Source of the DNA: an uncultured virus (IMG/VR IMGVR_UViG_3300013004_000028)
Taxonomy: Duplodnaviria; Heunggongvirae; Uroviricota; Caudoviricetes
Virus record (IMG/VR): IMGVR_UViG_3300013004_000028
Length of the DNA: 64,000 bases
Reading direction: 5' to 3' (one strand)
Made by a program: the position numbers and the translations under genes. Positions 1-64,000 of this stretch are shown here, piece by piece. The notes beneath the pieces are model-generated. The model did no database searches. It saw nothing but the letters and a program-made list of their open reading frames with translations, and was not told where the DNA came from. Position 1 is the stretch's first letter. Every line of letters starts with the position of its first letter.

Positions 1-448
1 AGATCTCTGAATTTTTATTAAAAAGTTCTTCATTAGAATAATTTACGAAGTTTTTGTACACTATTCCGGGATCAGTCATTTTCCATTCATCGTAGTCAGT
101 TTTATATGGGTACCAATAATTAGGCTTAATTCTTTTAGGTAAGTTATTTGTAGTTCCATATCCGTCATACCCTCCTTTCTTAATATCAAAAGAATGAATT
201 ACACCTTCATCTTCCGATAAGTAAGTATCCATTGCCTCTGACATGGCCTTTGTGCTATCAAAATGATATGAACCTATCTCTAAAATATTTTTAGGCTTAA
301 TCATTCTAACCAATGTATTCATACAAGCCCTACAATGAGTTGAACAACCATGATATTTTGTTCCCTGTAAAATTCCGTTCTCTGGACCTCTATCTATATA
401 GAAATCTTTGAAATTATTTTTTATATATTCTATTTTATTCATGCTCAT
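1..448 (-). CDS. Putative class I SAM-dependent methyltransferase (3' end runs off the window)
   Basis: Not in the ORF track. My translation from the ATG at 448 (ATGA overlap with the upstream stop) gives MSMNKIEY...IKPKNILEIGSYHFDST...IHSFDI, a motif I-like 'ILEIG' pattern. The frame is open to position 1. Confidence 0.6.
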   Translation of the reverse strand, partial: MSMNKIEYIKNNFKDFYIDRGPENGILQGTKYHGCSTHCRACMNTLVRMIKPKNILEIGSYHFDSTKAMSEAMDTYLSEDEGVIHSFDIKKGGYDGYGTTNNLPKRIKPNYWYPYKTDYDEWKMTDPGIVYKNFVNYSNEELFNKNSEI

Positions 449-1821
449 TGTTTCTTATAATTTTCTAAAAAATAATTAAGATCTTCAGGAGTTCCAAGGC
501 CCCACATATTTTCAGCATGGAATGTCATTACTTTCTTTTTGTCTTCAATTGCTTGATTAAAAACAGGGCAAACATAAAATTCTTTATTAACACGAATATC
601 TTTTTTAATCATTCGTTCTGCATATTTTACAAAATCTGAACCATTTTTCCAAAAATAATAACCTATCGTAGCTTTATCCGAAATTGGATTTTTTTCAGCT
701 ACTTCTGTAACTAATCCATTCTCATCGACTTTAGCATAACTCCATTTTGGATGAGTACTACTAAATGTAACGATACCCCCATCAGAATTGGTTTCCTGCA
801 TCTTATACATAAATTCGCTAGAATTCCAATCTACATATTGATCAGAATTAGCAAAAAATAATGGATTATCATTATTGATTAATTCTTTAGCTATTAAAGC
901 TGTACATGCGGCCCCTTCTGTTAAACCATCCACTTCTAATACTCGACAGTTTGGTGTGATTAAATTTAATAATGAATCTAGATTATACTTTTCTCTATGA
1001 GACTTTTGAACAATATAAATATAATTAGCTTCTATATTCAAAGCTTCTATAACAACTTGAATCATGGGTTTTCCGTTTACCTCGACTAAAGGTTTTGGGA
1101 AAGTATACCCCGCTTTTTCAAAGCGAGAACCTGCTCCAGCCATTGGAATTAAAACATTTAGCTTATTATCTACCCATTTAGGAATCATAGGTTTAGAGTT
1201 TGTATTAATAGATTTTATTTTAGAGAAAACATTTTCAGATACCACTTCTGAAGAATCCCTTACTCTAAGTACATGAGATTGACTTCTTTGTGCCGCTAAT
1301 AATCCATAAGGAGAGTCTTCTACAATCAATGTTTCTTCACTTAGACATTCGGCTTCCGAAATAGCTTTCCAATACATTTCTGGATGAGGTTTACTATTTT
1401 TTACATCCTCATTAGATAATACAAAATCAAAATAATTAATAATTTGCAATCTTTTTAATACAGTCAAAATTGTTTTTTTAATAGAATTTGAACAACAAGC
1501 TATTTTATATTTATTATCCGATAATTTTTTTATAAGATTTAAAATATTTTCATTCACTTCTATTCTCTGTAAATGCTCTATAGTATATCTTTGCTTATTT
1601 TCCCATATACTATGATGAGAACTCTCTGGCAATCCTTTGTACTGGGTTAGCATAGAAAGTTTTTGACTTGTTTTTAAACCATCATATAAACTTATATGCT
1701 CAGATTCTAGTATAACAAATTCTTCTCCAACTTCTCGAAGAGCACGATTTAAAGATTCAAAATGAATTTTTTTTATATCTACTAAAACTCCATCTAAATC
1801 AAATATTACTAATTTTATCAT
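445..1821 (-). CDS. HAD-family phosphatase fused to a sugar-phosphate nucleotidyltransferase
   Basis: N-terminal FDLDGVL, KPHPE and IVEDS HAD motifs; C-terminal IPMAGAGSRF...PKPL, EKNPIS and LGTPEDL NTP-transferase motifs. Confidence 0.85.
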   Translation of the reverse strand: MIKLVIFDLDGVLVDIKKIHFESLNRALREVGEEFVILESEHISLYDGLKTSQKLSMLTQYKGLPESSHHSIWENKQRYTIEHLQRIEVNENILNLIKKLSDNKYKIACCSNSIKKTILTVLKRLQIINYFDFVLSNEDVKNSKPHPEMYWKAISEAECLSEETLIVEDSPYGLLAAQRSQSHVLRVRDSSEVVSENVFSKIKSINTNSKPMIPKWVDNKLNVLIPMAGAGSRFEKAGYTFPKPLVEVNGKPMIQVVIEALNIEANYIYIVQKSHREKYNLDSLLNLITPNCRVLEVDGLTEGAACTALIAKELINNDNPLFFANSDQYVDWNSSEFMYKMQETNSDGGIVTFSSTHPKWSYAKVDENGLVTEVAEKNPISDKATIGYYFWKNGSDFVKYAERMIKKDIRVNKEFYVCPVFNQAIEDKKKVMTFHAENMWGLGTPEDLNYFLENYKKQ

Positions 1822-1893
1822 TTTAACGAATCTTTCATATCCAAATAATTGCCGAGTTATTGACCATTAAATTAAAGATATAGTTTCTATACA

Positions 1894-2577
1894 TTAAGAA
1901 AGTGCAATAATTTTATTTAGAGTTTCCTTTGAAGTTTCTTCAAATACCCTATCTTTTCCGGCTTTTGTAATAATAACCTCGGAATGAGGATTCATTGAAA
2001 ATTTATATTTTTCTCTAACCTGTTTAGACCAAATCACATCTTCGCCTTCTCCCCAACTAAGCCTTTCATCTAAAGGAAATTCTAACATAATATTTTTTTT
2101 GACTATAAAATATCCTCCAGAAATATACATGAATTTTGTTAAATGAGAAATATTGTAAGGAATCAAACATTCTCTTCCCACAACACCGTCCATCCAGTTT
2201 CCATTATGAGGCCAAATACACCAGTCTCTAAATCGAGAGCCATCTGTATTAATTATTTTATCCATTCTAATTTCAAAGTCATTACCTCGACATAGTTGGC
2301 CTTGATACCATTTTTCACCTAAAATAAAATAATCATGCATAAATACAAGATTATCATACTGAGCAGTTTTGACTATTAAATTTTTCTTTCTAGTTATCCA
2401 AGCCGATTTTCTACTTTCATCAAAAATAATAGATTTTACATTTTTTCGATTATACTCATGAGGTCCAACTACAATTATTTCATATCCTTTTATACCCTGA
2501 GATTCAATAGAATCAAAAATCATTTCCATTCTGTCGTCTGAATGGCCATCTGTAATAATCCCAAAAGTAAAATTCAT
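1894..2577 (-). CDS. GT-A fold (GT2-like) glycosyltransferase
   Basis: FTFGIIT...YEIIVVG, FMHDY (DxD-like), GEGEDV; lies in a GT cluster. Confidence 0.65.
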   Translation of the reverse strand: MNFTFGIITDGHSDDRMEMIFDSIESQGIKGYEIIVVGPHEYNRKNVKSIIFDESRKSAWITRKKNLIVKTAQYDNLVFMHDYFILGEKWYQGQLCRGNDFEIRMDKIINTDGSRFRDWCIWPHNGNWMDGVVGRECLIPYNISHLTKFMYISGGYFIVKKNIMLEFPLDERLSWGEGEDVIWSKQVREKYKFSMNPHSEVIITKAGKDRVFEETSKETLNKIIALS

Positions 2578-3389
2578 ATATATTTAGATAAAAATTCTGA
2601 AAATATGTAGTCGTCTATTAATTTATACCCGGCAATAAGCTCGAAGTTTCTTTTAACGCTTTCAATTTTTGAAAAATATAAATCAGGATTTAAATCTTCT
2701 ATATCTATATCATCTAAAAATAAAATACCATTCGAATCAAAATGATCGCTGATTTCCCTTGTGCCTTTGTAAATAGGAATGGTTCCAGTAGCAAAACAAT
2801 CTAAAATTTTTTCTGTAAAGTATGTATCATATGTAGCATTTTCTATAGCAATTGAAAACATATAATCTTTAAGCCCCTCCTCTTTTTCTTCTATCTCTCT
2901 AAATCCTCTTCCATATACATCTATTTTATCTTTATTTTTCTCGGCGAAATTTACCCTATATTTCTGTTGTTCTGTCCAGACTTTATTAGATGTAATCATA
3001 GAAATTAATCTAGATTTATCATAAATTTTAGGATTTTTTATCCATGAATTTGTAGTGTAAACTTTATGGAATTTATTGCTTAAAGAAGATATTTCATCAC
3101 TATAAGTAAATACATCTTCAAAAGTATCTTCTATAAGTTTTATATTATTTTTAACTATTTCTATAGCTCCTCCATTAAATTCGGGAGACTCTAATAACCA
3201 CAGGAATTTAATTTTATCACAATTTTCATTTACAGCTATAGATAAATCAGAGTCTACATAAACAGAAACTTTAGAATTTTTTGTTTCATAATCCCATTCA
3301 AATAATTCGGGAGTGCAATTATGACAAGATGAATTCCCATGAGAAAAACATTTTGATATCATATTAATCTTATTCATATTTTTATTCAT
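2574..3389 (-). CDS. GT10-like (alpha-1,3-fucosyltransferase-like) glycosyltransferase
   Basis: YMFSIAIENA...YFTEKILDCF..GTIPIY matches the GT10 signature. Confidence 0.8.
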   Translation of the reverse strand: MNKNMNKINMISKCFSHGNSSCHNCTPELFEWDYETKNSKVSVYVDSDLSIAVNENCDKIKFLWLLESPEFNGGAIEIVKNNIKLIEDTFEDVFTYSDEISSLSNKFHKVYTTNSWIKNPKIYDKSRLISMITSNKVWTEQQKYRVNFAEKNKDKIDVYGRGFREIEEKEEGLKDYMFSIAIENATYDTYFTEKILDCFATGTIPIYKGTREISDHFDSNGILFLDDIDIEDLNPDLYFSKIESVKRNFELIAGYKLIDDYIFSEFLSKYI

Positions 3390-4146
3390 CTGAAGCTTTT
3401 AAAAAACCATTACTATAAAAAACAGGGACTTTTATAAAACTATCTAAATATATTTCATCCATATCTGGTCCTTTAGGTCCAGTCCATAAACTAGGAACTA
3501 TAACTTTTTTACTTACATTTCTATTTAAAAAAGAGCCCCACCAAGAAAATGTAGAGTTTGATATAATATTATTCCCACATAGACTCATCATCCATAACTC
3601 CTCATAATCTTCTAAATCTTCAACTACTGTAAAATTGCTATTATTAAAATTTTCTTTAGCCCAAGCTTTATCATCTGAGAAAACGAAAACTTTACTGTAA
3701 TCTCCTATTGTCTCAATAGCTTTATTTATATAAGAAATATCTACGATAGGAAGGATATCTGATATAGTTAGATAGTCTCCTCTTCTTATATGAATAGATA
3801 GAGTCCCATTACAAGATAAATCTGGATAGCTTTGATATACTTTATTAAAGAAATCAGAAGAAGGTGAAAACATTCTCTTTATATCACTTTCAATTTCTTT
3901 AAAATACTTAACACTTTGAAAATATCCATTCAGTACTAAAGAATTAGCGTATTCATCTTCAGTCATTGAAAAATCAATATTCCTAAAAATATTATTAGTA
4001 TACTTAGAAGGCTGAAATGCTTGCATAGGGGTGTATGCTTGTGGCATAAATTTGTATTCAATCCCATATTTTCTAGATTCAGATATTACATTTGAAATCT
4101 GAAACATTTGATTTCCCAAACCACCTTGAAGAAAAGAAGTTATCAT
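3382..4146 (-). CDS. GT11 alpha-1,2-fucosyltransferase-like protein
   Basis: GGLGNQMFQ, GYFQS, HIRRGDY, FSDD and SNSTFSWW motifs. Confidence 0.9.
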   Translation of the reverse strand: MITSFLQGGLGNQMFQISNVISESRKYGIEYKFMPQAYTPMQAFQPSKYTNNIFRNIDFSMTEDEYANSLVLNGYFQSVKYFKEIESDIKRMFSPSSDFFNKVYQSYPDLSCNGTLSIHIRRGDYLTISDILPIVDISYINKAIETIGDYSKVFVFSDDKAWAKENFNNSNFTVVEDLEDYEELWMMSLCGNNIISNSTFSWWGSFLNRNVSKKVIVPSLWTGPKGPDMDEIYLDSFIKVPVFYSNGFLKASDE

Positions 4147-4155
4147 TTTAATATA

Positions 4156-4860
4156 TTAAGAATATAAATTATTAATTGCAGTTTTATGTCTGTTTTCCAA
4201 ATCTGAATAATCAGTTATACGATTTTCAATAGAAGAAAAACCCGGACTTTGACTACATAACATTTCTTTACTAATAAAACATGAATTATTAAAACAAAAA
4301 TATTTAGCTAAAAAAATATCAAATATTTTATAAGAATGCATCTCTTCAATAAAAATAGACTCATTCGGAAAAATTTCTAATATTTTCAAAATACCTTTTC
4401 TTGAAAAAGAGATAGCATGACAACAGTAAGCACTGTTCAACTTAAAAAGATTATCAGAAAACTTTTCTATAGGATAGATTGTGTAGTCATACATTATATT
4501 AGCACCTAAATAAAATATATCCCAGTCTAAAGGCAGACTATCTATAGATTGCTTTAAAAATAAATTTGTACTCTCTTTATCATAAATAAATTCAAAATCA
4601 TCTTCAAAAATTAAAACTGAATTAAAGTTTTTCGCATAAGCATCTTTAATTACTCTATAAAAAGATAACGAACACCCCAATTGAGATTTATCTTTTTCTG
4701 ATAAAAAAGTATAATCATTATCATTTATTTTTACGCCATTAAATTTTTCGAAATTATCAATCCCATAATTATTAAAATTTATTAAAGAATTTTCAAATCT
4801 ATCTTTTCTTTCTTCAAGATTTATAAGATATATTTTTTCAAAGAAAGAGAATGCATTCAT
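4156..4860 (-). CDS. GT25-like glycosyltransferase
   Basis: YLINLEERKDR, GCSLS, LIFEDD, WDIFYLG. Confidence 0.8.
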   Translation of the reverse strand: MNAFSFFEKIYLINLEERKDRFENSLINFNNYGIDNFEKFNGVKINDNDYTFLSEKDKSQLGCSLSFYRVIKDAYAKNFNSVLIFEDDFEFIYDKESTNLFLKQSIDSLPLDWDIFYLGANIMYDYTIYPIEKFSDNLFKLNSAYCCHAISFSRKGILKILEIFPNESIFIEEMHSYKIFDIFLAKYFCFNNSCFISKEMLCSQSPGFSSIENRITDYSDLENRHKTAINNLYS

Positions 4861-5552
4861 AAAATAGATTTAAAATATTCAAATCGGTTGGACATTAAAT
4901 TTGTATAATCGAAAAATGCATTTTCTATAGATGAAAAAGCAGGCTCTTGCAAACATAAAATATCTTTCCATACAAAACATTTGTTAGAAACTTGAAAATC
5001 TTTTGCAAAAAAAACATCTATGGCTTCATAATTTTTCATTAAATTTTCTAACCAATCTCCTTTACCTTCAAAAAAATTTAAAATTTTATTTAATGCTTCT
5101 TTAGAAAAACAAACGCTATGTAAAGCATACCCACTATTTAATTTAAGTAAATTTTCAGAATATTTTTCGATAGGGTTTGACATTATCTCATTCATTACAT
5201 TCGCGCCTAAATAAAACATATCCCAATTCTCTGGCATTTCCTTAAAAGCTCTATCTAAATTATTTATAATTTCATCTTTAGATACAGTAAAATCAAAATC
5301 ATCTTCTAAAACTAAAATTTTTTCATAACTATTTTTAGAAGCATCTTTAAATACATTATAAAAAGAAGCCGCGCAACCTATTTGACCTAATTTTTTAGAA
5401 CTTAAATTGCCATTTACTTTAACACCATCAAATCTTACATAATTAGTAATCCCATACTCTTTAAATTTTTCCTCGCACAGATCCCATCTATCTTTTCTCT
5501 CTTCAAGATTAATACAATAGACCTTATCAAAAAAACTACATATACTTCTCAT
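4857..5552 (-). CDS. GT25-like glycosyltransferase (tandem paralog of 4156..4860)
   Basis: YCINLEERKDR, GCAAS, LVLEDD, WDMFYLG; colinear similarity with its neighbour. Confidence 0.8.
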   Translation of the reverse strand: MRSICSFFDKVYCINLEERKDRWDLCEEKFKEYGITNYVRFDGVKVNGNLSSKKLGQIGCAASFYNVFKDASKNSYEKILVLEDDFDFTVSKDEIINNLDRAFKEMPENWDMFYLGANVMNEIMSNPIEKYSENLLKLNSGYALHSVCFSKEALNKILNFFEGKGDWLENLMKNYEAIDVFFAKDFQVSNKCFVWKDILCLQEPAFSSIENAFFDYTNLMSNRFEYFKSIL

Positions 5553-6383
5553 TTAGTTTTCAAATATTGAAACAGTTTTATCTTTTGATTCTCTAAGGAA
5601 ATTTATTAATTCCAATCCTCTTAAACTGCACCAGCTTTCTAAAAGATATGCTATGTTTTGATTTCCTATTACATCTGTATTAAGACAATTAGCTTCAATA
5701 CAAACCCTAGAAAGAGTTTCAAAAACTTTAGGGAAAAATACAAAATTTCTAGAGGAAGCTAAAATTTCACAGAATTTTTTATGCTCTGTATTATGATTTA
5801 TTCCTATATAATTATAATTATTCTTTAAACAAAAATCTTTTGCTCCTTTTGCATTTTTTTGTTCATATAAATGATCCATAAAACATGCATCATATTTTTT
5901 ATCTATATTTTGCAAAGACTCTAGATTAATCAAATTTTCTTCTGACCAAAGATTGACACTAGATTCCACATTGCTTAATTCTAAATTTAGCTCAATTATT
6001 TTTTTGTGAGTTGAGCTTTGTGCTACTATTTTGTAGGAATTCTTATATAAATTATAATTAGCAATTTCGCTTTTAGGAGCTATGAAGTTTTCATATATAC
6101 TTGGATCTCGACTCTTTAAAAATTTATGATCATGCTCATATATAATATATTTTTTATTTTTTAGAGCATTTACAGACCCAGAAGGTAATCCTCCAAAATT
6201 ACCAATAATAAAAATATCAGAATCGCAATTAGAAATATAATCAGGAGAACAAAAAAATGAGTAAACTCTTTCTACTGAATGACCTTTTTTTGAAAGACAT
6301 TCAATAAGTTCTTTATTACAAGTTTCTCCTCCTCCTGAAAAACCATCTTCATAAAATTCATCTGATATAAATGTATATTTCAT
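5553..6383 (-). CDS. Putative GT-B glycosyltransferase
   Basis: GGGE near the N-terminus, YEHDH, and ETLSRVCIEA (E-x7-E-like). Confidence 0.55.
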   Translation of the reverse strand: MKYTFISDEFYEDGFSGGGETCNKELIECLSKKGHSVERVYSFFCSPDYISNCDSDIFIIGNFGGLPSGSVNALKNKKYIIYEHDHKFLKSRDPSIYENFIAPKSEIANYNLYKNSYKIVAQSSTHKKIIELNLELSNVESSVNLWSEENLINLESLQNIDKKYDACFMDHLYEQKNAKGAKDFCLKNNYNYIGINHNTEHKKFCEILASSRNFVFFPKVFETLSRVCIEANCLNTDVIGNQNIAYLLESWCSLRGLELINFLRESKDKTVSIFEN

Positions 6384-6401
6384 ATTTACAGTTTAAATAT
6401 T

Positions 6402-7691
6402 TTACTCTGCATTGTCTAATAATTGAGTTTCTAATCCTAAGAATTTAAGATCCTTGAGCTTGTAAGCCTCCCATTTAAAAGGAACTTGTCGAGAAACAAC
6501 TACGCCTTCCATTGGGAGCTCAGTAGAACATAAAGGATCTACTTTATCTAGATACTCAAATTCTAATCTCTTTAAGAAAGTTTTACCCCATTCAGAAGAG
6601 TCAAAAGGAATATCAAATAAATCCTTGGCTTTTCCATAGTAGTAAGTTTCTGGAGTTTTTAACTGCTTCTTCTTACAATAAGCTTGAATTTGTTCATGAG
6701 AAAAAGAAATAACTTCTCCATCCTGATTAGTATAATCAATTCTAAATACTAGGAAATCTCTTTGCCCTTTAAGAATCCCATAATCATATGGAGTTTGAAT
6801 CATTGACTGCCCATTTACCCAGCCAATTACCTCTCCATAAACAGAGATGCCCTTGTCCAGCTTTGGATAAACTTCATCAGCAACAGACTTCCAAATGTCC
6901 TCTTTGTAAAAACCTTTTGAAACTCCAATTGCAATATCTTTATTTTTGATTACATTTCTAGAAGCATACAGCATCCCATATTCTTCTTCTGGAACTTTGA
7001 ATCCCAGAAGTTTAACAAGCTTTTCTAAGAGAGAAAGACGGCGCTTGATTAAAACATTAGCTACGACACCATTGCTTCCATGATATTTATTTGTAATAGA
7101 AATATAATCTTCAGGATTAATCTTATAGATTTCTTTTCTCAAATTTTCTGTATCAGAATGGAGTCTAAATTGATTTTCTACTAATCTTTCAAATTTTTTA
7201 ACTTTTGTTTTCGTAGATGGCGAACTGCTTTCTTGAATAGGCGGCTCATATTTAGAAATAAATAATTCACCACAAATGGTATCAAAAGAAATATTCTCTT
7301 CAATATCTTTTAAGAACACTCCGTATTCACTAGAAACAAATTCAGAAAATCTTTGGAAAGAGATAATATAACCATTAGAATATTCCCCTCTCAATTTTAT
7401 CATTTTGACTCTGCCTTTAGCATCAAAAAATCCTTTGACAGTTTTGTCCTGATTTAAAAGAGGATCTCTAAAAGAATTACTCCAAGATAAAAACTTGGAA
7501 GAAATTTGACTTTCGACAGGGCAATATACATAAATATCACCGACTTTAGAAGTTAAGTCAGTAACGACTATTGAATTCTGTATCTCTGCCAATTGCAATT
7601 TATCAGCATTTGGGTGAGGGTAAACAGAATCCAATTTTAAAATTTGAGCTAAATAATTTGAATTATAATCTTTAGAAGTAGAGAGTGTCAT
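6402..7691 (-). CDS. RNA ligase (Rnl2/DRB0094-like) with N-terminal OB-like domain
   Basis: HPNADKL N-terminus; nucleotidyltransferase motifs KYHGSN (I), VYGEVIG (III), EGVVV (IV), YKLK (V). Confidence 0.85.
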   Translation of the reverse strand: MTLSTSKDYNSNYLAQILKLDSVYPHPNADKLQLAEIQNSIVVTDLTSKVGDIYVYCPVESQISSKFLSWSNSFRDPLLNQDKTVKGFFDAKGRVKMIKLRGEYSNGYIISFQRFSEFVSSEYGVFLKDIEENISFDTICGELFISKYEPPIQESSSPSTKTKVKKFERLVENQFRLHSDTENLRKEIYKINPEDYISITNKYHGSNGVVANVLIKRRLSLLEKLVKLLGFKVPEEEYGMLYASRNVIKNKDIAIGVSKGFYKEDIWKSVADEVYPKLDKGISVYGEVIGWVNGQSMIQTPYDYGILKGQRDFLVFRIDYTNQDGEVISFSHEQIQAYCKKKQLKTPETYYYGKAKDLFDIPFDSSEWGKTFLKRLEFEYLDKVDPLCSTELPMEGVVVSRQVPFKWEAYKLKDLKFLGLETQLLDNAE

Positions 7692-7696
7692 AATTA

Positions 7697-7724
7697 AATA
7701 TACAAAAATTTTTTAATCTGTCAA
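7697..7724 (-). promoter_or_regulatory. Sigma70-like promoter, probably producing a leaderless mRNA
   Basis: TTGACA-N16-TATATT on the minus strand; the ligase ATG follows 5 nt after the -10 box. Confidence 0.55.
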
Positions 7725-8123
7725 CTAAATTTGAACCATTTTTATGTCGAACTTGTGAGCTATTTCAAAAGACTTTTCACCTTTTTCATAAAAATCTCTA
7801 AAAAATACTTGTTTTATTCCATACATTGCAATGTCCATAATACAGTTTTCACAAGGAGACAATGTAACCGCTATCAGTTTCCCTTCTCCCGGCTTACAAT
7901 ATCTCAATGCTGACCTCTCAGCATGAGAAACGAATGGTCTGCGACCGTCCCTACAAGACCAATCTATATCGTGTCCCGGTATAGAGCCATTGTAACCTAA
8001 TCCAGCTACACTATTGTCATGTCTTAAAATACAAGCTCCACATTTTACATATGGGTCTTCAGATCTTGAAGATGCTGTTTCGGCTAATTTTAAAGCATAT
8101 TCTTCCCAAAGTATTCTACTCAT
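7725..8123 (-). CDS. dCMP deaminase
   Basis: RSEDP, GYNG, HAE and SPCENC zinc-deaminase motifs. Confidence 0.9.
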   Translation of the reverse strand: MSRILWEEYALKLAETASSRSEDPYVKCGACILRHDNSVAGLGYNGSIPGHDIDWSCRDGRRPFVSHAERSALRYCKPGEGKLIAVTLSPCENCIMDIAMYGIKQVFFRDFYEKGEKSFEIAHKFDIKMVQI

Positions 8124-8128
8124 TTTTT

Positions 8129-8461
8129 TTATTCAAAAAGGTTTTCATCTTCTTCTTCTTCCCCATCTTCATCTGAGTCCTCTTGAAGAAAAGTAATTGT
8201 ATCTTCGAAAGAAACTTCTTTAAGAGAATCAGATATATCACTTATCTCTTTACATTTTTCAGAGAAATGAAGGGATGCTAAAGATAGAATTAAATTACAG
8301 CTGAATAAAGTTTCTTTTTCATCCATCCCTTCTAAAGCTGAATGATTAAGAATATTATGCCAATTAACAAATGCTATTGTAGATATTTTTTCCGCAGTAT
8401 TAGGGAAAACTTTCTCTATAAGCTCTAAGACATTTTCTACTGCATTTTTATTTTCAGACAT
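8129..8461 (-). CDS. Hypothetical protein with acidic C-terminus
   Basis: Packed in the operon; no recognisable motif. Confidence 0.55.
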   Translation of the reverse strand: MSENKNAVENVLELIEKVFPNTAEKISTIAFVNWHNILNHSALEGMDEKETLFSCNLILSLASLHFSEKCKEISDISDSLKEVSFEDTITFLQEDSDEDGEEEEDENLFE

Positions 8462-8464
8462 ATA

Positions 8465-8917
8465 TTAATCTATTATACCGTTTATAAGTTTTCTTTTTGC
8501 TCTGAACTTCATAGATCTAGAACCTTCTCCTTTTGTTAAACAATTAAAATGGTTCTTGCTTAAGCTTTTCAAGGAATTTAAAATATCTAAACCTTCTAAA
8601 TCAGAAAAGGATTGATCTTTAGAATTTGAAACATATTTATAAGATACTTTTTTTCTTTTTATGAAGTTTTGTATTCTATTATTAATGCAGACAGAACAGA
8701 ATGTTAAAAATTTAGTTTTATTATCAGGATTAAAAGCGTAGATAGCCGAAATTATAGCATCATGAGATTCAGACAATAGATCCTCTGTATATCCAAAATT
8801 TTTATACTTATTGCAGACTATAGTATTAGCAAGTTTATAAGACTGCTCAAGTATATCCTTACCCATAGAGTAATCTCCTGTTAAACAAAAGTTTTTTACC
8901 TTTTCTTCTAGAATCAT
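8465..8917 (-). CDS. Small sigma70-family (region 2) sigma factor-like protein
   Basis: EDLLSESHDAIISAIYAFNPDNKTKFLTFCSVCINNRIQNFIKR resembles sigma region 2 (eDL.Qe..igl..ai..fd......F.TYa...I.n.i); region 4 is short or degenerate. Confidence 0.7.
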   Translation of the reverse strand: MILEEKVKNFCLTGDYSMGKDILEQSYKLANTIVCNKYKNFGYTEDLLSESHDAIISAIYAFNPDNKTKFLTFCSVCINNRIQNFIKRKKVSYKYVSNSKDQSFSDLEGLDILNSLKSLSKNHFNCLTKGEGSRSMKFRAKRKLINGIID

Positions 8918-9480
8918 TTTACTGAAAATTGAGAGTTAAATATAGGAATACATCCACAAAAAATTTGGTTTTTGAAAGACTCTCTAATAATAGAGAATTG
9001 ACTTAACCCTTCAATTAGTTTATTTTTGCTACCTCTTAAAATTTTAGGGAGAATCAATAAAGGATTTTCAGAGAAAAGTCTATCTACTCCGGGCAATTTA
9101 AGATCATAACAAATCTTTAAAAGATTACCCATGTAAGGATGAAGTCTAAAATCTTGAACAGAAACATTCTCTTGAACTATCTCGAATCCTTCTTTAGTCA
9201 TTTTTAATTTAGACATTTCAGCTTCCAAAGAGGAGTACATATTAATAATTTCCCAATCTATTAATGTGAAATTTTCACTTTCAATTTTATCAGAAGATAA
9301 TACAGAAAGAAAAACATTCAAAGAATCATCTTGAGGAGGCATATTACCGAAATTAACTAAGCCATGAGAGATATCTTTTAGAGGCTTATGAGATAAAACT
9401 ACTATTTCAGTATTGCTTTTTTGAATAAATTCTCTTAAATTTTCTTCTTTTTGATGTGGGTAAAAAGTAGTAAGAATCAT
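8914..9480 (-). CDS. Hypothetical protein
   Basis: Overlapping start/stop junctions with both neighbours. Confidence 0.55.
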   Translation of the reverse strand: MILTTFYPHQKEENLREFIQKSNTEIVVLSHKPLKDISHGLVNFGNMPPQDDSLNVFLSVLSSDKIESENFTLIDWEIINMYSSLEAEMSKLKMTKEGFEIVQENVSVQDFRLHPYMGNLLKICYDLKLPGVDRLFSENPLLILPKILRGSKNKLIEGLSQFSIIRESFKNQIFCGCIPIFNSQFSVK

Positions 9481-10334
9481 TATTTATTATATTTAGATTT
9501 TAATATAGCAATGAAACTCATAGCCGCTGCTGGGTCAACTCTATCGACTGTAGTCCATTTAGGGTTCCAATCAAAACCTTCTACAGTAGCTAATTCTTTC
9601 AAAGAGTGTACATCCATGGAATACTTGTCTAAATGTTGAGACAATAGAGATTGTATTTTTACAGTCTGAGCTTCAGCTCTTACGTCTTCTTGCTTCATCT
9701 CGTCTTGGCCCAAGGATATAATACCTAAAGAATGCCTCACAGCTCTGATAAAAGCTCTATTTTCAGCAATTGTTTCTAAAAATTTAGAAAACTTTTCATC
9801 AGTATTTGAAGTGGAAGCATTTGCTGTAGCACCGACTGTCATTTCCAAAGGGCTTTCTATATTCGGTATCCACTTAATCACAACCTTCATTGTAACACTA
9901 TCACCAGAAGAAGAGACTGGGATAGGATCAATCATAGAATATCCTCTAATCGAAGCCAACTCTCTGAACCCTGCCAATTTAATCACAAGATCTTCCTCTG
10001 GGGATTCATCTATTAATCTATCAAGATCTTCTTGACTTAAATCTTCCAATGGAATTGCTCTAGCAGCAAAATTATACTTGTTCAATACAATGTGCTCTCT
10101 TGGAATAAGTTTCCTCCAATCTATAAGTCCATTAGACTTTAGTGGATAATTAACATTATTTAAAAGACCTGCTTCGTTTCTCAATGGTTTAAAAACACCG
10201 TCTTCCGGTTGAACAAATAAAAGAGGAGAATCTAAACCTGTTTTTGCAGGTGCAATAACTCTTTTCTTAGAAGACTTTTTTACAGTTTCCTCTTGAGAAT
10301 CTTTAATATCAGAATGATTACTAGACTTAAGCAT
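9480..10334 (-). CDS. Conserved-looking phage protein, possibly an ssDNA-annealing protein
   Basis: AENRAFIRAVR resembles the A-E-x-R-A-x-x-R-A helix of Rad52/Sak-like annealing proteins; weak call. Confidence 0.4.
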   Translation of the reverse strand: MLKSSNHSDIKDSQEETVKKSSKKRVIAPAKTGLDSPLLFVQPEDGVFKPLRNEAGLLNNVNYPLKSNGLIDWRKLIPREHIVLNKYNFAARAIPLEDLSQEDLDRLIDESPEEDLVIKLAGFRELASIRGYSMIDPIPVSSSGDSVTMKVVIKWIPNIESPLEMTVGATANASTSNTDEKFSKFLETIAENRAFIRAVRHSLGIISLGQDEMKQEDVRAEAQTVKIQSLLSQHLDKYSMDVHSLKELATVEGFDWNPKWTTVDRVDPAAAMSFIAILKSKYNK

Positions 10335-10339
10335 AAATT

Positions 10340-10660
10340 CTACTGTAGTTTGTTGTAAATTTTTATAACATTCAAGATATCTTCGAAAGAAGTATCTGGA
10401 CTGTCGTTGAACTCAGCAACAAAAAAACTTTTACCAGTATATAATCCGATAGCTTTTGATAATTTAGACATTACCTTTGAACGAGATTGAGATTCAGGTT
10501 CTGAAAAATAAGTAACTGCTCCATGGAGAGAGAAACAAATAGGTTCTTTTGTATCCTCTTTCCATTTCCTAGTAAATGAGAAATTAGAGCCATCTTTATT
10601 TAGAGCTCTACCATTTTGCAGCCACTTGTTTTTATTAGTGAATATTTTATTTAGATTCAT
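10340..10660 (-). CDS. Hypothetical protein (DUF6197-like)
   Basis: W.Q....G...CFSLHGAV...FND pattern, recalled by eye. Confidence 0.45.
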   Translation of the reverse strand: MNLNKIFTNKNKWLQNGRALNKDGSNFSFTRKWKEDTKEPICFSLHGAVTYFSEPESQSRSKVMSKLSKAIGLYTGKSFFVAEFNDSPDTSFEDILNVIKIYNKLQ

Positions 10661-11795
10661 TTTTAAATATTAAAGTATAATCTTTGTTCTCCAAGAAATC
10701 TTCATCATTCATAAAGCTTTCTTTTAGTTCTATAGGAAAAGATTTAAAGTCTAAATCATTTTTGTAATGATAAATAGATGCATATGTTTTTCCGTGAGCT
10801 ATGTAAACTCTATTTGATTTAAATAACATAGCATCTTTTTCTAGTATGTCAAGAGGTTTTTCTTTTGATTTCTTATATATAGTACATATGCCTAGAGTCT
10901 CAAGCCTTAACTGATTTAATAAATCATCGTTGCAACAGATAACAAGTAAATTTATAAGATTCGAAACACAGCTTTTAATAAAATCTACATCAAAACTTTC
11001 GTCACAAAAATAAACAATAGATTTTATATTTTTAATGTTTAAAGAATTTAAATCTAAAGGCTTTTTAGTGCTTATATCCGCTTTTGTTATATTTAAGATA
11101 GGAACAAGACACTCTTGATTATCAAAAATATCAAGACGTATATTAAAAGCTGTATTAACTAACTCTCTAGGAAAAAATCCGTCAGGAATAAAATTTAAAA
11201 ATCTAGGACCATATTTTTCTCCAATATATAATGTTTTATAATTTACAGAATCTTGTATACCTATTTTATTTAAAATTGCATTAGCTATTATTTCCGGCTT
11301 TATAGTATTTATAGTCTTTGGCCATTCATCTTTTTTATAATTCCATCTCGCAGTTTTTAATTCTGGCTCAATATAAAGAACCTTATCAAAAGAAGGAACC
11401 ACTACTTTGCTAGGATAATTACTTCCGAGAAGGATTAAATCTTTATTATAAACTCTACATAATTTAGCAGTAAGCTGGTTAGATGTAACACAAAGTCTAC
11501 TATTTTTAATTACATAAGCCAATTGTCTTACAGTTAAAGCTGATCTCAAATCCAAGGAACTTAAGACAGTGGGGTCTTCTTTATCTCCAACTTGAATGAC
11601 TTCAATACCTGTGATCCTTAAAAAATCAAGAATCATAGGAATGACTTCTGAACTGTAATCGTAAATTTGAGATTTCTTTTCAGAACCTGTTTGATATACT
11701 ATATAATCAGAAGGTACAGGATAGAAGTTTTCAGGGAAATCCTCTTCAGAAGTATAATCTTCTACTCCACAATGTTGAAATATTTTATTAAGCAT
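10647..11795 (-). CDS. GT9 (heptosyltransferase)-like C-terminal-lobe protein, degenerate
   Basis: VIQVG...DLRSALTVRQLAYVIKNSRL resembles the second GT9 domain; the DSG motif is absent. Confidence 0.5.
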   Translation of the reverse strand: MLNKIFQHCGVEDYTSEEDFPENFYPVPSDYIVYQTGSEKKSQIYDYSSEVIPMILDFLRITGIEVIQVGDKEDPTVLSSLDLRSALTVRQLAYVIKNSRLCVTSNQLTAKLCRVYNKDLILLGSNYPSKVVVPSFDKVLYIEPELKTARWNYKKDEWPKTINTIKPEIIANAILNKIGIQDSVNYKTLYIGEKYGPRFLNFIPDGFFPRELVNTAFNIRLDIFDNQECLVPILNITKADISTKKPLDLNSLNIKNIKSIVYFCDESFDVDFIKSCVSNLINLLVICCNDDLLNQLRLETLGICTIYKKSKEKPLDILEKDAMLFKSNRVYIAHGKTYASIYHYKNDLDFKSFPIELKESFMNDEDFLENKDYTLIFKNESK

Positions 11796-11796
11796 A

Positions 11797-13488
11797 TTAA
11801 AAATTATTTTTCATGAAATCTACGCAATTCCTTGTTATTTTTGGATGGAAAGCCATATCGAAAAAACCTTTATGATTCTCTATCCCCTCCATACCTAGGA
11901 CATCATCTAATGCTGGACTACAAGGCATTGTTTTTTTAATAAAATCCAAGTGCTCAAACATTTGAGGAAATAATGTAGATACATAGTAATCCCATTCTGA
12001 TTTAGGGAACTTTTTATGTAGCCTCTCTAGAACAGCAATAGAATCCACGCAATCTCCTAAATTGCCATCTTCTACATATAGAATTCTTTTTTTATCACTT
12101 TTATAATCTATTATATCATCTATAGAAAGAGTTTTATTTTCTGGCTTCTCTTCTATTTTTTGATTAAAAGAAAAATCGTAATCAGTAAAAGGAAGATCAT
12201 CTATAAACTTCTCAATTTTAGCGCAAATTTTATTACCATCAAAATTTTCTAAAGCCCATTGTCTTAGATTATATCCTTTTCGCTCTATTTCTTCTTTAGA
12301 AAGAGAAGTTATCTTCTCCATAAATTCGACTATTGAAGATGGCAAGACTTGAGCTTTATCAAACTGAGAGCCGTGTTCTCTATACAAAGTAAAGTCGAGA
12401 GGGAAGACTTCAGGATTTACTGTAAAATTAGTACCATAAGAATAATTAGTAGTAGCAACAGGCAAACCACAGAACAAAGCTTCTAAAACAGGCATCTCAA
12501 ATCCTCCACTTGTAGCTGGATGAATATAAGCATCGCACATATTGTACAATTCGCACAAATCTTCTTCTTCCACTCCTACAGAAACATTTGAAGTATTAAC
12601 TTTTTTCTCTGATTGACAATTTTGACAGTTCAATTCTTGACCAAAGAAAGGTTTAACAGATACATCCTTACAAGCAGAGCATACATAAGTAGTTAGAACA
12701 TCCTCTCTTCTGACATTGAATCTCTCTAAGAATTCAGGAATACGCCATCCCTCTGACCAATTTGTATGTAAAAATAATTTACAATCAATTTCTGGATGAG
12801 CTTTCTTAAAAATAGAAAAAGCTTCGATAAGTGTACCTACAAGCTTTCTTAACTGATTTCTAAAAACAAAACCAAATACAAAAGTATTATCTGCTACTCC
12901 GAATTTTCTTCGAACAGCTTTCTTTTCTTCTTTTGATAGAATTTTAAAATTCTTATCCTCAATAAGAGCTGGCATATACTCAGAATCTACTCCCTGCTCT
13001 GCCAAAGCATCTTTCGCAAATTGAGCTTTAACCCAGAGGTTTCCAAATTTATCTTTTTGATCTTTAAAAACTCTTAGCAAAGGAAGAGAATCAATAGGAG
13101 TCCAAAAAACATGTGGGAACTTATTGATCCACGGTTTATCAAAATAAGGCATACCCCATATATCTTCTAACATTATTAAAGCATCTGGCTTTTCTGTTTC
13201 AAGAACTCGATTTATATTATATTCCCCATACTGAATAGCTTGCATTTTAGATGCATCACCTCGAAACTGATCTAGCTCTCTAGGATTGTCTGGTAGACAC
13301 CCGTAACATTTCCAAGGCATTGACTTGCAAATATTATCACTCCAAGTAAAAGATCCTCCTGCGTACTCTACTAATTCATATTTACCTGTCTTAAAAAGAT
13401 AAGACAATAAAAATTTCATATGTCTACCAAAACCTGTATTGGCTAAACATGAATTAGAGTGTAATACTACTTTTTTCTTTCTTTGCAT
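11797..13488 (-). CDS. GT4-like glycosyltransferase with a Zn-ribbon insertion and a GT9-like N-lobe at its C-terminus
   Basis: TGFG, RNQLRK, LYNMCD..GGFEMPVLEA..CGLPV; CSAC...CQNC insertion; C-terminal GNLGDC. Confidence 0.75.
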   Translation of the reverse strand: MQRKKKVVLHSNSCLANTGFGRHMKFLLSYLFKTGKYELVEYAGGSFTWSDNICKSMPWKCYGCLPDNPRELDQFRGDASKMQAIQYGEYNINRVLETEKPDALIMLEDIWGMPYFDKPWINKFPHVFWTPIDSLPLLRVFKDQKDKFGNLWVKAQFAKDALAEQGVDSEYMPALIEDKNFKILSKEEKKAVRRKFGVADNTFVFGFVFRNQLRKLVGTLIEAFSIFKKAHPEIDCKLFLHTNWSEGWRIPEFLERFNVRREDVLTTYVCSACKDVSVKPFFGQELNCQNCQSEKKVNTSNVSVGVEEEDLCELYNMCDAYIHPATSGGFEMPVLEALFCGLPVATTNYSYGTNFTVNPEVFPLDFTLYREHGSQFDKAQVLPSSIVEFMEKITSLSKEEIERKGYNLRQWALENFDGNKICAKIEKFIDDLPFTDYDFSFNQKIEEKPENKTLSIDDIIDYKSDKKRILYVEDGNLGDCVDSIAVLERLHKKFPKSEWDYYVSTLFPQMFEHLDFIKKTMPCSPALDDVLGMEGIENHKGFFDMAFHPKITRNCVDFMKNNF

Positions 13489-13513
13489 TTGATTGTATTG
13501 TTTAAATATTTAT

Positions 13514-13548
13514 AAAAAAAGGCCGCTCACTTAAAAAGTGAGAAGCCT
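13514..13548 (-). terminator. Rho-independent terminator
   Basis: Minus strand reads AGGCT-T-CTCACTT-TTT-AAGTGAG-C-GGCCT followed by a T run, just after the SSB-like gene. Confidence 0.75.
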
Positions 13549-13571
13549 TGAATATTTTACTTAACTAAACA

Positions 13572-14204
13572 TTAAAAAGGGATTTCTTCTTCAGCTTCCC
13601 AACTTTCAGATTCATCAGAAGCAAAAGATTTAGTTTCTGTTTCTTCAGAGGCTTTAGTAGGATTTAATTTAATCCGTTCATTAAGGATTTTAATTTGATC
13701 TACGAAAAACAAATCAATCTTAGTAAAATCTCTAATAATTTTTCCCTTGAAAGAAATTTCTTCTGGAGAAGGAAGCTCTGAAGATTCAAACTTCCAAGTC
13801 ACCTTCTCATCATTTTGAGTAACATAATACGAGTCATACCCAGCTTTGGACAAGTAGTATCGAATAGAGATATTTTCAAAAGATTCTAAATTAAAAAATG
13901 AATTAAGAAGGCTTCGAGTCGCAATATTCATTCGGAAAGGAACAAGATAAGCTTCATCTTTATCTTTAATTATAGCCTTGACTCTAAAGTACTTGTCTCC
14001 CTTATACTCCTCTTCTACAGCTTCAATCTTAAATATAGAGCCAGATATAGAATTTATAGAGTTATCTGTGGATGGAACCCATTTATTTGTAACTGCATCT
14101 TTAGATGAGACTTCAAAGAAAGGTTTAACACTTTCGCCATTTATTTTAGAAACTGGCTTAAGAATTAAAAGCGTTCCAGTTTTTTCGTTTTTATTGCCTA
14201 ACAT
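13572..14204 (-). CDS. Putative single-stranded DNA-binding protein
   Basis: Beta-rich body and acidic tail ending EEEIPF, like the SSB C-terminal DDDIPF motif; lies in the replication cluster. Confidence 0.6.
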   Translation of the reverse strand: MLGNKNEKTGTLLILKPVSKINGESVKPFFEVSSKDAVTNKWVPSTDNSINSISGSIFKIEAVEEEYKGDKYFRVKAIIKDKDEAYLVPFRMNIATRSLLNSFFNLESFENISIRYYLSKAGYDSYYVTQNDEKVTWKFESSELPSPEEISFKGKIIRDFTKIDLFFVDQIKILNERIKLNPTKASEETETKSFASDESESWEAEEEIPF

Positions 14205-14302
14205 TCGAGTATTTTTTTATTTGTTTGGTTTGTTTTTGGAAAGAGACTTTCGTCTCAAAATTTTTGTATATTAATATTACATTCTAAAATGAAAAATGTT
14301 TC

Positions 14303-14566
14303 TTAAGCTTTAAAAATATGTTCCATTCCATTTTCAAGAATGAAATCAAAAAGCTCTAGTACTTCTTCTGAAAAGTTATTTTGATTTTCATCATCTATAG
14401 AAGAAATATATTTATCATATATTAAGTACATCAAGGAGGCTACCCATAAAGCATCAAAATTATGACTTTTTTCGTCTTTTATAAAAGGTAACCATGTTTC
14501 ATTTTTTTTAGAAAGAATTTGACCTATGGAAAGTAAAACTTCTAAAGAATTTTTATCTACACTCAT
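14303..14566 (-). CDS. Hypothetical protein
   Basis: ORF track; same strand and packing as neighbours. Confidence 0.5.
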   Translation of the reverse strand: MSVDKNSLEVLLSIGQILSKKNETWLPFIKDEKSHNFDALWVASLMYLIYDKYISSIDDENQNNFSEEVLELFDFILENGMEHIFKA

Positions 14567-14581
14567 AGGTATATTTATTCC

Positions 14582-14947
14582 TTAATTACCGTCAGATTCT
14601 GGCTGATCAGTAGCGATATCTTCTTCGTCAAGAGTTTCTTCTCCTTTCAAAGACTCAATAAATTTTTGCACAACATCTATAGCAAAACTTTCACGTTCAT
14701 CTTCAGGAACCATAGAACAATAAGAATTTAAAATTAAATGTATTAGTGCAACTACAATTTCCGAATTAAACGAATGAGGGTCTACATAGTCAAAAAAAGC
14801 AGATGAAGCGTCTTCTCCAGAAGCCTTGAATAATACTCTAAATAGAGTTTTAGTATCAGTGGTAATGGTCGGCTCCGATGTTTCAGTGTTCAACTCTTCG
14901 TTGATAATTTCAGCGTCTAAGATTTCTTCATTCATATTATTATTCAT
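14582..14947 (-). CDS. Hypothetical acidic protein
   Basis: ORF overlaps the dnaE stop. Confidence 0.5.
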   Translation of the reverse strand: MNNNMNEEILDAEIINEELNTETSEPTITTDTKTLFRVLFKASGEDASSAFFDYVDPHSFNSEIVVALIHLILNSYCSMVPEDERESFAIDVVQKFIESLKGEETLDEEDIATDQPESDGN

Positions 14948-17510
14948 TTTCTTCTATATTTTTTAATTCCGAGAGTTTCGTGTAAGCTTTATGGTTTTGG
15001 ATTTCCATATGATTTATCCAAAGTATATCTTCCCCTTTCTCTCCTGTTATATACAATATATCTTCCTCTTTTGGTGCTTCAGCTTGTTTTAAATATTTCG
15101 CTAATTTATCACCTAGTAACATAGCATAGTTTGAACCAGTCTCATCAAAAATTTTCATTTTTAGATAAATATTACCACTTTTACTTTTACCTTGAAGAAT
15201 ATCTTTTACAATACAAGTAAGCTCAAAAGAACCTTTAAGGCGAACGTATTTATCAATTTCATCTAAATTCCTAATCATAGGATTCAAGTCTCCAAAAACC
15301 ATTTTCATGGTAGTCGAATAAGAGAATCCGAGAAGCATTCTTTCATAAAAGAATGAAGCTAATAATTCATTTCGACTATTAAGATTATATATTTTAAAAT
15401 ATCCTATAGAATTTTTTCTGATAGTACTTAAACGAGAATCTTTTGTAAACTTTTTGCCATTAGAATCTATCCAATTCAGATAATCTTTAAGCATAATAAC
15501 AAGATCAGAATTATATTTATGCTCATTATTTATACAAAAGATTTTCTCTTTAGGAGTTAAGAGATTCCACAGTTGAGCTTCTAAAACTTTTTTAGATCTA
15601 TCTTTAATAGAATGTCCTAGAGCACCGCTTTGAATGAGAGAAGAAAGAATCCCAATACCTAACCTTGCATCCTTTGCAGAATTATAAAGTTTAAAATCAG
15701 AATCTATATCAGAAGATATGAAACTTTTAAGCTTTTCTATACTCTTGTCTGAGATACCTTTAATCTCTCCCAATCCGAATCTGATATTTTTACCCTCAAT
15801 AGAAAAAGCTAATCCACTTTTAGCAACATTCGGAGGTAGAAGTTCAATTCCGAAATGAGGAAGTTCATGCTGAATAAGCTGAAACTGTTCTAGGAAATCG
15901 CCTCTAGTAGCAGCTATCTTTAGACAGGCCAGAAAAAACTGTTGAGGATATTTATGTTTTAGATAAACCGTTGAGGCTGCGATAGTTGCATAAGAAAAGC
16001 TGTGGCTTTTGTTGAACGAATAATTTGCAGAATCTTCAAGAATCTTCCACAACAACTCTGGAATCTCTTTATTTAAACCATTCTTCTCGCAGGTTTCAAA
16101 GATGACATCTTTCCACTTGGCCATGTCTTTTATCTTCTTCTTACCAATGCATTTTCTGATGACCTCCCCGTCAGCTTTTGTTAAGCCAATCTTCTCACAC
16201 ATCTGCATCGTACTTTCTTGATACAAAGCTAAAGAGGCAGTGGACTTCAATAATTCGTCGAAAAATGGATGAATAGATTCATTTTTCCCTTCATTGACGA
16301 ATTGAGCATATCTGTCCACAAACTGCAATGCTCCGGGTCTAGCGAGTGCTGTAACAGCAGCTAGATGATCCATATTCTTTGGCTTTACCTTATTTACTAC
16401 TCCTAAGTTACAATCTCCACTAATTTGGAAAAGACCATAAGGATACTTCACATCTTGAAGATTCTTAAAAACATTATCATAATTTATTTCAAAATCTTTT
16501 GGATCTAAATCTAAATTAGAACAAACTTCATTGATAATACCAACAGCTTTCAATCCCAACAAATCAAGTTTGATATTATCAAGCTGAGCATAATCCATAT
16601 CATAAGTCGTAACCATTTCTCCTTCGCCCATTTCGCATGGGATAGAATCAATCAACTTATTATAAGACACTATATAAGCACTCGCATGAGAGCCTTTAGA
16701 ACAATTTAGTTCTGCAAGTTTCAGAGCTATCTTATAAGCCTTTGGATTATCTTTGACAAATTGAGCAAAAGAAGGAACCTCTTCTACAGCTTTCTTCAAG
16801 GAATGAACCTTCCCAAATAGAGAAGGGATCTGTGCAGAAATCTCAAGACTTTGCTGTTCAGAATATCCCAAAACAATTTTACAAACTTCCTTAATACATT
16901 TTCTACTTTGTAATGTGCTATGAGTAGATATTTTGCAAAAGTATCCATTATATTTTTCTTTTAGAATTTCAATTAATTTTTCACGTTTCGAATCTTCGAT
17001 ATCTAGATCAATGTCGGCAGCATCAGAATAATATTTAACGCCATCAACAATATTTGGAGTTGTTCTAGATGGAGAAAGAAACCTTTCGAAGAAAAGCCCG
17101 TTCTCTACAGGGTCTACATCTGTCACCTCTAGACAGTAGAGAACTAAGCTTGATGCGGCGCTGCCTCTTCCCGGCCCTACAGCGATCTTATTCTTCTTGG
17201 CTATATTGACTACATCCCATACCATTAATAAATAATCTACAAAATCTGTGGGTGAAATTACCCCCATCTCATAAGACAATCTATCTCTATAGGATTTTTC
17301 CTTTTTAGGATCAATGTCATTTTTTAATCTTTTCTCAAATCCTCTTTCGACTAACAAATTAAAAAGCTCTAGACTTGTTAGGTCTGATCCATTTAAATTA
17401 AAAGGAAGATCTAGGGCAGAATAATCCTCCTTACTTAAACAGAATTTAGGCAATCTAATACCGTGGATATTAAGATCTATATTTTCGAATTGATCTAAAA
17501 AGAATAACAT
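14940..17510 (-). CDS. dnaE: DNA polymerase III alpha subunit, catalytic part lacking the PHP domain
   Basis: GPGRGSAASSLV, LFFERFL, ADIDLD, KLDLLGL, RPGAL, YSFNKSHS, IRFGL..IKGI and a C-terminal OB fold. Confidence 0.95.
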   Translation of the reverse strand: MLFFLDQFENIDLNIHGIRLPKFCLSKEDYSALDLPFNLNGSDLTSLELFNLLVERGFEKRLKNDIDPKKEKSYRDRLSYEMGVISPTDFVDYLLMVWDVVNIAKKNKIAVGPGRGSAASSLVLYCLEVTDVDPVENGLFFERFLSPSRTTPNIVDGVKYYSDAADIDLDIEDSKREKLIEILKEKYNGYFCKISTHSTLQSRKCIKEVCKIVLGYSEQQSLEISAQIPSLFGKVHSLKKAVEEVPSFAQFVKDNPKAYKIALKLAELNCSKGSHASAYIVSYNKLIDSIPCEMGEGEMVTTYDMDYAQLDNIKLDLLGLKAVGIINEVCSNLDLDPKDFEINYDNVFKNLQDVKYPYGLFQISGDCNLGVVNKVKPKNMDHLAAVTALARPGALQFVDRYAQFVNEGKNESIHPFFDELLKSTASLALYQESTMQMCEKIGLTKADGEVIRKCIGKKKIKDMAKWKDVIFETCEKNGLNKEIPELLWKILEDSANYSFNKSHSFSYATIAASTVYLKHKYPQQFFLACLKIAATRGDFLEQFQLIQHELPHFGIELLPPNVAKSGLAFSIEGKNIRFGLGEIKGISDKSIEKLKSFISSDIDSDFKLYNSAKDARLGIGILSSLIQSGALGHSIKDRSKKVLEAQLWNLLTPKEKIFCINNEHKYNSDLVIMLKDYLNWIDSNGKKFTKDSRLSTIRKNSIGYFKIYNLNSRNELLASFFYERMLLGFSYSTTMKMVFGDLNPMIRNLDEIDKYVRLKGSFELTCIVKDILQGKSKSGNIYLKMKIFDETGSNYAMLLGDKLAKYLKQAEAPKEEDILYITGEKGEDILWINHMEIQNHKAYTKLSELKNIEENE

Positions 17511-17513
17511 AAA

Positions 17514-18134
17514 TTAAGATTCCTGAAAATTGTAAGCAAGTTTTTTAAATATCTGAGCAGTCAAATAACAATCATAGTCACCTTGGTGAGTTCTAGATGC
17601 ATCTATTTCGATTCCCCATTCATTACACAAATAAGTGACATTACTTTTCAATCCTCTTTTAATAAAATTAGCCCAACGAGTTTGCCATGCATCAAAATTA
17701 TCATAATCAGGCTTTGCCCCTGAAAGATAAGCTTTAGCTAAAGCATTCGTATCGACAACTCTTTTTACCCATTCGAAATCAATAGGCTTGCCAATTTCCC
17801 TAAACCAGTTTCGAATTTGATAAGCGTCGAAATTTAGTCCATTATGAAAACCTAGCAAGTCTTCTCCAAAAAACCAAGGGGATATTTCTTCATAAACCTT
17901 CTTCGGACATAGAGCTTTCTTTTCATACTCTTTAAAATTAAAACCTGTAATTTCAGCTGCCCTAGGATTAACATTCAAATCTTCCCACCACAGATATCTA
18001 GATTGACTATCTAGAATCTTTCCATTCTCCATGATAACCCAAGCAAACTCCCATGGCCGAGAAGTGTTAAGATTAAGTCCTTCTGTTTCTGTATCAGCAA
18101 AATAAATGCGCTGATTGATATCTAGTTTATTCAT
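17514..18134 (-). CDS. DEDDh 3'-5' exonuclease (DnaQ/epsilon-like)
   Basis: ADTETEG (Exo I), HNGLNFD (Exo II), HQGDYDC (Exo III). Confidence 0.85.
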   Translation of the reverse strand: MNKLDINQRIYFADTETEGLNLNTSRPWEFAWVIMENGKILDSQSRYLWWEDLNVNPRAAEITGFNFKEYEKKALCPKKVYEEISPWFFGEDLLGFHNGLNFDAYQIRNWFREIGKPIDFEWVKRVVDTNALAKAYLSGAKPDYDNFDAWQTRWANFIKRGLKSNVTYLCNEWGIEIDASRTHQGDYDCYLTAQIFKKLAYNFQES

Positions 18135-18361
18135 ATTTGGTTTAAAAAATCTATTTTCTTTTCAAGTTTTTTGATAATAGCTTTAGCTTCTTTTCTTTCT
18201 ATTAGAAGAGGATCACAGAATGAAATTTCCCCATCCTCAGTTATACAATCGTAAATAGGCGTTCCATCTTGATAAACGATTTCAACGACTTTTCCAACTC
18301 TACAGCTATCTCCAAAAAAGATTTTGGTTTTAACAAAGTCACCTTCTTTTATTGTTTGCAT
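18131..18361 (-). CDS. Small hypothetical protein (SH3/KOW-like)
   Basis: IKEGDFVK...GKVVEI pattern. Confidence 0.5.
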   Translation of the reverse strand: MQTIKEGDFVKTKIFFGDSCRVGKVVEIVYQDGTPIYDCITEDGEISFCDPLLIERKEAKAIIKKLEKKIDFLNQI

Positions 18362-18363
18362 AT

Positions 18364-19125
18364 TTATTTTTTATTTTCTAGAAATGATTCCCAACAAAAC
18401 TCCCTAGAAGACATATGATCAAATCCGGGATTGTCAAGTGTTCTTCCTGATCCAAATTGTTTTCTATTCAAGCACTTCAAAGTAAGAAAGGCTTCGTAAT
18501 CACTTCTATTTTTATAATAAATACTTTTAACCTCTTCTGTCTTAAAGTTATTCATCTTAGCAAAAAGAAGAGCAGCTTCTCTAATTAGATAATCAAAAGG
18601 TAGATTATTATCCTCAAGAAAAACTGTAGGGTTAATCTTTTTTAATTCAGGAATACAAAGAGATCCTTGTAATAGATTTTTATGGAGGAAAGAATCATAA
18701 AAAGGAATAGCTAATGCTAAATCTTCGCTCCAAAGAGAATGCAAGTCAGAATAAGAAAGTCTTGCCTCCTTGTTGAAATTATTATAAGCCGCCATAGTAG
18801 AAAGCTTAATCAAAGCCTTATAACCATTAAAATTCTTTGGAAAAATAATATTTTTGTGAGAAGATAAAGAGGTTTCTTCCGAAGAGCTGTTAATGAAGGA
18901 AACTCTTAAGCCAAAAATAAGTTTAATTTTTGAATCTTTACAGGCTTGTAACGCAGCTACGAATCCAGCCATTGTATCCTCTACAAGACATAATTCTTTT
19001 AGATTATTCTCAACAGCAATATTTATAATACTATCTGATAGATCAGTATCTTTATTCTTCTCGTAAGGATCGAGAGTTAATATACTACGTAAAATAGAGT
19101 AGTGACTCTTAAAAAGAGGAATCAT
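18364..19125 (-). CDS. Stand-alone PHP domain of DNA polymerase III alpha
   Basis: KSHYSIL, MAGFV, IKLIFGLR, KNFNGYKALIKLST match the DnaE N-terminal PHP domain. Confidence 0.85.
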   Translation of the reverse strand: MIPLFKSHYSILRSILTLDPYEKNKDTDLSDSIINIAVENNLKELCLVEDTMAGFVAALQACKDSKIKLIFGLRVSFINSSSEETSLSSHKNIIFPKNFNGYKALIKLSTMAAYNNFNKEARLSYSDLHSLWSEDLALAIPFYDSFLHKNLLQGSLCIPELKKINPTVFLEDNNLPFDYLIREAALLFAKMNNFKTEEVKSIYYKNRSDYEAFLTLKCLNRKQFGSGRTLDNPGFDHMSSREFCWESFLENKK

Positions 19126-19149
19126 TTGTAAGTAATTTAAATAAAAAGC

Positions 19150-20091
19150 TTAATTAAATTTAGGACAGCCGGAGTGCTTTCTCTGAACTATAGTATAGCC
19201 CAAAGCTACATAACTATCAAGTTCTTTTTTAAAATAAGCAGATTTAGAAGGTAAGCCTTCTTTAACAGCTTCAAAATACAAGAAGGGAGCTTTATATTCA
19301 CAAACCCAAACAGGTGATCCGTCTTCCTTATAAGTAAAAGGTTCTTTACCACAAAGCCATTTGCGTTTAAAATCTCCAGCAGCTGTATTAGCTAAAGCTT
19401 TCTCTAATCCAAAATCTTGCAAATATCCTGATATATATTCAAGGTAATGCTCGAAAGCTTCTATCTGACTCAAAGAAAACTCCATCTTAATATATGGATT
19501 CTTTCGGAATTTAAGGAAAAGAAATTCTACAGTTATTTTTTTTCCGGGATAAAGTTTAGAAGCCACTAATGCATAAATTAATGCTTGGATATTAAAATCC
19601 ATATCTTCTGAACCTTTTGAAAATTTAGATTTAGAAGATTTAAAATCTAAAATTCTAATATGATCTTCATAAATAAATAATCTATCTATAAAACCATAAA
19701 TCCAATATTTACCATTATTTATATTGAATTCATATTCTGTCTCGTATTTCTCACAGCCTTTTCCGTGGAAATCATTTTCTAAACCGGTTACCAAAAACCC
19801 GTTTATTTTTTCATAATTTTCAGAAGAATCTACCTCTTCTTTTTTAAGCCACTTAGAAGCAAGTCTATGAAGACATGGCAACGATAATGGCCTTCCGCAA
19901 GTAAGAGCTTGACTCACCTTTTCTTTCCTTTTCGGATGAGCCAAACATTCTAAAATAATGTGAGTTATTCCTCCCAGTTTTGAACCAGTGTTCCCCTTTG
20001 AAGGTAAGCCACAGTTATATTTTAAATATGCAAGATAAGAACAACTACTATAAGATTTTATTTTGCTTGCGGAAAGCCTAGGAAGTGACAT
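19150..20091 (-). CDS. PD-(D/E)XK exonuclease (Cas4/AddB-like)
   Basis: LSASKI..Y..C, G...H..LE, GFIDRL, ILDFKS, Q..IY, plus C-terminal cysteines. Confidence 0.85.
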   Translation of the reverse strand: MSLPRLSASKIKSYSSCSYLAYLKYNCGLPSKGNTGSKLGGITHIILECLAHPKRKEKVSQALTCGRPLSLPCLHRLASKWLKKEEVDSSENYEKINGFLVTGLENDFHGKGCEKYETEYEFNINNGKYWIYGFIDRLFIYEDHIRILDFKSSKSKFSKGSEDMDFNIQALIYALVASKLYPGKKITVEFLFLKFRKNPYIKMEFSLSQIEAFEHYLEYISGYLQDFGLEKALANTAAGDFKRKWLCGKEPFTYKEDGSPVWVCEYKAPFLYFEAVKEGLPSKSAYFKKELDSYVALGYTIVQRKHSGCPKFN

Positions 20092-20092
20092 T

Positions 20093-20698
20093 TTAATTTT
20101 CGATTAGATTCCAGAGAGTGTCATCAAACAATGATGATTTTACTAGAGTCTTTATATCAGAGTCTTTGGGTTTGTCTCCTGAATATTTCACTTTTCCGCC
20201 TCTTTTTTTGTATTCCTTCAAAACAAATAGATTTTTTACATAAGAATTTTTTTCTCCAAATTTTCTATCTGCGACTTCCTTTACTTGGGAATACTTTTCC
20301 TTGTCCAAATACTCAACTTCAGCGAATGAGAACTCAATAGGTTCTTCTTTGGCATTTTCAAGATCTCTATCTAGAGCGATTATTTCTTCTTGAGATGGAA
20401 GATTATCAAAATCAAAATGATCTTCTTCCGATCCTACAATTTGACTAACTGGCTTATCTGACCACATTTTACATGACCAATAATTAGCTTTGTATTTAGG
20501 TCCGGGATTATCACAATTATGTCTGGCTCTATAATTGCTTCTACGCTCAGGATCATCTCTTTTGATTGACATATTCGGATCACCGAATTTTACAATGACA
20601 ACACTACCTTTGTCATTTTTTACGTACACACCAAATTTTTTAGCACTTCCACCCGGAAGTCTGAATGGTTTATTTAAGGTTTTATTTTCGTTTTTCAT
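20093..20698 (-). CDS. Conserved viral protein of unknown function (two small domains)
   Basis: VKFGDPNM..RR..YRARH.C...YWSC N-domain and KEYKKRGG C-domain; both patterns recalled from large DNA viruses. Confidence 0.65.
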   Translation of the reverse strand: MKNENKTLNKPFRLPGGSAKKFGVYVKNDKGSVVIVKFGDPNMSIKRDDPERRSNYRARHNCDNPGPKYKANYWSCKMWSDKPVSQIVGSEEDHFDFDNLPSQEEIIALDRDLENAKEEPIEFSFAEVEYLDKEKYSQVKEVADRKFGEKNSYVKNLFVLKEYKKRGGKVKYSGDKPKDSDIKTLVKSSLFDDTLWNLIEN

Positions 20699-20720
20699 AT
20701 TTAATGCTAATTATACTGTA

Positions 20721-20725
20721 TACAC
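20721..20725 (-). promoter_or_regulatory. GTGTA motif (putative phage-specific promoter)
   Basis: The same motif lies 12-24 nt upstream of five gene starts. Confidence 0.45.
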
Positions 20726-20758
20726 CAAAAGGATGAACTAAAAAACTTGTAGATTTTT

Positions 20759-21658
20759 TTATAATGATTTGTACCATTCAATAATCTCTTGTTTTTCCAT
20801 ATCTCCAAAATCTTTTTTATAAGGAAGTTTTACAAAAATAGAATCACTGCTAAAGAATTTAGATAGTTTATATTTGATTCCCAATGCAGCTTCCATTCCT
20901 CTATTAGTTTCAGAATCTATATCATTGTTAGTCGCAATAATAATTTTATCTACATTGCTTTTTATCAGAGTAAGTATTACAGGCTTTGAAACACTTAATC
21001 CGAAAAGAACTAAAAAGTTTTTTATACCAGCCTCATAAAGAGAAAGAGCATCTCCAATACTTTCCACTAAAATTACACATCTTGAAGATTCGATATCAGA
21101 GTGTGTGAGTTTATAAGGGTAAACAAAATTAGCCTTTCTACCTAATATTTTCCATTTAGGCCTTTGAGAGTTAGTATATAAATCTCTCCCAGCAAGACCT
21201 ATGATTTTTTCTCCTTGATAGATAGGGAAAACGAATCTGTTGTTAAGTTTCCCATAAGTTTTTACTCCTCCACCAAAATCTTTTACAGTTTGTTCTGAAA
21301 TGCCTCTATTTTTATAAAATGTATACCAAGGCATTAAATCTTTTACGAAATCAGAATCAAAGAATTTATCTTGAACTATTTTAGTTTCCTCTTCTTCTTC
21401 CTGAGCATTAGCCGAACTATCGAAATACTCATCCCTTAAGAAGTTTTTAGCATCCTTTTCATTTATGTTCAAGGTTATCATGGCCAACTTTACAAGAGGA
21501 CCCGATTGACCAGTAACGAAATCTGTAAACCATCCACTTTTAGTGTTCACACTTAAAGATGAACTAGCACTATTTCTATAAATAGCTTTCATTCTTAGAT
21601 AATCAGATCCAGACTTCTCTGGCATATATCCCATTTTCTTGAGTAAATCTACGATCAT
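20759..21658 (-). CDS. dnaG: DNA primase (Toprim)
   Basis: RFVFPI...IGLAGR, PKW, LVESIGDALSL, TNND, KDFGDM; adjacent to the helicase. Confidence 0.85.
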   Translation of the reverse strand: MIVDLLKKMGYMPEKSGSDYLRMKAIYRNSASSSLSVNTKSGWFTDFVTGQSGPLVKLAMITLNINEKDAKNFLRDEYFDSSANAQEEEEETKIVQDKFFDSDFVKDLMPWYTFYKNRGISEQTVKDFGGGVKTYGKLNNRFVFPIYQGEKIIGLAGRDLYTNSQRPKWKILGRKANFVYPYKLTHSDIESSRCVILVESIGDALSLYEAGIKNFLVLFGLSVSKPVILTLIKSNVDKIIIATNNDIDSETNRGMEAALGIKYKLSKFFSSDSIFVKLPYKKDFGDMEKQEIIEWYKSL

Positions 21659-23118
21659 ATGAAATCTCCTTTAGTGTATTTTTTATTATTTGCAACTTCT
21701 ATTTGCCCTAATCTTTTATTGAATACATCTTCTGCACTACCGCATTCACTAACCTTAAAGTTTTCGACTTTAAAATTAATATAATTTTCTACAAAAACAT
21801 CTCCGTCTTGAGTAGATCTCTTTACATAGTTGTCTGCCCCCATAGCCTCTTCGCCTTGAACACGGGCTCGAACTTCGATAAGTTTATGAGTTCCGAATTC
21901 TTTGCCTCCTTCTCCAATCTCCTCTGGGCTTTTCTTCTCTAGTCTATACATGTTGGAACAATGCCATTCGATCTGAGAAGACATTGCTGTGCCTCCGCTA
22001 CGATTAGTCTGAACGGCTGTCAATCCTGCGGTTCTAGGTAATAAAGACACGAGCTTTTTTAGTTTATCAGTCTTTTGACCAAGAAGCTCATATCCCTCGA
22101 ATGCATTAGTAATATTTTCTTGAGTAGATTTCAGATAATCATAAATAAGTAATACATTCTCCCCATTTTTGACATTTTGAACATACCATCTTTTAGCAAT
22201 TGATATTACTTCATCAATAGATTTGTTAGCAACATATTTATGGTGAACTCTCCCCTTGTATTTCTCTAGAGAATTTAAAGCTGCATATACTTTATTTTTA
22301 TCAATTGGATTATTTAAGAATTTGCCAGTTTTAATTTTGTATTCATTGACACCCGAAATAGCAGAAAGATTTCTAGCAATAATACGATCTGTTTCAAGTT
22401 CTGTATCCAAAACCAATGCTAAACAATTATTCTCTTCTAGACCAGCTACTTCATAAGCTAGAAAGTTTACGAAAGTACTCTTGCCAACCTTTGGCCCAGC
22501 GGCAATAACAAACAAGTCACCGAAGCTAGGACCTCCATACATTTTTGTAAAAATTGGAAATGGGGTTTTGAGACATACTGGCCTTGGATTATTAGCCCAG
22601 TCTAGAACGGTCTCCTGCATCGTAGAAAAAACATCAATAGGCTTTTCCTCATCAGCTACGTTTTCTGTGCCTGCACTCTTTAATGTGTTCTCAATAACAT
22701 TGGCAAGCTCTGGCAAAGATTTATCAATATTACTCCTGATTTCATTCTTACCTTCTTCTAAAGATTTATCTGCTTTTCTAGCAAAATCATATTTAATTAC
22801 GTTACTAATAAAGCTAGGAAGAGACTGCTCTCTGATTTGCATCTGAGACAAACAATCAAGATAATCTATAATGTTTAAATCTTCAAATAGCTTTAGACCA
22901 ATAGACGTTAGCTTTTCAGAGACAAGCAATTTATCAACAGTAGCATTCTGATTGTAAACAGCCAAGATAGCTGAAAAAATGGCTGAGTGAACTTTGTTAT
23001 CAAAATGAGTGGCTTTTAAAATAGAACCGTAATCGGCTACATTGTCTGGCCACTTTATAAAGCCAGCTAGACATGCACGTTCTTGTTCTTGAGGAGTTGA
23101 AATTCTGCTATGATTCAT
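21655..23118 (-). CDS. dnaB: Replicative DnaB-like helicase
   Basis: N-terminal E.A.LA..I and F....H..IF pattern; Walker A AGPKVGKS, DTEL, IYDYL, AVQTNR. Confidence 0.9.
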   Translation of the reverse strand: MNHSRISTPQEQERACLAGFIKWPDNVADYGSILKATHFDNKVHSAIFSAILAVYNQNATVDKLLVSEKLTSIGLKLFEDLNIIDYLDCLSQMQIREQSLPSFISNVIKYDFARKADKSLEEGKNEIRSNIDKSLPELANVIENTLKSAGTENVADEEKPIDVFSTMQETVLDWANNPRPVCLKTPFPIFTKMYGGPSFGDLFVIAAGPKVGKSTFVNFLAYEVAGLEENNCLALVLDTELETDRIIARNLSAISGVNEYKIKTGKFLNNPIDKNKVYAALNSLEKYKGRVHHKYVANKSIDEVISIAKRWYVQNVKNGENVLLIYDYLKSTQENITNAFEGYELLGQKTDKLKKLVSLLPRTAGLTAVQTNRSGGTAMSSQIEWHCSNMYRLEKKSPEEIGEGGKEFGTHKLIEVRARVQGEEAMGADNYVKRSTQDGDVFVENYINFKVENFKVSECGSAEDVFNKRLGQIEVANNKKYTKGDFI

Positions 23119-23660
23119 TTAAATAGAAAATCTTTTAGAGATTTAGGTTTTTTCACTGATAGTTCTAAGTCTAACTGTACATCTTGAACAAACATATCTT
23201 CCGATTTTTCTTGTTTTTGTTCTTGTTTTATTTCTATACTAGGTAAATACGCTCTAATATATTTTCGACCTTCTTCACATAGATAGAAAAGAAGAGTAGA
23301 AGCTTTTTTGTTTGGAACTACAGAGAGAAGAGTTTTTAAATCAAACAAAGCTAAAAGCTTATTTGCCGCCAGCATTTCCTTAGGCCAAAAAATATTATCT
23401 CTTTTTCCAAGGAAATGGAAGATAAGCATTCTTGCCTCTTTAGGATTAGAAATTTTCTTTTCCTTTGGTTTAAGTTTTAAAATCAAACCAAATTTTCCAT
23501 GCAAATATTCTCTGATTTCCATGACCCCTTTTGACCCCATGCCCTCTAGAGACTTAATATCTTCTAAAAATTTACCATTGAAATCAACTTCAGAAAGGAA
23601 ACCGTTTTGCAATAATACATTTTTTGTCCTATTAGAAATAGGGAATTCAGAAACAAGCAT
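23115..23660 (-). CDS. Protein with an N-terminal RNA polymerase alpha-CTD-like HhH domain
   Basis: VSEFPISNRTKNVLLQNG...DIKSLEGMGSKGVMEIREYL aligns by eye with alpha-CTD (IDELELSVRS.NCL..AG...LLK..NLG.KSL.EI.E.L). Confidence 0.65.
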   Translation of the reverse strand: MLVSEFPISNRTKNVLLQNGFLSEVDFNGKFLEDIKSLEGMGSKGVMEIREYLHGKFGLILKLKPKEKKISNPKEARMLIFHFLGKRDNIFWPKEMLAANKLLALFDLKTLLSVVPNKKASTLLFYLCEEGRKYIRAYLPSIEIKQEQKQEKSEDMFVQDVQLDLELSVKKPKSLKDFLFK

Positions 23661-23662
23661 AA

Positions 23663-24079
23663 TTATTTAATAATATGAGAACCAAAAACACTCTCTATCC
23701 ATTTTTCTTTTAAGGGCATATTCTTTTCATAGATTTCGATTACTTCAAATCCATTCTTTTCAAGAAGATGCTCTTTCAGAACATCTCTATAAACCTGTTT
23801 CTCAAAATCTTCAACTGAATTTTGAAAATAAGGAGTATATTCTACATGAAATAATCCGTTTACTTCTACAGCTATTTTTCTTGAGAAATTCATCAGATCA
23901 ACTCTCAAGCGAGTCTGAGGCAACAGGACCTCCTCTCCAACCACATCATCCTTCCAATATTTTTTAAAGAATTGTTTTACATTAAACTGGAAAAAACTAA
24001 GACTATCGCCATTCCATTTTATTGCATATTTTTTCTCAGATAATGGTCGGATATTATCCTTTGCCGTTATCCATTTCAT
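23663..24079 (-). CDS. Vsr/DUF559-like PD-(D/E)XK endonuclease
   Basis: E...RVDL...IAVEVNGLFH...D..KE..L..NG pattern. Confidence 0.7.
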   Translation of the reverse strand: MKWITAKDNIRPLSEKKYAIKWNGDSLSFFQFNVKQFFKKYWKDDVVGEEVLLPQTRLRVDLMNFSRKIAVEVNGLFHVEYTPYFQNSVEDFEKQVYRDVLKEHLLEKNGFEVIEIYEKNMPLKEKWIESVFGSHIIK

Positions 24080-24086
24080 TTAAAAA

Positions 24087-24374
24087 TTATAGAGATAATT
24101 TTTGGATTTCCGCAATTATAAGACTACAAGCCTGTACTAGATTGTCTTGAACAGATTCACTAGGAGAAAAATTTTTAAATGGCCAAAGTTCTTTAGCTTC
24201 TTTAAAATTATTATCGCCAGAAGTTTGACCATGAGCAAAACCAACAAGAGTTAAAGCAGCCAATAGAAGCTGACCATTTTTATATTGTAGATCATGATCT
24301 ACAGTATAGCCTTTTTCGATCTGCTTTTCTCTTTGAGCCTTAATTGAATCTAGTATTTCTTGAATGTCTTTCAT
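24087..24374 (-). CDS. Hypothetical phage protein
   Basis: QREKQIEKGYT..HD...G.L..AA...WP...LV.A.SLIIAEI is a recurrent phage pattern. Confidence 0.55.
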   Translation of the reverse strand: MKDIQEILDSIKAQREKQIEKGYTVDHDLQYKNGQLLLAALTLVGFAHGQTSGDNNFKEAKELWPFKNFSPSESVQDNLVQACSLIIAEIQKLSL

Positions 24375-24377
24375 ATT

Positions 24378-24791
24378 TTATAAAGATATATTGTATTGCT
24401 TTAGAAAAAAATCAAATGATAAATTATCAATGTTCTCATTAAAAAGTTCTACTAATGTAATATTATTTCTAATGCACCATTCTCTTTTGATATCGTCACT
24501 TTTAACTTTGTTTAAGAAATTTTGTCGATTCTTATGCAACCATGGATTAAAATTTACATGGTATTCGTCGGGACTAACTTCTATAGCTATTTTTTTAGAG
24601 AAATTGAAAAGATCAATTCTGAATTTGCTGCCCGGAATAACAAACTCTTCTTTGACTACATCATTTTTCCAGAATGGGTAAAGGAAATTTTTTACTTTAA
24701 ACTGGGGAATAGAAATTTTCTTATCCCAATCTATACAAGATTTAGCAACAACATTTACTTTTGTATTGCCTCTTAATTTCGTTAATTCCAT
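24378..24791 (-). CDS. Vsr/DUF559-like endonuclease (paralog of 23663..24079)
   Basis: QFKVKNFL..FWKNDVVKEE..RIDLFNFSKKIAIEV...H is nearly colinear with the paralog. Confidence 0.7.
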   Translation of the reverse strand: MELTKLRGNTKVNVVAKSCIDWDKKISIPQFKVKNFLYPFWKNDVVKEEFVIPGSKFRIDLFNFSKKIAIEVSPDEYHVNFNPWLHKNRQNFLNKVKSDDIKREWCIRNNITLVELFNENIDNLSFDFFLKQYNISL

Positions 24792-25930
24792 TAAGCTATA
24801 ATCTCATTAACCTTTCTAAGAAGCCATTCGAAAACATTTCGATTGCTTTCTATATAATCATAAAGAGAAGACATTCCTTGATGCTGTATTTGTATTTCTA
24901 CCCCATCATCTTTAGCCATTGAAACAATACTTTCAGAAAAAGAATACCAAGCTCCTTTTTTGGTAACGAGTTCAAAGGATATAATCATATCCACTACTTC
25001 TTTCTCAACCCAAATAGCACAACCACTTCTTCCCTTTTTAATAGGGATTTTTACTTTAGATCCGGTTACATCTGTAGATGACTTTTTGATTTCAATAGTA
25101 GCATAAACTCCAAGAACTTTATTCTTTACAGGATCTGGTTTCTCATTAGGTTTTTCAAGAATGTAATCTCCACCATAACGAGGCTGATAGGAAAGGGTAA
25201 TATCACTTTGGTGATTGATTGCTGATCCTCCTGCCCCATCACTTTGCCTTGGAGGAGTCTTACTATAAGGATCGAGTTTGATCTCAGCTGTGTACTGACT
25301 TGTAATCAAAAACAAAGCATCAAAGTGAACTACCTTCAAAGCCAATCTTTTAAATAAAATTTTTGTAAGAAGAGGAACCCCAGCTACTTTAACATTCTCA
25401 TCTCCATTCCATAGATTCTTCTCTTTATCTGATTTAAGGATCACACCATCTAGAGAGTCAAGAATAATACATAGTTTCTCTCCTGCCTCATGCATTTTAG
25501 GTAGAATGCTTTCAATTAAAGATGCTATAGTTTCAAAAACATTACAACTAAAAACAAAAACAGTACCGTATTCCCAATTACTTGGATCAGTAACAAATTT
25601 CATTCCTGTTCTTTTCTGCATTTCAGGGGTTAAGCGAGCTTCAGCTTTAATAAAAATGGTTTTAGATTTTTCAATCTTATCCATATAATTTTGAGAGAAA
25701 ACAAAACATTGTGAAGTTTTACCTAACTCACTCCCCTTACCACAAACTCTGACAAAGGAGCCAGAGCGCACCTTAATTAAGGTATCTAGGCCTAAAGATC
25801 CAGAAGAAATCGTTACCTCCTCAGGTTGAAGGTAATTAAAATGATTTTCCTCATTGTTCTTCAAAAATGAATTAAGCATATCTTTTGAATCTGCTTCATT
25901 TGAGGAGTCTTCTTTCTTTTTAGATGCCAT
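24791..25930 (-). CDS. recA: RecA/UvsX-like recombinase
   Basis: SSGSLGLD, Walker A-like GKGSELGKTS, IILDSL, GGSAINH, IKKS, KKGAWYSF. Confidence 0.85.
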   Translation of the reverse strand: MASKKKEDSSNEADSKDMLNSFLKNNEENHFNYLQPEEVTISSGSLGLDTLIKVRSGSFVRVCGKGSELGKTSQCFVFSQNYMDKIEKSKTIFIKAEARLTPEMQKRTGMKFVTDPSNWEYGTVFVFSCNVFETIASLIESILPKMHEAGEKLCIILDSLDGVILKSDKEKNLWNGDENVKVAGVPLLTKILFKRLALKVVHFDALFLITSQYTAEIKLDPYSKTPPRQSDGAGGSAINHQSDITLSYQPRYGGDYILEKPNEKPDPVKNKVLGVYATIEIKKSSTDVTGSKVKIPIKKGRSGCAIWVEKEVVDMIISFELVTKKGAWYSFSESIVSMAKDDGVEIQIQHQGMSSLYDYIESNRNVFEWLLRKVNEIIA

Positions 25931-25945
25931 ATTATTATAATTTTT

Positions 25946-26137
25946 CTATTCTACTTGCTCTAATCCCTGAGTTTTCGAAGAATACAACTCGCAAGAGTTA
26001 CAAACTTCATCTGTTAGACCGTGGATTCCACGTTCTAAACAATAATAACCAACAGATCTTTTGGATGAGCAGCATGAAGGGCCATACTCTGCAACTGTAT
26101 CTGATCTGAATTTACATGTTTCCATTTTATTTTCCAT
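25946..26137 (-). CDS. Small Cys-rich protein
   Basis: Six Cys in 63 aa; preceded by the GTGTA motif. Confidence 0.55.
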   Translation of the reverse strand: MENKMETCKFRSDTVAEYGPSCCSSKRSVGYYCLERGIHGLTDEVCNSCELYSSKTQGLEQVE

Positions 26138-26144
26138 AGATAAA

Positions 26145-26160
26145 AGAATACACTTTAAAA
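26145..26160 (-). promoter_or_regulatory. TTTTAAAGTGTATTCT element (GTGTA-class promoter)
   Basis: Identical 16-mer at 46664..46679; both copies are intergenic and upstream of an ATG. Confidence 0.55.
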
Positions 26161-26191
26161 AATAATCCCGCGCCTAATTAAAGGCGCGGGA
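26157..26191 (-). terminator. Rho-independent terminator
   Basis: Perfect 10-bp GC-rich stem TCCCGCGCCT/AGGCGCGGGA followed by TTATTTTTT on the minus strand. Confidence 0.85.
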
Positions 26192-26205
26192 GAAACATCA
26201 ATCTA

Positions 26206-26454
26206 CTAAACAATAGATGTTTTTGCAACTTTCAGAACTTCTCCATTATTAACATTTATGAATGTAACATAATTATTAGAGATGCTCAAGATCTTTGCGC
26301 AGAACTTTTGTTGCCCTTTCTTTGATCGAGTATGAAGAGTTATAAATCGACCTCGATGATTTGCGTAAGGATGGTCCGCAGGAGTTTGAGCTTCGATCTT
26401 TACTTTTTCAGTTTTTATTTTATTTTGCTTATTCATATAGAGATATTGTGTCAA
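26206..26454 (-). CDS. Small basic hypothetical protein
   Basis: ORF followed by a terminator; the true start may be the second Met. Confidence 0.5.
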   Translation of the reverse strand: MTQYLYMNKQNKIKTEKVKIEAQTPADHPYANHRGRFITLHTRSKKGQQKFCAKILSISNNYVTFINVNNGEVLKVAKTSIV

Positions 26455-26614
26455 ACAAACATATTTTTGTATGCTTTATAATTAAAGCTTTTAGTCTATC
26501 TGACTGCTCTTTTGTTAAGAGCTCTTCTTTAGTGTAATCTATTATAGATTGCAATGCAATTTCATTTGCGATTGCTTTCACATCTGACTCTAGCACATTC
26601 ATATTATTTGTCAA
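26429..26614 (-). CDS. Small hypothetical protein
   Basis: ORF track; start codon uncertain. Confidence 0.4.
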   Translation of the reverse strand: MTNNMNVLESDVKAIANEIALQSIIDYTKEELLTKEQSDRLKALIIKHTKICLFDTISLYE

Positions 26615-26623
26615 TTAAAATTT

Positions 26624-27259
26624 TTAAAGATTGAAAGATTTTAGAGAAAATTCAAAGGGATTACCTTCGATACTCTTTACTAAGTTTAACATTTTAAGAG
26701 CTATGATTCGAGTTTCTTCTTGAGTGTCAGGCTTTAGTCTTAAATTCCAAAAATTAAGAAAAGAAAGTAACGATCCTGTCCAGATAAATTGAGTTTCTAG
26801 ACACAAAGGTAAAATTGCTCTAGCTTGTTCCTTAGCAACTCCGGCCTCACAAAGTTCCTTATAAAGTAAAGAGGATTGCTTGACAAAGTTAGAAATTTTT
26901 TCTAATAATTCTGGGTTATCAATTTCACCTTCACTGCCCTGTTTAGATGACTTAGACTGTTTTCTCAGTTTCTCTATTGTAAAATAATTATCACTGAAAT
27001 CAACATATCTACCACTTATACTATTTGCAGACATTCCAACCTGATGTTTGAAAAGCTGTCTCTCTACAAAAATAGGACACTCTATTCTAAATTGTAATTG
27101 AGGATGTCTGAAAGGAGCGACATGTTTATGTTCAACAAGAAAATTTATTAGTTTTCCATCTTTTTCATCAAAGACATTTTTATATTTTCCATAGCTAACT
27201 CTAGCAGCATTGGCGATCATTAGGTCGTTTCCAAAATAATTTAATAATTCAGCTTTCAT
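26624..27259 (-). CDS. thyX: Flavin-dependent thymidylate synthase
   Basis: ANAARVSY, H.APF, RQLFKH...NSISGRY, KEQARAILP, LR....Q.E.R. Confidence 0.92.
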   Translation of the reverse strand: MKAELLNYFGNDLMIANAARVSYGKYKNVFDEKDGKLINFLVEHKHVAPFRHPQLQFRIECPIFVERQLFKHQVGMSANSISGRYVDFSDNYFTIEKLRKQSKSSKQGSEGEIDNPELLEKISNFVKQSSLLYKELCEAGVAKEQARAILPLCLETQFIWTGSLLSFLNFWNLRLKPDTQEETRIIALKMLNLVKSIEGNPFEFSLKSFNL

Positions 27260-27686
27260 TTTGTAAATTTATTTTTTTTCTGTTTTCTATATGAGATAAG
27301 ATTATATCTTCTTTTGATTTTCCAAAATATTCGACTCCATGGAAGTTTTTAATTATTTCTACATTAAGACATTTGTTTGCAGAGGTATCAAAAACATAAG
27401 CTAATATCCTACCAAATTTTTCTTTACCTTCTAATGACACATTATGTATATGAGTCTTAATCACAACTTCATTTTTATTATTTTTAAAAAATGTTTCTGC
27501 AAATTTTTTACTTAACTCTCCGAACTTCTTTTCTTCGGAATCTTTAGTTTTTATCTCAGGGGTATCTACCCCCATTAATCTTATAAATTTCTCCTTTAAG
27601 GAAAAACCGAATCCAAGATCAATGTCAGCTAAAAAAGTATCTCCATCATAGACTCTTAAGACTTTAGCTTTATATTCGTAAGGCAT
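27249..27686 (-). CDS. Thermonuclease (SNase-like)
   Basis: RVYDGDT..DIDLGF, IRLMGVDTPE, KFGRILA. Confidence 0.9.
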   Translation of the reverse strand: MPYEYKAKVLRVYDGDTFLADIDLGFGFSLKEKFIRLMGVDTPEIKTKDSEEKKFGELSKKFAETFFKNNKNEVVIKTHIHNVSLEGKEKFGRILAYVFDTSANKCLNVEIIKNFHGVEYFGKSKEDIILSHIENRKKINLQNES

Positions 27687-28142
27687 TTAATTATTTTTTT
27701 TTATTTGACTTTCTAAAATAGGAGAAAGATTAGCAGGACTGTAATTTGGACCCTTTTGCCATTTACCATCCTCTCTACGAAATCCATTTGTAATTTTGGA
27801 ATCATTAGATCTGCACACTTCATTCTCAAATGGCTCAATGTCAAGTCCATAAGAACATGCCGCTCCTATAGAAACATAGTTAATATCGGCTAGAGCATCA
27901 GCCACTTCTATTAAATTGACTTCTCCTTCTATATCGTAATTAAAATCATCAATACTTATAGATTCTTCTTTATCTGACAAAGAAACTTTAACACCGCTTG
28001 CTTCAGCTAGTTCCAAAACTTCTTCTAAAAGAAGACTTATCCTTAGAACTCTAGTTAAATTGTCAGGTATAGAAGGAGAATCTGGGCAGTTTTGCCCAAT
28101 AGCTTTCATAAAATTTAATACGCTTTTTTGGAAATTCGTCAT
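27687..28142 (-). CDS. MazG-like nucleoside triphosphate pyrophosphohydrolase
   Basis: LLLEEVLEL...EVADALADINYV...V.RSNDSK...REDGK..KGPNY. Confidence 0.85.
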   Translation of the reverse strand: MTNFQKSVLNFMKAIGQNCPDSPSIPDNLTRVLRISLLLEEVLELAEASGVKVSLSDKEESISIDDFNYDIEGEVNLIEVADALADINYVSIGAACSYGLDIEPFENEVCRSNDSKITNGFRREDGKWQKGPNYSPANLSPILESQIKKNN

Positions 28143-28152
28143 AACAACGAAA

Positions 28153-28180
28153 ATACTATAACATATTTTAAAAAAGTCAA
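28153..28180 (-). promoter_or_regulatory. Sigma70-like promoter
   Basis: TTGACT-N16-TAGTAT, 10 nt upstream of the ATG at 28142. Confidence 0.5.
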
Positions 28181-29373
28181 GCTTTTTCTACTGATAGCTT
28201 TTCGATGTCAGACTTTAACATTTTATTCACAAGCTGATCAAAGTTACATTTTGGAAACCAACCCAAATCTTTTCTAGCTAATGAGCTGTCTCCTAATAAA
28301 GTTTCTACTTCAGCTGGTCTATAAAACTTTTTATTGATAATTACTAAAGTTTTTTTAATGCCATTTATACAAGCTACTAATTTTTCATCTTCAGGATTAT
28401 TTGTTTCATTTTCCCATGAGCAATCTAATTTAATATAATTGAAAGATTTTTCTACAAACTCTCTAATAGAATGTGTTTCATTAGAAGAGAAAACATATTC
28501 ATTGGGAATACCTGAATAATCTTTATTATAAATATCTTGATTTAACATTCTCCATACCCCATCCATGAAATCTTCAGCATCGCTCCAGTCTCTTTTGGCA
28601 TCTATATTTCCTAATTCTAAAGGAGAAAAGTCTAAAGAGTTATCTATACAATATTTTATAGAAGAAACTTTTTTAGATATTTTTCTAGTGACAAATTCTT
28701 CACCTCTTCTCGTTCCTTCATGATTAAATAGCCAGCCTTGAATAGCATAAAGATTATAAGATTCTCTATAAACTTTTACAAGCTGTCTAGAAGCTGCCTT
28801 ACTTGCTCCGTAAGGACTTCTAGGGCGTAAGGGATGAACCTCATCTTGAGGAAAATATAAAACATTACCGAATTCTTCAGAAGATCCAGCTTGATATAAA
28901 CGACAAGTAGGTTTATATAATCTGATAGCTTCCAATATATCAAGAACAGCTGTAGAATTAGTCTGCCATGTTTGCCTAGCAAAATCCCAACTACTAGCAA
29001 CAAAACTTTGAGCAGCAAAATTGATAAAATAATCAGGAAGTAGTTTTTCTACAATCCTAGAAATAGCATGAGGATCAGTCAAATCAAAATTAATGAGATG
29101 AAATCTATCTGATTTTACATGTTTAATATTTTCATGATTATAAACACTTAATCTTCTCACTCCTCCAAAAATTAAAAAATCTGTATTGTCAAGTAAATAG
29201 TCAACCATATGACTTCCATCTTGACCAGTAACGCCTGTTATTATTACACAGGGCTTACCATTGCGTATATTAACAGCTTCATCTATATTTAATATATTAG
29301 ATGTGTCTATCTTTTTGCCATAATAAGTTTCTTGTAAATTCTCACTCATTTTAATAAATTTTAAGATTCGCAA
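28177..29373 (-). CDS. gmd: GDP-mannose 4,6-dehydratase
   Basis: ITGVTGQDGS, AAQSFV..SW, YQAGSSEEFG, PRSPYGASK, LFNHE..RRG..FVTRK, LGN.DAKRDW, RPAEV..L.GD. The true start may be MSENL at about 29349. Confidence 0.95.
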   Translation of the reverse strand: MRILKFIKMSENLQETYYGKKIDTSNILNIDEAVNIRNGKPCVIITGVTGQDGSHMVDYLLDNTDFLIFGGVRRLSVYNHENIKHVKSDRFHLINFDLTDPHAISRIVEKLLPDYFINFAAQSFVASSWDFARQTWQTNSTAVLDILEAIRLYKPTCRLYQAGSSEEFGNVLYFPQDEVHPLRPRSPYGASKAASRQLVKVYRESYNLYAIQGWLFNHEGTRRGEEFVTRKISKKVSSIKYCIDNSLDFSPLELGNIDAKRDWSDAEDFMDGVWRMLNQDIYNKDYSGIPNEYVFSSNETHSIREFVEKSFNYIKLDCSWENETNNPEDEKLVACINGIKKTLVIINKKFYRPAEVETLLGDSSLARKDLGWFPKCNFDQLVNKMLKSDIEKLSVEKA

Positions 29374-31010
29374 CTAGTACAGGTCATTAGATTCCTAGAC
29401 AATTCCTGAGCAGGATTAGCTGATCTTTGGTAATACAATGTTTTAATTCCCATCTTCCAAGCTTCGATTAGTAAGTCACTTACTTCTTTCGGCTTTATAT
29501 CTGGAGGAATCATAATATTCAAGCTCTGACTTTGATCAATAAATTTTTGTCTTTGAGCAGCTTGAATAATAATTTCTTTTTGACTGATTTCTCCAAAAGT
29601 TTTGAATACATCTTTTTCATCAGAAGAAAGAAAATCTAAATGTTGAACTGATCCACCTCTAATCAAAATGGATTTCCAAACTTCATCTGTATCATTCTTA
29701 TACTTCTTTAGAACTTCTTTGAGGAATGGATTCTTGAAAGTGAAAGATCCCTTAGCGAGTTTCTTTACAAAGTAATTACTATTTAAAGGTTCTATACTCG
29801 GAGATACTTGCCCCAAAATGAATGATGAAGAAGTGGTAGGAGCAACAGCAATTGTTGTTACGTTTCTTCTCCCATAACCCTTGAGGAGTTCTGGCTCTCC
29901 GAATAAATCTGCGAGCTTTTTAGAAGCTTCATCTGCTCTCTTTCTGATAGTATCCCATATATGAGAATTAAGCATCTTAGCCTCTAAAGATTCAAAAGCA
30001 ATCATTTGTGATTGTAGAAAAGAGTGCCATCCCAAAACTCCCATTCCTAAAGCTCTTTGATTTTTCGCAAATTCATGAGGAGCTTCCATAAATTTCATTC
30101 CTTGAGTTTTCTCAACAAACTCTTGATTTACAGTATCAAGGAAATAGATTAATGTCTCAATAGCATCAGTATTTCTAATCTCATCCCAATAAAGAAGATT
30201 CAAAGAAGATAAAACGCAAACAAAACTTTCATTACTGTTCGATTGAAGAGTTATTTCTGAACAAAGATTGCTTGAATTTATTTTGTATCCTTTATCTTTG
30301 TAAACTTGAGGAGCATTATTATTTACAGTATCAGTAAAGAAAATATATGGATACCCTGTTTCGAATCTTTTCTTTATAATCTTACCCCATATTCCTCTCT
30401 TATCTTTGTCCCCCTCTATCATCTTATTCATCCAGTCGTCTGTTATTGTTACACCAATGCTCATATTCTGAATAGCATGACCTTCAGAACGAATCATAAG
30501 GAACTCTTCAATATCTGGATGTTCGACGGGAAGATAGGCTGCAAAGCTACCTCTACGAGCCGATCCCTGACTAACTACATCTGAAACTTTATCAAAAAGC
30601 TCCATAAAATGTGCAGCTCCACTGGATTCTCCCCCAGAACTTATTTTAGAACCTCTTTTGCGAAGGTCTCCAAAATAACCTGAAGTACCTCCTCCCATTT
30701 TAGACATGATACCTACTTCGCCGACCTTCCAAAGAATATCGGTCATTGTATCATCCATATGGGAATTGAAACAAGAAACAGGAAGACCTCTCTTATTCCC
30801 ATAGTTAATCCACACTGGTGTACTTAAACTATAATATCCAAGAGAAGTGTACTTTTCAAACTTATCAGCAAACCCTTCAATGCCTAGAATATTCTCTGCA
30901 TTTTTAGCTATTTCTTTTACCCTCTCCTCTGGAGATACACCTTCTTCTAAATAGCCTCTCTCTAAAAAGAGACGGCTGTGGCTATTTAGCCATTTATAAG
31001 CTTTTTCCAT
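29361..31010 (-). CDS. nrdA: Class I ribonucleotide reductase alpha subunit (no ATP cone)
   Basis: LPVSCF, GGGTS, SNLCSEI, CVLSS, APTTSSS, SQSLN, KTLYY, C-terminal CTSCES. Confidence 0.95.
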   Translation of the reverse strand: MEKAYKWLNSHSRLFLERGYLEEGVSPEERVKEIAKNAENILGIEGFADKFEKYTSLGYYSLSTPVWINYGNKRGLPVSCFNSHMDDTMTDILWKVGEVGIMSKMGGGTSGYFGDLRKRGSKISSGGESSGAAHFMELFDKVSDVVSQGSARRGSFAAYLPVEHPDIEEFLMIRSEGHAIQNMSIGVTITDDWMNKMIEGDKDKRGIWGKIIKKRFETGYPYIFFTDTVNNNAPQVYKDKGYKINSSNLCSEITLQSNSNESFVCVLSSLNLLYWDEIRNTDAIETLIYFLDTVNQEFVEKTQGMKFMEAPHEFAKNQRALGMGVLGWHSFLQSQMIAFESLEAKMLNSHIWDTIRKRADEASKKLADLFGEPELLKGYGRRNVTTIAVAPTTSSSFILGQVSPSIEPLNSNYFVKKLAKGSFTFKNPFLKEVLKKYKNDTDEVWKSILIRGGSVQHLDFLSSDEKDVFKTFGEISQKEIIIQAAQRQKFIDQSQSLNIMIPPDIKPKEVSDLLIEAWKMGIKTLYYQRSANPAQELSRNLMTCTSCES

Positions 31011-31020
31011 AATCTAAAAC

Positions 31021-31048
31021 AGTATATGTACTACAATTAAAAAGTCAA
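31021..31048 (-). promoter_or_regulatory. Sigma70-like promoter of nrdA
   Basis: TTGACT-N16-TATACT, 10 nt upstream of the ATG. Confidence 0.6.
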
Positions 31049-31060
31049 GGTGTATCTGTA

Positions 31061-32032
31061 TTAAAACAAATCTTCTTCTCCAAAACTTTTATTTGATCTT
31101 GCGTACTCAGTCGGACGAGAATGAAAAAAATCAGTCATATTATTTCCATGCAGCTGCTCATCAAACCAATCTGTTTTAGAAATTAAATCTTGATCAACCT
31201 CGAATATCTTTTTATATCCGATACTAACCAATGATTCATTCATTCGATTTTTAATAAAATTCTTCAAAAGAGGAGAATTTAATTTTTCCGATTCGAGTCC
31301 ATTTAAAATCCAGTCAATAATTTCACATTCATATTTAACAGCTTGCTCAGATTCGTAAATTACTTTTGCTTCAAGCTCTTCGTCAAAAAACTCTGGATAT
31401 TCAGAACGAATAGTATTGATTATTTTAATTCCAACTATAGCATGGAGATTTTCTTCTCTAGAAGTATACTCTACTTGCTTGTTCGTATCCTTAAGGAGAT
31501 TCTTGTAACGACCAAACCAATTGATAATGTAAAATTGAGAAAACAATGCAATATTTTCAACAAATAAAGTGAAAAGAATTATAGAATATACGAACTGTTT
31601 TTTATTATCAGAATGAAACTTATGAAGATGTTTCCGAAGATAATTAACTCTACCTTTTACAATATCCAATTTTAAAGCATCATCAAAAGCAGTTTCCAAC
31701 CCTAGAACTTCTAAGAGTCTTTCATATGCGTCCCCGTGTATAACCTCTGTATTCGCCATAACGAAGCCTAGATCGCTCATGGAAGGGTGAGGTAGGTTAT
31801 CACCCAACTTAGACCAAAACTTTTTTACAGAAATTTCTAGCTGGCCAATCGTAGTTAAAGCTTTTACAATTATTTCTTTTTCCTTCTCAGAAAGCTTAAC
31901 TTTAAAATCTTGTAAGTCACTTTGGAAATTGAATTCTTTATTAGTCCAAAATCCATCATGCATTGCCGAAATAAATTCTTGGCTCCAAGGATAGTGATCT
32001 GGCTTCCTTGAGATTTGTTCTTCGAAAATCAT
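31061..32032 (-). CDS. nrdB: Class I ribonucleotide reductase beta subunit
   Basis: FW...E, EVIHGDAY, ENIALFSQF, REENLH, DFF..R.TEY. Confidence 0.95.
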   Translation of the reverse strand: MIFEEQISRKPDHYPWSQEFISAMHDGFWTNKEFNFQSDLQDFKVKLSEKEKEIIVKALTTIGQLEISVKKFWSKLGDNLPHPSMSDLGFVMANTEVIHGDAYERLLEVLGLETAFDDALKLDIVKGRVNYLRKHLHKFHSDNKKQFVYSIILFTLFVENIALFSQFYIINWFGRYKNLLKDTNKQVEYTSREENLHAIVGIKIINTIRSEYPEFFDEELEAKVIYESEQAVKYECEIIDWILNGLESEKLNSPLLKNFIKNRMNESLVSIGYKKIFEVDQDLISKTDWFDEQLHGNNMTDFFHSRPTEYARSNKSFGEEDLF

Positions 32033-32034
32033 AA

Positions 32035-32373
32035 TTAATTCTTTTTTATTTCTGAGGGATGAGCGACATTATACTTCTTTTTGTACTTTGCAACTTCTTT
32101 TTCAAGAATAGGGTCTTTACCTAGTTTATCTTTCCTCATATGGGAAAGTTCTTGAGCTCTATCCTGCAAATCTCCAATAGTTCCTTTTTTATTTGTTTTA
32201 TTTAAAAAGTCCCTAGAGGAAAAAGGATCAATTTTAGTATCTATACTCGTGTGAGGAATAGTCCAAACTCTATTCCATTGAACACCATTCTGTGCATATA
32301 CGTGTTCATCATTCATACCTTGAACGACTTCGATTCTCTCTTCGGAATCTGGATTTTCATAAATATATATCAT
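32035..32373 (-). CDS. FmdB-like small regulatory protein lacking the zinc cysteines
   Basis: M.Y.Y......E..E..Q.M.D.H pattern of FmdB-like proteins, but without CxxC. Confidence 0.5.
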   Translation of the reverse strand: MIYIYENPDSEERIEVVQGMNDEHVYAQNGVQWNRVWTIPHTSIDTKIDPFSSRDFLNKTNKKGTIGDLQDRAQELSHMRKDKLGKDPILEKEVAKYKKKYNVAHPSEIKKN

Positions 32374-32385
32374 AGGAATTGTATT

Positions 32386-32390
32386 TACAC
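32386..32390 (-). promoter_or_regulatory. GTGTA motif (putative phage promoter)
   Basis: AAAAGTGTAAATAC about 13 nt upstream of the ATG at 32373. Confidence 0.45.
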
Positions 32391-32394
32391 TTTT

Positions 32395-33012
32395 CTAAAT
32401 ATTTACAGAAATTTCTGGAGTTAATTTTAAAGAAAAAATTGGCAATCCTATATGGCTAGTAATACCTAAATCCAAAGCTTCTTTAGCATTTAAATACCAA
32501 TCTAAATCTTTTCTTTTATTTAATTCTTTTTTAAGCCATTCTTTATTTTTAGGGCCTTTTAAATGAGAAGAGATTACTTTAAGTATTTCTTCCTCCTCTT
32601 TCATTAAAGCATTAAAAAATTCTTTTTGCTCACTAGCTCTTCCATCTGGGATAGAAGAAACCTGAATACCATGCAGCATTAAACCTGCATATTCTCCCAT
32701 GAAACGAAAACCTTCATCCCCGAAACAGAAGACAAAAGCTCCAGCAGAGGAAGCTTCACCAGCCGTCATTGTAGCAATCTTTAAACCTTTTTTCCTAGCA
32801 GAATAAAGGATAGAAAGAATAGCTTTTAAAGATGAGATATCTCCTCCGGGAGACTCAATATGGATAGGAAAAAGTATTTGCTCCAGTTCTATGGCTTCAT
32901 TGATTCTATTACTTAAAGCTTTTACAGTTGTTGAAGAAAATTCTGTTAAGTAAAAACTTCTAGGCCCGTTTATTCCTTGAACAAAGTTTGGAGCATTTAT
33001 ATCCCATTTCAT
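32395..33012 (-). CDS. ClpP-like serine protease
   Basis: IESPGG, GEASSAG (catalytic Ser), LMLHG (His), DWYLNAKEALDLG. Confidence 0.85.
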   Translation of the reverse strand: MKWDINAPNFVQGINGPRSFYLTEFSSTTVKALSNRINEAIELEQILFPIHIESPGGDISSLKAILSILYSARKKGLKIATMTAGEASSAGAFVFCFGDEGFRFMGEYAGLMLHGIQVSSIPDGRASEQKEFFNALMKEEEEILKVISSHLKGPKNKEWLKKELNKRKDLDWYLNAKEALDLGITSHIGLPIFSLKLTPEISVNI

Positions 33013-34082
33013 ATTTTTGATAATAGTGTATCTACAGTATTTTGTACACTGAATACACTAGGAAGAGTTGATATAGTTTTTTCGCCAGAATTAAAAAATT
33101 CAACGGCTTCCAAAATTTTATCTTCTACTTCTTTATCATCAAAATCAAACATGTTCCCTTGATTAACTATATTACCTAATTTGAAAAAGGCATCATCATA
33201 AATAGGAATTTTCTGAGAAGGTTTTACAATAATAGCATTACCATTGTTAATAAAATCAGAATGAGCATGAGCATCCATTGCTACACAAACCTTGTTAAGA
33301 GAAAGCATATTAAACAAAGGAAGATTAAATCCTTCTGCGCCGGAAAGACCGGAAAGATCAATATCACAAGAATTCATTAGTTTGTTTACTTCTGAATTTT
33401 TATCTTGACGAGATATTAGATTAACATTCCAAGGAATAGATCCCTCAAAGATTTGATTCAAAATTTGTTCCCATTTTTCTCTCTCTATAAAAGGGTTATC
33501 TATTAAGCAATTTAATCTATATCTTTTATCATTACCGAAAAGCTTCTTCCATATTCTGATTATCTTTTCTGTATGTTTTCTTTTTTCAAATTTTCCAATA
33601 AGCAAAAAGTTAATAGCATCAACTCTTGGAACAAGAGGATCAGCTTTTACATGAATAGAATCAAAATAAGGATGGCAGACTCCTACATTTTCTAGACCTT
33701 CAGATTTAGCAACCTCATAAGAATAATTACTAGAAAACAATACCAAGTCATTATTTTTAATAATATTTTTTTCAACTTTAGTTAAAGTATCCGTTTCATG
33801 GAATGTCCATAAAATAGTTTTATCAGACAAACGTCTTTCAGATTCAATTAAATGCCAAAGTCTAATCGTAGGAAATTTACGAGAAAAATTGGCATGAGCT
33901 TTTTGACAACAGAATTGGAGCCAATCAAAAAATGGTTTATCAATATCGTAGGCTTTTAAATCTACTTGCCCGATAGGAAATATATTAGGAAGGAATTTTC
34001 TATCGAAAAACTCTTTCAATAATCCAAATGATACTTGACCAAAAGATAATCCATTAATTGGAACTTCTAAATTTATATTCAT
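33009..34082 (-). CDS. GT4-like glycosyltransferase
   Basis: GKFEKRK, SGAEGFNLP, AHSDF. Confidence 0.75.
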   Translation of the reverse strand: MNINLEVPINGLSFGQVSFGLLKEFFDRKFLPNIFPIGQVDLKAYDIDKPFFDWLQFCCQKAHANFSRKFPTIRLWHLIESERRLSDKTILWTFHETDTLTKVEKNIIKNNDLVLFSSNYSYEVAKSEGLENVGVCHPYFDSIHVKADPLVPRVDAINFLLIGKFEKRKHTEKIIRIWKKLFGNDKRYRLNCLIDNPFIEREKWEQILNQIFEGSIPWNVNLISRQDKNSEVNKLMNSCDIDLSGLSGAEGFNLPLFNMLSLNKVCVAMDAHAHSDFINNGNAIIVKPSQKIPIYDDAFFKLGNIVNQGNMFDFDDKEVEDKILEAVEFFNSGEKTISTLPSVFSVQNTVDTLLSKI

Positions 34083-34441
34083 TCTAAATCTTTTTTTAAA
34101 TTATACTGATCAATCTTTTCTTGTAAATTTGTTTCTCCCCTTAGAAAGCTTTCAATAATACAATAAGAAAGTCCGAGATCGTAAGCTTTATCTATATACA
34201 ATATTTCTGGAGTAAATGGTTTGTATTTTTTTAAAATATTTTTAATAACAAAAGAAAATTCATTATCATCTTTGCAGTTAAAGAATTTTTTTTCATTAGC
34301 TTCAATATAAGTTACAGATCTTTTATTAGAATCTGTAGATGAAATTATCTGAATACAAAAATATAAAAATTCACCACCTAAAGTTTCTGCAAACCCATTG
34401 GAGCTTTTTATTATATGAGATAAATAAAAATTGGTATTCAA
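34079..34441 (-). CDS. Hypothetical protein
   Basis: Overlapping junction with the downstream gene. Confidence 0.5.
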   Translation of the reverse strand: MNTNFYLSHIIKSSNGFAETLGGEFLYFCIQIISSTDSNKRSVTYIEANEKKFFNCKDDNEFSFVIKNILKKYKPFTPEILYIDKAYDLGLSYCIIESFLRGETNLQEKIDQYNLKKDLE

Positions 34442-34443
34442 TA

Positions 34444-34746
34444 TTAATTTTCCCTATGCTGGAAAGAAGTCAAAAAAAGATTATTTATGATAGTAGCAAC
34501 TATAGGACAATAAATAAAATTATTAATATCAAAACAAAGACAATACCAAAAAGTTAAACAAAAAATACAACCCATCAAATATCTAACTTTTCTGCATAGA
34601 TATCCTAGAATATTTTTACTCCCACCTTTTATATCTAAATATCTATACGCTATTGATCTTGGATAATCAAATATAGGAGCGAAGTTTAATAGAAAAAATA
34701 TGAATACACAAGCTGTAGCCGTTTTTAAAATTTCGATTATTTCCAT
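34444..34746 (-). CDS. Small membrane protein with a CxxC..FW motif
   Basis: Hydrophobic segments and LMGCIFCLTFW. Confidence 0.55.
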   Translation of the reverse strand: MEIIEILKTATACVFIFFLLNFAPIFDYPRSIAYRYLDIKGGSKNILGYLCRKVRYLMGCIFCLTFWYCLCFDINNFIYCPIVATIINNLFLTSFQHREN

Positions 34747-35087
34747 TTCTTTAAATCATTTAAGTCTTCTCTTCCTATTTCTTCAAAGTGAATAATTGCC
34801 ATCAAGTTAAATATTACAGCTGCAAGATGGTCTTCGTCTCTATCTCCTTTCCAATATTGCATTAAATGTCTAAATGCACTGGCAAAGAATCTTGAGAATG
34901 GCATCCCTTTTTCCCAATTCCATTCACCATATTTAACAGCTCCTCTTTCCATCAAAGAAGCTAATCTTGTCATCATAAAAGGAGAGATTAAATCGAATCT
35001 TGGTTTTCCTTCTTGAGTATCTCTTTTAGCTCCAGATTCAAAACTTTGTCTAGCTCCACTATCTTTTGTTTTAAAATTCATACTCAT
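34737..35087 (-). CDS. DUF5664-like dATP/dGTP diphosphohydrolase domain protein
   Basis: SGAKRD..GKPRFDLI, GAVKYG..NWEKG, RH, EDHLAA..FN. Confidence 0.8.
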   Translation of the reverse strand: MSMNFKTKDSGARQSFESGAKRDTQEGKPRFDLISPFMMTRLASLMERGAVKYGEWNWEKGMPFSRFFASAFRHLMQYWKGDRDEDHLAAVIFNLMAIIHFEEIGREDLNDLKKWK

Positions 35088-35115
35088 AAATTAATCTCTA
35101 TTTTTATAAAGTCAA
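35088..35115 (-). promoter_or_regulatory. Sigma70-like promoter (leaderless if the second Met at 35081 is used)
   Basis: TTGACT-N16-TAATTT. Confidence 0.45.
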
Positions 35116-35169
35116 TCTTATAATATGTCTCTTATATAAATATACTATATACATAAATACATAAAGAAA

Positions 35170-35570
35170 GAAGAGTAAGAAGCTTTCCTTCTAGTCAGGG
35201 GACTTCTTACCTACCTGTTTTTGAAAAAAAACAGAAGTATTTGTATGCCTGAACAAGTTTAAATCGCTTGCTTAAAAAAGTTTCCTTTAGTCAGTTTGGA
35301 CTCGCCTTTCAGCGACCCATGAGGTTTTTATTGACGTATCAAAATTGGATAGAAGCCCTTTACCCAACCGACTTGCTCATCTGCCCACTAGATTTATTAG
35401 ATCGTAGCTGTAGAAACTACTGAACAAGTACTCAAATTCTCAACTTCGGTGCACCCTTTCGGATGTTGGTGTTGACAAGTCCCGAGTCAGAGCACCATGC
35501 GATTTTCTTGAATGACATCCGGCTTTGGGAGTCCCGGACCCATTGCGGCAAATGAGGCCGCTATGTAAAA
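35170..35570 (-). ncRNA. Putative ~400-nt structured non-coding RNA, family not recognised
   Basis: ORF-free island, GC-richer than its flanks, with at least eight stems, two GAAA tetraloops and G-U pairs that favour the minus strand; TTGACA upstream at 35605..35610. Confidence 0.6.
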
Positions 35571-35581
35571 TTAACTTTCTT

Positions 35582-35610
35582 TATATAATGCCAAAATTTT
35601 CTTTTGTCAA
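35582..35610 (-). promoter_or_regulatory. Candidate promoter of the structured RNA
   Basis: Perfect TTGACA followed 16-17 nt later by TTATATAAA; the -10 match is imperfect. Confidence 0.45.
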
Positions 35611-35616
35611 GTACTT

Positions 35617-36891
35617 TTATGCAAAACCTTGCAAATCTACAATTTTATTTATACCCGCTAAATCATCTGTGCTAATCCCAAGAATACTGTAAGCTTCTTC
35701 TTCTGTCATTTCTTTTTTTAGAGTTATATCAGGAGGACTTCCATCAATTGTTGGTAGAGCTGTTTCCACTAAAATACTATTATAAAGTGAAATATTCTCA
35801 TATACATTTTTCATTATTAATTTATCTCCTAGTGTTTCCTTATATATTAAAATTACTTGATAAACGGATAAATTTTCTTTTCTGAAATAAACTATCTCTG
35901 TAGCATTTTTAAAAAGACCATCGTAAATATAAGATTGATTTAAATAATTGATTCTTTTTTCTATTTCTTCTCTAGCTGACTCTGCTATATAATCTATTGA
36001 TTTATTTATAAATAAAGGGCTAGAAAAATAACTTGAATTTTCAACTAATAAACGATTAGGCCCAGCTCTTCTACTAAAAGAGTAAGGAATTGTAACCTTT
36101 TCATCTTCTGTTTTTTCGCTCCACTCGGTCAAAGGATCGTCTTCAAATCCCTTTATAGTTTCTACTTCATAATAACCTGCTAGTCCATTAAAAAGACCAG
36201 CTTGATAATCTCCTGCATCTATAGGAAAGCCTATTGTTTTAGCTACACTTTTAAAATATATTTTTATATTTCTAGCTGATAAATCTCCTAACCTTAAATA
36301 CCTATGAGGACTTAAAACATTTGATCTCAAGAACGGTGTAATTTTTACTTCATTACCTTTAATTATTATACTTGCTATTTTTATATATATTTTACCTGCG
36401 TATTCAGAATCTTTTAAAATTTGAGTTCCTCCTAATTTTATAAAATTATCTTTTTGTTGAGTGTAAAGTATATTATTATCATAATACTCTACGAAATTTT
36501 CATCTGTAGATGTTATTATTGAAAATTGATTTATAAAATCCGAATGATTATTTTTGTCATCTAGCCACCAATTTATTTTACCGCCTAAAATTCCATCGCT
36601 AAAACCTGCTGGAACTTTAGGTATAGTTAAATAAACATCACAGCTTTCAGCTGTTTCAAATGTTTTTAAAAAAGATGTTCCTAATTCATAAGTAGTTTCT
36701 TCAAGGGAATTGAAGGGATAATAATTTTTTTTGTCTAAAGGATTATTTTTTATTTCGAAATTTAAATAGTTAGCTTTATAAGTATTTAATATAAATGAAT
36801 TTATATCTCCAGCATTTACTATAAAATTATATTTATTACCTTTTTTAGTACTCAAGATAACTTGAAATGGTAAATATGTTTGATTACTCAT
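35617..36891 (-). CDS. Hypothetical (probably virion-associated) protein
   Basis: End of the structural operon; shares an N-terminal PF..VN.G.I motif with the two upstream genes. Confidence 0.6.
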   Translation of the reverse strand: MSNQTYLPFQVILSTKKGNKYNFIVNAGDINSFILNTYKANYLNFEIKNNPLDKKNYYPFNSLEETTYELGTSFLKTFETAESCDVYLTIPKVPAGFSDGILGGKINWWLDDKNNHSDFINQFSIITSTDENFVEYYDNNILYTQQKDNFIKLGGTQILKDSEYAGKIYIKIASIIIKGNEVKITPFLRSNVLSPHRYLRLGDLSARNIKIYFKSVAKTIGFPIDAGDYQAGLFNGLAGYYEVETIKGFEDDPLTEWSEKTEDEKVTIPYSFSRRAGPNRLLVENSSYFSSPLFINKSIDYIAESAREEIEKRINYLNQSYIYDGLFKNATEIVYFRKENLSVYQVILIYKETLGDKLIMKNVYENISLYNSILVETALPTIDGSPPDITLKKEMTEEEAYSILGISTDDLAGINKIVDLQGFA

Positions 36892-37790
36892 TTTTTAAAA
36901 TTTTTATAATTTTTTTGATCAAAGTAAAATGGAAAATTAAACGCATAATCAAAATCAATTATTTGTTCTAATTTATCTTCTTTACTGCTATCTAAGTAAG
37001 CTATAGGTATTATTTTTTCACCATTTATTATAAAATTGTATTTATCTAGTTTTTCCTCTTCCTCTTTAGTTTGAGTTGAAGATTCTATAAATTCTATACT
37101 TACATCTGAAATAGGACAAGAAGCATTAACAAGCGGAGTTAAAATAGATGATCCGAGTAAAGTCGCTGGTTTAAAAACGAAGGGAGCATTATTTGAATCT
37201 GCAATTTGATAAAAAGCGCTTATATCAGGAGTCCAATTTTTTAAAAGATTCTGTTCTCGAAGTATAGATTCTTTCTCTATTTTTACAGCATCTTCATACC
37301 CTTCAGACGTAGGATCAAATAAAGTATATGAAGGTATATAATTACCTATTTTTATTCCAAGTTTTTCATCTTCCAATTGTATTAATTGTAAATCATTAGC
37401 TATATAATCTCTAATTATATCTTCTGTTAAATATTTTTTAATATAAATTTTGAAAAGATCGGATCTTTTAGAAAATGAAGATGATTCCCATTCATTTACA
37501 CTCTCTGCTAAAACAGAGTCTATATCTTTTAAAGTTATTCTTAAGCATATACATCCTTTAGCCGCCGTATCAATAGTATTAAATCCTATATTTCTTTTCT
37601 CTGCAAAAAAATTTAATCTTTTTTTAGAAAGTGTTTTTGGAACAAATACATTTTTTAAAGAGTTCGAAGCTGTACAAATTACTAATCCAAAATTAACAAA
37701 AACTTTTGTTACAATATTATTTTCTATTTTCTGGATAAAACAAGAAAATGGCTTCATAGGTTCTATATTTAATTTTTTCATTTTAAACAA
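36888..37790 (-). CDS. Hypothetical (probably virion-associated) protein
   Basis: KPFSCF...VFVNFGLV...IPIAYL...EQII motif shared with neighbours. Confidence 0.6.
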   Translation of the reverse strand: MFKMKKLNIEPMKPFSCFIQKIENNIVTKVFVNFGLVICTASNSLKNVFVPKTLSKKRLNFFAEKRNIGFNTIDTAAKGCICLRITLKDIDSVLAESVNEWESSSFSKRSDLFKIYIKKYLTEDIIRDYIANDLQLIQLEDEKLGIKIGNYIPSYTLFDPTSEGYEDAVKIEKESILREQNLLKNWTPDISAFYQIADSNNAPFVFKPATLLGSSILTPLVNASCPISDVSIEFIESSTQTKEEEEKLDKYNFIINGEKIIPIAYLDSSKEDKLEQIIDFDYAFNFPFYFDQKNYKNFKK

Positions 37791-38679
37791 TATTAGAATC
37801 TATAGTTATGCTGTTACCGTTATCAATACTTTCTATAAATCTGTTCTCTTCACTCGGAAAAATAAACTGTTTACTATAAGAAATAATATTTATATTTTTA
37901 TTATGTTTTATATATCCTCTTAATGAATTTTCAGATGACCTTCCCAGAAGAGTAGAAACTTGTTTTTTATTTCCTATAATTTTTTCATTTAATTCAAGCT
38001 TTTCATCTTCTAAAGTTTCACTAACATTTATATCATAAAATTCTGTATTCATTAATTCAAAAGAAGCTGAATCAAATAGTTCTGTTAAAGCATAGTTTTC
38101 ATTTAAGAATTGATCTACTGTCCATTCGCCTTTTTCATCTTTGTAAATAGATGCTACAATAGCTAAATTAATAGCATTTCCTCCCCAATATATTTCATCT
38201 CTATATAAATAATCTAATTCAGAATTTCTTTCTTCTGCATTTAAATCAAAACTTTCTAATTTAATATTAGAATCGCTTAAATTTTTTGTATTTCCCAAAA
38301 TTTCAAAATTACTTCTGTCTTCTTCATCTAAATAAGCCTTACAAGCTATCCATGCTTTGTCTAAAAATGGAATATAAGATGGTCCCGGAACCCATTTATC
38401 TGGAGGGTTAAAAGAAGCTAATATATATATATTTACTTTAAAATATTCAGATTTTAAAATAAAAGAAGTCTCCTTGATCGTTCCATTCCTTTCGCTTTTT
38501 CTTTCTTCATTTAAAAAAAAATCTAATTTAGGAAGAGGCTTGCCATATATATCACAAGTAACATTCCTATAATTTAAAGGATTATAAAAATTAAATACTT
38601 TTCCAGAATTTATCGCGAAGATATCTGAGTTATTTATTTTAAAAACTTCCGTCTTAAATGGATGGTATTGAATTGGCAT
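37783..38679 (-). CDS. Hypothetical (probably virion-associated) protein
   Basis: HPFK...FAINSGKV...IVASI...DQFL motif shared with neighbours. Confidence 0.6.
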   Translation of the reverse strand: MPIQYHPFKTEVFKINNSDIFAINSGKVFNFYNPLNYRNVTCDIYGKPLPKLDFFLNEERKSERNGTIKETSFILKSEYFKVNIYILASFNPPDKWVPGPSYIPFLDKAWIACKAYLDEEDRSNFEILGNTKNLSDSNIKLESFDLNAEERNSELDYLYRDEIYWGGNAINLAIVASIYKDEKGEWTVDQFLNENYALTELFDSASFELMNTEFYDINVSETLEDEKLELNEKIIGNKKQVSTLLGRSSENSLRGYIKHNKNINIISYSKQFIFPSEENRFIESIDNGNSITIDSNIV

Positions 38680-41600
38680 TAAGGTATAGAGAAAGAAGAA
38701 ACCACTGGAGAAGGGTCATTATTAAAAGAATAAGCTGTTAAAGTAATTAAAGCTTGATCATTTTCATTAAAAGTAATTTCTTCTATATCATCGTGTGTAA
38801 TTTCCAGATATCTTTTTTGACTATCTAAACTAATTTGAGTTGCGAAACCTTTTATTTCATATTTATCGAAATCAAGAGGAGTCGGGCCTCTAAATTCATA
38901 TACTGGAATTTCATCATCAATAGAATTTTTAATTTTTACACTCCAAACTTGATTCATTCTTTTTTTAATATTATAGAATGTTCCAGTTAAGTCCAAAATT
39001 GAATTTGCGAATTGTTTTTTAAAATAGCAACTTTGCACATAAACTGTTGAATTTATTGTTTTTTCTAATTCTTTAGGAATATTTGATTTTACTAATCTAG
39101 AAAAACTAATATTAATTAAACTCATAGACTCTTTAAATGGTCTTTCATTTATTTTTGATTTTTCTTCAGGAAATAAATCTACAAACGTATTTTGAGTATT
39201 TATTAAATTAGTATTTTTCACATCATAGAAATTAGGAGTTTCATAAAAATAACCAAAATTTTGACTTCCAACATTTTCAGTCAAATAATATCTACAAAAT
39301 CCAGCTTGAATATTCAAATCTAAACTTTTATTTAAAAATCCTGAAAATACAATATTGTCCAATTCATTATTTGGAATAGGTGTTAATTTATTAGTTCCAT
39401 AAGATTTCGGTATTTTATAAATAACTCCTTCTAAAGATACATATGAATAATCATAATTTTTATGTTTTATAAATAAATCAATAATTTCATTTACAGCGTA
39501 GCTATAAGTATTATTATTTTTTAGATAAAAAGTATTTTTTGTTTCTAGAACAGTCCCATTTGAAGCGTATTTTGTAGCCTCAAAATATAATTTATCAAAA
39601 TCTGTATACAATTTCGGAAAATTATTATTTTTTATGTTGAATAAATAAGGTAAAATTTCTTTTGTGAAAAAAGATACAATATTAGAATTACTTTCAGATA
39701 TGCCTTTATATTTAGAATTGCTTCCTCCTATAATATTTTTATCCCAAAGTGTAGCCTTATTGTTTTCTTCAAAAAAGGTAGAAAAACATTTAATATCTCC
39801 GCAACTATTCCTTTTCTCATCTCTTATTAATGGATTGGTCGTAGTAAAAACTCTGTAATTATTATTTCCTTGACTAGTAATAGTAGAAAATTGACCCGGT
39901 ATTCCATAGAGTTTATAAATAAAATATTGAAAAAGACCACTGAAAACACCTTCCAATAATGTTCCTTCTGAATATAATTGATATGGAGTTGGAGTTAAAA
40001 ATGTAGAAAGATTTTCTTCTTCTAACTGTACTCCAAAAATATTAACTTTCCATATATTTGATTGTGGATTAAAACCGTCTTGACTAATACTAGAGTCACT
40101 TGCATTAACTAATTTTATATTTATATTTTCTTCATTAAGTATTTTAAATTTAACAAAAACTCTTTTTATATTCTGCGGATAGAATGCTCCTTCTTTATCA
40201 GTATCATATGAGCCTGCTTGCACTGATTTGTCAGTTAGAACTGCACCAAGACTATTTATATTACAATAAAAACTTTCCCCGCAAAATATTTGAATAAAAG
40301 GAACGCCTGTTTCAGCAGGCAAAGGATCTTGAGGTAAAATATAAAAAGAAAAAGTATAATCTTCTTTTGTTGAATCTTTTTTCGTAAAATTAAAATTTAT
40401 TTTATACTCGTTTGTTGCAGTATTCGCTAATGTTCCATAAGATACAAAATTTGGATTTGCTATATCATCAATTTTTACATTTGTTGATAAAGAATCAACT
40501 GTAAAATTTTCCGATTGTGTAGATTTTATTAAATTAGCAGACTTAGAAGTAGATCTATCTGAAAGAAATTCTTTATCATCAAAAGTTATACCAAAATTTA
40601 TAGAATCTGAGTCAGAATAAAAACATGACGTATTATCTTCTTTTTTTAAAACTAACAAATTATTCTCATTCCAATTTATACCATAATCAAGTTTTTTTAT
40701 ATCTTGATTGTCTTCTCTTTTGTAAAAATCATTATACACATCTTCTACATTATCAAATGGAGTTAAATTTTGATAAGTAATTATACCATCCTTTATTATT
40801 GAATTAATAAATTCTTTTCCTTTATATTCTAACGAATCTGAGAATCCTCCGTTGTTTTTGAAATAATAAGTATTACTATTTAAAACTCTAGTTTTTACTA
40901 AATCTTGAGATGATAATCTATATTGTCCATTGTAATCTATATTGCTAAGATTTTTAAAGAATAAAGTATCAGAATCTGAGGTTAAAAATATGAATGGTCT
41001 TGTTTCACCTTTCGCTTCTGAAGAAAATAAAATATATTGATCATTTAGAGTTGCGTAAGAAACTCCTCTATATGGATAAATATTTCCAATTTGAGTATTG
41101 GTAATAGATGTCGGAAGATTTTTTGTATGCAATAGAACACTTGACGGAAATATAAATTTATGTTTTTCAAAAACAAATTTACCTTCCATTTCCTCTTTAT
41201 CTACTATGCCTGTTATGGGAAAAGGAGTAAAATTATTTGGAATAGCTATTGCCTTGTAAGTATTTAATCTTTCATAATTTAATTCGTAATTTTCAAATGT
41301 ATTAGGTAAACCAGTTTTACCTCCCAAATCTATAAAATAATCTGGATTTAAATTTAAATCGTTTATTTTAGTATTTATTGGAAGGCCATCATTAGGTTGA
41401 ACAATATAAACTACTTCTCCTGTAGCTTTTAAATTTGTAAATTCTCTACTTAATTGTCCTTCTAAAGAATAAAATTTTACATCTTGTATATTTCCTTTTA
41501 TAGTATAGTCATCTTTTGTTTTTTCGAAGTCTGTGTTATAAAGAAGGCCATTGGAAATACCATTTTGCGTAAAAAGAGTTCCAGAATAAGATACATTTAT

Positions 41601-42524
41601 ATTCTCTGATCCAAAAAAATCAGTGGAAGATCCAGTTATAGTTAAGTCTCCTGTTTTCCCTTCTGTGTATTGAAAATCTAAATCTATTTTAGAACCTTCT
41701 ACTTGCAATAAATATTCTAATTCAAAAATAGCTTTTGATATGCCTGTTTGAATAATATCCCCAGAGTACGCGGAAATATTTGACCATGTAATACGCTCAA
41801 AAACTATATCATCTGTATCATCTTCTTGAGCATCTTCATTAACAGTTTGAGCATTCTGTATTTGTAATGAATACGACTGGTTCCCAAAATTTGTTTCTAA
41901 ATCTAAGTAGACAGGGAATCCTTGAGAATATCCGCTTGTATCATAGTTGAAAAAATTTATATAATTTCCGGGTTGTATTTCTTTTACATGTGTGAATTTC
42001 CCTGTAATGCTACTCGAATTTATAGAAAAAATATCAACAATATACTGTCCTTTATTAGTTATTTTTCCGCTTACTGCTTCATTTGAATAAAAATTTGAAA
42101 ATTCTAATTTAGGGATAGAGCTTCCATATATAAAAGCGTCTAAATCTACAGAATTCGAAACTGGAGAATCTAAAATTTTAACCACTAATGCGCTAAATAT
42201 AGAAGTTGGAGTGGCGAGTACCCCCTCTCTAGTGATAGGAACAGAGTTTAAATAATCTTTATAAGTAGTATATCCTTGAACATAAGATCCTTCGGAAAAT
42301 GGTTCTTTAATATAAGAATTTATACTAATAGGTTCTTTGTTAAAAGTTCCTATAATATTATCATTTGGATCTTTTATTATACCAGATTTAAATAAATAAC
42401 GAACATAATGTGTTCCTGTAATTCCTACTTCAAAATGATCACTAGAATAATTATAAACTTTAAAGTCAAAGTTTAAAGATTTTTGAGGGTAAAAATTCCT
42501 ATATTGTATTCCTGTAATTTTCAT
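38679..42524 (-). CDS. Large beta-rich tail/baseplate protein with a carbohydrate-binding-like module
   Basis: 1281 aa, N/S/T-rich; YTFSFYI...IFGVQLEE...PTPY resembles fibre/spike lectin-like modules. Confidence 0.55.
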   Translation of the reverse strand: MKITGIQYRNFYPQKSLNFDFKVYNYSSDHFEVGITGTHYVRYLFKSGIIKDPNDNIIGTFNKEPISINSYIKEPFSEGSYVQGYTTYKDYLNSVPITREGVLATPTSIFSALVVKILDSPVSNSVDLDAFIYGSSIPKLEFSNFYSNEAVSGKITNKGQYIVDIFSINSSSITGKFTHVKEIQPGNYINFFNYDTSGYSQGFPVYLDLETNFGNQSYSLQIQNAQTVNEDAQEDDTDDIVFERITWSNISAYSGDIIQTGISKAIFELEYLLQVEGSKIDLDFQYTEGKTGDLTITGSSTDFFGSENINVSYSGTLFTQNGISNGLLYNTDFEKTKDDYTIKGNIQDVKFYSLEGQLSREFTNLKATGEVVYIVQPNDGLPINTKINDLNLNPDYFIDLGGKTGLPNTFENYELNYERLNTYKAIAIPNNFTPFPITGIVDKEEMEGKFVFEKHKFIFPSSVLLHTKNLPTSITNTQIGNIYPYRGVSYATLNDQYILFSSEAKGETRPFIFLTSDSDTLFFKNLSNIDYNGQYRLSSQDLVKTRVLNSNTYYFKNNGGFSDSLEYKGKEFINSIIKDGIITYQNLTPFDNVEDVYNDFYKREDNQDIKKLDYGINWNENNLLVLKKEDNTSCFYSDSDSINFGITFDDKEFLSDRSTSKSANLIKSTQSENFTVDSLSTNVKIDDIANPNFVSYGTLANTATNEYKINFNFTKKDSTKEDYTFSFYILPQDPLPAETGVPFIQIFCGESFYCNINSLGAVLTDKSVQAGSYDTDKEGAFYPQNIKRVFVKFKILNEENINIKLVNASDSSISQDGFNPQSNIWKVNIFGVQLEEENLSTFLTPTPYQLYSEGTLLEGVFSGLFQYFIYKLYGIPGQFSTITSQGNNNYRVFTTTNPLIRDEKRNSCGDIKCFSTFFEENNKATLWDKNIIGGSNSKYKGISESNSNIVSFFTKEILPYLFNIKNNNFPKLYTDFDKLYFEATKYASNGTVLETKNTFYLKNNNTYSYAVNEIIDLFIKHKNYDYSYVSLEGVIYKIPKSYGTNKLTPIPNNELDNIVFSGFLNKSLDLNIQAGFCRYYLTENVGSQNFGYFYETPNFYDVKNTNLINTQNTFVDLFPEEKSKINERPFKESMSLINISFSRLVKSNIPKELEKTINSTVYVQSCYFKKQFANSILDLTGTFYNIKKRMNQVWSVKIKNSIDDEIPVYEFRGPTPLDFDKYEIKGFATQISLDSQKRYLEITHDDIEEITFNENDQALITLTAYSFNNDPSPVVSSFSIP

Positions 42525-42525
42525 T

Positions 42526-44985
42526 TTAAATAATATTTATATAGGATTTGCCGGGGTTGCTTCTTAATGCATTATTTAATTGATGCGTTTTTACACTATC
42601 AGAAGGATTTACAGGAAAAGAGTTTGAAAAAGTAAGATTAGTTCTAGTCCCACTCTGATCTAATCTTATGGAAAAAGATACTAGTCCATCTTCTGGACCT
42701 AATAAAGAATTAGGTAATCCAAAAATAGAATAAGTTTTAGTTTCTTTCTCCTCTTGCAAATTTGTATTTAAATTAAATAATATTTTATCTGCATAAGTTT
42801 TAATTTTTGCTTCATCTATATAACATCTATTATCATTTCTTTCTAAGTTAGAAATATCTCCATTTGTTATATCTTTAGTATTTGCTCTAATAGAAACATA
42901 TTTATCATTTTGTTTTCCTTGTGTAGCAAAAACTAATTCAAGTTTAGGTATAATAGCTTTTATTTTTCCAAAATTAAAAGAATTGACAGTTTCTATAACT
43001 TTTATTACATAATTAGAATCTATAGGTGATAAGATTGGTAATCTTGTATATGTACCCTTAGTTTTCTTTATATAAAATTTAAATAATTTACATTTATTGG
43101 ATTTCGCTCCTAAGCCTTCAGTATTTTCATTTTCGTCTGGAGATATTCCATTTGAAATCTCACATTCTATATCAGGCTGCTTATTCTCTCCAAAAGACCA
43201 AACTAAATATAACTTTTCTTTATCAGTCAGAGCTGCCCCACCTTCTGAAGTTCTGTCTAAAAAAACATAAGGTTTTAAGCCATCTATAAATTTTTCTACA
43301 TTTTCAGAATTTGGGTCAGGTTGCCATATAGGAGTTCTATTAAGGACAACAATATTTTTTTCGGCAAACTTTGATATCTCAGCTGCTCTTATATATGGAT
43401 GAGAAATATTTATATCTGGAAATACAAATTTATTACCGGGTTTAATCCTTGAGAATCCTTTAACAGTTCCATCTGGACTTTCAAAACTTTTATCTTCTAA
43501 ATCACTTGCAGCAGCAGACCAATATTTTCCACAAAATGTTTTAGCTATCTGAAGTTCAAAATCATAAGCTTTAGTTCCTGTTTCTTCTACAATTAATAAG
43601 TAAGCCCCTCCTTCTTTTAGTTCTTTTATTTTTTCTTCTGTAAAAGCTCCTCCTAAACTAGGATTAGAAGATCCTATTATATTATGGTAAAGAGCTTGGC
43701 ATTGAGCTTCCCCTTTTTTGCCTGCTTGTTTATCTGTCGTATTCTCATGGCATATAGCTTTTATATTCCATCCTAAAAGAGCATTATTCCCTGTCCCTAA
43801 TTTTACTTTATCCGGACTTGTATATTCGAGTACTTTAACATAACAAAATAAATCTCTTAATTCTTTACTATAGTAACTTGCAATAACTGATGCTTGGAAA
43901 TTGAATTCTGATCCATATCTTCTTTCTAATGGTCTATTTCCGTTGGATAATTTATCGAGAGATATTGGGAAAAGCGTTCTATTACTATTTCTACTAGATC
44001 CAGATCCTCCCCCTGTATTTGAACTACAATCATATTCTTTTATTTCTCCATCTTTTCCAAAATATGCTATATTTATATCTTTGGAAAGTCCTTCTATGCT
44101 TTTACTTGTAGAAACTTCTTCTATTTTGCAGTTATTCGAATCTTTTATAGTCGAATCATTTATATTTATACCTCTACTTAAATCAAAGAAAATCACTGTA
44201 TCGTTTTTCCAATAAAATGAAAATCCAAAATCTTGACACCAATTGTTCAAAACTTCTCTAAGAGTTCCTGTGTATTGAGCTCTGTAATCGACTGGAGAAG
44301 AAAAAGTATTATTGAAATTCACTCCATATCTAGAAGCTTCTTGTATGAGATCGCTAAATTTATAATCTACATCCAACTTGCTGAATCCTCTTGATTTCTG
44401 ACAATCTAAAGAGTTATTAGGGGTTGTGTTTGATGTACAAGGATCACATTTATCTTTCTCAGAGTCATTTTCTAAATTGCCACATGGATCAATATAATCT
44501 CCAACAAAAATCATATTTGAAAAATCTCCAACAGCTCTATAAATAGATAGATTGCTAACTTTATTTGAAACTAAACTAGGAGTAACTGATGAAGTTTTTA
44601 AATAATTATTTAAATTTATATTACCGGGTAATGCTACTTGTGTTGTATTTTGTTTTAATATATTCGGCAAAGGGCCTCCATCTTTGCCTTTTAATCCTAC
44701 ATATATTTTGTCTAAAATTACACTAGTATCGACAAGGGTAAGTTCACAAGTTTTTCCAGATGTTACGCTTTCCTTTGTAGAAAAAGAAATAGCATGTCCC
44801 TTAAAAGTATAAAAATTCCCAATCCTAACTACTATTTCGGATTTTGTGTTAAGATTGTAGTCTTCTTTTCCCCATATAAAAGATAATCTTAATGTAGACG
44901 GCTCAGATCCTCCACCGCTTAAATCTGCTGAGTAAACTTTTTTCGTAATACCTGATATTTTTATTGAAGGAAAATCCGCTTTCAT
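42526..44985 (-). CDS. Putative baseplate hub / tail tip protein
   Basis: LTLVDTS.ILDK and YTGTLREVLNNWCQDFGFSFYW resemble hub-protein patterns; lies downstream of the tape-measure-like gene. Confidence 0.5.
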   Translation of the reverse strand: MKADFPSIKISGITKKVYSADLSGGGSEPSTLRLSFIWGKEDYNLNTKSEIVVRIGNFYTFKGHAISFSTKESVTSGKTCELTLVDTSVILDKIYVGLKGKDGGPLPNILKQNTTQVALPGNINLNNYLKTSSVTPSLVSNKVSNLSIYRAVGDFSNMIFVGDYIDPCGNLENDSEKDKCDPCTSNTTPNNSLDCQKSRGFSKLDVDYKFSDLIQEASRYGVNFNNTFSSPVDYRAQYTGTLREVLNNWCQDFGFSFYWKNDTVIFFDLSRGININDSTIKDSNNCKIEEVSTSKSIEGLSKDINIAYFGKDGEIKEYDCSSNTGGGSGSSRNSNRTLFPISLDKLSNGNRPLERRYGSEFNFQASVIASYYSKELRDLFCYVKVLEYTSPDKVKLGTGNNALLGWNIKAICHENTTDKQAGKKGEAQCQALYHNIIGSSNPSLGGAFTEEKIKELKEGGAYLLIVEETGTKAYDFELQIAKTFCGKYWSAAASDLEDKSFESPDGTVKGFSRIKPGNKFVFPDINISHPYIRAAEISKFAEKNIVVLNRTPIWQPDPNSENVEKFIDGLKPYVFLDRTSEGGAALTDKEKLYLVWSFGENKQPDIECEISNGISPDENENTEGLGAKSNKCKLFKFYIKKTKGTYTRLPILSPIDSNYVIKVIETVNSFNFGKIKAIIPKLELVFATQGKQNDKYVSIRANTKDITNGDISNLERNDNRCYIDEAKIKTYADKILFNLNTNLQEEKETKTYSIFGLPNSLLGPEDGLVSFSIRLDQSGTRTNLTFSNSFPVNPSDSVKTHQLNNALRSNPGKSYINII

Positions 44986-44991
44986 AATATT

Positions 44992-46644
44992 CTATTCAAA
45001 AGGTCCAAGAATCCTAAATGCGCCTGACCAATTAGAGTTAGTATTATTATAAATACTACTCTGATCAACTAATGTTATTCTATCTCTTTTTCCATGAGAT
45101 AAATGTAAAGTAGATGTTTCGTAATAATCTTCTTTTACCTGTCTATATTTTACTTTTGCTGAATTTTCTCCTAAAAATACTATACTTGCTCCCCTTGCAA
45201 AAAGGCCCTTCGAAAATGTAAAATTTGAAAATAACTGCAATGGATTAGCTGAAGTTTTATCGTATATTACTGGATATACTCCATTCTCTAATATCTCTGG
45301 AAATGTAATATGTGTTTCGTCTATTGTATAATTATCTACTTTTCCAGAGTAACCCCAGTATACATTATAACCATTTACAAATTCTTCGTCTAATCTAAAA
45401 AGACCATTTGAAGTATCAAAAAGTAATTGCTTTCCTATATCTTTAAATGATTTGCCTGCTTGAGTTTGCAATAACATATATGGCTTTTCTAGGATCTGAC
45501 TATCCATATAAAAAGCTTTTTCATTTATTGCTCCATCCATATGCAATGACTGTTTATAAGTAGTCGCTGTATTTATCTCTGTTAAGTTTGCAGTTGAAAC
45601 ATATGTGTATTTTTCCAACTTATTATATGTAAAAAAATCTTCTACATCAATATTTGCTCCAGTATAGAAAGAAAATAAATGACTTACTGTTCTTTCTGAC
45701 TGATCATTCATTGAGTAATAAATTTCATCATTAAATATTATATTATTTGAACCTATGCTAAAAGGAGTATATTCTCCTCCTATTGGAATTATAGTTCCTG
45801 TATTGTAACATAATAAATCTTGACTTAAACTATATTCTCCTGACCAAAAAATTTTACTTAAAGCATTAGATCCTGTACCAAATATAGTAGATATATAATT
45901 ACCTGTATTTGTAGGTATATAATTTTCAGTTACATAGTCTAAAAATGGTATAAATTTTTCAGCGTTAGACTGAGATAAACTCGAATTATTTTTTCTTTCA
46001 AGCTGTTTAATCTCAGAAGTTTTTGTATAAACATTAGTATAAGTACCTTCTAATGGTAAAAAACCTGAAAAAACTTTTTCATAATCTTCTTTTTCTAATG
46101 TGCCTGTGAAACAAACTAGCTGATCAAAATATCCCGATATACCACTTAACGAATTCTTGTTTAAAACATAAGTATTATAGCCTATGAAAAAACCTCCTCC
46201 TGAAAGATTTGTTTCTGGTTTAAATGAGAAAGACTCTGTTTTATAAATAGATCTTGAATCTATATCATAATTTAATAAAGTTATATTATTAGAAGCTTTT
46301 ATTATACCTAAACAGTTTTTTTTAGCTAGTCTTATATCGGAGAATGTGTAGCAGTCAGATTTTGAAGAGTTTGAGTATAAAAATAATTCATTATTATTAT
46401 TAAAGTTTAAAGAAAAACCTGCATTCGATTGAATTTTAAAATTCGAAAGTAAAGAGCCTGCTTGATTATTCTTTTTTTCTAAAGTAAAAAATAATGAAAA
46501 ATCACAATCTCCAGTTATCCCAGTTAATTGAGTAAACTCTGAATTAATAAAACTTCTAGATTTAGCAGAACTTGTATCAAGCCATTTATCTCTTACTAAT
46601 AGAGATGCAGCTTCTGACTGTGATATAAAATAATTTAATTCCAT
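44992..46644 (-). CDS. Putative virion protein with an N-terminal LamG/ConA-like domain
   Basis: FSLFF...LLSN...GFSL...FFIG...SGYFDQL pattern. Confidence 0.5.
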   Translation of the reverse strand: MELNYFISQSEAASLLVRDKWLDTSSAKSRSFINSEFTQLTGITGDCDFSLFFTLEKKNNQAGSLLSNFKIQSNAGFSLNFNNNNELFLYSNSSKSDCYTFSDIRLAKKNCLGIIKASNNITLLNYDIDSRSIYKTESFSFKPETNLSGGGFFIGYNTYVLNKNSLSGISGYFDQLVCFTGTLEKEDYEKVFSGFLPLEGTYTNVYTKTSEIKQLERKNNSSLSQSNAEKFIPFLDYVTENYIPTNTGNYISTIFGTGSNALSKIFWSGEYSLSQDLLCYNTGTIIPIGGEYTPFSIGSNNIIFNDEIYYSMNDQSERTVSHLFSFYTGANIDVEDFFTYNKLEKYTYVSTANLTEINTATTYKQSLHMDGAINEKAFYMDSQILEKPYMLLQTQAGKSFKDIGKQLLFDTSNGLFRLDEEFVNGYNVYWGYSGKVDNYTIDETHITFPEILENGVYPVIYDKTSANPLQLFSNFTFSKGLFARGASIVFLGENSAKVKYRQVKEDYYETSTLHLSHGKRDRITLVDQSSIYNNTNSNWSGAFRILGPFE

Positions 46645-46663
46645 TACCCTTAGACCTTTAAAC

Positions 46664-46679
46664 AGAATACACTTTAAAA
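46664..46679 (-). promoter_or_regulatory. TTTTAAAGTGTATTCT element (GTGTA-class promoter)
   Basis: Identical to 26145..26160. Confidence 0.55.
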
Positions 46680-46684
46680 CCTAT

Positions 46685-49600
46685 TTAAAGAAGATTGTCC
46701 GGAATTATAATAGCTTTTTCGGCAGACCAAGAAAAAGCAAAAGTTATAGATCCAGCTGGAGAAACTTTTGAAATTTGAGAAGAGTCTAAAATTTTATTAG
46801 CTCCATAAAAAATCGAATTAGAAATTTGATTTACTCTATTCCTTAACTGAGCTACTGTTTTCTCGTAAGAGCAACAAACGGGTTTAATCAATGTCCCTTG
46901 GATATTAAATGCCGCCCTTTTTATTATTTTAATGTCTTCTATATAATGACAGCCATTACTATTAATAGGCAATGAAGCTTTTATTTCTTTTAAAGCTGGA
47001 ACGAAAGAATATTCATAAGTAAAATTTTGTAAACATCCACAATCAGAACCTAAACTGTTGCAAAATTTAGCACCTATTTGAATGGTTCCTTCAAATTGGT
47101 TCTCTGAATAAGAATTATCTTTTTCATTGAAATTCAATCTTTCCGTATTACCGAATTTTGTCCATTTTTGCTGCACATAATCTGCAAAATCTAAATTATT
47201 ATAATATTTGTAAACATTATCCCATCTATCTTTTTTACATTTTATCTCAGATCTTATAGTCAAATTAGCTTCTATACATTTTCTTGAAGTTATTAGATCA
47301 TGAGTGATTCGAGTTTCGTCTATTGTATAAACTTTATTGTCTTGTTTATTTGAAAACTCTAAAGAAAATCCTACGCTATTATTAGAGAAATCTCTTTGAA
47401 GAGAAAAATTTGTGGGAGTTGTATATAGTGGAGAAAAATCTTCCGGATAATATTCAGTCACAGAGTAATCACTCCCTAACTCTGAAAGAGCTTTATTTAT
47501 ATAATCTATAAAAGTCGGGATCATCAGAAATTTGCCTCCATTCCCAATTAATCCCAAAGTTATAATTTCATCATTTGGGGTAATTAAACATACATTGCTT
47601 CCGCTATCCCCAGCTATAAAATCATTAAAAAATAAACTTTCAGGAGAAAGATTTGATTGAACATATTCGTTGAAAGTATCATCAATGGAAAATTGTTGTG
47701 TTTGCTGATCTGTTACTGTAATTTTTTGAAATTTCCCGATACAAGCTCTTTGAAAAGGGGATGCTTCACTTACTCCCGGACTACTCTCTTCTATTTGGTC
47801 TCTGCAAAATAAAGAGTAATCTTTTAAATCTATAAAATTTTTATAATTTTTGGTGAGAACTCTAAAAAACTTTACAGTATCAGGCAAAGCTTCGTTAAGA
47901 ACTCCTAATCCTAAATCTGAAGCTATTTGATTAGGATGCCCTACTTCTAATATAGAAACTAAAGTTCTAGTTAAAACTTTATTATCATTAGTTAGAAAAT
48001 ATAAAGTTTGACCTACATTAACAGGGTAATGATAAGCAAATAAATAATGCTTTGGAGTAATTAATATACCTATTTTTCTATTTTCATATCCAGATTCACT
48101 ACTAGCGACAACAAACCCTGAAATATCTATGCCATAAATCCAGCAAGATGGATTTTTTACAAAAGTCAGAGTGGATGTACTAAAAGTGCTCCATATTCTT
48201 TTTTGTTCAGTCGTTCCAGTTAATCCTGCTACTCTTTGAGATATTCTAGATGAAAAATTAGGATATTTAAATTCTTTTGATTCCGTAAGATACATTTCAT
48301 TAGCTGTTGAATACCAATCTTTAGTTGATATATCATATTTAATAGCTTCTAATGTGCTATCTTTAGAAGAAATTTCATTCAATCCTTTAGCTAATAATGG
48401 ACCTTGGTGAGTTCCATCTATTTTGACTGAAACTTCTCCATTTTCAGAAATAGACATATCTCTAACATATTTTAAAATACCATAATGACTTTTAGATAAA
48501 CCAGATTGTAAAACAAAAGTTTTAGTTAAAGATACTTCACCTGTTAATCTATTTAAAGTTTCATTTTGAGAAATTAAAAAAGAGTTATAAGAATTTAAAT
48601 CCGCTGTTTCAAAATAATTTTCTATAGCAGCTTTCCAAATGTAAAGAGATTTAGTAGCTACAGTTGTATATAAAGATACAGAATTAGAATCTACTATAGA
48701 TAATTGAAAAAATGGAAATAAAGATCTCTTTGTATCGTATGTTATAGATATTTTATACCAACCATTACCAGCATCGGAAATATAATGGTTAATGTAAGAA
48801 GTCGCTTTATTTTCATCTACATAAATAGATCCTTTCTGTCCAGTTTTTATATTGAACCAACCTCTAATTAAATAAGGATCTAAACCTGAATAGTTAATAG
48901 TTCCCCCGTAAACATAAGGAGTAGTAGTTGTATTAGCATATGATATTGAAGTACTTGTAGAACCGGTAACTACAAAAGTCCCATTGTATCCAGATGGATT
49001 AATATTCTCTACAGTAACTGTAGTCCCAACCGATATAGTTCCTGATCCAGCTAAATATGTTATAGTAGCTGTAATTCCATTTCCACTTGCTCCAGTAACT
49101 CTAAATTTTTCAAAACCGAATGATAAAGTAACCCATTCCGCTGTTACTGCTTTGACGTATATAGATGTTTTATATCTTCCTGAAGTAGTAGAACCATCTC
49201 CCGGATTTATTATACTCCCTTTTATAAGATTCAATCCATTGGAAGGGCAAGCAATTCCGTCAGCTGTTAGAGATCCATCAGGAGCCAAAGTATCATTGGG
49301 CAAAACGCCCATATTTACTGTTTTCCAATATGTGTCATTATCAAATGCGCTTTCTGATATAAGAATATTACTCTCATTTATTAAACTTGAGTAAGTTAAG
49401 TAAAGATTATTTAAATCAGAACTTAATAAATTAGAGTTAGAAGCTACAAAATTTTTAGCATTTTGAAAACCACCTTGTGTTTTATTTAATCCTTTGCAAG
49501 AACATGAAAGTGTTATATTTATTGTGTTGTCAGGAGAGACTTCTAATCCTAAATTTCTTTTAGGCTCTATTATTCCATAATTTTCAAAATATCCTTTTTT

Positions 49601-50047
49601 AAAACATTCTATATTTATAGTATAGGGCACCCAATCGTACCATTTGTTGTCATCAAAACTTATAGATTTGATTATGCAATTTTCCCATTCTTCGACATTC
49701 TCGTAGCCTACTATACCTTGTATACCTTGAATACCCTGTACACCTTGTACCCCTCTATTTTCTATTAATTGTAACTTTTTAAAATTTTTAGAGAATTTGG
49801 AAACAAGCAAATCTGCTACATTTTTAATCCCTTCGAATCCAGATTCGCAAGGATTATAATATGAGCCTGTCGCTCCAGTTACTGAAATCGGATAATTTCT
49901 TTTTATTCTCCCTGTTAAAGATAAATTGTCTACTAAATTTATATCAGAATTAGAATAGATATTCTGAACATCTCTTGATATAAAAGGTGTTGGACCTATA
50001 TTAGAAAAAATATCTTCCGAATCGTATAAAACTTTAACTTCACTCAT
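46685..50047 (-). CDS. Tail-associated protein with inserted lectin/spike-like and trypsin-like serine protease domains
   Basis: APDG..TADG spike-like module; ILITPKHYLFAYH, SDLGLG and GDSGS protease triad; scaffold resembles 50047..51744. Confidence 0.65.
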   Translation of the reverse strand: MSEVKVLYDSEDIFSNIGPTPFISRDVQNIYSNSDINLVDNLSLTGRIKRNYPISVTGATGSYYNPCESGFEGIKNVADLLVSKFSKNFKKLQLIENRGVQGVQGIQGIQGIVGYENVEEWENCIIKSISFDDNKWYDWVPYTINIECFKKGYFENYGIIEPKRNLGLEVSPDNTINITLSCSCKGLNKTQGGFQNAKNFVASNSNLLSSDLNNLYLTYSSLINESNILISESAFDNDTYWKTVNMGVLPNDTLAPDGSLTADGIACPSNGLNLIKGSIINPGDGSTTSGRYKTSIYVKAVTAEWVTLSFGFEKFRVTGASGNGITATITYLAGSGTISVGTTVTVENINPSGYNGTFVVTGSTSTSISYANTTTTPYVYGGTINYSGLDPYLIRGWFNIKTGQKGSIYVDENKATSYINHYISDAGNGWYKISITYDTKRSLFPFFQLSIVDSNSVSLYTTVATKSLYIWKAAIENYFETADLNSYNSFLISQNETLNRLTGEVSLTKTFVLQSGLSKSHYGILKYVRDMSISENGEVSVKIDGTHQGPLLAKGLNEISSKDSTLEAIKYDISTKDWYSTANEMYLTESKEFKYPNFSSRISQRVAGLTGTTEQKRIWSTFSTSTLTFVKNPSCWIYGIDISGFVVASSESGYENRKIGILITPKHYLFAYHYPVNVGQTLYFLTNDNKVLTRTLVSILEVGHPNQIASDLGLGVLNEALPDTVKFFRVLTKNYKNFIDLKDYSLFCRDQIEESSPGVSEASPFQRACIGKFQKITVTDQQTQQFSIDDTFNEYVQSNLSPESLFFNDFIAGDSGSNVCLITPNDEIITLGLIGNGGKFLMIPTFIDYINKALSELGSDYSVTEYYPEDFSPLYTTPTNFSLQRDFSNNSVGFSLEFSNKQDNKVYTIDETRITHDLITSRKCIEANLTIRSEIKCKKDRWDNVYKYYNNLDFADYVQQKWTKFGNTERLNFNEKDNSYSENQFEGTIQIGAKFCNSLGSDCGCLQNFTYEYSFVPALKEIKASLPINSNGCHYIEDIKIIKRAAFNIQGTLIKPVCCSYEKTVAQLRNRVNQISNSIFYGANKILDSSQISKVSPAGSITFAFSWSAEKAIIIPDNLL
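49711..49753 (-). repeat. 9-bp tandem repeat encoding a collagen-like (G-V/I-Q)n stretch
   Basis: RGVQGVQGIQGIQGIVG. Confidence 0.7.
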
Positions 50048-51744
50048 TATATTAATATGTTATCACTTTCAATTTTCTTTGTATAATAGTAATCAAAAGT
50101 AGCATTGAATGTGTTTTCGAAAGGATTAAAAGTATAATTCATATTTTTCAAAAAAACATTTTCAGCATAAACTCCCGATATAACTGTAGGTTTTTCAACT
50201 TTAGTAAAACACTCTGTTAAGTAATCTTCTATTTGTAAATTAGGTTTGCCTATAATTTTTATGGAATTAGAATAGGAACCTTCTGAAGATTGTCCAGCTG
50301 ATTGAATTATTTCATTTGAATTCGGCACAAGAAATTTATTATAAATGTGAACAGGTTTACTGTCTGAAATAGAATTAGTACAAAGAATAAAATTAGAATT
50401 TTCAGAATAATAAGATGGATTATTTGAATAAGTATTACTATAAGAAATTTCGCCATCAAACTCCTTGTAAGAAGTCGATTTATTATTTAAATAAAAATTG
50501 CCAGTTGGTTTGCATAAAAATTTATTTACTTTACTAGCCAAAGAAAATGTTCCACTTATTCTAGAGTAAATTTCTGGATAGCCTCCTGTGTAACCCGATA
50601 GTGCTAGATTAAATCTTTTTTCTTTATTTTGTGATCTACCTATATAAGAACCATTCTCTTCTATAGTGAAATAACCGTCTTCGTCTTTAGATGAAGATCT
50701 GGAATTGTTAAATATATAACCTGAATTTAAATATTGAGGATCATTAGTGTAAGAATAATTATATTGAACAGTTCCTTCTAATGGGTCTTCTTGTAAAGTT
50801 TTAGAAATTTCTGGATAAATCAAACTACAGGTTCCTGTATAAACATTCTGAAATCCTGTAATCAAATTAAAAGAACCTGATACTCTTTCATAAATTCCTG
50901 TTCTAACTGTATCCCATCTTGTTCTTGCTCCCATTAAGTTTCTTTCTATACCATCTCCACTAAATAAAATAGATTTTAAAGTTCCATTCTCTGAGGCTAC
51001 TATATTATTACCATTGAAATCTACTGAATGAGAAAATTCCCATGTCGCTGAATTATTATTATCATAATAACTTCTTTTAGTAAGTGAATACTCATTGTTA
51101 ATAGTATCACAACTTTCATTTGAATATGTTATATATCCGCTATAAATATTTCCAGTTATAATAGATGGAAATATACTTTCGATTCCTATATTCGGAATTC
51201 TATATTGAGAAAATCCTGAGAATATTTTATTTTTTAAATTTATTCTTGAATTTAAATCTAAAGGACTATCAATAGAAACAGAAATTTCTTGAGCTGTTTC
51301 TTGAATACCATTCGCATTCATTGAAATTGAAAATGATTCGTCTATAGATTTAACATATTTAAAATCGTTTTGAAAAATGCTTTTATCTATTTCTAGATAA
51401 TTATTGCCAGTTAAATTATATAGATTGCCAGAAGAGGGAATTTCAAAATTTAATGAAAAAACTTTATATTGCAAATCATTTCCTTCCTCCCAATTTAAAG
51501 AAGTTATTTTTCCTGTACCCAAATTAATACCATGCAATACAAAACTAGAATATCCAAATCCTGATTCTATAATATTTTTCATGCCTGTATATGCTACAGA
51601 AATAGAATTTAAATTGGAATCTCCTGTTACTCTAGATCTTATAGAATAACTATCCAATGATGAGAAACAGAATATATTTCCTAAAAAATTAAAAGTTTTA
51701 CTAAAAGAAAGAGATTCTATATCATTGAAATATAAAGTATTCAT
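50047..51744 (-). CDS. Putative tail structural protein
   Basis: Immediately downstream of the giant gene; internal repeats (EGTVQYNYSYTN / DGEISYSNTYSN); S/T-G rich. Confidence 0.55.
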   Translation of the reverse strand: MNTLYFNDIESLSFSKTFNFLGNIFCFSSLDSYSIRSRVTGDSNLNSISVAYTGMKNIIESGFGYSSFVLHGINLGTGKITSLNWEEGNDLQYKVFSLNFEIPSSGNLYNLTGNNYLEIDKSIFQNDFKYVKSIDESFSISMNANGIQETAQEISVSIDSPLDLNSRINLKNKIFSGFSQYRIPNIGIESIFPSIITGNIYSGYITYSNESCDTINNEYSLTKRSYYDNNNSATWEFSHSVDFNGNNIVASENGTLKSILFSGDGIERNLMGARTRWDTVRTGIYERVSGSFNLITGFQNVYTGTCSLIYPEISKTLQEDPLEGTVQYNYSYTNDPQYLNSGYIFNNSRSSSKDEDGYFTIEENGSYIGRSQNKEKRFNLALSGYTGGYPEIYSRISGTFSLASKVNKFLCKPTGNFYLNNKSTSYKEFDGEISYSNTYSNNPSYYSENSNFILCTNSISDSKPVHIYNKFLVPNSNEIIQSAGQSSEGSYSNSIKIIGKPNLQIEDYLTECFTKVEKPTVISGVYAENVFLKNMNYTFNPFENTFNATFDYYYTKKIESDNILI

Positions 51745-51756
51745 TTACTTAATATA

Positions 51757-51761
51757 TACAC
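51757..51761 (-). promoter_or_regulatory. GTGTA motif (putative late promoter)
   Basis: GAGTGTATATATTAAGTAAATG in the 23-bp gap upstream of 51744. Confidence 0.45.
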
Positions 51762-51767
51762 TCCATT

Positions 51768-54700
51768 CTAACCTGTTGTTGCTGGAGGCGCTTTGGTAGG
51801 AGGAGCAGCTGGAGGCGGTTTCCCCGCTGCACTAGCCACTTCTCTATTATGCTGTTCAACCATACCTATAATAGATGGTTTTAATTTTTCTATCATTTCA
51901 GGTGTAATCCCTTCTCCTGTTATATTCACACTTATCTGAGATGTAGTATTTACATTCGTAGTATTTACAACTCCTTGAGCACCTTGAGCGTTTTGACCTT
52001 CAGCTGCACCTTCTGTCGCGGCTCCTTGAGCATTAGTAAGTCCAGTCACAGCATCTACAAGAGGTTTTATAACTGCTCCTAGTTTATTCTCTTCCTCTTT
52101 TGTTTGAGCTATTTGTTTTTCTATTTGAGCTTTTTTACTCTTTTCATCTTTTACGTTTCCAACATTATTTAAATCTTCAAAAGTTTGACCTTCTTTTTTT
52201 GGTATAACTTTATTATAAGCATTTTTCAAAGCTCCACCTGTTTGTTCATCGGCCTCCTCTGCTGTAACCTCTCCTCGTATAAACTTATTAATGAAATCTG
52301 ATTTTTTTCCGTCATTATCCGGCCCCATATCAGCCATTGCTTCAAAGCCTACTTTACTTCTATCTCTTCTTTTCGCCTCTATATCTGCTATATTTTTATT
52401 TATAGGATCTAACTGAGCTTCTTGATCTTGTCTCTCTACAACTTTAGCATTATAAGCTTGAACTTTTTTCTTGTCTTCTGGTTTTTGTATTTGATCCATG
52501 ATAACAGGAGCTACTTGACCTTTAAATAGTTCATTGTTTATAGCTCCCATGTTCTGATCTGTAGCCCGAGCTACATCTTCAGTACCTTTTTTTACTTCAC
52601 CTCTTAATTGGGTTTCTTTTTCAGTATTTTTAGCTTTAGCCTGTAGCTCTTTCATTCTCTCTCTTTTCACTATATCCAAACCATCTTGTGGATCTGCTAA
52701 TATTTTTGTATCAGTCGCTTCTCTTGATTCTAATTCAGTTTTTCTAGCAATCTGTCCTTCACTAAGAGGCCCCATACGATCTAACTCCCTTAAATCTTGA
52801 AGCTCTAATTTATTGTCTTTAGCTTCTTTTCTAGTGTCTAATGTTTTTGCATCTGTAGCCTCTGTTAATTCTAATTGTTCTTTTCTTTTTTTATCACTAT
52901 CAGTAAGAGTTCCGTAAGGCTCTTTAGCTCTTAAAATATTAAGTTCTTTTCTATTACTTTCAGCTTTATCAAAACTTCTAGTTTCATCTTCAAGACCAGT
53001 AAGTTCTGTTTTTTCGTCTGCTGTAAGAGTTTTTCCTTTAAGAGAATCTAACTCAGTTTTCTTTTTATCTAATTTTTCTATTTTTGCAGCTACACCTTGT
53101 AAATTTTTATCTTTGCTACCTTTCAATTTAGCTACATAAGAAGCTCTTACTTTAGCAGGATCTTTAGCATCAGCTTTCTTTTGGGCCTCAGCTATCAATT
53201 GATCTTCTGATAAAGTTTTTTCATCTGTTTCTATTCCTTTTCTTAAGTCCGCTATTTTACCTTTAGGATCTAGTCTTGCTTTAAATTCTCCAAGTTTTTT
53301 CTTTTTATCTCGTATATCTTTAGGGTTTACTCCTTTCCATGGTTCGAAATCCGAATAACTTGTTAGCTCCATATCAGCTGAAGATGTAGCCTCTAGTTCC
53401 GCCTTTCTTTTTTGTGATTGTTCGGAAAGATTAGGTATCTTATTCAATGCTTCTAGTTCTTTTATATTACTGACAGATTTATCGTAAGCTGTAGTTTCTT
53501 TTTCTAAACTGGTAAATTGATTTGCTTCATCAGCAGAAAGCGGATTAACTTTCTCAAGAGATTTGATTTCATCTTTTTTAGCTTGTATTCCTTTTTTTAA
53601 TTCTTCTGGATCTCTTGGTGGTCCGACTCCTCTTCTAGATTGCAATAATTCAAGATAACCTTTTGGATCTGCCATTTGAGCTTGAGCAGTAACACTTTTT
53701 ATTTTATTATCAAGATCAATTTCTTTTTTAGCAGCCATATTAGCTTTCAAAGACTCTTCTTCTTTTTTTCTTTCTTCTGGTGTTAATGGAGTTAATTGCT
53801 CTTTTCCATCCTTTCCTTTCCTCATCACTCCGTTTTTAAGGTAATCTTGATTCTTTTTTATATTTTCGTCTATTTGCGCAGCATCTTGTAAAGGAGCTGT
53901 TCCTCTTTGTTTCTCTAAAGATTTTAAATATTGAACCGGATCTTCAGCCAATCCAGCTTTTACTCTTGCTGTTTCAGATTTATTTTTTATTCTAGCCGCA
54001 GTATTTTCAGCTTTATCTGATTTAAAACCGGCTAACTGTTCTTGTGCTTTTTTTACTTCCTCGGGAGACATTTTAACTCTTTCGATTTTTCCATCTTTAC
54101 CTTGTACCTGTCTCCCTTCTCTCAAGTCTTCCTCAACTCTTTGAATTCTCTCATCATCTTTTTTACCATCTCCTAAAACTTTTGCTGTCTCTTCTAATCC
54201 CTGAAGTCTTTTTACATTTATATCTGTTTCTTGAGGAGTTTTACTTTTTGTTTTAGCTGGTAATACAGCATCTTGAGTTAAAAATTTAGAACTTTCAGTA
54301 TTGTAACTTTCAGCAGCAGATATAGCGGCATCTATTCTTTCTCTCTTCGCGGCTAAAGTGGTATCAGATCTTTCTATTTCTTTTTCAAAATTTCGACCCG
54401 CATCTTTTTTTCTTTTAGTTAAATTACTTATCTGATTATCCTCCAGAGTAGTATCTAAACCCTGTTTAGCTTTTGCATCTTTTTTAGCTTGAGCCTCTTT
54501 AATTCTTTTTTCCACTGATACCTCATCCTCTTTAAAAGAGAATCCAGAGCTTTCTACTTGTGAAATATAAGCATTTCTAGCTGAGATTTCTTCTCTCGAT
54601 CTATCGTTTCCTCCTTCATCCATTAGAGTAGATGCTTTTAAATTTTCAAAATCAGTTTCTGTAGCTTTTCCGCTTTTCATCCTTTCTTGAAAACTTACTA

Positions 54701-57700
54701 GATCATCCATTACAAAATCTTGTTTAAGTGTGGCAGCTGTACCAGTATTTATTGTTCTCTGGTAATTTAAAGGAGTTTTTATTTTTTCAACAGCTTTTTG
54801 ATTATCTATAATTCTTTGTGGTTCACCTGCCTCTGCTACACTTCTTTCTTGTCTAAGCTGTACGTTTTTCGCTTTTTCAGCTTCAAAACTTTTATAATCT
54901 TGTGTTTGAGTTACCGCAGCTGATCTTCTTAATATATCAGCTTGTTCTGACCCTCTACCAGTTAATGATTTTGCAGTTATATTAGCTGTCGAGCTTGCAT
55001 AATTAGGCATAGCGGCGGAGCTAGGATTCATTGATGTGTTAGTTGCTGCAACACCACTACTAGGAACAGTTGTAACACCAGCTCCAGCTACGCTAGGAAC
55101 CGTTGGAACACTGGCTCCAGCTACGCTAGGAACAGTTGTAACGCCAGCTCCAGCTACGCTAGGAACCGTTGGAACACCAGCTCCAGCTACGTTAGGAACC
55201 ACTGGGAATCCAGCTCCAGCTGCGCCTGCACTCGCAGCTATTGGAACATTTGCTCCGGCTGAAGCTGCCATTTGGTTATTATTAGCAAAAATGCTATTTA
55301 CTCCACCAACTCCTTTTATTTCTCTAGCAAAACTTTGAACAGTAGAATCTTGAAAATAAGGATTATTAAATTTTTCATCTAACATTCTTTTAGATTCATC
55401 TGCTCCTGATCCTCCTATCTGTATACCTTCTGTAATTTTTTTTATAGATGCATCGGAAAAAATACTACCTTGATTAGATTTTGCTCTAGCCTTATTTAAA
55501 TCCCTCAATTTTTGGCCTATATCATCTGCCATAGTTTTTTGCAACTGTGCTTTCCCGGATCTTTCCTCGTTAGTTCTTTTAACTACATTATCTTTGCCGT
55601 ATCTTTCAGCTTGAGCTTGTTCATCTTCATATTTAATTCTATCATTCTGCATCTCTAAATTTGATGCTTCGACTAATAATTTTCTTCCTGTTTCAGTCTC
55701 TCCTCCGCCTGATCTTTCAGCTTTATCTCTTAATTTTTGTATTTTAGCATCTGTCTCTAATACTGCCCCAGTATTCATAAGTTTTTTAGTATATTGAGGG
55801 GGACCAGCTAAAGCACTTTTACCTATCTCAGCTAAATTCCTTCTTTGAGATTCTTTTAACTGGTCTTGAGATATTGTATTTATAGATCTTAAGCCATCGG
55901 CTTGATCTATTCTTAATTTTTCTATACCTAGTACAACTTCTTGATTTATATCAGCTATTTGGGATAAGATTTCTTTTGAGCCATCTGATGATCCTAAACT
56001 TTGCTTTATAAGACCTTCTAAAGATGAAAGATCTCCCCCTCCTTTTAATACAGAACTAGCTTGATTAAGAATATTTGATCTTTGTTCTATAGAAGCATTT
56101 TTTGGAATTAATGCTGTAAGCTGCTCCACTGCTTTAGAAACTATTTCAGTGCCTTTCTTTTCAGCATCTAAATTTAAGTCTTTTGTTTGAAGACTAGCTT
56201 GTCTATTTATACCCTCAGCTTCAGTAATTCTTCCCGATGCTCTATCCGAGTCTAGTCTGCTTTTTTCTATTGATAAATTAGTTCCCGCTGTTGAAAAATT
56301 CTTATAGTTTATCAATGCTGTATCTAAAGTTAAACCTTTCAATCCTTCATCAAAAACTTTTTGGAAGTCTAAGCTAAACCCTTGTATTCCTGTTTGCACA
56401 GTGTCATTCAGATTTTTATTAAAAGTCAAAAGCGCAGCTGCATATTTATCCATACTTTGTATAGAGCTATCTGTGAATTCTTTATTTAAATCTCCATAAG
56501 TTTTACTCGCCATTTTTACTTGAGACTCAGTTAGTCCTAACTCTGAACCGAATTGAGTTATAAAATCTCCCATACTTAAAGTCCCATTCCCCAATTTATC
56601 TATAGCCTCTGAAGCTTCTTTGGATTTAACTTTAGTAAAATCTATACTATCAATAATAGGATTTAAAAATGTGTCAAAATCTTCTGTTTTGAAATCTGAA
56701 GTTTTAGTTTTGTTGCCAAAAACACTAACATTTTCTTCTCTAGATTTCTTTATTATCTCAGAAGTAACCAAATTCCCTTGACTAAAATTCAGATCTTTAC
56801 TCTTCTTTTCTTGAAAATTTGCTATAGCTTCTTGTTTTTTTAAATCACTTTTTTCATTTAATATCGTAGAAATTAATTCCGGATCTTTAATCCCTCCTAA
56901 TGATTTAGCAAATGTGGATTGAGCTTTAGCTATCTTTTTTGGATCTCCTCCTGAAGTTTTTAATTCAGAAATTTCATTTTGAGATTTAATAGCTTCTTGC
57001 AAAGAAGTAATTTGAGATTCAGTGGATTGAATTAATTTTTGGTTGTTATTAGTCAATTCCAATGTAGATGGAACAGCAGCTTTAGTAGCTTTAGTGGCAT
57101 AATTAAAAGCCCCTGCGAGAACCCCTACAATAGGGGCAATAGGAGCTAGAGCCGGAACCATAGCTACCATCATTGCGGCTGAAGCTCCAGCTGCGATAGA
57201 TTCTCCTATATTCTGAACCTCCTTTTGAGCCTTTGTTTGCTCTTTTCCTTCCTCCGGCGTTGAAAACATCCCAGTTACAGTAGAAGCAGTAAAGGCTAAT
57301 CCCATCATTTTTGCATTGATAGCTCCAGCTTTTGCTGCTCTTTTCTCTTTTTTCTCTTGTTTGAGTTCTTGCGGAGTTTTTGTTACTTTATTATCTGAAT
57401 CGGGTAGATCTCCGCCCATAGGCATTCCTCCTCCCGCAGGCATTGCTCCTTGTTTCCCCCCCCCTTGTTGACCTCCTCCTTGCAAAATTCCACCTTTCTG
57501 GTTCGCGTTTAGTTCTTTTTGTTTAGCAAAATCAGCTTTGTATTCTTTTCTTATTGAACGTGATTCATTGTTTACGCTTCGTAATCTATTAGCTTTAGCT
57601 TTTCTTGCATCTTTTTCTACTTGAAATCTGTTCTCTATTTGAGTTCTTGGAAAACTTTGCATCCCTTTTCCTGCCCCTTGTATACCTTTCGTAGGTAAAA

Positions 57701-60700
57701 TCGGAGATCCAAGCTTACCTCCGGGAGTCATAATCCCAGCTGCCACTGATCTATTGTAAAGTCTATCAGCTCTGATAGAGTCTGCTTTTCTATTCCTTTC
57801 TTCTGATCCTACAATTTGACCATCTCTATTTCTGAACAATTTGCTTTGCCCTTGTCCTCCTTTTTTAAATGTATTTTCAACACCTTTCGCTCCTACTCTT
57901 CTTTTATTAATTCTATCTTGAGTAAGATTTTTTAATATCTCTTTTCTACTTACAAACTGGTTCTGTGCTGTAAGAGTCGGCTGATATCTCCCCGGAGCTT
58001 GAGGTAGTTTAGCCATCTGCGCTTTAGCATTAGTGTAGTCAATTTTTATATTTCTCCTTTTTCTATCAGCATTAGCTTTAGCATCTCTTTTAGCTTGATC
58101 TTGAGGGGAAATGCCTGCTTTTTTGATAGGCGCAGCATTTGTGCGAGAAGCTTTTTTTTCGGCTTCAGCAGCTTTTCTTTTAGCTTGGTTTCTTTGAAAA
58201 ATTTCTCTTGTAGCTTGAAAAGATCCTCCTAAACCTGATCTTAGACTACTGGGCAAAGCAGGTCTAGCTCTTACGGCTGCTACTTTTTGTTGAGCAGCTT
58301 GAGTTTTATCTTTTTTTTCCTGATCCTTGTCTGCATTCTTTTGTTTTGCTTCATTTCTTTTCCTTATTTTCTTTAAAGCTCTTTTCTCTTTGGGAGTCGC
58401 AAAATTAGGAATGAAACCTTCAGAAGAGGAATTAGGATTTTCTCTTGAAAAGCGAGAGCTTAAATAATCATCCACAGTTGGCACTATAACGCTCAAAGCT
58501 GTTCTGAGAGAAGGTAGATTGGCTCTTTGGACTGATGTTAATAGATTTCCTGTACTATATTGAACTTGATCTAAAACTTTTTTAAAAAATTCTATTTCAT
58601 CAGAAGAAATGTCGGGAGCTCCATCTATTTGAGATATAAGAAGTGATAAAGCATTTGTAGAAGTAGGAGTATTTAGCATACTTCTAATTTTTAAAGCCAA
58701 TGGACTATTAGCCGCAGTTTTTACTTTAGAGGCTCCTTGTCTTACCCTGTTCATTAATGAGGGTCTACGAACAGGAATTTCAAAATTAGGAATAAAACCA
58801 AAAGCTGAAGTTCTGCTTACCAATCCGCTTGAACTATCTCCATAAGTTCTTTTTGTTGTAGGCTCTATTTTCGCCATTTTGGCGAAACTCATCCCCTTGG
58901 ATAAAGTCTTTTCGTCCTTGTTAAAAACTGCAAGACCTTTTGGGTTAGATTTTGTTTTTAAACTAGCTCTTCTCCCAATCTTAACATCTTTTCTTTCAAA
59001 ACCCGCACTCATTTCCGCGTTTACGGATTCATTTAAAGCTTTTCTTTCTTGTGCATAAGGAATTTTTGCAGGGGAAAGCCGAGAAAAGAAATTAGGAATA
59101 AAGCCTTTTGCAAAAGAAGTCGGTTTACCTCTCAATCCTAATCCTTGAATACTATATCCTCTACCTCTTTTTTTATTTGGATTTTTAGAACCCCTTATAT
59201 CGTCACTTTTTTCGTCAAATCTTTTCGATAGGGGAATTAAATTTCCGTCATCATCATACTCTACTAAAGCAGCTGATTTGATTTGTGAGGCATTCGGAAC
59301 AACTAGCTCAGAAGACATAGTTTTTTCTTGAAGTGTTCTTCCTGCTATTCCCCTTATTGAGTCATAGGGTATTTTACCCTCCTTCATTAAAATAGCTGTA
59401 CCTATTTTGTATTTTTCATTTTTTGCACTTCTTGATCTTAAAGTGGAAAGAAGCAATGAACGATTACTAATTTTAGCTATTTCTTCAGGACTTAAGTGGC
59501 CGTATTTGCCGAGTTTAGCGTAAGCATCATTGATAGCTATCTCATAATTGACTCTAGCATTTAAATAAGGCATAAACTCATCAGGCAAATTTCCCGTTAA
59601 AGGTTTTTGAGCTTTTACATATACTTCGTCTTTCCTAAATTGAACATCACTAGCTTTTAATCCTAATGCTTTGAGTCTGTCTTCATGTGGTTTTGAATTT
59701 ACAGATACATCTGACCCACCAATAGATAAAGAAGCATCTTCAGCAGTATAATATCCCGGACCAAAATTTAGATCTTTAATCTCTGAACGCAACGGAACCC
59801 CTTTATTATAAAAACCTAATCTAACCCCTTTTCTATTGTATGGGGAATCTTGAGCTTCTTTTTCAACCATCTTCTTCAAAAGATCTGTATTATTTTTCTC
59901 TACAGCTTCTTTATACATTTTATCTTTTTCTGAAGAGAAATCAAAAGCTGGAGTTTTACTTATTTTAGCTAAACTAGATTCAACTTTTTCTCTTCCGTAT
60001 TTTGCAATTAAGAAGTCATAAGTTTTTCTATCTATATTTCTGGCAAGATTCTTTCCAGATTTTTTATTTCCAACAACGTCTCTAAAAAATGTTTTGTCGG
60101 AAGCAAGAGAAGGAGTTGCGAAATTAGGAATAAAACCTCTTGAATTAGTTTTTTTGCTATACTCATTAACTTGATTTTTTAAATTTGGATCAATTACATT
60201 TGTATATCCGGCATCTATAATAGTAGCTTTACCTCCAGATTTAACAAACTTGTCGTATAAATCCTGACTTGATTCAGGTACTTTATAGTACTTAACATAG
60301 TCCTTAAGCAAATTATTTTTATTTTCTTCAATAAATTTTCGACCTTGAGGATTTAAAGTATAATTGGCCCCATGAAGGTCATCCATTTCCAACCCAGCTT
60401 TTTTTAATCGGGCTTGCAAAATACGCCCGAAAACTCCAGAAGCCGCTATACCAACAGAGTCACGAGCCATTGGTTCTTTAATGATCTCTTTCCGAATGCT
60501 TTTAGCTCGCAATGCTCTTTCTAAATTATCTGGAATTTTAGGTCCTGTAATTCCGTCAACTAGTCTTTTTTCAGCTAATAATTTTGATACTGTAAACTCA
60601 TCTGTTATTGTTTTTGGTAAATTAGATTCAGATTTGACGTTTGCTGTTTTTGTGTCTTTTTTTGTTTCAAATCCTGCAAAAATTCCAGCTGACGAAGAGG

Positions 60701-63700
60701 GTTTTCTATTATAAAATCTTTTTACCCCTATATCCTTAGTTAATCTATGAAATGTTCCTTCTGCTCCGCCACCCATAAAAGAAGATTGGAGTGCAAAATT
60801 AGGAATAAATCCTTCAGAAGCGGACATACCTTTAGATCTGGGATCTATACCTTCTTTTTTAGCTAAACCCATTCCATTAGCTAAAGTTCCTTCATACTTA
60901 TTATAAGTGCCAAAACCTTCTGGATTAAAAGGAGTTCTTAAAGAAGGGTTTTTACCCATTCTTATTTTTCCGATAGGTATTCCAGCTTTAGCTTCTTTGG
61001 CTCTAGATTTCTTTTTGGCATTTTGAGTTTCTTTATAAGAAAGTTTTGAAGCAAAATTAGGAATAAAACCACTTGATAAAAAACGCTCTAAACCATTTTC
61101 TCTTAGCACTTGTTCTCTAGTCTTTTTTCTTCCTCCAGTGTTTCTCGGTTTATTATATCTTGCGGACAGAATAGCTTGAACCCGATCTTCATCAGATAAA
61201 GGAGCTATTTCACTAACAGGCATATTTCTATCCTGTACATCAGTTGGTAATTGTCTTTCTGTTAGTATCTGTTGCTGAATTTTCTTATAACTGTTTGTAG
61301 TTTTCCTTGCTCTACTTCCTTGTCCTGCTAAATTAGCCGCCCATTCTTGAACTTTCCTTTCATCATCGGATAGAGGACCTGTTTCTATAGCAGGCATATC
61401 ACTGTCCGGTACACTCATCCTTTCAGGATAGGCATTCATTGTCATTCCAACTTCTTTACCCATGTTAGGTAGATCCCTCGCCCTAGTGGAGCCCTGAAAA
61501 CGTAACTTTGGAATAACTATTTTAGGAACAATTCTTTTACCATTTACTATCTGTGTTAGAGGTCCGGCATTAGTTTGTCTACGAGTTATTGGATCAATAT
61601 CATTTAAATCAGGGACAGCTATATAATTGGTTAATTTTATTCTGTCGTATTTATCTGGAACGCCTTCTGTAAAAAGGGGTAAAAGCATTGGACTTAACTC
61701 AGCTATATTTTCAGGAAGAAATCTCCCATATTTATCTCCAACTTTGGGAGCTGTCCAATCTCCAGCTTTAGCTTCAAGTAAAGAGATTTCTTTATTTTCT
61801 ATAGAATCTATTGAGAATGCATCGACTGCGTTATTGCCTTTATTAAATCCGGTGTTTCTAGTCGGAATAAATTTAGGGCCTACTTTTGTTTTATTGGCTT
61901 GCTGTATAGCGTATCTTTCAAAAACTCCAGTATAATCAGTTTGATCTACTTTGCCATCTTTTCTATTTTTATCTTTAAAGCGATAAGAATCTGGAGCAGA
62001 TTGCAAAATTGAAGACATTAAATTTCTTCTTGAGCCCCCTTTATCAGGAATCTTAACTTGAACTTGTTCAAAAGAAATTGTACTAATTTTATCATCAAAC
62101 TCAACATTTTTATTGCCTCTAGACTGAGCTAAAGCAAATTGATTCGCAGCATTTACATTATTAGGTAAAAATTGTGATATATCTATATAATCATCAGATT
62201 CATCAATTTTACTATTTAAATTAACATTCTTTTTACTCTTCGACTTAGGATTATTTATTGGTTCATCAATTATATCATCGACATAATCATCTGTTTGCAG
62301 AGCCTTGTACATCCTAGTCGCTCTATCTAATATTCTACTTCCAGAATCAGATTCTTGTATTCTCTTTCTTTGTTTCCTAAGCGCTCGTATTTCGTCGGCT
62401 TGTTCTGGAGGGGTTATATTTTTTCCAACTGTATATATTTTTGGTGGAAGCTCTCCTAGCCGTCTATTTATTTTATCAATTGCTTTATTCTTTTTTAGAG
62501 AAGTTCTTCCCATTGTTTTATCAATAAATGCGGTCCTATTTTGTATTTGAGGTAAATTAGCTATTAAAAGATCTTCTGACCCTCCCGCAGCTAATCTCCT
62601 AATTCCTTTTGTATCTCCTTCTCCAATTGCTTTTCTTAATTCAGTTCCACTTATACCCTCAGTCCTAGCGTCCTGCACCACTTGTAATCCCTTTTCTGTA
62701 TATTTTGCGGTTTCATAGAGTCCCTTATCGTCACCTACTAATGCAATACTTCCGGGAGTAGGGCTTAGATATCTTCCGTCTGACACTTTAAAAACAGAAG
62801 GTATTCTACCTCTGAATTCGGAAGACGGAATAACTGTTGTTTTGGCTCCAGTCGCTTTTTTTATTAATTGTCTTCTAAGACCTATAGGAAAAACTGAGGT
62901 ACGATAAGAATGTTTATCGCCTTCCTTAAGTGTAGCTCCAGAACTAACTCCGAATACTATATTCTCTGGTTCGAAACCTAACGAACGAGCTTGTGTAAAC
63001 ATTTCCTTATGCCCTTCCGTAAATGGGGCAAAAGCTCCATATGCGAATGCAATTTTCTTCTTTTCAATATTAAGTTGTTTTTTAATTATAGATGTTTTAT
63101 CACCTTCTCTTTGCAATCTTGCGACAGGAACACCTTTATTTTCAGCCACTGCGGCTATATAATTAGGGTCTTCAGGATTTTTTCCTACAGTTTCTAGTAA
63201 TGATTTCCCAGATCTACCTTGATTTGCTATTGGGTTATCACTAGCTGCTCTTTTTTTAGCAGACTTTATTTGATCTTCTCTGGATATTTGTAGAGAAATT
63301 AGCCTATCTACTCCTCCGAAAAGTCCTTCTTGTAAACTCCTTTCAGCATTTGACTGGGAAGCTTTTGTAGCTACGACTTCATCAACTTTGTCAATGTCTG
63401 ACTCTTGTAGAATTGGTATTCGAGTCGTTTTTCTAAATTTACTATCATCGCTCTTTTTTGGTATGCCATATTTGTCTGCATTAAATGCAAGAGAAGTTTT
63501 TCCTGACCCCGGAGCACCATAAATTCCAGTAATTCTTTTTAAACCTCCGGTTTTTCTTTTTTGCATAGCATAATTACCTAAATGCTCCCAATACTCATGC
63601 GTTTTTGAGTTGCCAAGTCTTTCCATTTCTGAATTAACTATCTGTGCGTATTCAGGATTAGCTAAAACATCGCCATCTAATATACCAACTCTTCTAGTAA

Positions 63701-64000
63701 TTTCTGCAAAATTCGGAATAAAGCCTTTGCTTGAAAAGTAAGAAGGAAGAGCCGCCGTAGAATTTTCTTGTCTTTTAATTAATGTGTATGGCTTTTCAAA
63801 AGATATAGGTTCTTTGATTTTATTTTTGAAAAATGGAAACTTTGATCTTTTATCTGTTTTTGGCAATTCTAAAGCTTTGGTTTGTAAAGCTTTTGAAACC
63901 AAATTATCTCTAGTTATTTCTCCCGCTTTAACTTCTGCTATCCCCTGCCTCTTTGAATTGATTATGTCCATTCTTGCACCTTTACCAGTTGCTAATACAG
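51768..64000 (-). CDS. Giant tape-measure-like polyvalent protein (>4067 aa, 5' end outside the window)
   Basis: The frame stays open upstream of the ATG at 63971 (...VLATGKGAR-M). It has seven GFIPNF motifs, enzyme-like cassettes, a central Ala/Gly hydrophobic segment and a long coiled-coil C-terminal half, and it precedes the tail genes. Confidence 0.8.
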   Translation of the reverse strand, partial: VLATGKGARMDIINSKRQGIAEVKAGEITRDNLVSKALQTKALELPKTDKRSKFPFFKNKIKEPISFEKPYTLIKRQENSTAALPSYFSSKGFIPNFAEITRRVGILDGDVLANPEYAQIVNSEMERLGNSKTHEYWEHLGNYAMQKRKTGGLKRITGIYGAPGSGKTSLAFNADKYGIPKKSDDSKFRKTTRIPILQESDIDKVDEVVATKASQSNAERSLQEGLFGGVDRLISLQISREDQIKSAKKRAASDNPIANQGRSGKSLLETVGKNPEDPNYIAAVAENKGVPVARLQREGDKTSIIKKQLNIEKKKIAFAYGAFAPFTEGHKEMFTQARSLGFEPENIVFGVSSGATLKEGDKHSYRTSVFPIGLRRQLIKKATGAKTTVIPSSEFRGRIPSVFKVSDGRYLSPTPGSIALVGDDKGLYETAKYTEKGLQVVQDARTEGISGTELRKAIGEGDTKGIRRLAAGGSEDLLIANLPQIQNRTAFIDKTMGRTSLKKNKAIDKINRRLGELPPKIYTVGKNITPPEQADEIRALRKQRKRIQESDSGSRILDRATRMYKALQTDDYVDDIIDEPINNPKSKSKKNVNLNSKIDESDDYIDISQFLPNNVNAANQFALAQSRGNKNVEFDDKISTISFEQVQVKIPDKGGSRRNLMSSILQSAPDSYRFKDKNRKDGKVDQTDYTGVFERYAIQQANKTKVGPKFIPTRNTGFNKGNNAVDAFSIDSIENKEISLLEAKAGDWTAPKVGDKYGRFLPENIAELSPMLLPLFTEGVPDKYDRIKLTNYIAVPDLNDIDPITRRQTNAGPLTQIVNGKRIVPKIVIPKLRFQGSTRARDLPNMGKEVGMTMNAYPERMSVPDSDMPAIETGPLSDDERKVQEWAANLAGQGSRARKTTNSYKKIQQQILTERQLPTDVQDRNMPVSEIAPLSDEDRVQAILSARYNKPRNTGGRKKTREQVLRENGLERFLSSGFIPNFASKLSYKETQNAKKKSRAKEAKAGIPIGKIRMGKNPSLRTPFNPEGFGTYNKYEGTLANGMGLAKKEGIDPRSKGMSASEGFIPNFALQSSFMGGGAEGTFHRLTKDIGVKRFYNRKPSSSAGIFAGFETKKDTKTANVKSESNLPKTITDEFTVSKLLAEKRLVDGITGPKIPDNLERALRAKSIRKEIIKEPMARDSVGIAASGVFGRILQARLKKAGLEMDDLHGANYTLNPQGRKFIEENKNNLLKDYVKYYKVPESSQDLYDKFVKSGGKATIIDAGYTNVIDPNLKNQVNEYSKKTNSRGFIPNFATPSLASDKTFFRDVVGNKKSGKNLARNIDRKTYDFLIAKYGREKVESSLAKISKTPAFDFSSEKDKMYKEAVEKNNTDLLKKMVEKEAQDSPYNRKGVRLGFYNKGVPLRSEIKDLNFGPGYYTAEDASLSIGGSDVSVNSKPHEDRLKALGLKASDVQFRKDEVYVKAQKPLTGNLPDEFMPYLNARVNYEIAINDAYAKLGKYGHLSPEEIAKISNRSLLLSTLRSRSAKNEKYKIGTAILMKEGKIPYDSIRGIAGRTLQEKTMSSELVVPNASQIKSAALVEYDDDGNLIPLSKRFDEKSDDIRGSKNPNKKRGRGYSIQGLGLRGKPTSFAKGFIPNFFSRLSPAKIPYAQERKALNESVNAEMSAGFERKDVKIGRRASLKTKSNPKGLAVFNKDEKTLSKGMSFAKMAKIEPTTKRTYGDSSSGLVSRTSAFGFIPNFEIPVRRPSLMNRVRQGASKVKTAANSPLALKIRSMLNTPTSTNALSLLISQIDGAPDISSDEIEFFKKVLDQVQYSTGNLLTSVQRANLPSLRTALSVIVPTVDDYLSSRFSRENPNSSSEGFIPNFATPKEKRALKKIRKRNEAKQKNADKDQEKKDKTQAAQQKVAAVRARPALPSSLRSGLGGSFQATREIFQRNQAKRKAAEAEKKASRTNAAPIKKAGISPQDQAKRDAKANADRKRRNIKIDYTNAKAQMAKLPQAPGRYQPTLTAQNQFVSRKEILKNLTQDRINKRRVGAKGVENTFKKGGQGQSKLFRNRDGQIVGSEERNRKADSIRADRLYNRSVAAGIMTPGGKLGSPILPTKGIQGAGKGMQSFPRTQIENRFQVEKDARKAKANRLRSVNNESRSIRKEYKADFAKQKELNANQKGGILQGGGQQGGGKQGAMPAGGGMPMGGDLPDSDNKVTKTPQELKQEKKEKRAAKAGAINAKMMGLAFTASTVTGMFSTPEEGKEQTKAQKEVQNIGESIAAGASAAMMVAMVPALAPIAPIVGVLAGAFNYATKATKAAVPSTLELTNNNQKLIQSTESQITSLQEAIKSQNEISELKTSGGDPKKIAKAQSTFAKSLGGIKDPELISTILNEKSDLKKQEAIANFQEKKSKDLNFSQGNLVTSEIIKKSREENVSVFGNKTKTSDFKTEDFDTFLNPIIDSIDFTKVKSKEASEAIDKLGNGTLSMGDFITQFGSELGLTESQVKMASKTYGDLNKEFTDSSIQSMDKYAAALLTFNKNLNDTVQTGIQGFSLDFQKVFDEGLKGLTLDTALINYKNFSTAGTNLSIEKSRLDSDRASGRITEAEGINRQASLQTKDLNLDAEKKGTEIVSKAVEQLTALIPKNASIEQRSNILNQASSVLKGGGDLSSLEGLIKQSLGSSDGSKEILSQIADINQEVVLGIEKLRIDQADGLRSINTISQDQLKESQRRNLAEIGKSALAGPPQYTKKLMNTGAVLETDAKIQKLRDKAERSGGGETETGRKLLVEASNLEMQNDRIKYEDEQAQAERYGKDNVVKRTNEERSGKAQLQKTMADDIGQKLRDLNKARAKSNQGSIFSDASIKKITEGIQIGGSGADESKRMLDEKFNNPYFQDSTVQSFAREIKGVGGVNSIFANNNQMAASAGANVPIAASAGAAGAGFPVVPNVAGAGVPTVPSVAGAGVTTVPSVAGASVPTVPSVAGAGVTTVPSSGVAATNTSMNPSSAAMPNYASSTANITAKSLTGRGSEQADILRRSAAVTQTQDYKSFEAEKAKNVQLRQERSVAEAGEPQRIIDNQKAVEKIKTPLNYQRTINTGTAATLKQDFVMDDLVSFQERMKSGKATETDFENLKASTLMDEGGNDRSREEISARNAYISQVESSGFSFKEDEVSVEKRIKEAQAKKDAKAKQGLDTTLEDNQISNLTKRKKDAGRNFEKEIERSDTTLAAKRERIDAAISAAESYNTESSKFLTQDAVLPAKTKSKTPQETDINVKRLQGLEETAKVLGDGKKDDERIQRVEEDLREGRQVQGKDGKIERVKMSPEEVKKAQEQLAGFKSDKAENTAARIKNKSETARVKAGLAEDPVQYLKSLEKQRGTAPLQDAAQIDENIKKNQDYLKNGVMRKGKDGKEQLTPLTPEERKKEEESLKANMAAKKEIDLDNKIKSVTAQAQMADPKGYLELLQSRRGVGPPRDPEELKKGIQAKKDEIKSLEKVNPLSADEANQFTSLEKETTAYDKSVSNIKELEALNKIPNLSEQSQKRKAELEATSSADMELTSYSDFEPWKGVNPKDIRDKKKKLGEFKARLDPKGKIADLRKGIETDEKTLSEDQLIAEAQKKADAKDPAKVRASYVAKLKGSKDKNLQGVAAKIEKLDKKKTELDSLKGKTLTADEKTELTGLEDETRSFDKAESNRKELNILRAKEPYGTLTDSDKKRKEQLELTEATDAKTLDTRKEAKDNKLELQDLRELDRMGPLSEGQIARKTELESREATDTKILADPQDGLDIVKRERMKELQAKAKNTEKETQLRGEVKKGTEDVARATDQNMGAINNELFKGQVAPVIMDQIQKPEDKKKVQAYNAKVVERQDQEAQLDPINKNIADIEAKRRDRSKVGFEAMADMGPDNDGKKSDFINKFIRGEVTAEEADEQTGGALKNAYNKVIPKKEGQTFEDLNNVGNVKDEKSKKAQIEKQIAQTKEEENKLGAVIKPLVDAVTGLTNAQGAATEGAAEGQNAQGAQGVVNTTNVNTTSQISVNITGEGITPEMIEKLKPSIIGMVEQHNREVASAAGKPPPAAPPTKAPPATTG
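55060..55215 (-). repeat. 33-bp tandem repeat (11-aa unit AGVPTVPSVAG / AGVTTVPSVAG)
   Basis: About 4.5 units in an alternating 66-bp higher-order pattern. Confidence 0.85.
58401..63725 (-). repeat. Seven dispersed GFIPNF-coding 18-mers
   Basis: Copies at 63708-63725, 61053-61070, 60795-60812, 60120-60137, 59088-59105, 58782-58799 and 58401-58418. Confidence 0.95.

Follow-up and report, generated by a model that had tools for sequence, protein, structure and literature searches.

To our knowledge, large, highly conserved and elaborately folded RNAs are rare, and RNase P RNA, tmRNA, OLE, GOLLD and ROOL each either do something unusual or stay a puzzle. The phi29 pRNA (~170 nt, from small protein-primed podoviruses) is a structured phage RNA that is transcribed from an early promoter of its own and functions as a folded particle, not as an antisense regulator. 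HK022 put and the EAR element are processive antitermination RNAs, which render RNA polymerase terminator-resistant, and ColE1 RNA II, T4 oriF/oriG and the T7 primary origin prime or open an origin through the RNA-DNA hybrid of a transcript. GOLLD and ROOL, of which ROOL is considerably larger than ~410 nt, are large, elaborately folded non-coding RNAs (ncRNAs) encoded in phages and prophages, with unknown function and no known protein partner. According to PMC12286853, lake and marine metagenomes gave the first sightings of GOLLD, many members of which exceed 800 nt; GOLLD and ROOL often lie near tRNA islands, and the profiles for both come from Rfam.

Here we analyse a ~410-nt candidate ncRNA encoded on the minus strand of a 64-kb stretch of DNA from an uncultured tailed phage (IMG/VR IMGVR_UViG_3300013004_000028; hereafter the window). 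In its predicted elaborate fold and its phage origin it resembles GOLLD and ROOL, but it is smaller, has no covariance-model match and, phage-encoded all the same, has no tRNA anywhere in its 64-kb window. Like phi29 pRNA it is a phage-encoded structured RNA, and it would also share a promoter of its own and action as a folded particle; unlike pRNA it has no Rfam match and belongs to a large phage (related contigs reach 170 kb) with DnaE-type replication.

Results

A gap GC-richer than its flanks and without coding capacity heads the replication genes

An ORF scan leaves a single real ORF-free gap in the window, at 35088-35616, bounded by minus-strand genes at 34737-35087 and 35617-36891. With 529 nt it is the longest of the 10 gaps of more than 40 nt between ORFs of at least 80 aa, the runner-up having 275 nt, and neither strand has an ORF of at least 60 aa there: the plus strand reaches 55 and 51 aa, the minus strand 39 aa. 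Each of the three gaps ranking after it, with 275, 229 and 169 nt, contains a small minus-strand ORF (63, 76 and 61 aa, respectively). GC content is 0.407 at 35201-35600 versus 0.313 and 0.270 in the adjoining 400-nt bins, and this is among the 4 of 160 bins in the window that reach at least 0.40. Thus, an earlier note made from the letters of the window was right to single out this stretch as its only long ORF-free gap and as GC-richer than its flanks. The RNA region has no coding capacity: all frames contain stops, 1-2-nt indels among relatives fall inside its longest small ORFs and break their frames, and no open frame is conserved among the relatives.

The gene downstream (34737..35087, minus strand) encodes a dATP/dGTP diphosphohydrolase-like protein of 116 aa (PF18909, E 2.6e-23; phrog_801), and the downstream side continues with replication and nucleotide-metabolism genes, including DnaB, primase and a split DnaE; the RNA heads an array of about 45 co-oriented genes (35 kb). 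The upstream gene (35617..36891, minus strand) encodes a 424-aa protein that lies beside the RNA in every homolog. This protein has 25 relatives and no Pfam or PHROG match; its AF2 model is poor (mean pLDDT 62.4), and a Foldseek search of the PDB returned nothing at E<=0.001. The earlier note had placed the RNA between structural and replication modules. Only the replication half of that claim is borne out by the annotation; the upstream side gave no Pfam (9 proteins) or PHROGs matches. The RNA also sits at a mosaic boundary, since nucleotide homology to four relatives (L007, L009, L010 and L011) begins at the RNA, and the genes upstream of it are 64-72% identical, in patches only.

Folded as single sequences, the two strands cannot be distinguished: minus gives -118.8 kcal/mol (z -2.1) and plus -113.4 kcal/mol (z -2.0), and for each strand 3 of 100 shuffles did equally well. 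The shuffles are thus beaten modestly on either strand, and the case for a real structure rests on the comparison with relatives.

The RNA is conserved beyond its neighbours in a small group of phages

We found five distinct relatives among metagenome and viral contigs: L007, L008, L009, L010 and L011. Over the core (35175-35575, minus strand), identity to the window is 98.5% in L010, 98.3% in L011, 97.3% in L007, 90.1% in L009 and 88.9% in L008. In the adjacent 116-aa gene, identity at third codon positions is 79.3%, 77.6%, 85.2% and 81.0% for L010, L007, L008 and L009, respectively, and at first and second positions 94-99% for the same four. For the upstream protein, identity is 73% in L008 and 32-43% in L007, L009, L010 and L011. 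Judged by these identities, the RNA core is more conserved than the neighbouring coding DNA and appears as tightly constrained as protein non-synonymous sites. Among the six homologs, conservation sets in at an invariant TTGACA and declines after the 3' hairpin.

The relative L011 is instructive because what it has in common with the window is the RNA alone (466 nt, 96.8%). In L011 the protein encoded upstream matches at 43% identity across the N-terminal half, and downstream lies an unrelated gene, for a UDP-galactopyranose mutase. The RNA therefore seems to be autonomous of its neighbouring genes.

How widely is the RNA distributed? Three conserved sequence patterns each recovered the same 7 viral contigs, and BLASTN of the gap against 50,697 GenBank phage records gave no match. 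A protein search with DnaE returned only relatives below 60% identity, and thus no cultured relative. In bacterial and archaeal species genomes a 21-mer pattern had 0 hits; a gapped pattern hit an Acidimicrobiia MAG (64% GC) inside long open frames, which we dismissed as a chance match because nhmmer found nothing there. With nhmmer, no copy of the RNA turned up near any of 68 dGTP-diphosphohydrolase homologs at greater distance (39-68% identity; best E 1.6). When the window, these 68 loci and L101 were searched with a covariance model built for the central domain, the only hit was the copy in the window itself. All sampled sequence words occur in 15 lake-water DNA runs, none of which counts as independent because all are flagged as possible sources. 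On these searches, the family appears so far restricted to one small group of uncultured phages.

Base pairing is maintained on the minus strand

The consensus fold of the minus strand comprises 121 pairs, and 98.6% of cells across the six sequences are paired. Pairing is kept in 16 of the 22 pairs that vary and the other 6 include an unpaired cell, whereas 15 of 21 variable pairs break on the plus strand. Four minus-strand pairs show double changes, and further pair types number 18 against 3-7 in slid controls, which are inflated because the structure was derived from the same six sequences. The covariation term likewise separates the strands (-1.9 for minus, +2.14, a penalty, for plus). The close similarity of the relatives leaves little covariation to draw on: 99 of the 121 pairs never vary. 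We conclude that the gap encodes a structured RNA on the minus strand whose pairing is maintained by selection, on a small sample of six sequences. The comparison with relatives that the earlier note had proposed as a check thus turned up pairing-preserving changes on the strand it had named, based on six sequences and four double changes.

A predicted multi-domain fold with two long-range helices

All elements described here lie on the minus strand, and every stem that the earlier note had listed is present where it had been placed. The predicted fold opens with a 5' hairpin, CAUAGCGGC / GCCGCAAUG (35541..35565; helix 1), which includes the previously listed stem GCGGC/GCCGC (35545-49/35557-61) and in which one C-G pair is replaced by U-A in L009 and one G-C pair by G-U in L008. 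The next segment may pair in two ways, either as a local hairpin UCCGG[GACUCCCAAAG]CCGGA (35518..35538; stem 35518-22/35534-38), also listed previously, or in a long-range helix of 10 bp between GGUCCGGGACU (35530-35540) and AGUCCCCUGACU (35193-35204, in the loop of the 3' hairpin), the solution preferred by RNAalifold. Local and long-range pairing are indistinguishable at 35518-35540 because all positions are invariant. A three-part long-range helix follows, in which AUGUC, CAAG and AAAUCGC (35499..35518) face GCGAUUU, CUUG and GGCAU (35245-35267); its 16 predicted pairs are all invariant, and an inverted repeat at 35261-70 / 35496-505 was detected independently by a repeat search. Both long-range closing helices are thus invariant and hence show no covariation, and at one junction a local helix competes.

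Two hairpins precede the central domain: UGGUG..UGAC[UCGGGACUU]GUCA..CACCA, with a GGGAC loop (35467..35497; helices 7 and 8), whose outermost pair is C-A in L008 and L009, and a GAAA-tetraloop hairpin, CAUCC-GAAA-GGGUG (35452..35465), invariant in 6/6 sequences. An alternative local helix, CAAC/GUUG (35465-68/35441-44), was rejected: an A-U pair is exchanged for G-C in it, but an A-C mismatch also occurs, and it does not stand out from shuffles (166 of 500). The central domain (35315..35450) is closed by a long-range helix, ACCGA..UGAGAAUUU / AAACCUCA..UGGGU, with covariation at pair 35439/35323, which is G-C in four sequences and U-A in two; both changes recur in a contig from a freshwater metatranscriptome (X17). 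Inside it, helix 12 (ACUUGUUCA / UGAGCAAGU; 35371..35429) surrounds inner hairpins (35383-35417) and varies at three pairs, solely through G-U or A-U alternatives (L007 and L008); helix 14, in one of the inner hairpins, exchanges G-U for A-U in L008 and L009. The domain continues with the hairpin GGUUGGGUA[AAGGGCUUC]UAUCCAAUU (35343..35369; helix 15), in which one of three G-U pairs changes to A-U, and with an invariant hairpin carrying a UNCG-type loop, UUGA-UACG-UCAA (35331..35342; helix 16).

The second GAAA-tetraloop hairpin, CGCU-GAAA-GGCG (35303..35314; helix 17), has a U-G pair that is C-G in 5/6 sequences. It is followed by a repeat module A, AGUC[CAAACU]GACU-AAAGGAAA with a variable linker (35273..35302; direct-repeat families D1 and D2), the linker at 35268-35288 being the most variable part of the RNA. 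The 10-nt ACUUGUUCAG at 35249..35258 is a second exact copy (repeat family D3, 100% identical) of that at 35420-35429; both copies can pair with UGAGCAAGU, and an alternative fold may therefore exist. An A/U-rich hairpin, UACUUCUGUUUUU / AAAAACAGGUAGGUA (35208..35239; helix 19), has two pairs with double changes (U-A to C-G; C-G to U-A or U-G). We rejected a terminal helix joining the 5' end to the 3' tail (inverted repeat I1), which the single-sequence fold contains but L007, L008 and L009 do not keep.

Candidate promoter, candidate terminator and RNA-library contigs

The TTGACA that the earlier note had seen just upstream lies at 35605-35610 on the minus strand (read from 35610 to 35605). 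As a candidate -35 box it is invariant in 6/6 homologs, though the sequence upstream of it diverges, and it is the most upstream intergenic minus-strand TTGAC[AT] site leading into the replication gene array. A putative -10 box, TATATA (35582..35587, minus strand), can be read 17 nt after it. The homologs have TATACA, TATGGG or TATAGG at unchanged spacing, so that only the TAT is kept. Invariant alignment columns start at 35578, and transcription would start near 35576-35575.

At the other end, a composite hairpin GGUAAGAAG..CCU[GACUAGA]AGG..CUUCUUAC followed by a U-rich tract (35160..35210, minus strand) is a candidate terminator; it contains repeat module B and the previously listed stem GUAAGAAG/CUUCUUAC (35203-10/35175-82). 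All six homologs have this hairpin as their minimum-energy fold (-11.3 to -14.3 kcal/mol); where the stem differs, in L008 and L009, G-U pairs maintain it. Consensus scans passed neither the promoter nor the terminator of the RNA, in the first case because position 6 of the -10 box is not T, in the second because of a loop longer than 8 nt and a stem poor in G-C pairs. Between these signals, the ncRNA gene would extend over 35165..35576 (minus strand; ~410 nt). Behind it lies a very A/T-rich, length-variable spacer (35088..35159, with 13-29 gap columns among homologs), where a second promoter-like site, TTGACT (35115-35110, minus strand), stands ahead of the next gene in 5/6 homologs and is absent in L011. 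The conserved boundaries and this second TTGACT fit a separate transcription unit.

In X17, one assembled contig of 307 nt spans 35248-35543 and the flanks are largely uncovered, which proves nothing about them. A marine metatranscriptome (X20) has assembled contigs spanning 35192-35374 and 35452-35573, one of which extends 27 nt upstream of the predicted start, as well as pieces of the downstream genes. As assembled contigs from RNA libraries that may contain DNA, from which ends, strand and level cannot be read, they give a weak hint of transcription.

The RNA matches no family in Rfam

A search of the whole window with the 4227 covariance models of Rfam 15 gave 0 matches at gathering score, and at E<=10 the region 35000-35750 had four chance-level hits (13.6-16 bits against cut-offs of 33-100). 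L007, L008, L009 and L011 had 0 matches at E<=1, and the GOLLD and ROOL models, which are in Rfam, matched neither the window nor the region nor these four relatives. ARAGORN found 0 tRNA or tmRNA genes in the 64-kb window, in keeping with the lack of such a signature remarked on in the earlier note. Our literature searches gave no description of the ~410-nt RNA, which does not prove absence of publication. Fremin et al. 2023 (PMC10690425) report 10,006 candidates, and the six contig numbers searched for are absent from the readable tables of that paper. The RNA probably founds a new, narrowly distributed phage RNA family, new with respect to Rfam 15. The claim of a new minus-strand phage ncRNA, whose novelty, by the earlier note, an Rfam match would have removed, is supported by the lack of such a match, by the conserved copies and by the pairing kept on that strand.

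Discussion

What is this RNA? On balance, and with moderate confidence, we read the gap as the gene for a stand-alone, early-transcribed, multi-domain ncRNA of ~410 nt on the minus strand that would act in trans through its fold. A host sigma-70-type RNA polymerase would initiate at TTGACA-17-TATAxA, the first such promoter ahead of the array for replication and nucleotide metabolism, and the composite hairpin with its U-rich tract would end most transcripts. The RNA would then form a compact multi-domain body, in which the 5' hairpin is followed by two long-range helices joining 5' and 3' parts, with a central domain closed by the covariation-supported helix; a UACG loop and a pair of GAAA tetraloops would cap hairpins of this body. 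Tertiary contacts could arise where GGGAC loops kiss GUCC(C) segments, and the module AGUC-loop-GACUA-(G)AAGGAAA would be present twice. We propose that such a body acts in trans and not by antisense pairing: it would either be an RNA-only particle or, early in infection, serve as scaffold or decoy for a factor of host or phage. The scaffold or decoy role is a guess.

Alternatively, the RNA could be a cis-acting leader, the 5' part of a long early or middle transcript that ensures antitermination over the 35-kb array or stabilises or gates the mRNA. Like HK022 put and EAR, it is a structured RNA between a candidate promoter and a terminator-like hairpin, directly behind the conserved promoter box and heading about 45 co-oriented genes, and the hairpin at its 3' end would make a weak, non-canonical terminator. 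L011 has its next gene no more than about 30 nt behind the RNA and no promoter in the interval, so that read-through must occur there, which favours a leader role. However, a leader would be bypassed in the 5/6 homologs that have the second TTGACT between RNA and operon, and the different downstream gene of L011 argues that the RNA is not the regulator of one particular gene. At ~410 nt it is also several times larger than antitermination RNAs such as put and EAR, and no Rfam cis-regulatory family matches it. We therefore regard a leader function as rather unlikely.

A second alternative, raised in the earlier note, is an origin or primer RNA: the transcript would run into the A/T-rich spacer (35088-35159), and a persistent RNA-DNA hybrid would prime or open an origin. 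The succession of promoter, structured transcript and a very A/T-rich, length-variable region just before the replication module is indeed that of ColE1 RNA II and T4 oriF. Unlike those systems, the locus has no antisense partner, and cumulative GC skew runs without inflection through 35 kb, a weak argument since all genes lie on one strand. Loops and junctions are conserved along with the stems (98% over 400 nt) and, together with GNRA and UNCG loops and long-range helices, suggest a stable folded particle and not a primer. The RNA is also only slightly G-rich (plus-strand GC skew -0.08), and the repeat search found no iterons, just three two-copy direct-repeat families. An origin function thus strikes us as distinctly improbable.

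Less probable still is an element acting as DNA, such as a homology linker for module exchange or a protein-binding site, with incidental stems. Its position exactly at the mosaic boundary and the sharing of this piece alone by L011 would suit such an element. On the other hand, G-U-compatible pairing on one strand only (unpaired cells in 6/22 minus-strand against 15/21 plus-strand pairs) is not expected of double-stranded DNA, and the conserved block starts at the promoter box and stops at the hairpin and U-rich tract. Finally, it is scarcely credible that the stretch is a decayed protein gene or belongs, as a highly diverged copy, to some known family (RNase P RNA, tmRNA, group I/II intron, GOLLD, ROOL or other RNA): nothing positive speaks for it beyond the strings GAAGUCC and GAAGGAAAGC, which we take to resemble RNase P or SRP motifs loosely, while the Rfam and ARAGORN searches were empty, both flanking genes are intact so that nothing is spliced, and stops and frame-breaking indels tell against decay.

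We return to the stand-alone, trans-acting RNA as the preferred reading. Taken further, it might found a new class of large phage RNAs that fold autonomously, be made first in the early programme, and be an RNA machine (a ribozyme, RNA-only assembly or host-factor decoy) of uncultured large, A/T-rich, Shine-Dalgarno-poor freshwater and related marine phages; we offer this extension tentatively and would not yet count on it.

The RNA is compact, constrained at nearly every nucleotide and apparently equipped with its own promoter and a 3' hairpin, which makes for a tractable object: folding in vitro, probing and cryo-EM can proceed without the host. It also provides a marker for tracing an abundant, uncultured lineage of lake phages. 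Should the RNA bind a factor of the host, it would bring to light a strategy for taking over hosts that are difficult to investigate.

A conserved sequence fills the only ORF-free gap

All credible genes of this A/T-rich window (~30% GC) lie on the minus strand. Between the 116-aa gene (34737–35087) and the 424-aa gene (35617–36891), we found no ORF of at least 60 aa on either strand. Of the 10 gaps exceeding 40 nt this one, at 529 nt, is the longest and, because the next three longest each hold one small minus-strand ORF (63, 76 and 61 aa), it is the only real ORF-free gap, as an earlier note had claimed. The note had also described it as GC-richer than its flanks and listed the stems of a minus-strand RNA; GC content is indeed 0.407 in 35201–35600 against 0.313 and 0.270 in the adjoining bins, and every listed stem was found in place.

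Five IMG/VR contigs carry the locus with a 531-nt gap sequence 100% identical to the window and are thus uninformative. For the upstream 424-aa protein, 25 relatives (31–100% identity) were found, and an alignment of 20 of these retrieved one more viral locus (L007) and four metagenome loci (L008–L011), giving the syntenic copies from related phages that the note had proposed to collect. In all five distinct loci, the gap sequence lies directly downstream of the 424-aa protein gene in the same orientation, with 95.4% (L010), 94.0% (L007), 96.8% (L011), 86.8% (L008) and 88.0% (L009) identity to the window.

Identity is higher still in the RNA core, 35175–35575: 98.5% in L010, 97.3% in L007, 98.3% in L011, 88.9% in L008 and 90.1% in L009. 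Downstream flanking coding DNA is 89–91% identical in L007 and L010, 80.6% in L008 and 83.8% in L009. In the 116-aa gene, third codon positions are 77.6% (L007), 79.3% (L010), 85.2% (L008) and 81.0% (L009) identical, and first and second positions 94–99% in these four. Thus, the RNA changes ~8–14 times more slowly than nearby third positions in L007 and L010, at a rate like that of non-synonymous sites. For the upstream protein, identity is 32–43% in four relatives and reaches 73% in L008. L011 has only the RNA in common with the window: only the N-terminal half of its upstream protein matches the 424-aa protein, and the place of the downstream diphosphohydrolase is taken by a UDP-galactopyranose mutase (PF03275, E 6.5e-67).

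Pairing points to a probable structured RNA on the minus strand

Single-sequence folding was modestly better than for shuffles and alike on both strands (z −2.1 and −2.0), so the hairpin list alone is no more than suggestive. The six-way alignment of the window with L007–L011, folded with RNAalifold as the minus strand, gave 121 pairs, −102.6 kcal/mol and a covariation term of −1.9, with 98.6% of alignment cells paired. Invariant pairs number 99; 13 vary on one side via G-U alternatives, 5 depart solely by unpaired cells and 4 carry double changes, a thin covariation among homologs that comes from six sequences only, the same six from which the structure was derived. Further pair types numbered 18, against 3–7 with partners slid by 1–3 columns. 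The double changes are (i) C-G to U-A in the 5′ hairpin; (ii) at 35439/35323, a pair of the long-range helix closing the central domain, G-C to U-A, with both changes recurring in a metatranscriptome contig; and (iii) two pairs in an A/U-rich hairpin. Folded as the plus strand, the alignment incurs a covariation penalty of +2.14 and loses pairing at 15 of its 21 variable pairs, most often where a minus-strand G-U turns into A-C. These breaks and the penalty place the RNA on the minus strand, in agreement with the note.

Two further long-range helices are predicted on the minus strand, 35530–40 with 35193–204 and 35499–518 with 35245–67, both invariant at all positions. The first is in competition with both the local UCCGG/CCGGA hairpin and the base of the 3′ one, pointing to a pseudoknot or to alternative folding. 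The loops include two GAAA tetraloops and one UACG loop. GGGAC occurs in two loops and GUCC(C) at three places, and judging from the sequence these could pair; likewise, either copy of an exact 10-nt repeat, ACUUGUUCAG, could pair with UGAGCAAGU. A ~30-nt module, AGUC-loop-GACUA-(G)AAGGAAA, is present in two copies ~97 nt apart. Its AAGGA words resemble ribosome-binding sites, but only 7 of 52 window genes have any such word upstream; we draw no firm conclusion from them.

The RNA matches no known family and is narrowly distributed

Rfam 15 gave no match at gathering score across the window, four chance-level matches at E≤10 on 35000–35750 (13.6–16 bits against cut-offs of 33–100) and nothing at E≤1 in four relatives; ARAGORN detected neither tRNA nor tmRNA anywhere in the 64 kb. 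The note's view of the RNA as unrecognised and free of tRNA or tmRNA signatures thus stands. In the literature searched, which covered in part the one large catalogue of candidate viral RNAs (PMC10690425), we found no description of it.

Three conserved patterns each returned the same 7 viral contigs, one of them new and close to L009. The gap sequence matched no GenBank phage, the RNA had no true match in 185,579 species genomes, and neither nhmmer nor a covariance model found a copy beside 68 more distant homologs of the downstream gene. A single pattern match in a species genome, a 64% GC MAG, was rejected as a chance match. As far as the searched collections show, the family is real and narrow.

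The RNA sequence is contained in 15 lake-water DNA runs, all flagged as possible sources. Contigs that were assembled from four RNA libraries and lie within the RNA, X17 (freshwater metatranscriptome; one of 307 nt on 35248–35543), X16 (probably DNA; 35257–35482), X20 (marine metatranscriptome; 35192–35374 and 35452–35573) and X18 (35240–35389), show diverged relatives in other waters. An X20 contig extends beyond the inferred start on its upstream side, and pieces of the downstream genes are present in X20 as well. On the metatranscriptome coverage proposed as a check, these assembled contigs, which carry neither strand, ends nor level, give at most a weak hint of transcription.

Genomic context

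Downstream of the RNA lie replication and nucleotide-metabolism genes, including those for the diphosphohydrolase, a glycosyltransferase, a ClpP-like protease, ribonucleotide reductase, ThyX, a RecA-like protein, DnaB, primase and a DnaE split into PHP, exonuclease and polymerase ORFs. Upstream, nine large proteins, eight consecutive ones of 298–1281 aa (35617–51744, minus strand) and one of >4067 aa, have no Pfam or PHROG match. Of the note's placement between structural and replication modules, the replication side holds through annotated genes and the structural side is plausible. For the 424-aa protein, AF2 gave a poor model without any match; among relatives its N-terminal half is conserved and its C-terminal end variable, a pattern often seen in receptor-binding proteins, which it may resemble. 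None of the window's genes was recognised as encoding a reverse transcriptase or a TnpB/IscB-like or Cas-like protein, and we saw no obvious protein partner of the RNA.

Several other features were recorded. A mosaic boundary lies at 35600–35620: from the candidate promoter of the RNA downstream, nucleotide homology to L007, L009, L010 and L011 is 84–91%, and upstream genes match these loci only in 64–72% patches; L010 has ~870 nt of extra sequence inside the downstream homology. The >4067-aa frame (51768–63998, minus) runs off the window end and differs in composition (AT skew down to −0.43, GC above the rest). The apparently split DnaE (14940–19125, minus) comprises a PHP domain (18364–19125) followed by a 76-aa ORF, an RNase T-like exonuclease (17514–18134) and a polymerase core (14940–17510); the nearest cultured-phage DnaE is only ~33% identical. 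An RNA ligase-like protein (6402–7691, minus; PF09414 plus PHA02142 OB fold) has its gene 28 kb away from the RNA. At 4857–5552 (minus), a family 25 glycosyltransferase shows a weak, probably spurious match to the central domain of geminivirus Rep (PF08283, E 2.8e-6, 27.8 bits, cut-off 24). A 150-aa protein (8465–8917, minus) with a sub-threshold sigma-70 region 2 match (E 9e-4, 19.4 bits, cut-off 24) might be a sigma-like factor that the phage uses for late genes. Sigma-70-like TTGAC[AT] boxes stand in several intergenic gaps (35610, 35115, 31048, 26614, 26454), Shine-Dalgarno-like words within 20 nt upstream of only 7 of 52 genes, and leaders are A/U-rich; together with ~30% GC, the boxes and the scarcity of such words hint at an A/T-rich host sparing in Shine-Dalgarno use.

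Candidate promoter, 3′ end and likely form of the RNA

The conserved block opens at a TTGACA (35610–35605, minus), which the note had seen just upstream of the RNA and which is invariant in the six-way alignment as a candidate −35 box. TATATA (35587–35582) follows after 17 nt as candidate −10 box, with only TAT kept among homologs, and invariant columns set in again at 35578, close to the expected start of a transcript from this promoter. The block stops after a 3′ hairpin (35175–35210, minus), which is the minimum-energy fold in all six homologs (−11.3 to −14.3 kcal/mol); a U-rich tract and then a length-variable, very A/T-rich spacer come next. In strict consensus scans, neither candidate promoter nor 3′ hairpin passes. 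Among promoter-like TTGAC[AT] sites leading into the downstream array, that of the RNA is the most upstream.

What form does the RNA take? It is very probable that the minus strand carries a functional structured RNA. We are inclined to see it as a stand-alone RNA that would be made early from a host-type promoter and would act through its fold, because (i) it keeps its identity with both neighbours swapped in L011; (ii) a second promoter-like site, TTGACT, usually follows it, in the spacer ahead of the next gene in 5 of 6 homologs; and (iii) conservation is as high in loops and junctions as in stems, hinting at numerous tertiary or protein contacts. Alternatively, the RNA could be a cis-acting leader or antitermination element. 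The weak terminator and the L011 arrangement, in which termination cannot be complete because the next gene starts within roughly 30 nt, speak for this; we consider it unlikely. Less probable again is a transcript that runs into the A/T-rich spacer as origin or primer RNA, akin to an alternative in the note. A DNA-level recombination linker is very doubtful, since pairing is kept strand-specifically, and least probable of all is that the RNA belongs unrecognised to a known family or that the stretch is a dead gene.

GOLLD and ROOL, phage RNAs whose function is unknown, form cages (PMC12286853). By analogy, the stand-alone RNA might serve as scaffold, decoy or RNA-only particle, which is a guess. 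Its interest lies mainly in extreme constraint and compactness, and is limited by how narrowly it is distributed, by how thin the covariation is and by its having no functional handle. We rate it as a new family, matched by none of those catalogued, among the large structured phage RNAs of unknown function.

Follow-up and report, generated by a model that had tools for sequence, protein, structure and literature searches.

Phages are known to send proteins into the host alongside their DNA, and tape measure proteins (TMPs) are known to carry cell-wall enzymes. In MARTX and polymorphic toxins, the latter reportedly treated by Zhang and colleagues in 2012, variable effector cassettes sit on a conserved delivery scaffold and are set off by a short junction motif; the demarcation motifs VENN of CdiA and DPxGL of Rhs proteins serve both in processing and as a recombination boundary. 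Polyvalent proteins are giant polypeptides that join ART, GNAT, nuclease and kinase domains; they are believed to reach the host together with the DNA, and their delivery has been connected with phage heads or conjugation (Iyer et al. 2017, PMC5512222). Their processing into separate activities has been proposed, with zincin-like MPTase domains for self-processing; the term 'tape measure' is absent from the main text of that paper (PMC5512222). Sle1, of contractile injection systems, is presented as a TMP-like scaffold with a species-variable, exchangeable functional domain (PMC13277306). Here we describe phage TMPs with up to 13 exchangeable modules split by one invariant peptide, an arrangement that we have not met in the literature searched, where the peptide itself, GFIPNF, was not found either.

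The window, that is, the whole 64,000-nt stretch of viral DNA analysed, was scanned in six frames. We found seven exact copies of GFIPNF, all on one minus-strand ORF (51768..63998) and at the positions that a preliminary description had listed (Table 1), and none elsewhere in any of the six frames; the number expected in the window protein from residue composition is 4.2e-5. This ORF is truncated by the window edge, the ATG at 63971 not being the gene start. A viral contig (L002) that matches the window with 0 mismatches over 12,233 nt contains the full ORF (L002:7957-23244, 5,095 codons), which upstream of the window gains an N-terminal TMP domain, a degenerate motif copy (GYIPTY) and two further exact copies, so that the whole 5,095-aa protein has nine exact copies besides the degenerate one. 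Further motifs had been anticipated beyond the window and are indeed present there; the array, previously assigned to the N-terminal half, occupies the middle of the protein once the 5' part is added.

The protein is identified by profile searches as a TP901-family TMP, in keeping with its earlier naming as tape measure: TIGR01760 matches with 129.7 bits (cut-off 28.8, E 1.2e-37) on L002:7957-9600, outside the window, and PHROG TMP families match to E 3e-38. The window part of the TMP searched against PHROGs gave 0 families. PF10145 was found in 8 of 9 relatives scanned, and the ninth (P0004) is without its N-terminus. A conserved N-terminal TMP domain of ~540 aa is followed by ten modules, each taken to fold independently, and then by a C-terminal part that is basic, hydrophobic and, over a long stretch, probably helical; the globular cassettes placed behind the N-terminal domain add up to ~2,340 aa. 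The basic region (+47), a hydrophobic stretch (aa 2267-2299) and the long K/E-rich stretch follow the last motif in the order already proposed; the K/E-rich region is poor in Pro and Gly, and its probable helicity is read from composition. Just upstream of the TMP gene lie two acidic helical proteins, conserved in 54-58 of 68 TMP loci, and five large ORFs lie downstream; none of these has a Pfam or PHROG name. Pfam and PHROG searches found no protease domain in the TMP or its conserved neighbours, no peptidase family was detected in window pieces (Pfam and NCBIfam) or in 67 representative modules of relatives (Pfam), and the trypsin-like protease invoked in the preliminary description has no counterpart among the window ORFs scanned.

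Table 1. Features of the tape measure gene in the window, listed along the protein after the first line
Feature	Position	Strand	Evidence or remark
C-terminal 4,076 codons and stop of the 5,095-codon TMP gene	51768..64000	-	5' end outside window
C-terminal 91 residues of a 262-aa module whose start lies outside the window	63726..63998	-	P0002 segment 849-1110, 54% identical to P0003 module
GFIPNF copy 1 (copy 4 of whole protein)	63708..63725	-	motif scan
885-aa composite module: putative P-loop, nucleotidyltransferase, nuclease-like	61071..63707	-	
Candidate Walker A P-loop in 885-aa module	63495-63518	-	AAA_17 only E 0.022
HIGH-motif PFTEGH in 885-aa module	63009-63026	-	Pfam CTP_transf_like
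PD-(D/E)xK-like motifs in 885-aa module	E 61905-61928, D 61809-61829, ExK 61761-61781	-	
GFIPNF copy 2	61053..61070	-	motif scan
Short 'A' module, first copy, 86 aa including motif	60813..61052	-	small alpha/beta domain
GFIPNF copy 3	60795..60812	-	motif scan
Protein-kinase-like module	60138..60794	-	catalytic motifs, model, Foldseek
Kinase-like motifs	G-loop 60750-60773, VAIK-type Lys 60714-60731, DLHGxN 60360-60380, IIDxG 60204-60221	-	
GFIPNF copy 4	60120..60137	-	motif scan
344-aa module, weakly ART-like	59106..60119	-	80% identical to P0005 module
GFIPNF copy 5	59088..59105	-	motif scan
Short 'A' module, second copy, 102 aa including motif	58800..59087	-	40% identical to first, E 6e-16
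GFIPNF copy 6	58782..58799	-	motif scan
127-aa orphan module	58419..58781	-	without match in relatives or Pfam
GFIPNF copy 7, last in protein	58401..58418	-	motif scan
Strongly basic region (aa 1861-2160)	57519..58400	-	net ~+47 over 300 aa
Hydrophobic segments (aa 2231-2299)	57102..57308	-	candidate membrane-inserting TMP part
Long K/E-rich C-terminal region, probably helical	51771..57101	-	homologous to relatives' C-terminal parts
33-nt x5 tandem repeat in K/E-rich region	55060-55225	-	

Among the seven copies, A directly follows the motif in five and S or A stands two residues upstream in all, and the codons vary only synonymously (GGC/GGT/GGA, TTT/TTC, CCG/CCT), all as reported before. Across relatives the consensus is [AS]xG[FY][IV]PNF[AS], and its six core residues are nearly invariant among TMPs only ~25-35% identical. 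That codons change and the GFIPNF residues stay constant points to selection at the peptide level. Codons at the motif are chosen unevenly: CCT makes up 74% of the Pro codons there (37% ORF-wide) and ATT 67% of the Ile codons (51% ORF-wide). Extended DNA repeats around the motif were considered and rejected, since the nucleotide identity of its flanks (0.35 vs 0.31 for random in-frame pairs) is at chance level. The peptide QFLPNN in the 885-aa module was suspected to be a motif copy that had decayed, and this was likewise rejected, since its counterpart in relatives is a stretch without the motif.

The motif, for which a search of phage proteomes had been recommended, marks a large uncultured family of TMPs with variable content between motifs, comprising 1,226 cluster representatives (E<=1e-3), mostly of 2,000-5,300 aa. 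Family members typically carry 4-5 motifs and at most 14; of 121 long representatives, 120 have 3-14 and one has a single motif, compared with 0.012 copies in each shuffled protein. Our viral sample of 78 loci (68 unique ORFs) holds 370 in-frame copies, and 0 copies occur in other frames or ORFs in the 0.92 Mb of flanks of these loci. The motif is a family-wide, TMP-exclusive feature, and it belongs to a basal 4-motif architecture that includes TMPs with a single large module. In some relatives it flanks coiled-coil segments of 790-1,300 aa and lies near the C-terminus; a motif that also brackets coiled coils would have a role that does not depend on enzymes. Grouping of the 961 inner segments yields 186 families, 113 of them singletons. 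In cultured phages the array has no DNA or protein match and only the N-terminal domain matches, at ~25% identity; the closest cultured giant TMP, that of Tsamsa (3,123 aa), has 0 motif copies. The phage described here is uncultured and AT-rich, with a longest contig of ~170 kb and a DNA polymerase <=33% identical to that of any cultured phage, and prokaryote genomes contain three loci of the family, all in metagenome-assembled bins.

The preliminary description had suggested that the motif may double as a recombination junction, and this is the best-supported part of its interpretation. Modules of relatives align motif-to-motif, with varying order and content, and cassette gain, loss and replacement can be followed at nucleotide resolution with breakpoints on the motif. 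Between the loci L038 and L056, which are ~99-100% identical, there is an indel of exactly 678 nt bounded by two GYVPNF copies, and between L023 and L024 one of exactly 483 nt bounded by two GFIPNF copies. A 990-nt indel has one end at a motif (L057 vs L061), and in a further pair (L066 vs L077) identity climbs at one motif (0.61 to 0.92) and drops just past the next (0.97 to 0.44). Given these exact one-cassette indels and identity steps between near-identical relatives, the motif coding sequence works as a junction for recombination: its 18-27 nt are crossover points for inserting, deleting and replacing whole cassettes. Recent tandem duplications within one protein could not be used for breakpoint mapping, the paralogous modules being 33-51% identical.

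The enzyme labels first given to the modules stood to different degrees: kinase-like well, nucleotidyltransferase clearly and nuclease at the level of motifs, whereas the P-loop and the ART-like assignments are weak. In the kinase-like module, all 10 sequences compared keep G14, G16, K31, E72, D145, N150 and D200, the AlphaFold model reaches a pLDDT of 78.5 and the Foldseek matches are all kinase-like (probability 0.99-1.0; top WbdD, PRPK/Bud32 and Rio2), so that a Bud32/Rio-like kinase fold is a well supported prediction. No stand-alone homologue of this module was found at E<=1e-3 among proteins of 120-384 aa. A cytidylyltransferase-like nucleotidyltransferase with a HIGH motif is supported in the 885-aa module by the presence of PFTEGH and by CTP_transf_like (PF01467; 25.8 bits vs cut-off 21, E 1.3e-5); the NadR-type NMN adenylyltransferase profile scores far under its cut-off (16.4 vs 341). 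The same module contains the motifs FERYAI, VDAFSI and LLEAKAG, supporting at motif level a PD-(D/E)xK-like nuclease, with Atlas leads to the restriction-endonuclease clusters Tox-REase-7 and Mrr_cat (0.91-0.92). In the 270-aa nuclease-like module, which is family-wide and present in almost every basal TMP, E187, D209, K233 and K247 are invariant and D231 nearly so (36 sequences). The invariance of kinase-like and nuclease-like catalytic residues across sequences 23-47% identical indicates selection on catalysis.

For the 344-aa module, Atlas ART-PolyVal clusters (0.86-0.87), 17-22% of whose members have PF18760, give only a lead towards ART; it has no Pfam or PDB match and no stand-alone homologue at E<=1e-3 (185-592 aa). 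Its two known copies, in the window and in P0005, are too close for a test of conservation. A PDB sequence search with the kinase-like, nuclease-like, P-loop/nucleotidyltransferase and ART-like modules returned no meaningful match. GNAT, HATPase_c and PcfJ-like modules occur additionally in relatives. The short module does recur between motif copies 5 and 6, as claimed earlier; this A domain, whose family has the 1,226 representatives given above, is found up to nine times in some relatives, and neither Foldseek (best E 1.2) nor VIA (best Z 3.2) matched its modelled core (pLDDT 75-83) to a known fold. In hhalign, homology between the A module and the first short module has a probability of 97.3%, but both alignments take in the shared flanking motifs and are suggestive only.

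Both AlphaFold models place the motifs in low-pLDDT linkers, at domain boundaries and not inside folds, as the cassette interpretation expected: pLDDT is 39 and 53 at the motifs of the A module, well under its core, and 42 and 47-50 at those of the kinase-like module (core 88-96). According to these models, each module boundary is predicted to be a disordered linker carrying the consensus peptide. The best explanation overall, and one that we consider rather probable, is a cassette array on a TP901-family TMP, by which polyvalent enzymes are delivered and whose peptide is recognised in trans. The TMP would leave the tail ahead of the DNA, and the array would bring polyvalent, early-acting enzymes into the host. 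The near-invariance of six residues in such divergent TMPs makes recognition of the peptide by one conserved trans-acting factor most likely. We tentatively favour a processing protease as this factor, with the motif as its site; it would free the modules once the tail is assembled or during ejection. Folded modules of three or six chains may fit poorly into the tail-tube lumen, and modules that do not fit would favour removal before virion completion over delivery. A fuller scheme, more speculative and in our judgement unlikely as a whole, is a recombination-programmable effector polyprotein, in which the motif DNA would be an integron-like crossover site and the peptide a release or hand-over signal for a conserved protease or a PPIase-type chaperone during threading into the host ahead of the genome.

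Nearly as likely as a protease site, and held with a little more reserve, is a docking site for a chaperone or PPIase. The motif would then be a short linear motif that stays uncleaved and brings in a chaperone wherever two modules meet, leaving the modules tethered to the TMP; tail-assembly chaperones of the phage, or a parvulin-type PPIase or chaperone of the host (SurA P1-like), could hold the modules in an unfolded or soluble state, or act as a ratchet that draws the chain from the tail. The location of the motif in disordered linkers, the two conserved acidic helical proteins upstream and the fact that non-enzymatic coiled-coil segments are likewise flanked by the motif would agree with this possibility. 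The P1 domain of SurA binds the peptide WEYIPNV with a Kd of 1-14 uM (PMC7195389), and this peptide shares YIPN with G[FY]IPN[FY]; a need for a chaperone in injection has a precedent in HK97, whose genome injection requires the periplasmic chaperone FkpA (PMC5099701). However, the SurA likeness amounts to four residues and may be coincidence, enzymes using ATP, NAD or acetyl-CoA would work in the cytoplasm and not in the periplasm, and the motif is not docked on the adjoining A domain in monomer models.

We regard as improbable a structural role in the tail, in which the motif packs on the tube lumen or zips TMP chains into register, the modules being beads that contribute length or block the tube, with the enzyme signatures secondary. 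The exclusiveness of the motif to TMPs, its basal presence even with a single large module and the many repeats of the A domain speak for such a role; the invariant catalytic residues of kinase-like and nuclease-like modules, a module turnover (113 singleton families) too fast for a structural ruler and a Tsamsa TMP devoid of the motif speak against it. That the repeat is kept purely as a recombination signal in DNA, with a functionless peptide, seems hardly credible to us, although breakpoints map to the motif and its codons are skewed: copies differ synonymously around six nearly invariant residues, the I/V and F/Y/H alternatives are conservative at protein level and nucleotide conservation is confined to the coding core.

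At least 186 module families, most of them without known relatives, represent a reservoir of candidate early-acting enzymes for host takeover or counter-defence. The junction peptide is a simple handle for finding such cassettes in metagenomes, for testing protein travel through the phage tail and for engineering laboratory phages whose tape measures carry a chosen cargo.

The arrangement proposed here, a cassette array on a delivered TMP, can be placed beside the systems mentioned at the outset. MARTX and polymorphic toxins are secreted by bacteria and have one junction or an internal cysteine protease, whereas the present family consists of phage tail proteins with up to 14 junctions per chain, in which no protease was found. 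Polyvalent proteins resemble it in joining several unrelated enzymatic domains (kinase-like, nucleotidyltransferase, nuclease-like) in one giant phage polypeptide, but here the carrier is a TMP, an invariant junction peptide stands between the domains and no peptidase domain was found. Sle1-type effectors have a single functional domain each, belong to an actinobacterial nanomachine and not to a phage, and are described in the abstract with no repeated junction motif. The 225-aa kinase-like module shares fold and catalytic motifs with Bud32/PRPK and Rio atypical kinases, from which it differs in identity (11-18%, TM-scores 0.33-0.46), in having a core reduced to 190 aa and interrupted by a disordered loop, and in being known only inside TMPs. 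Neither the GF[IV]PNF punctuation nor the A domain was found in cultured phage TMPs, where 0 of 135 matching records cover the array. With the TP901-1-family TMPs (PF10145, TIGR01760) the protein shares a high-scoring N-terminal domain, hydrophobic segments, a long and probably helical C-terminal part and, presumably, a place in a tail module, and it differs in reaching 5,095 aa, with the ~2,340 aa of cassettes set after the N-terminal domain.

The strongest new result of our analysis is exchange at the GFIPNF-type motif that borders the modules of the tape measure protein (TMP). Between two related viral loci (L038 and L056), the array is ~99-100% identical in DNA apart from one exact 678-nt (226-codon) indel, the ends of which are two GYVPNF copies sharing 17/18 nt. 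Another pair (L023 and L024), 91-100% identical over the N-terminal domain and the array, differs by an exact indel of 483 nt (161 codons) flanked on both sides by a GFIPNF copy, and a third (L057 and L061) by a 990-nt, two-cassette indel ending at a motif. When L066 is compared with L077, identity rises from 0.61 to 0.92 over the interval in which one motif begins, stays at 0.90-1.00 through a 576-aa cassette and falls from 0.97 to 0.44 just past the next motif, beyond which the cassettes are unrelated. The window's modules also have their best matches spread over several relatives. For the 344-aa module the match lies in database protein P0005 (80% identity), for the 86-aa copy of a recurring short alpha/beta domain (A module) in P0006 (91%), and for the 885-aa module in P0003 and P0004 (59%). 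In their N-domains these relatives are 76-82% identical. The 18-27 nt encoding the motif act as a crossover site, and cassette turnover is mediated there. The exact indels and identity steps bear out the recombination junction suggested in the preliminary description, which had also asked whether content between motifs varies among relatives; it does, as the unrelated cassettes, indels and mixed best matches show.

A word-indexed protein search recovered a 5,095-aa protein identical across the query region, and three viral contigs (L001-L003) match the 12,233 nt of the TMP gene inside the window with 0 mismatches; in the largest matching contig (170,053 bp) the start codon of the ORF is an ATG located 1,019 codons further upstream than the window edge. 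Since the N-terminal part outside the window matches TIGR01760 (TP901 tape measure model, 129.7 bits, cut-off 28.8) and 22 PHROG families (best E 3e-38), 19 of which bear the name TMP, the protein is, by its N-domain, a TMP of the TP901 family, in agreement with its earlier label. The suspicion that further cassettes lie beyond the window proved right, as extension gave two more exact GFIPNF copies and one degenerate copy (GYIPTY); the array occupies residues 540-2885. Within the window, a six-frame scan placed seven exact GFIPNF copies, all in the frame of the TMP ORF, and none elsewhere in the 64 kb, while 4.2e-5 copies are expected by chance from protein composition. The motif is followed by A in 5/7 copies, position -2 is S or A in 7/7, and the copies differ at synonymous sites only; downstream of copy 7 the chain continues with a basic region (net charge +47 across 300 aa), then a hydrophobic segment and a long part rich in K and E. 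Number, position, neighbouring residues, codon variation and downstream layout are thus as originally described. The motif copies of 68 related TMP genes show a mild codon bias (Pro CCT 74% vs 37% ORF-wide; Ile ATT 67% vs 51%). Val GTA is depleted at the motif copies of these genes (L001-L078), and in the window's phage the motif Ile codon is ATT in 9/9 exact copies vs 39% ORF-wide.

The pattern G[FY][IV]PN[FY] is present in 9/10 database relatives (2,758-5,017 aa) in 5-11 copies each, with varying spacing, P0009 being the only one without any. A scan of viral contigs gave 544 pattern matches, 243 of which encode relatives, and 78 loci were kept; these yield 68 unique ORFs, 1,339-5,097 aa long, some of them truncated at contig ends. 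In these loci the TMP frame has 370 motif copies, and all other frames and ORFs, over 0.92 Mb of flanks, have 0. The 267 distinct instances give the consensus [A/K/S][A/S]xG[F/Y/H/L][I/V]PN[F/Y][A/S], with no information in residues outside it. At E<=1e-3 a search profile made of the A module plus its two flanking motifs matched 1,226 representatives of clusters built at 50% identity, 928 of which passed E<=1e-10. Of the 150 matches listed, nearly all measure 2,000-5,354 aa; those with 1,700 aa or more, 121 in number, hold 1-14 motifs (mode 4-5), against 0.012 per protein in their shuffled versions. Cultured phages gave no DNA or protein match to the array: only the N-terminal domain matches, at ~25% identity, and 0/135 records cover 80% of the query. 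The TMP of Bacillus phage Tsamsa (3,123 aa) has 0 motif copies.

When the proteins were cut at the motif and the pieces compared among relatives, modules aligned motif-to-motif. The window's protein reads, in residues, N-domain (539), short module (109), kinase-like (200), 262, 885, A (86), kinase-like (225), 344, A (102), orphan (127) and C-terminal part (2,216); the commonest, basal architecture has an N-domain of ~540 aa, a short module of ~83 aa, one ~270-aa module, an A module of ~75 aa and the C-terminal part. The A module is found in 193/199 giant TMPs, and some relatives additionally have A-like modules and motifs on either side of coiled-coil segments of 790 and 1,300 aa and near the C-terminus; therefore the motif punctuates the whole TMP, beyond the enzyme cargo. 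The database protein P0015 (483 aa) has three A-like domains in tandem, flanked by a variant junction, DIPNLA, in place of GFIPNF. In the AlphaFold model of the A module (52 aligned sequences, mean pLDDT 70.7) the helix-strand-strand-helix core (residues 12-72) reaches 75-83 and the motifs 39 and about 53; in that of the kinase-like module (10 sequences, mean 78.5) the core reaches 88-96 and the motifs 42 (residues 1-9) and 47-50 (residues 223-234). The motifs lack secondary structure in both models and so lie at boundaries rather than inside folds, as had been proposed. The array consists of independently folding modules separated by motif-bearing linkers.

Several modules retain residues that, by their sequence patterns, appear catalytic. 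The kinase-like module has an invariant Gly-rich loop, VAIK-type Lys, Glu, DLHGxN and IIDxG (10 sequences, 35-46% identical), and its top Foldseek matches are WbdD kinase, PRPK/Bud32, Rio2, Rv3197 and APH(2''), with probability 0.99-1.0 for the leading matches yet E-values of only 5e-4 and TM-scores of 0.33-0.46. The 885-aa module contains a cytidylyltransferase-like HIGH-motif domain (25.8 bits, Pfam cut-off 21) and an E...D...ExK pattern (FERYAI, VDAFSI, LLEAKAG), the counterpart of which, in the family-wide 270-aa module, is invariant or almost invariant (36 sequences, mean identity 23%); a segment of it has Tox-REase-7 and Mrr-type restriction-endonuclease clusters as neighbours in the Atlas protein-cluster resource (0.91-0.92). 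It also has a Walker A motif, with Pfam AAA_17 at only E 0.022, and the 344-aa module is ART-like by Atlas scores alone (0.86-0.87). Two of the domain labels in the preliminary description remain weak. The A domain had no fold match, and the kinase-like and ART-like modules had no stand-alone homologue in the length classes searched. Relatives' modules include GNAT, HATPase_c and PcfJ-like ones, most of 67 representative modules had no Pfam match, and 961 inner segments from 199 TMPs form 186 families, 113 of them singletons.

Tail length is determined by TMPs, which also assist the passage of DNA into the cytoplasm; injection by HK97 depends on host PtsG and on the periplasmic chaperone FkpA (PMC5099701). 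The array would be a polyvalent set of early enzymes travelling with the TMP. Because the six residues are near-invariant in proteins with N-domains only about 25-35% identical, one conserved factor may recognise the motif. We tentatively favour a processing site, the parallels being viral polyproteins, MARTX toxins and the processing that PMC5512222 proposes for polyvalent proteins; against this, a search of the TMP and its neighbours found no protease. Nearly as likely would be a docking site. One lead is that the SurA P1 domain binds WEYIPNV (Kd 1-14 uM; PMC7195389), which has YIPN in common with the motif, but this likeness is of four residues. A purely structural motif fits the data less well and is improbable. 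A role in DNA only also fits less well and is very hard to credit: flanking DNA beyond the motif core has no similarity (0.35 vs 0.31 for random pairs); hence what is maintained in the repeat is the peptide.

The remaining window forms a module for phage replication and nucleotide metabolism (including a split DnaE, DnaB, a primase, RNR, ThyX and a ClpP-like protease), and downstream of the TMP are five large ORFs without annotation. The nucleotide-pool editing set may indicate that the genome carries modified bases; the window showed no PurZ-like gene. Directly upstream of the TMP there is a conserved gene (~336 aa in relatives), split into two frames in this phage by a T5A9 homopolymer run that is identical in L001-L003; the run may be either a slippage site or an error in the homopolymer.

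Positions of features in the window and, where stated, in L002, the viral contig locus holding the full ORF
Feature	Position	Strand	Remarks
TMP ORF	51768..63998	(-)	very long, open at 5' end
Kinase-like module	60138-60794		
Tandem repeat, TMP C-terminal region	55060-55225	(-)	33 nt x5, 84% matches; encodes 11-aa VPSVAGAGVTT-like units
DnaE-type polymerase	14940-19125	(-)	split over three ORFs
PHP domain ORF	18364-19125	(-)	
DnaQ-like exonuclease ORF	17514-18134	(-)	
Pol III alpha core ORF	14940-17510	(-)	
HNH or homing-endonuclease-like ORF	23663-24079	(-)	PHROG 559, E 2.8e-8; downstream of DnaB-like helicase gene, between it and UvsX-like recombinase gene
Nucleotide-pool editing set	34737-35087, 27687-28142, 26624-27259, 7725-8123	(-)	dATP/dGTP diphosphohydrolase N-terminal domain (PF18909, E 2.6e-23), MazG-like pyrophosphohydrolase, ThyX, dCMP deaminase
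Sugar genes (many)	445-6383, 11797-13488, 28177-29373, 33009-34082	(-)	GT10, GT11, two GT25, two GT1-type glycosyltransferases; GDP-mannose 4,6-dehydratase; HAD-hydrolase/NTP-transferase fusion
T5A9 run	L002 about 7049-7063		outside window
Collagen-repeat tail-fibre-like and Laminin_G_3 (concanavalin-like) proteins	L002 153-2187		outside window; upstream of tail tube and TMP block

In the literature searched we found no multi-cassette array on a phage TMP, invariant junction peptide, orphan A domain or nucleotide-level evidence of exchange at a junction, and the string GFIPNF was absent from the roughly 8.4 million papers and preprints searched. Among known systems, the N-domain places the protein in the TP901 TMP family. 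The array would work as polyvalent proteins do, but the embedded peptidase usual there was not found here. MARTX and polymorphic toxins use a junction motif, and in this they resemble the TMP array. The Sle1 effectors of contractile injection systems, which are TMP-related, share with the array a swappable domain (PMC13277306).
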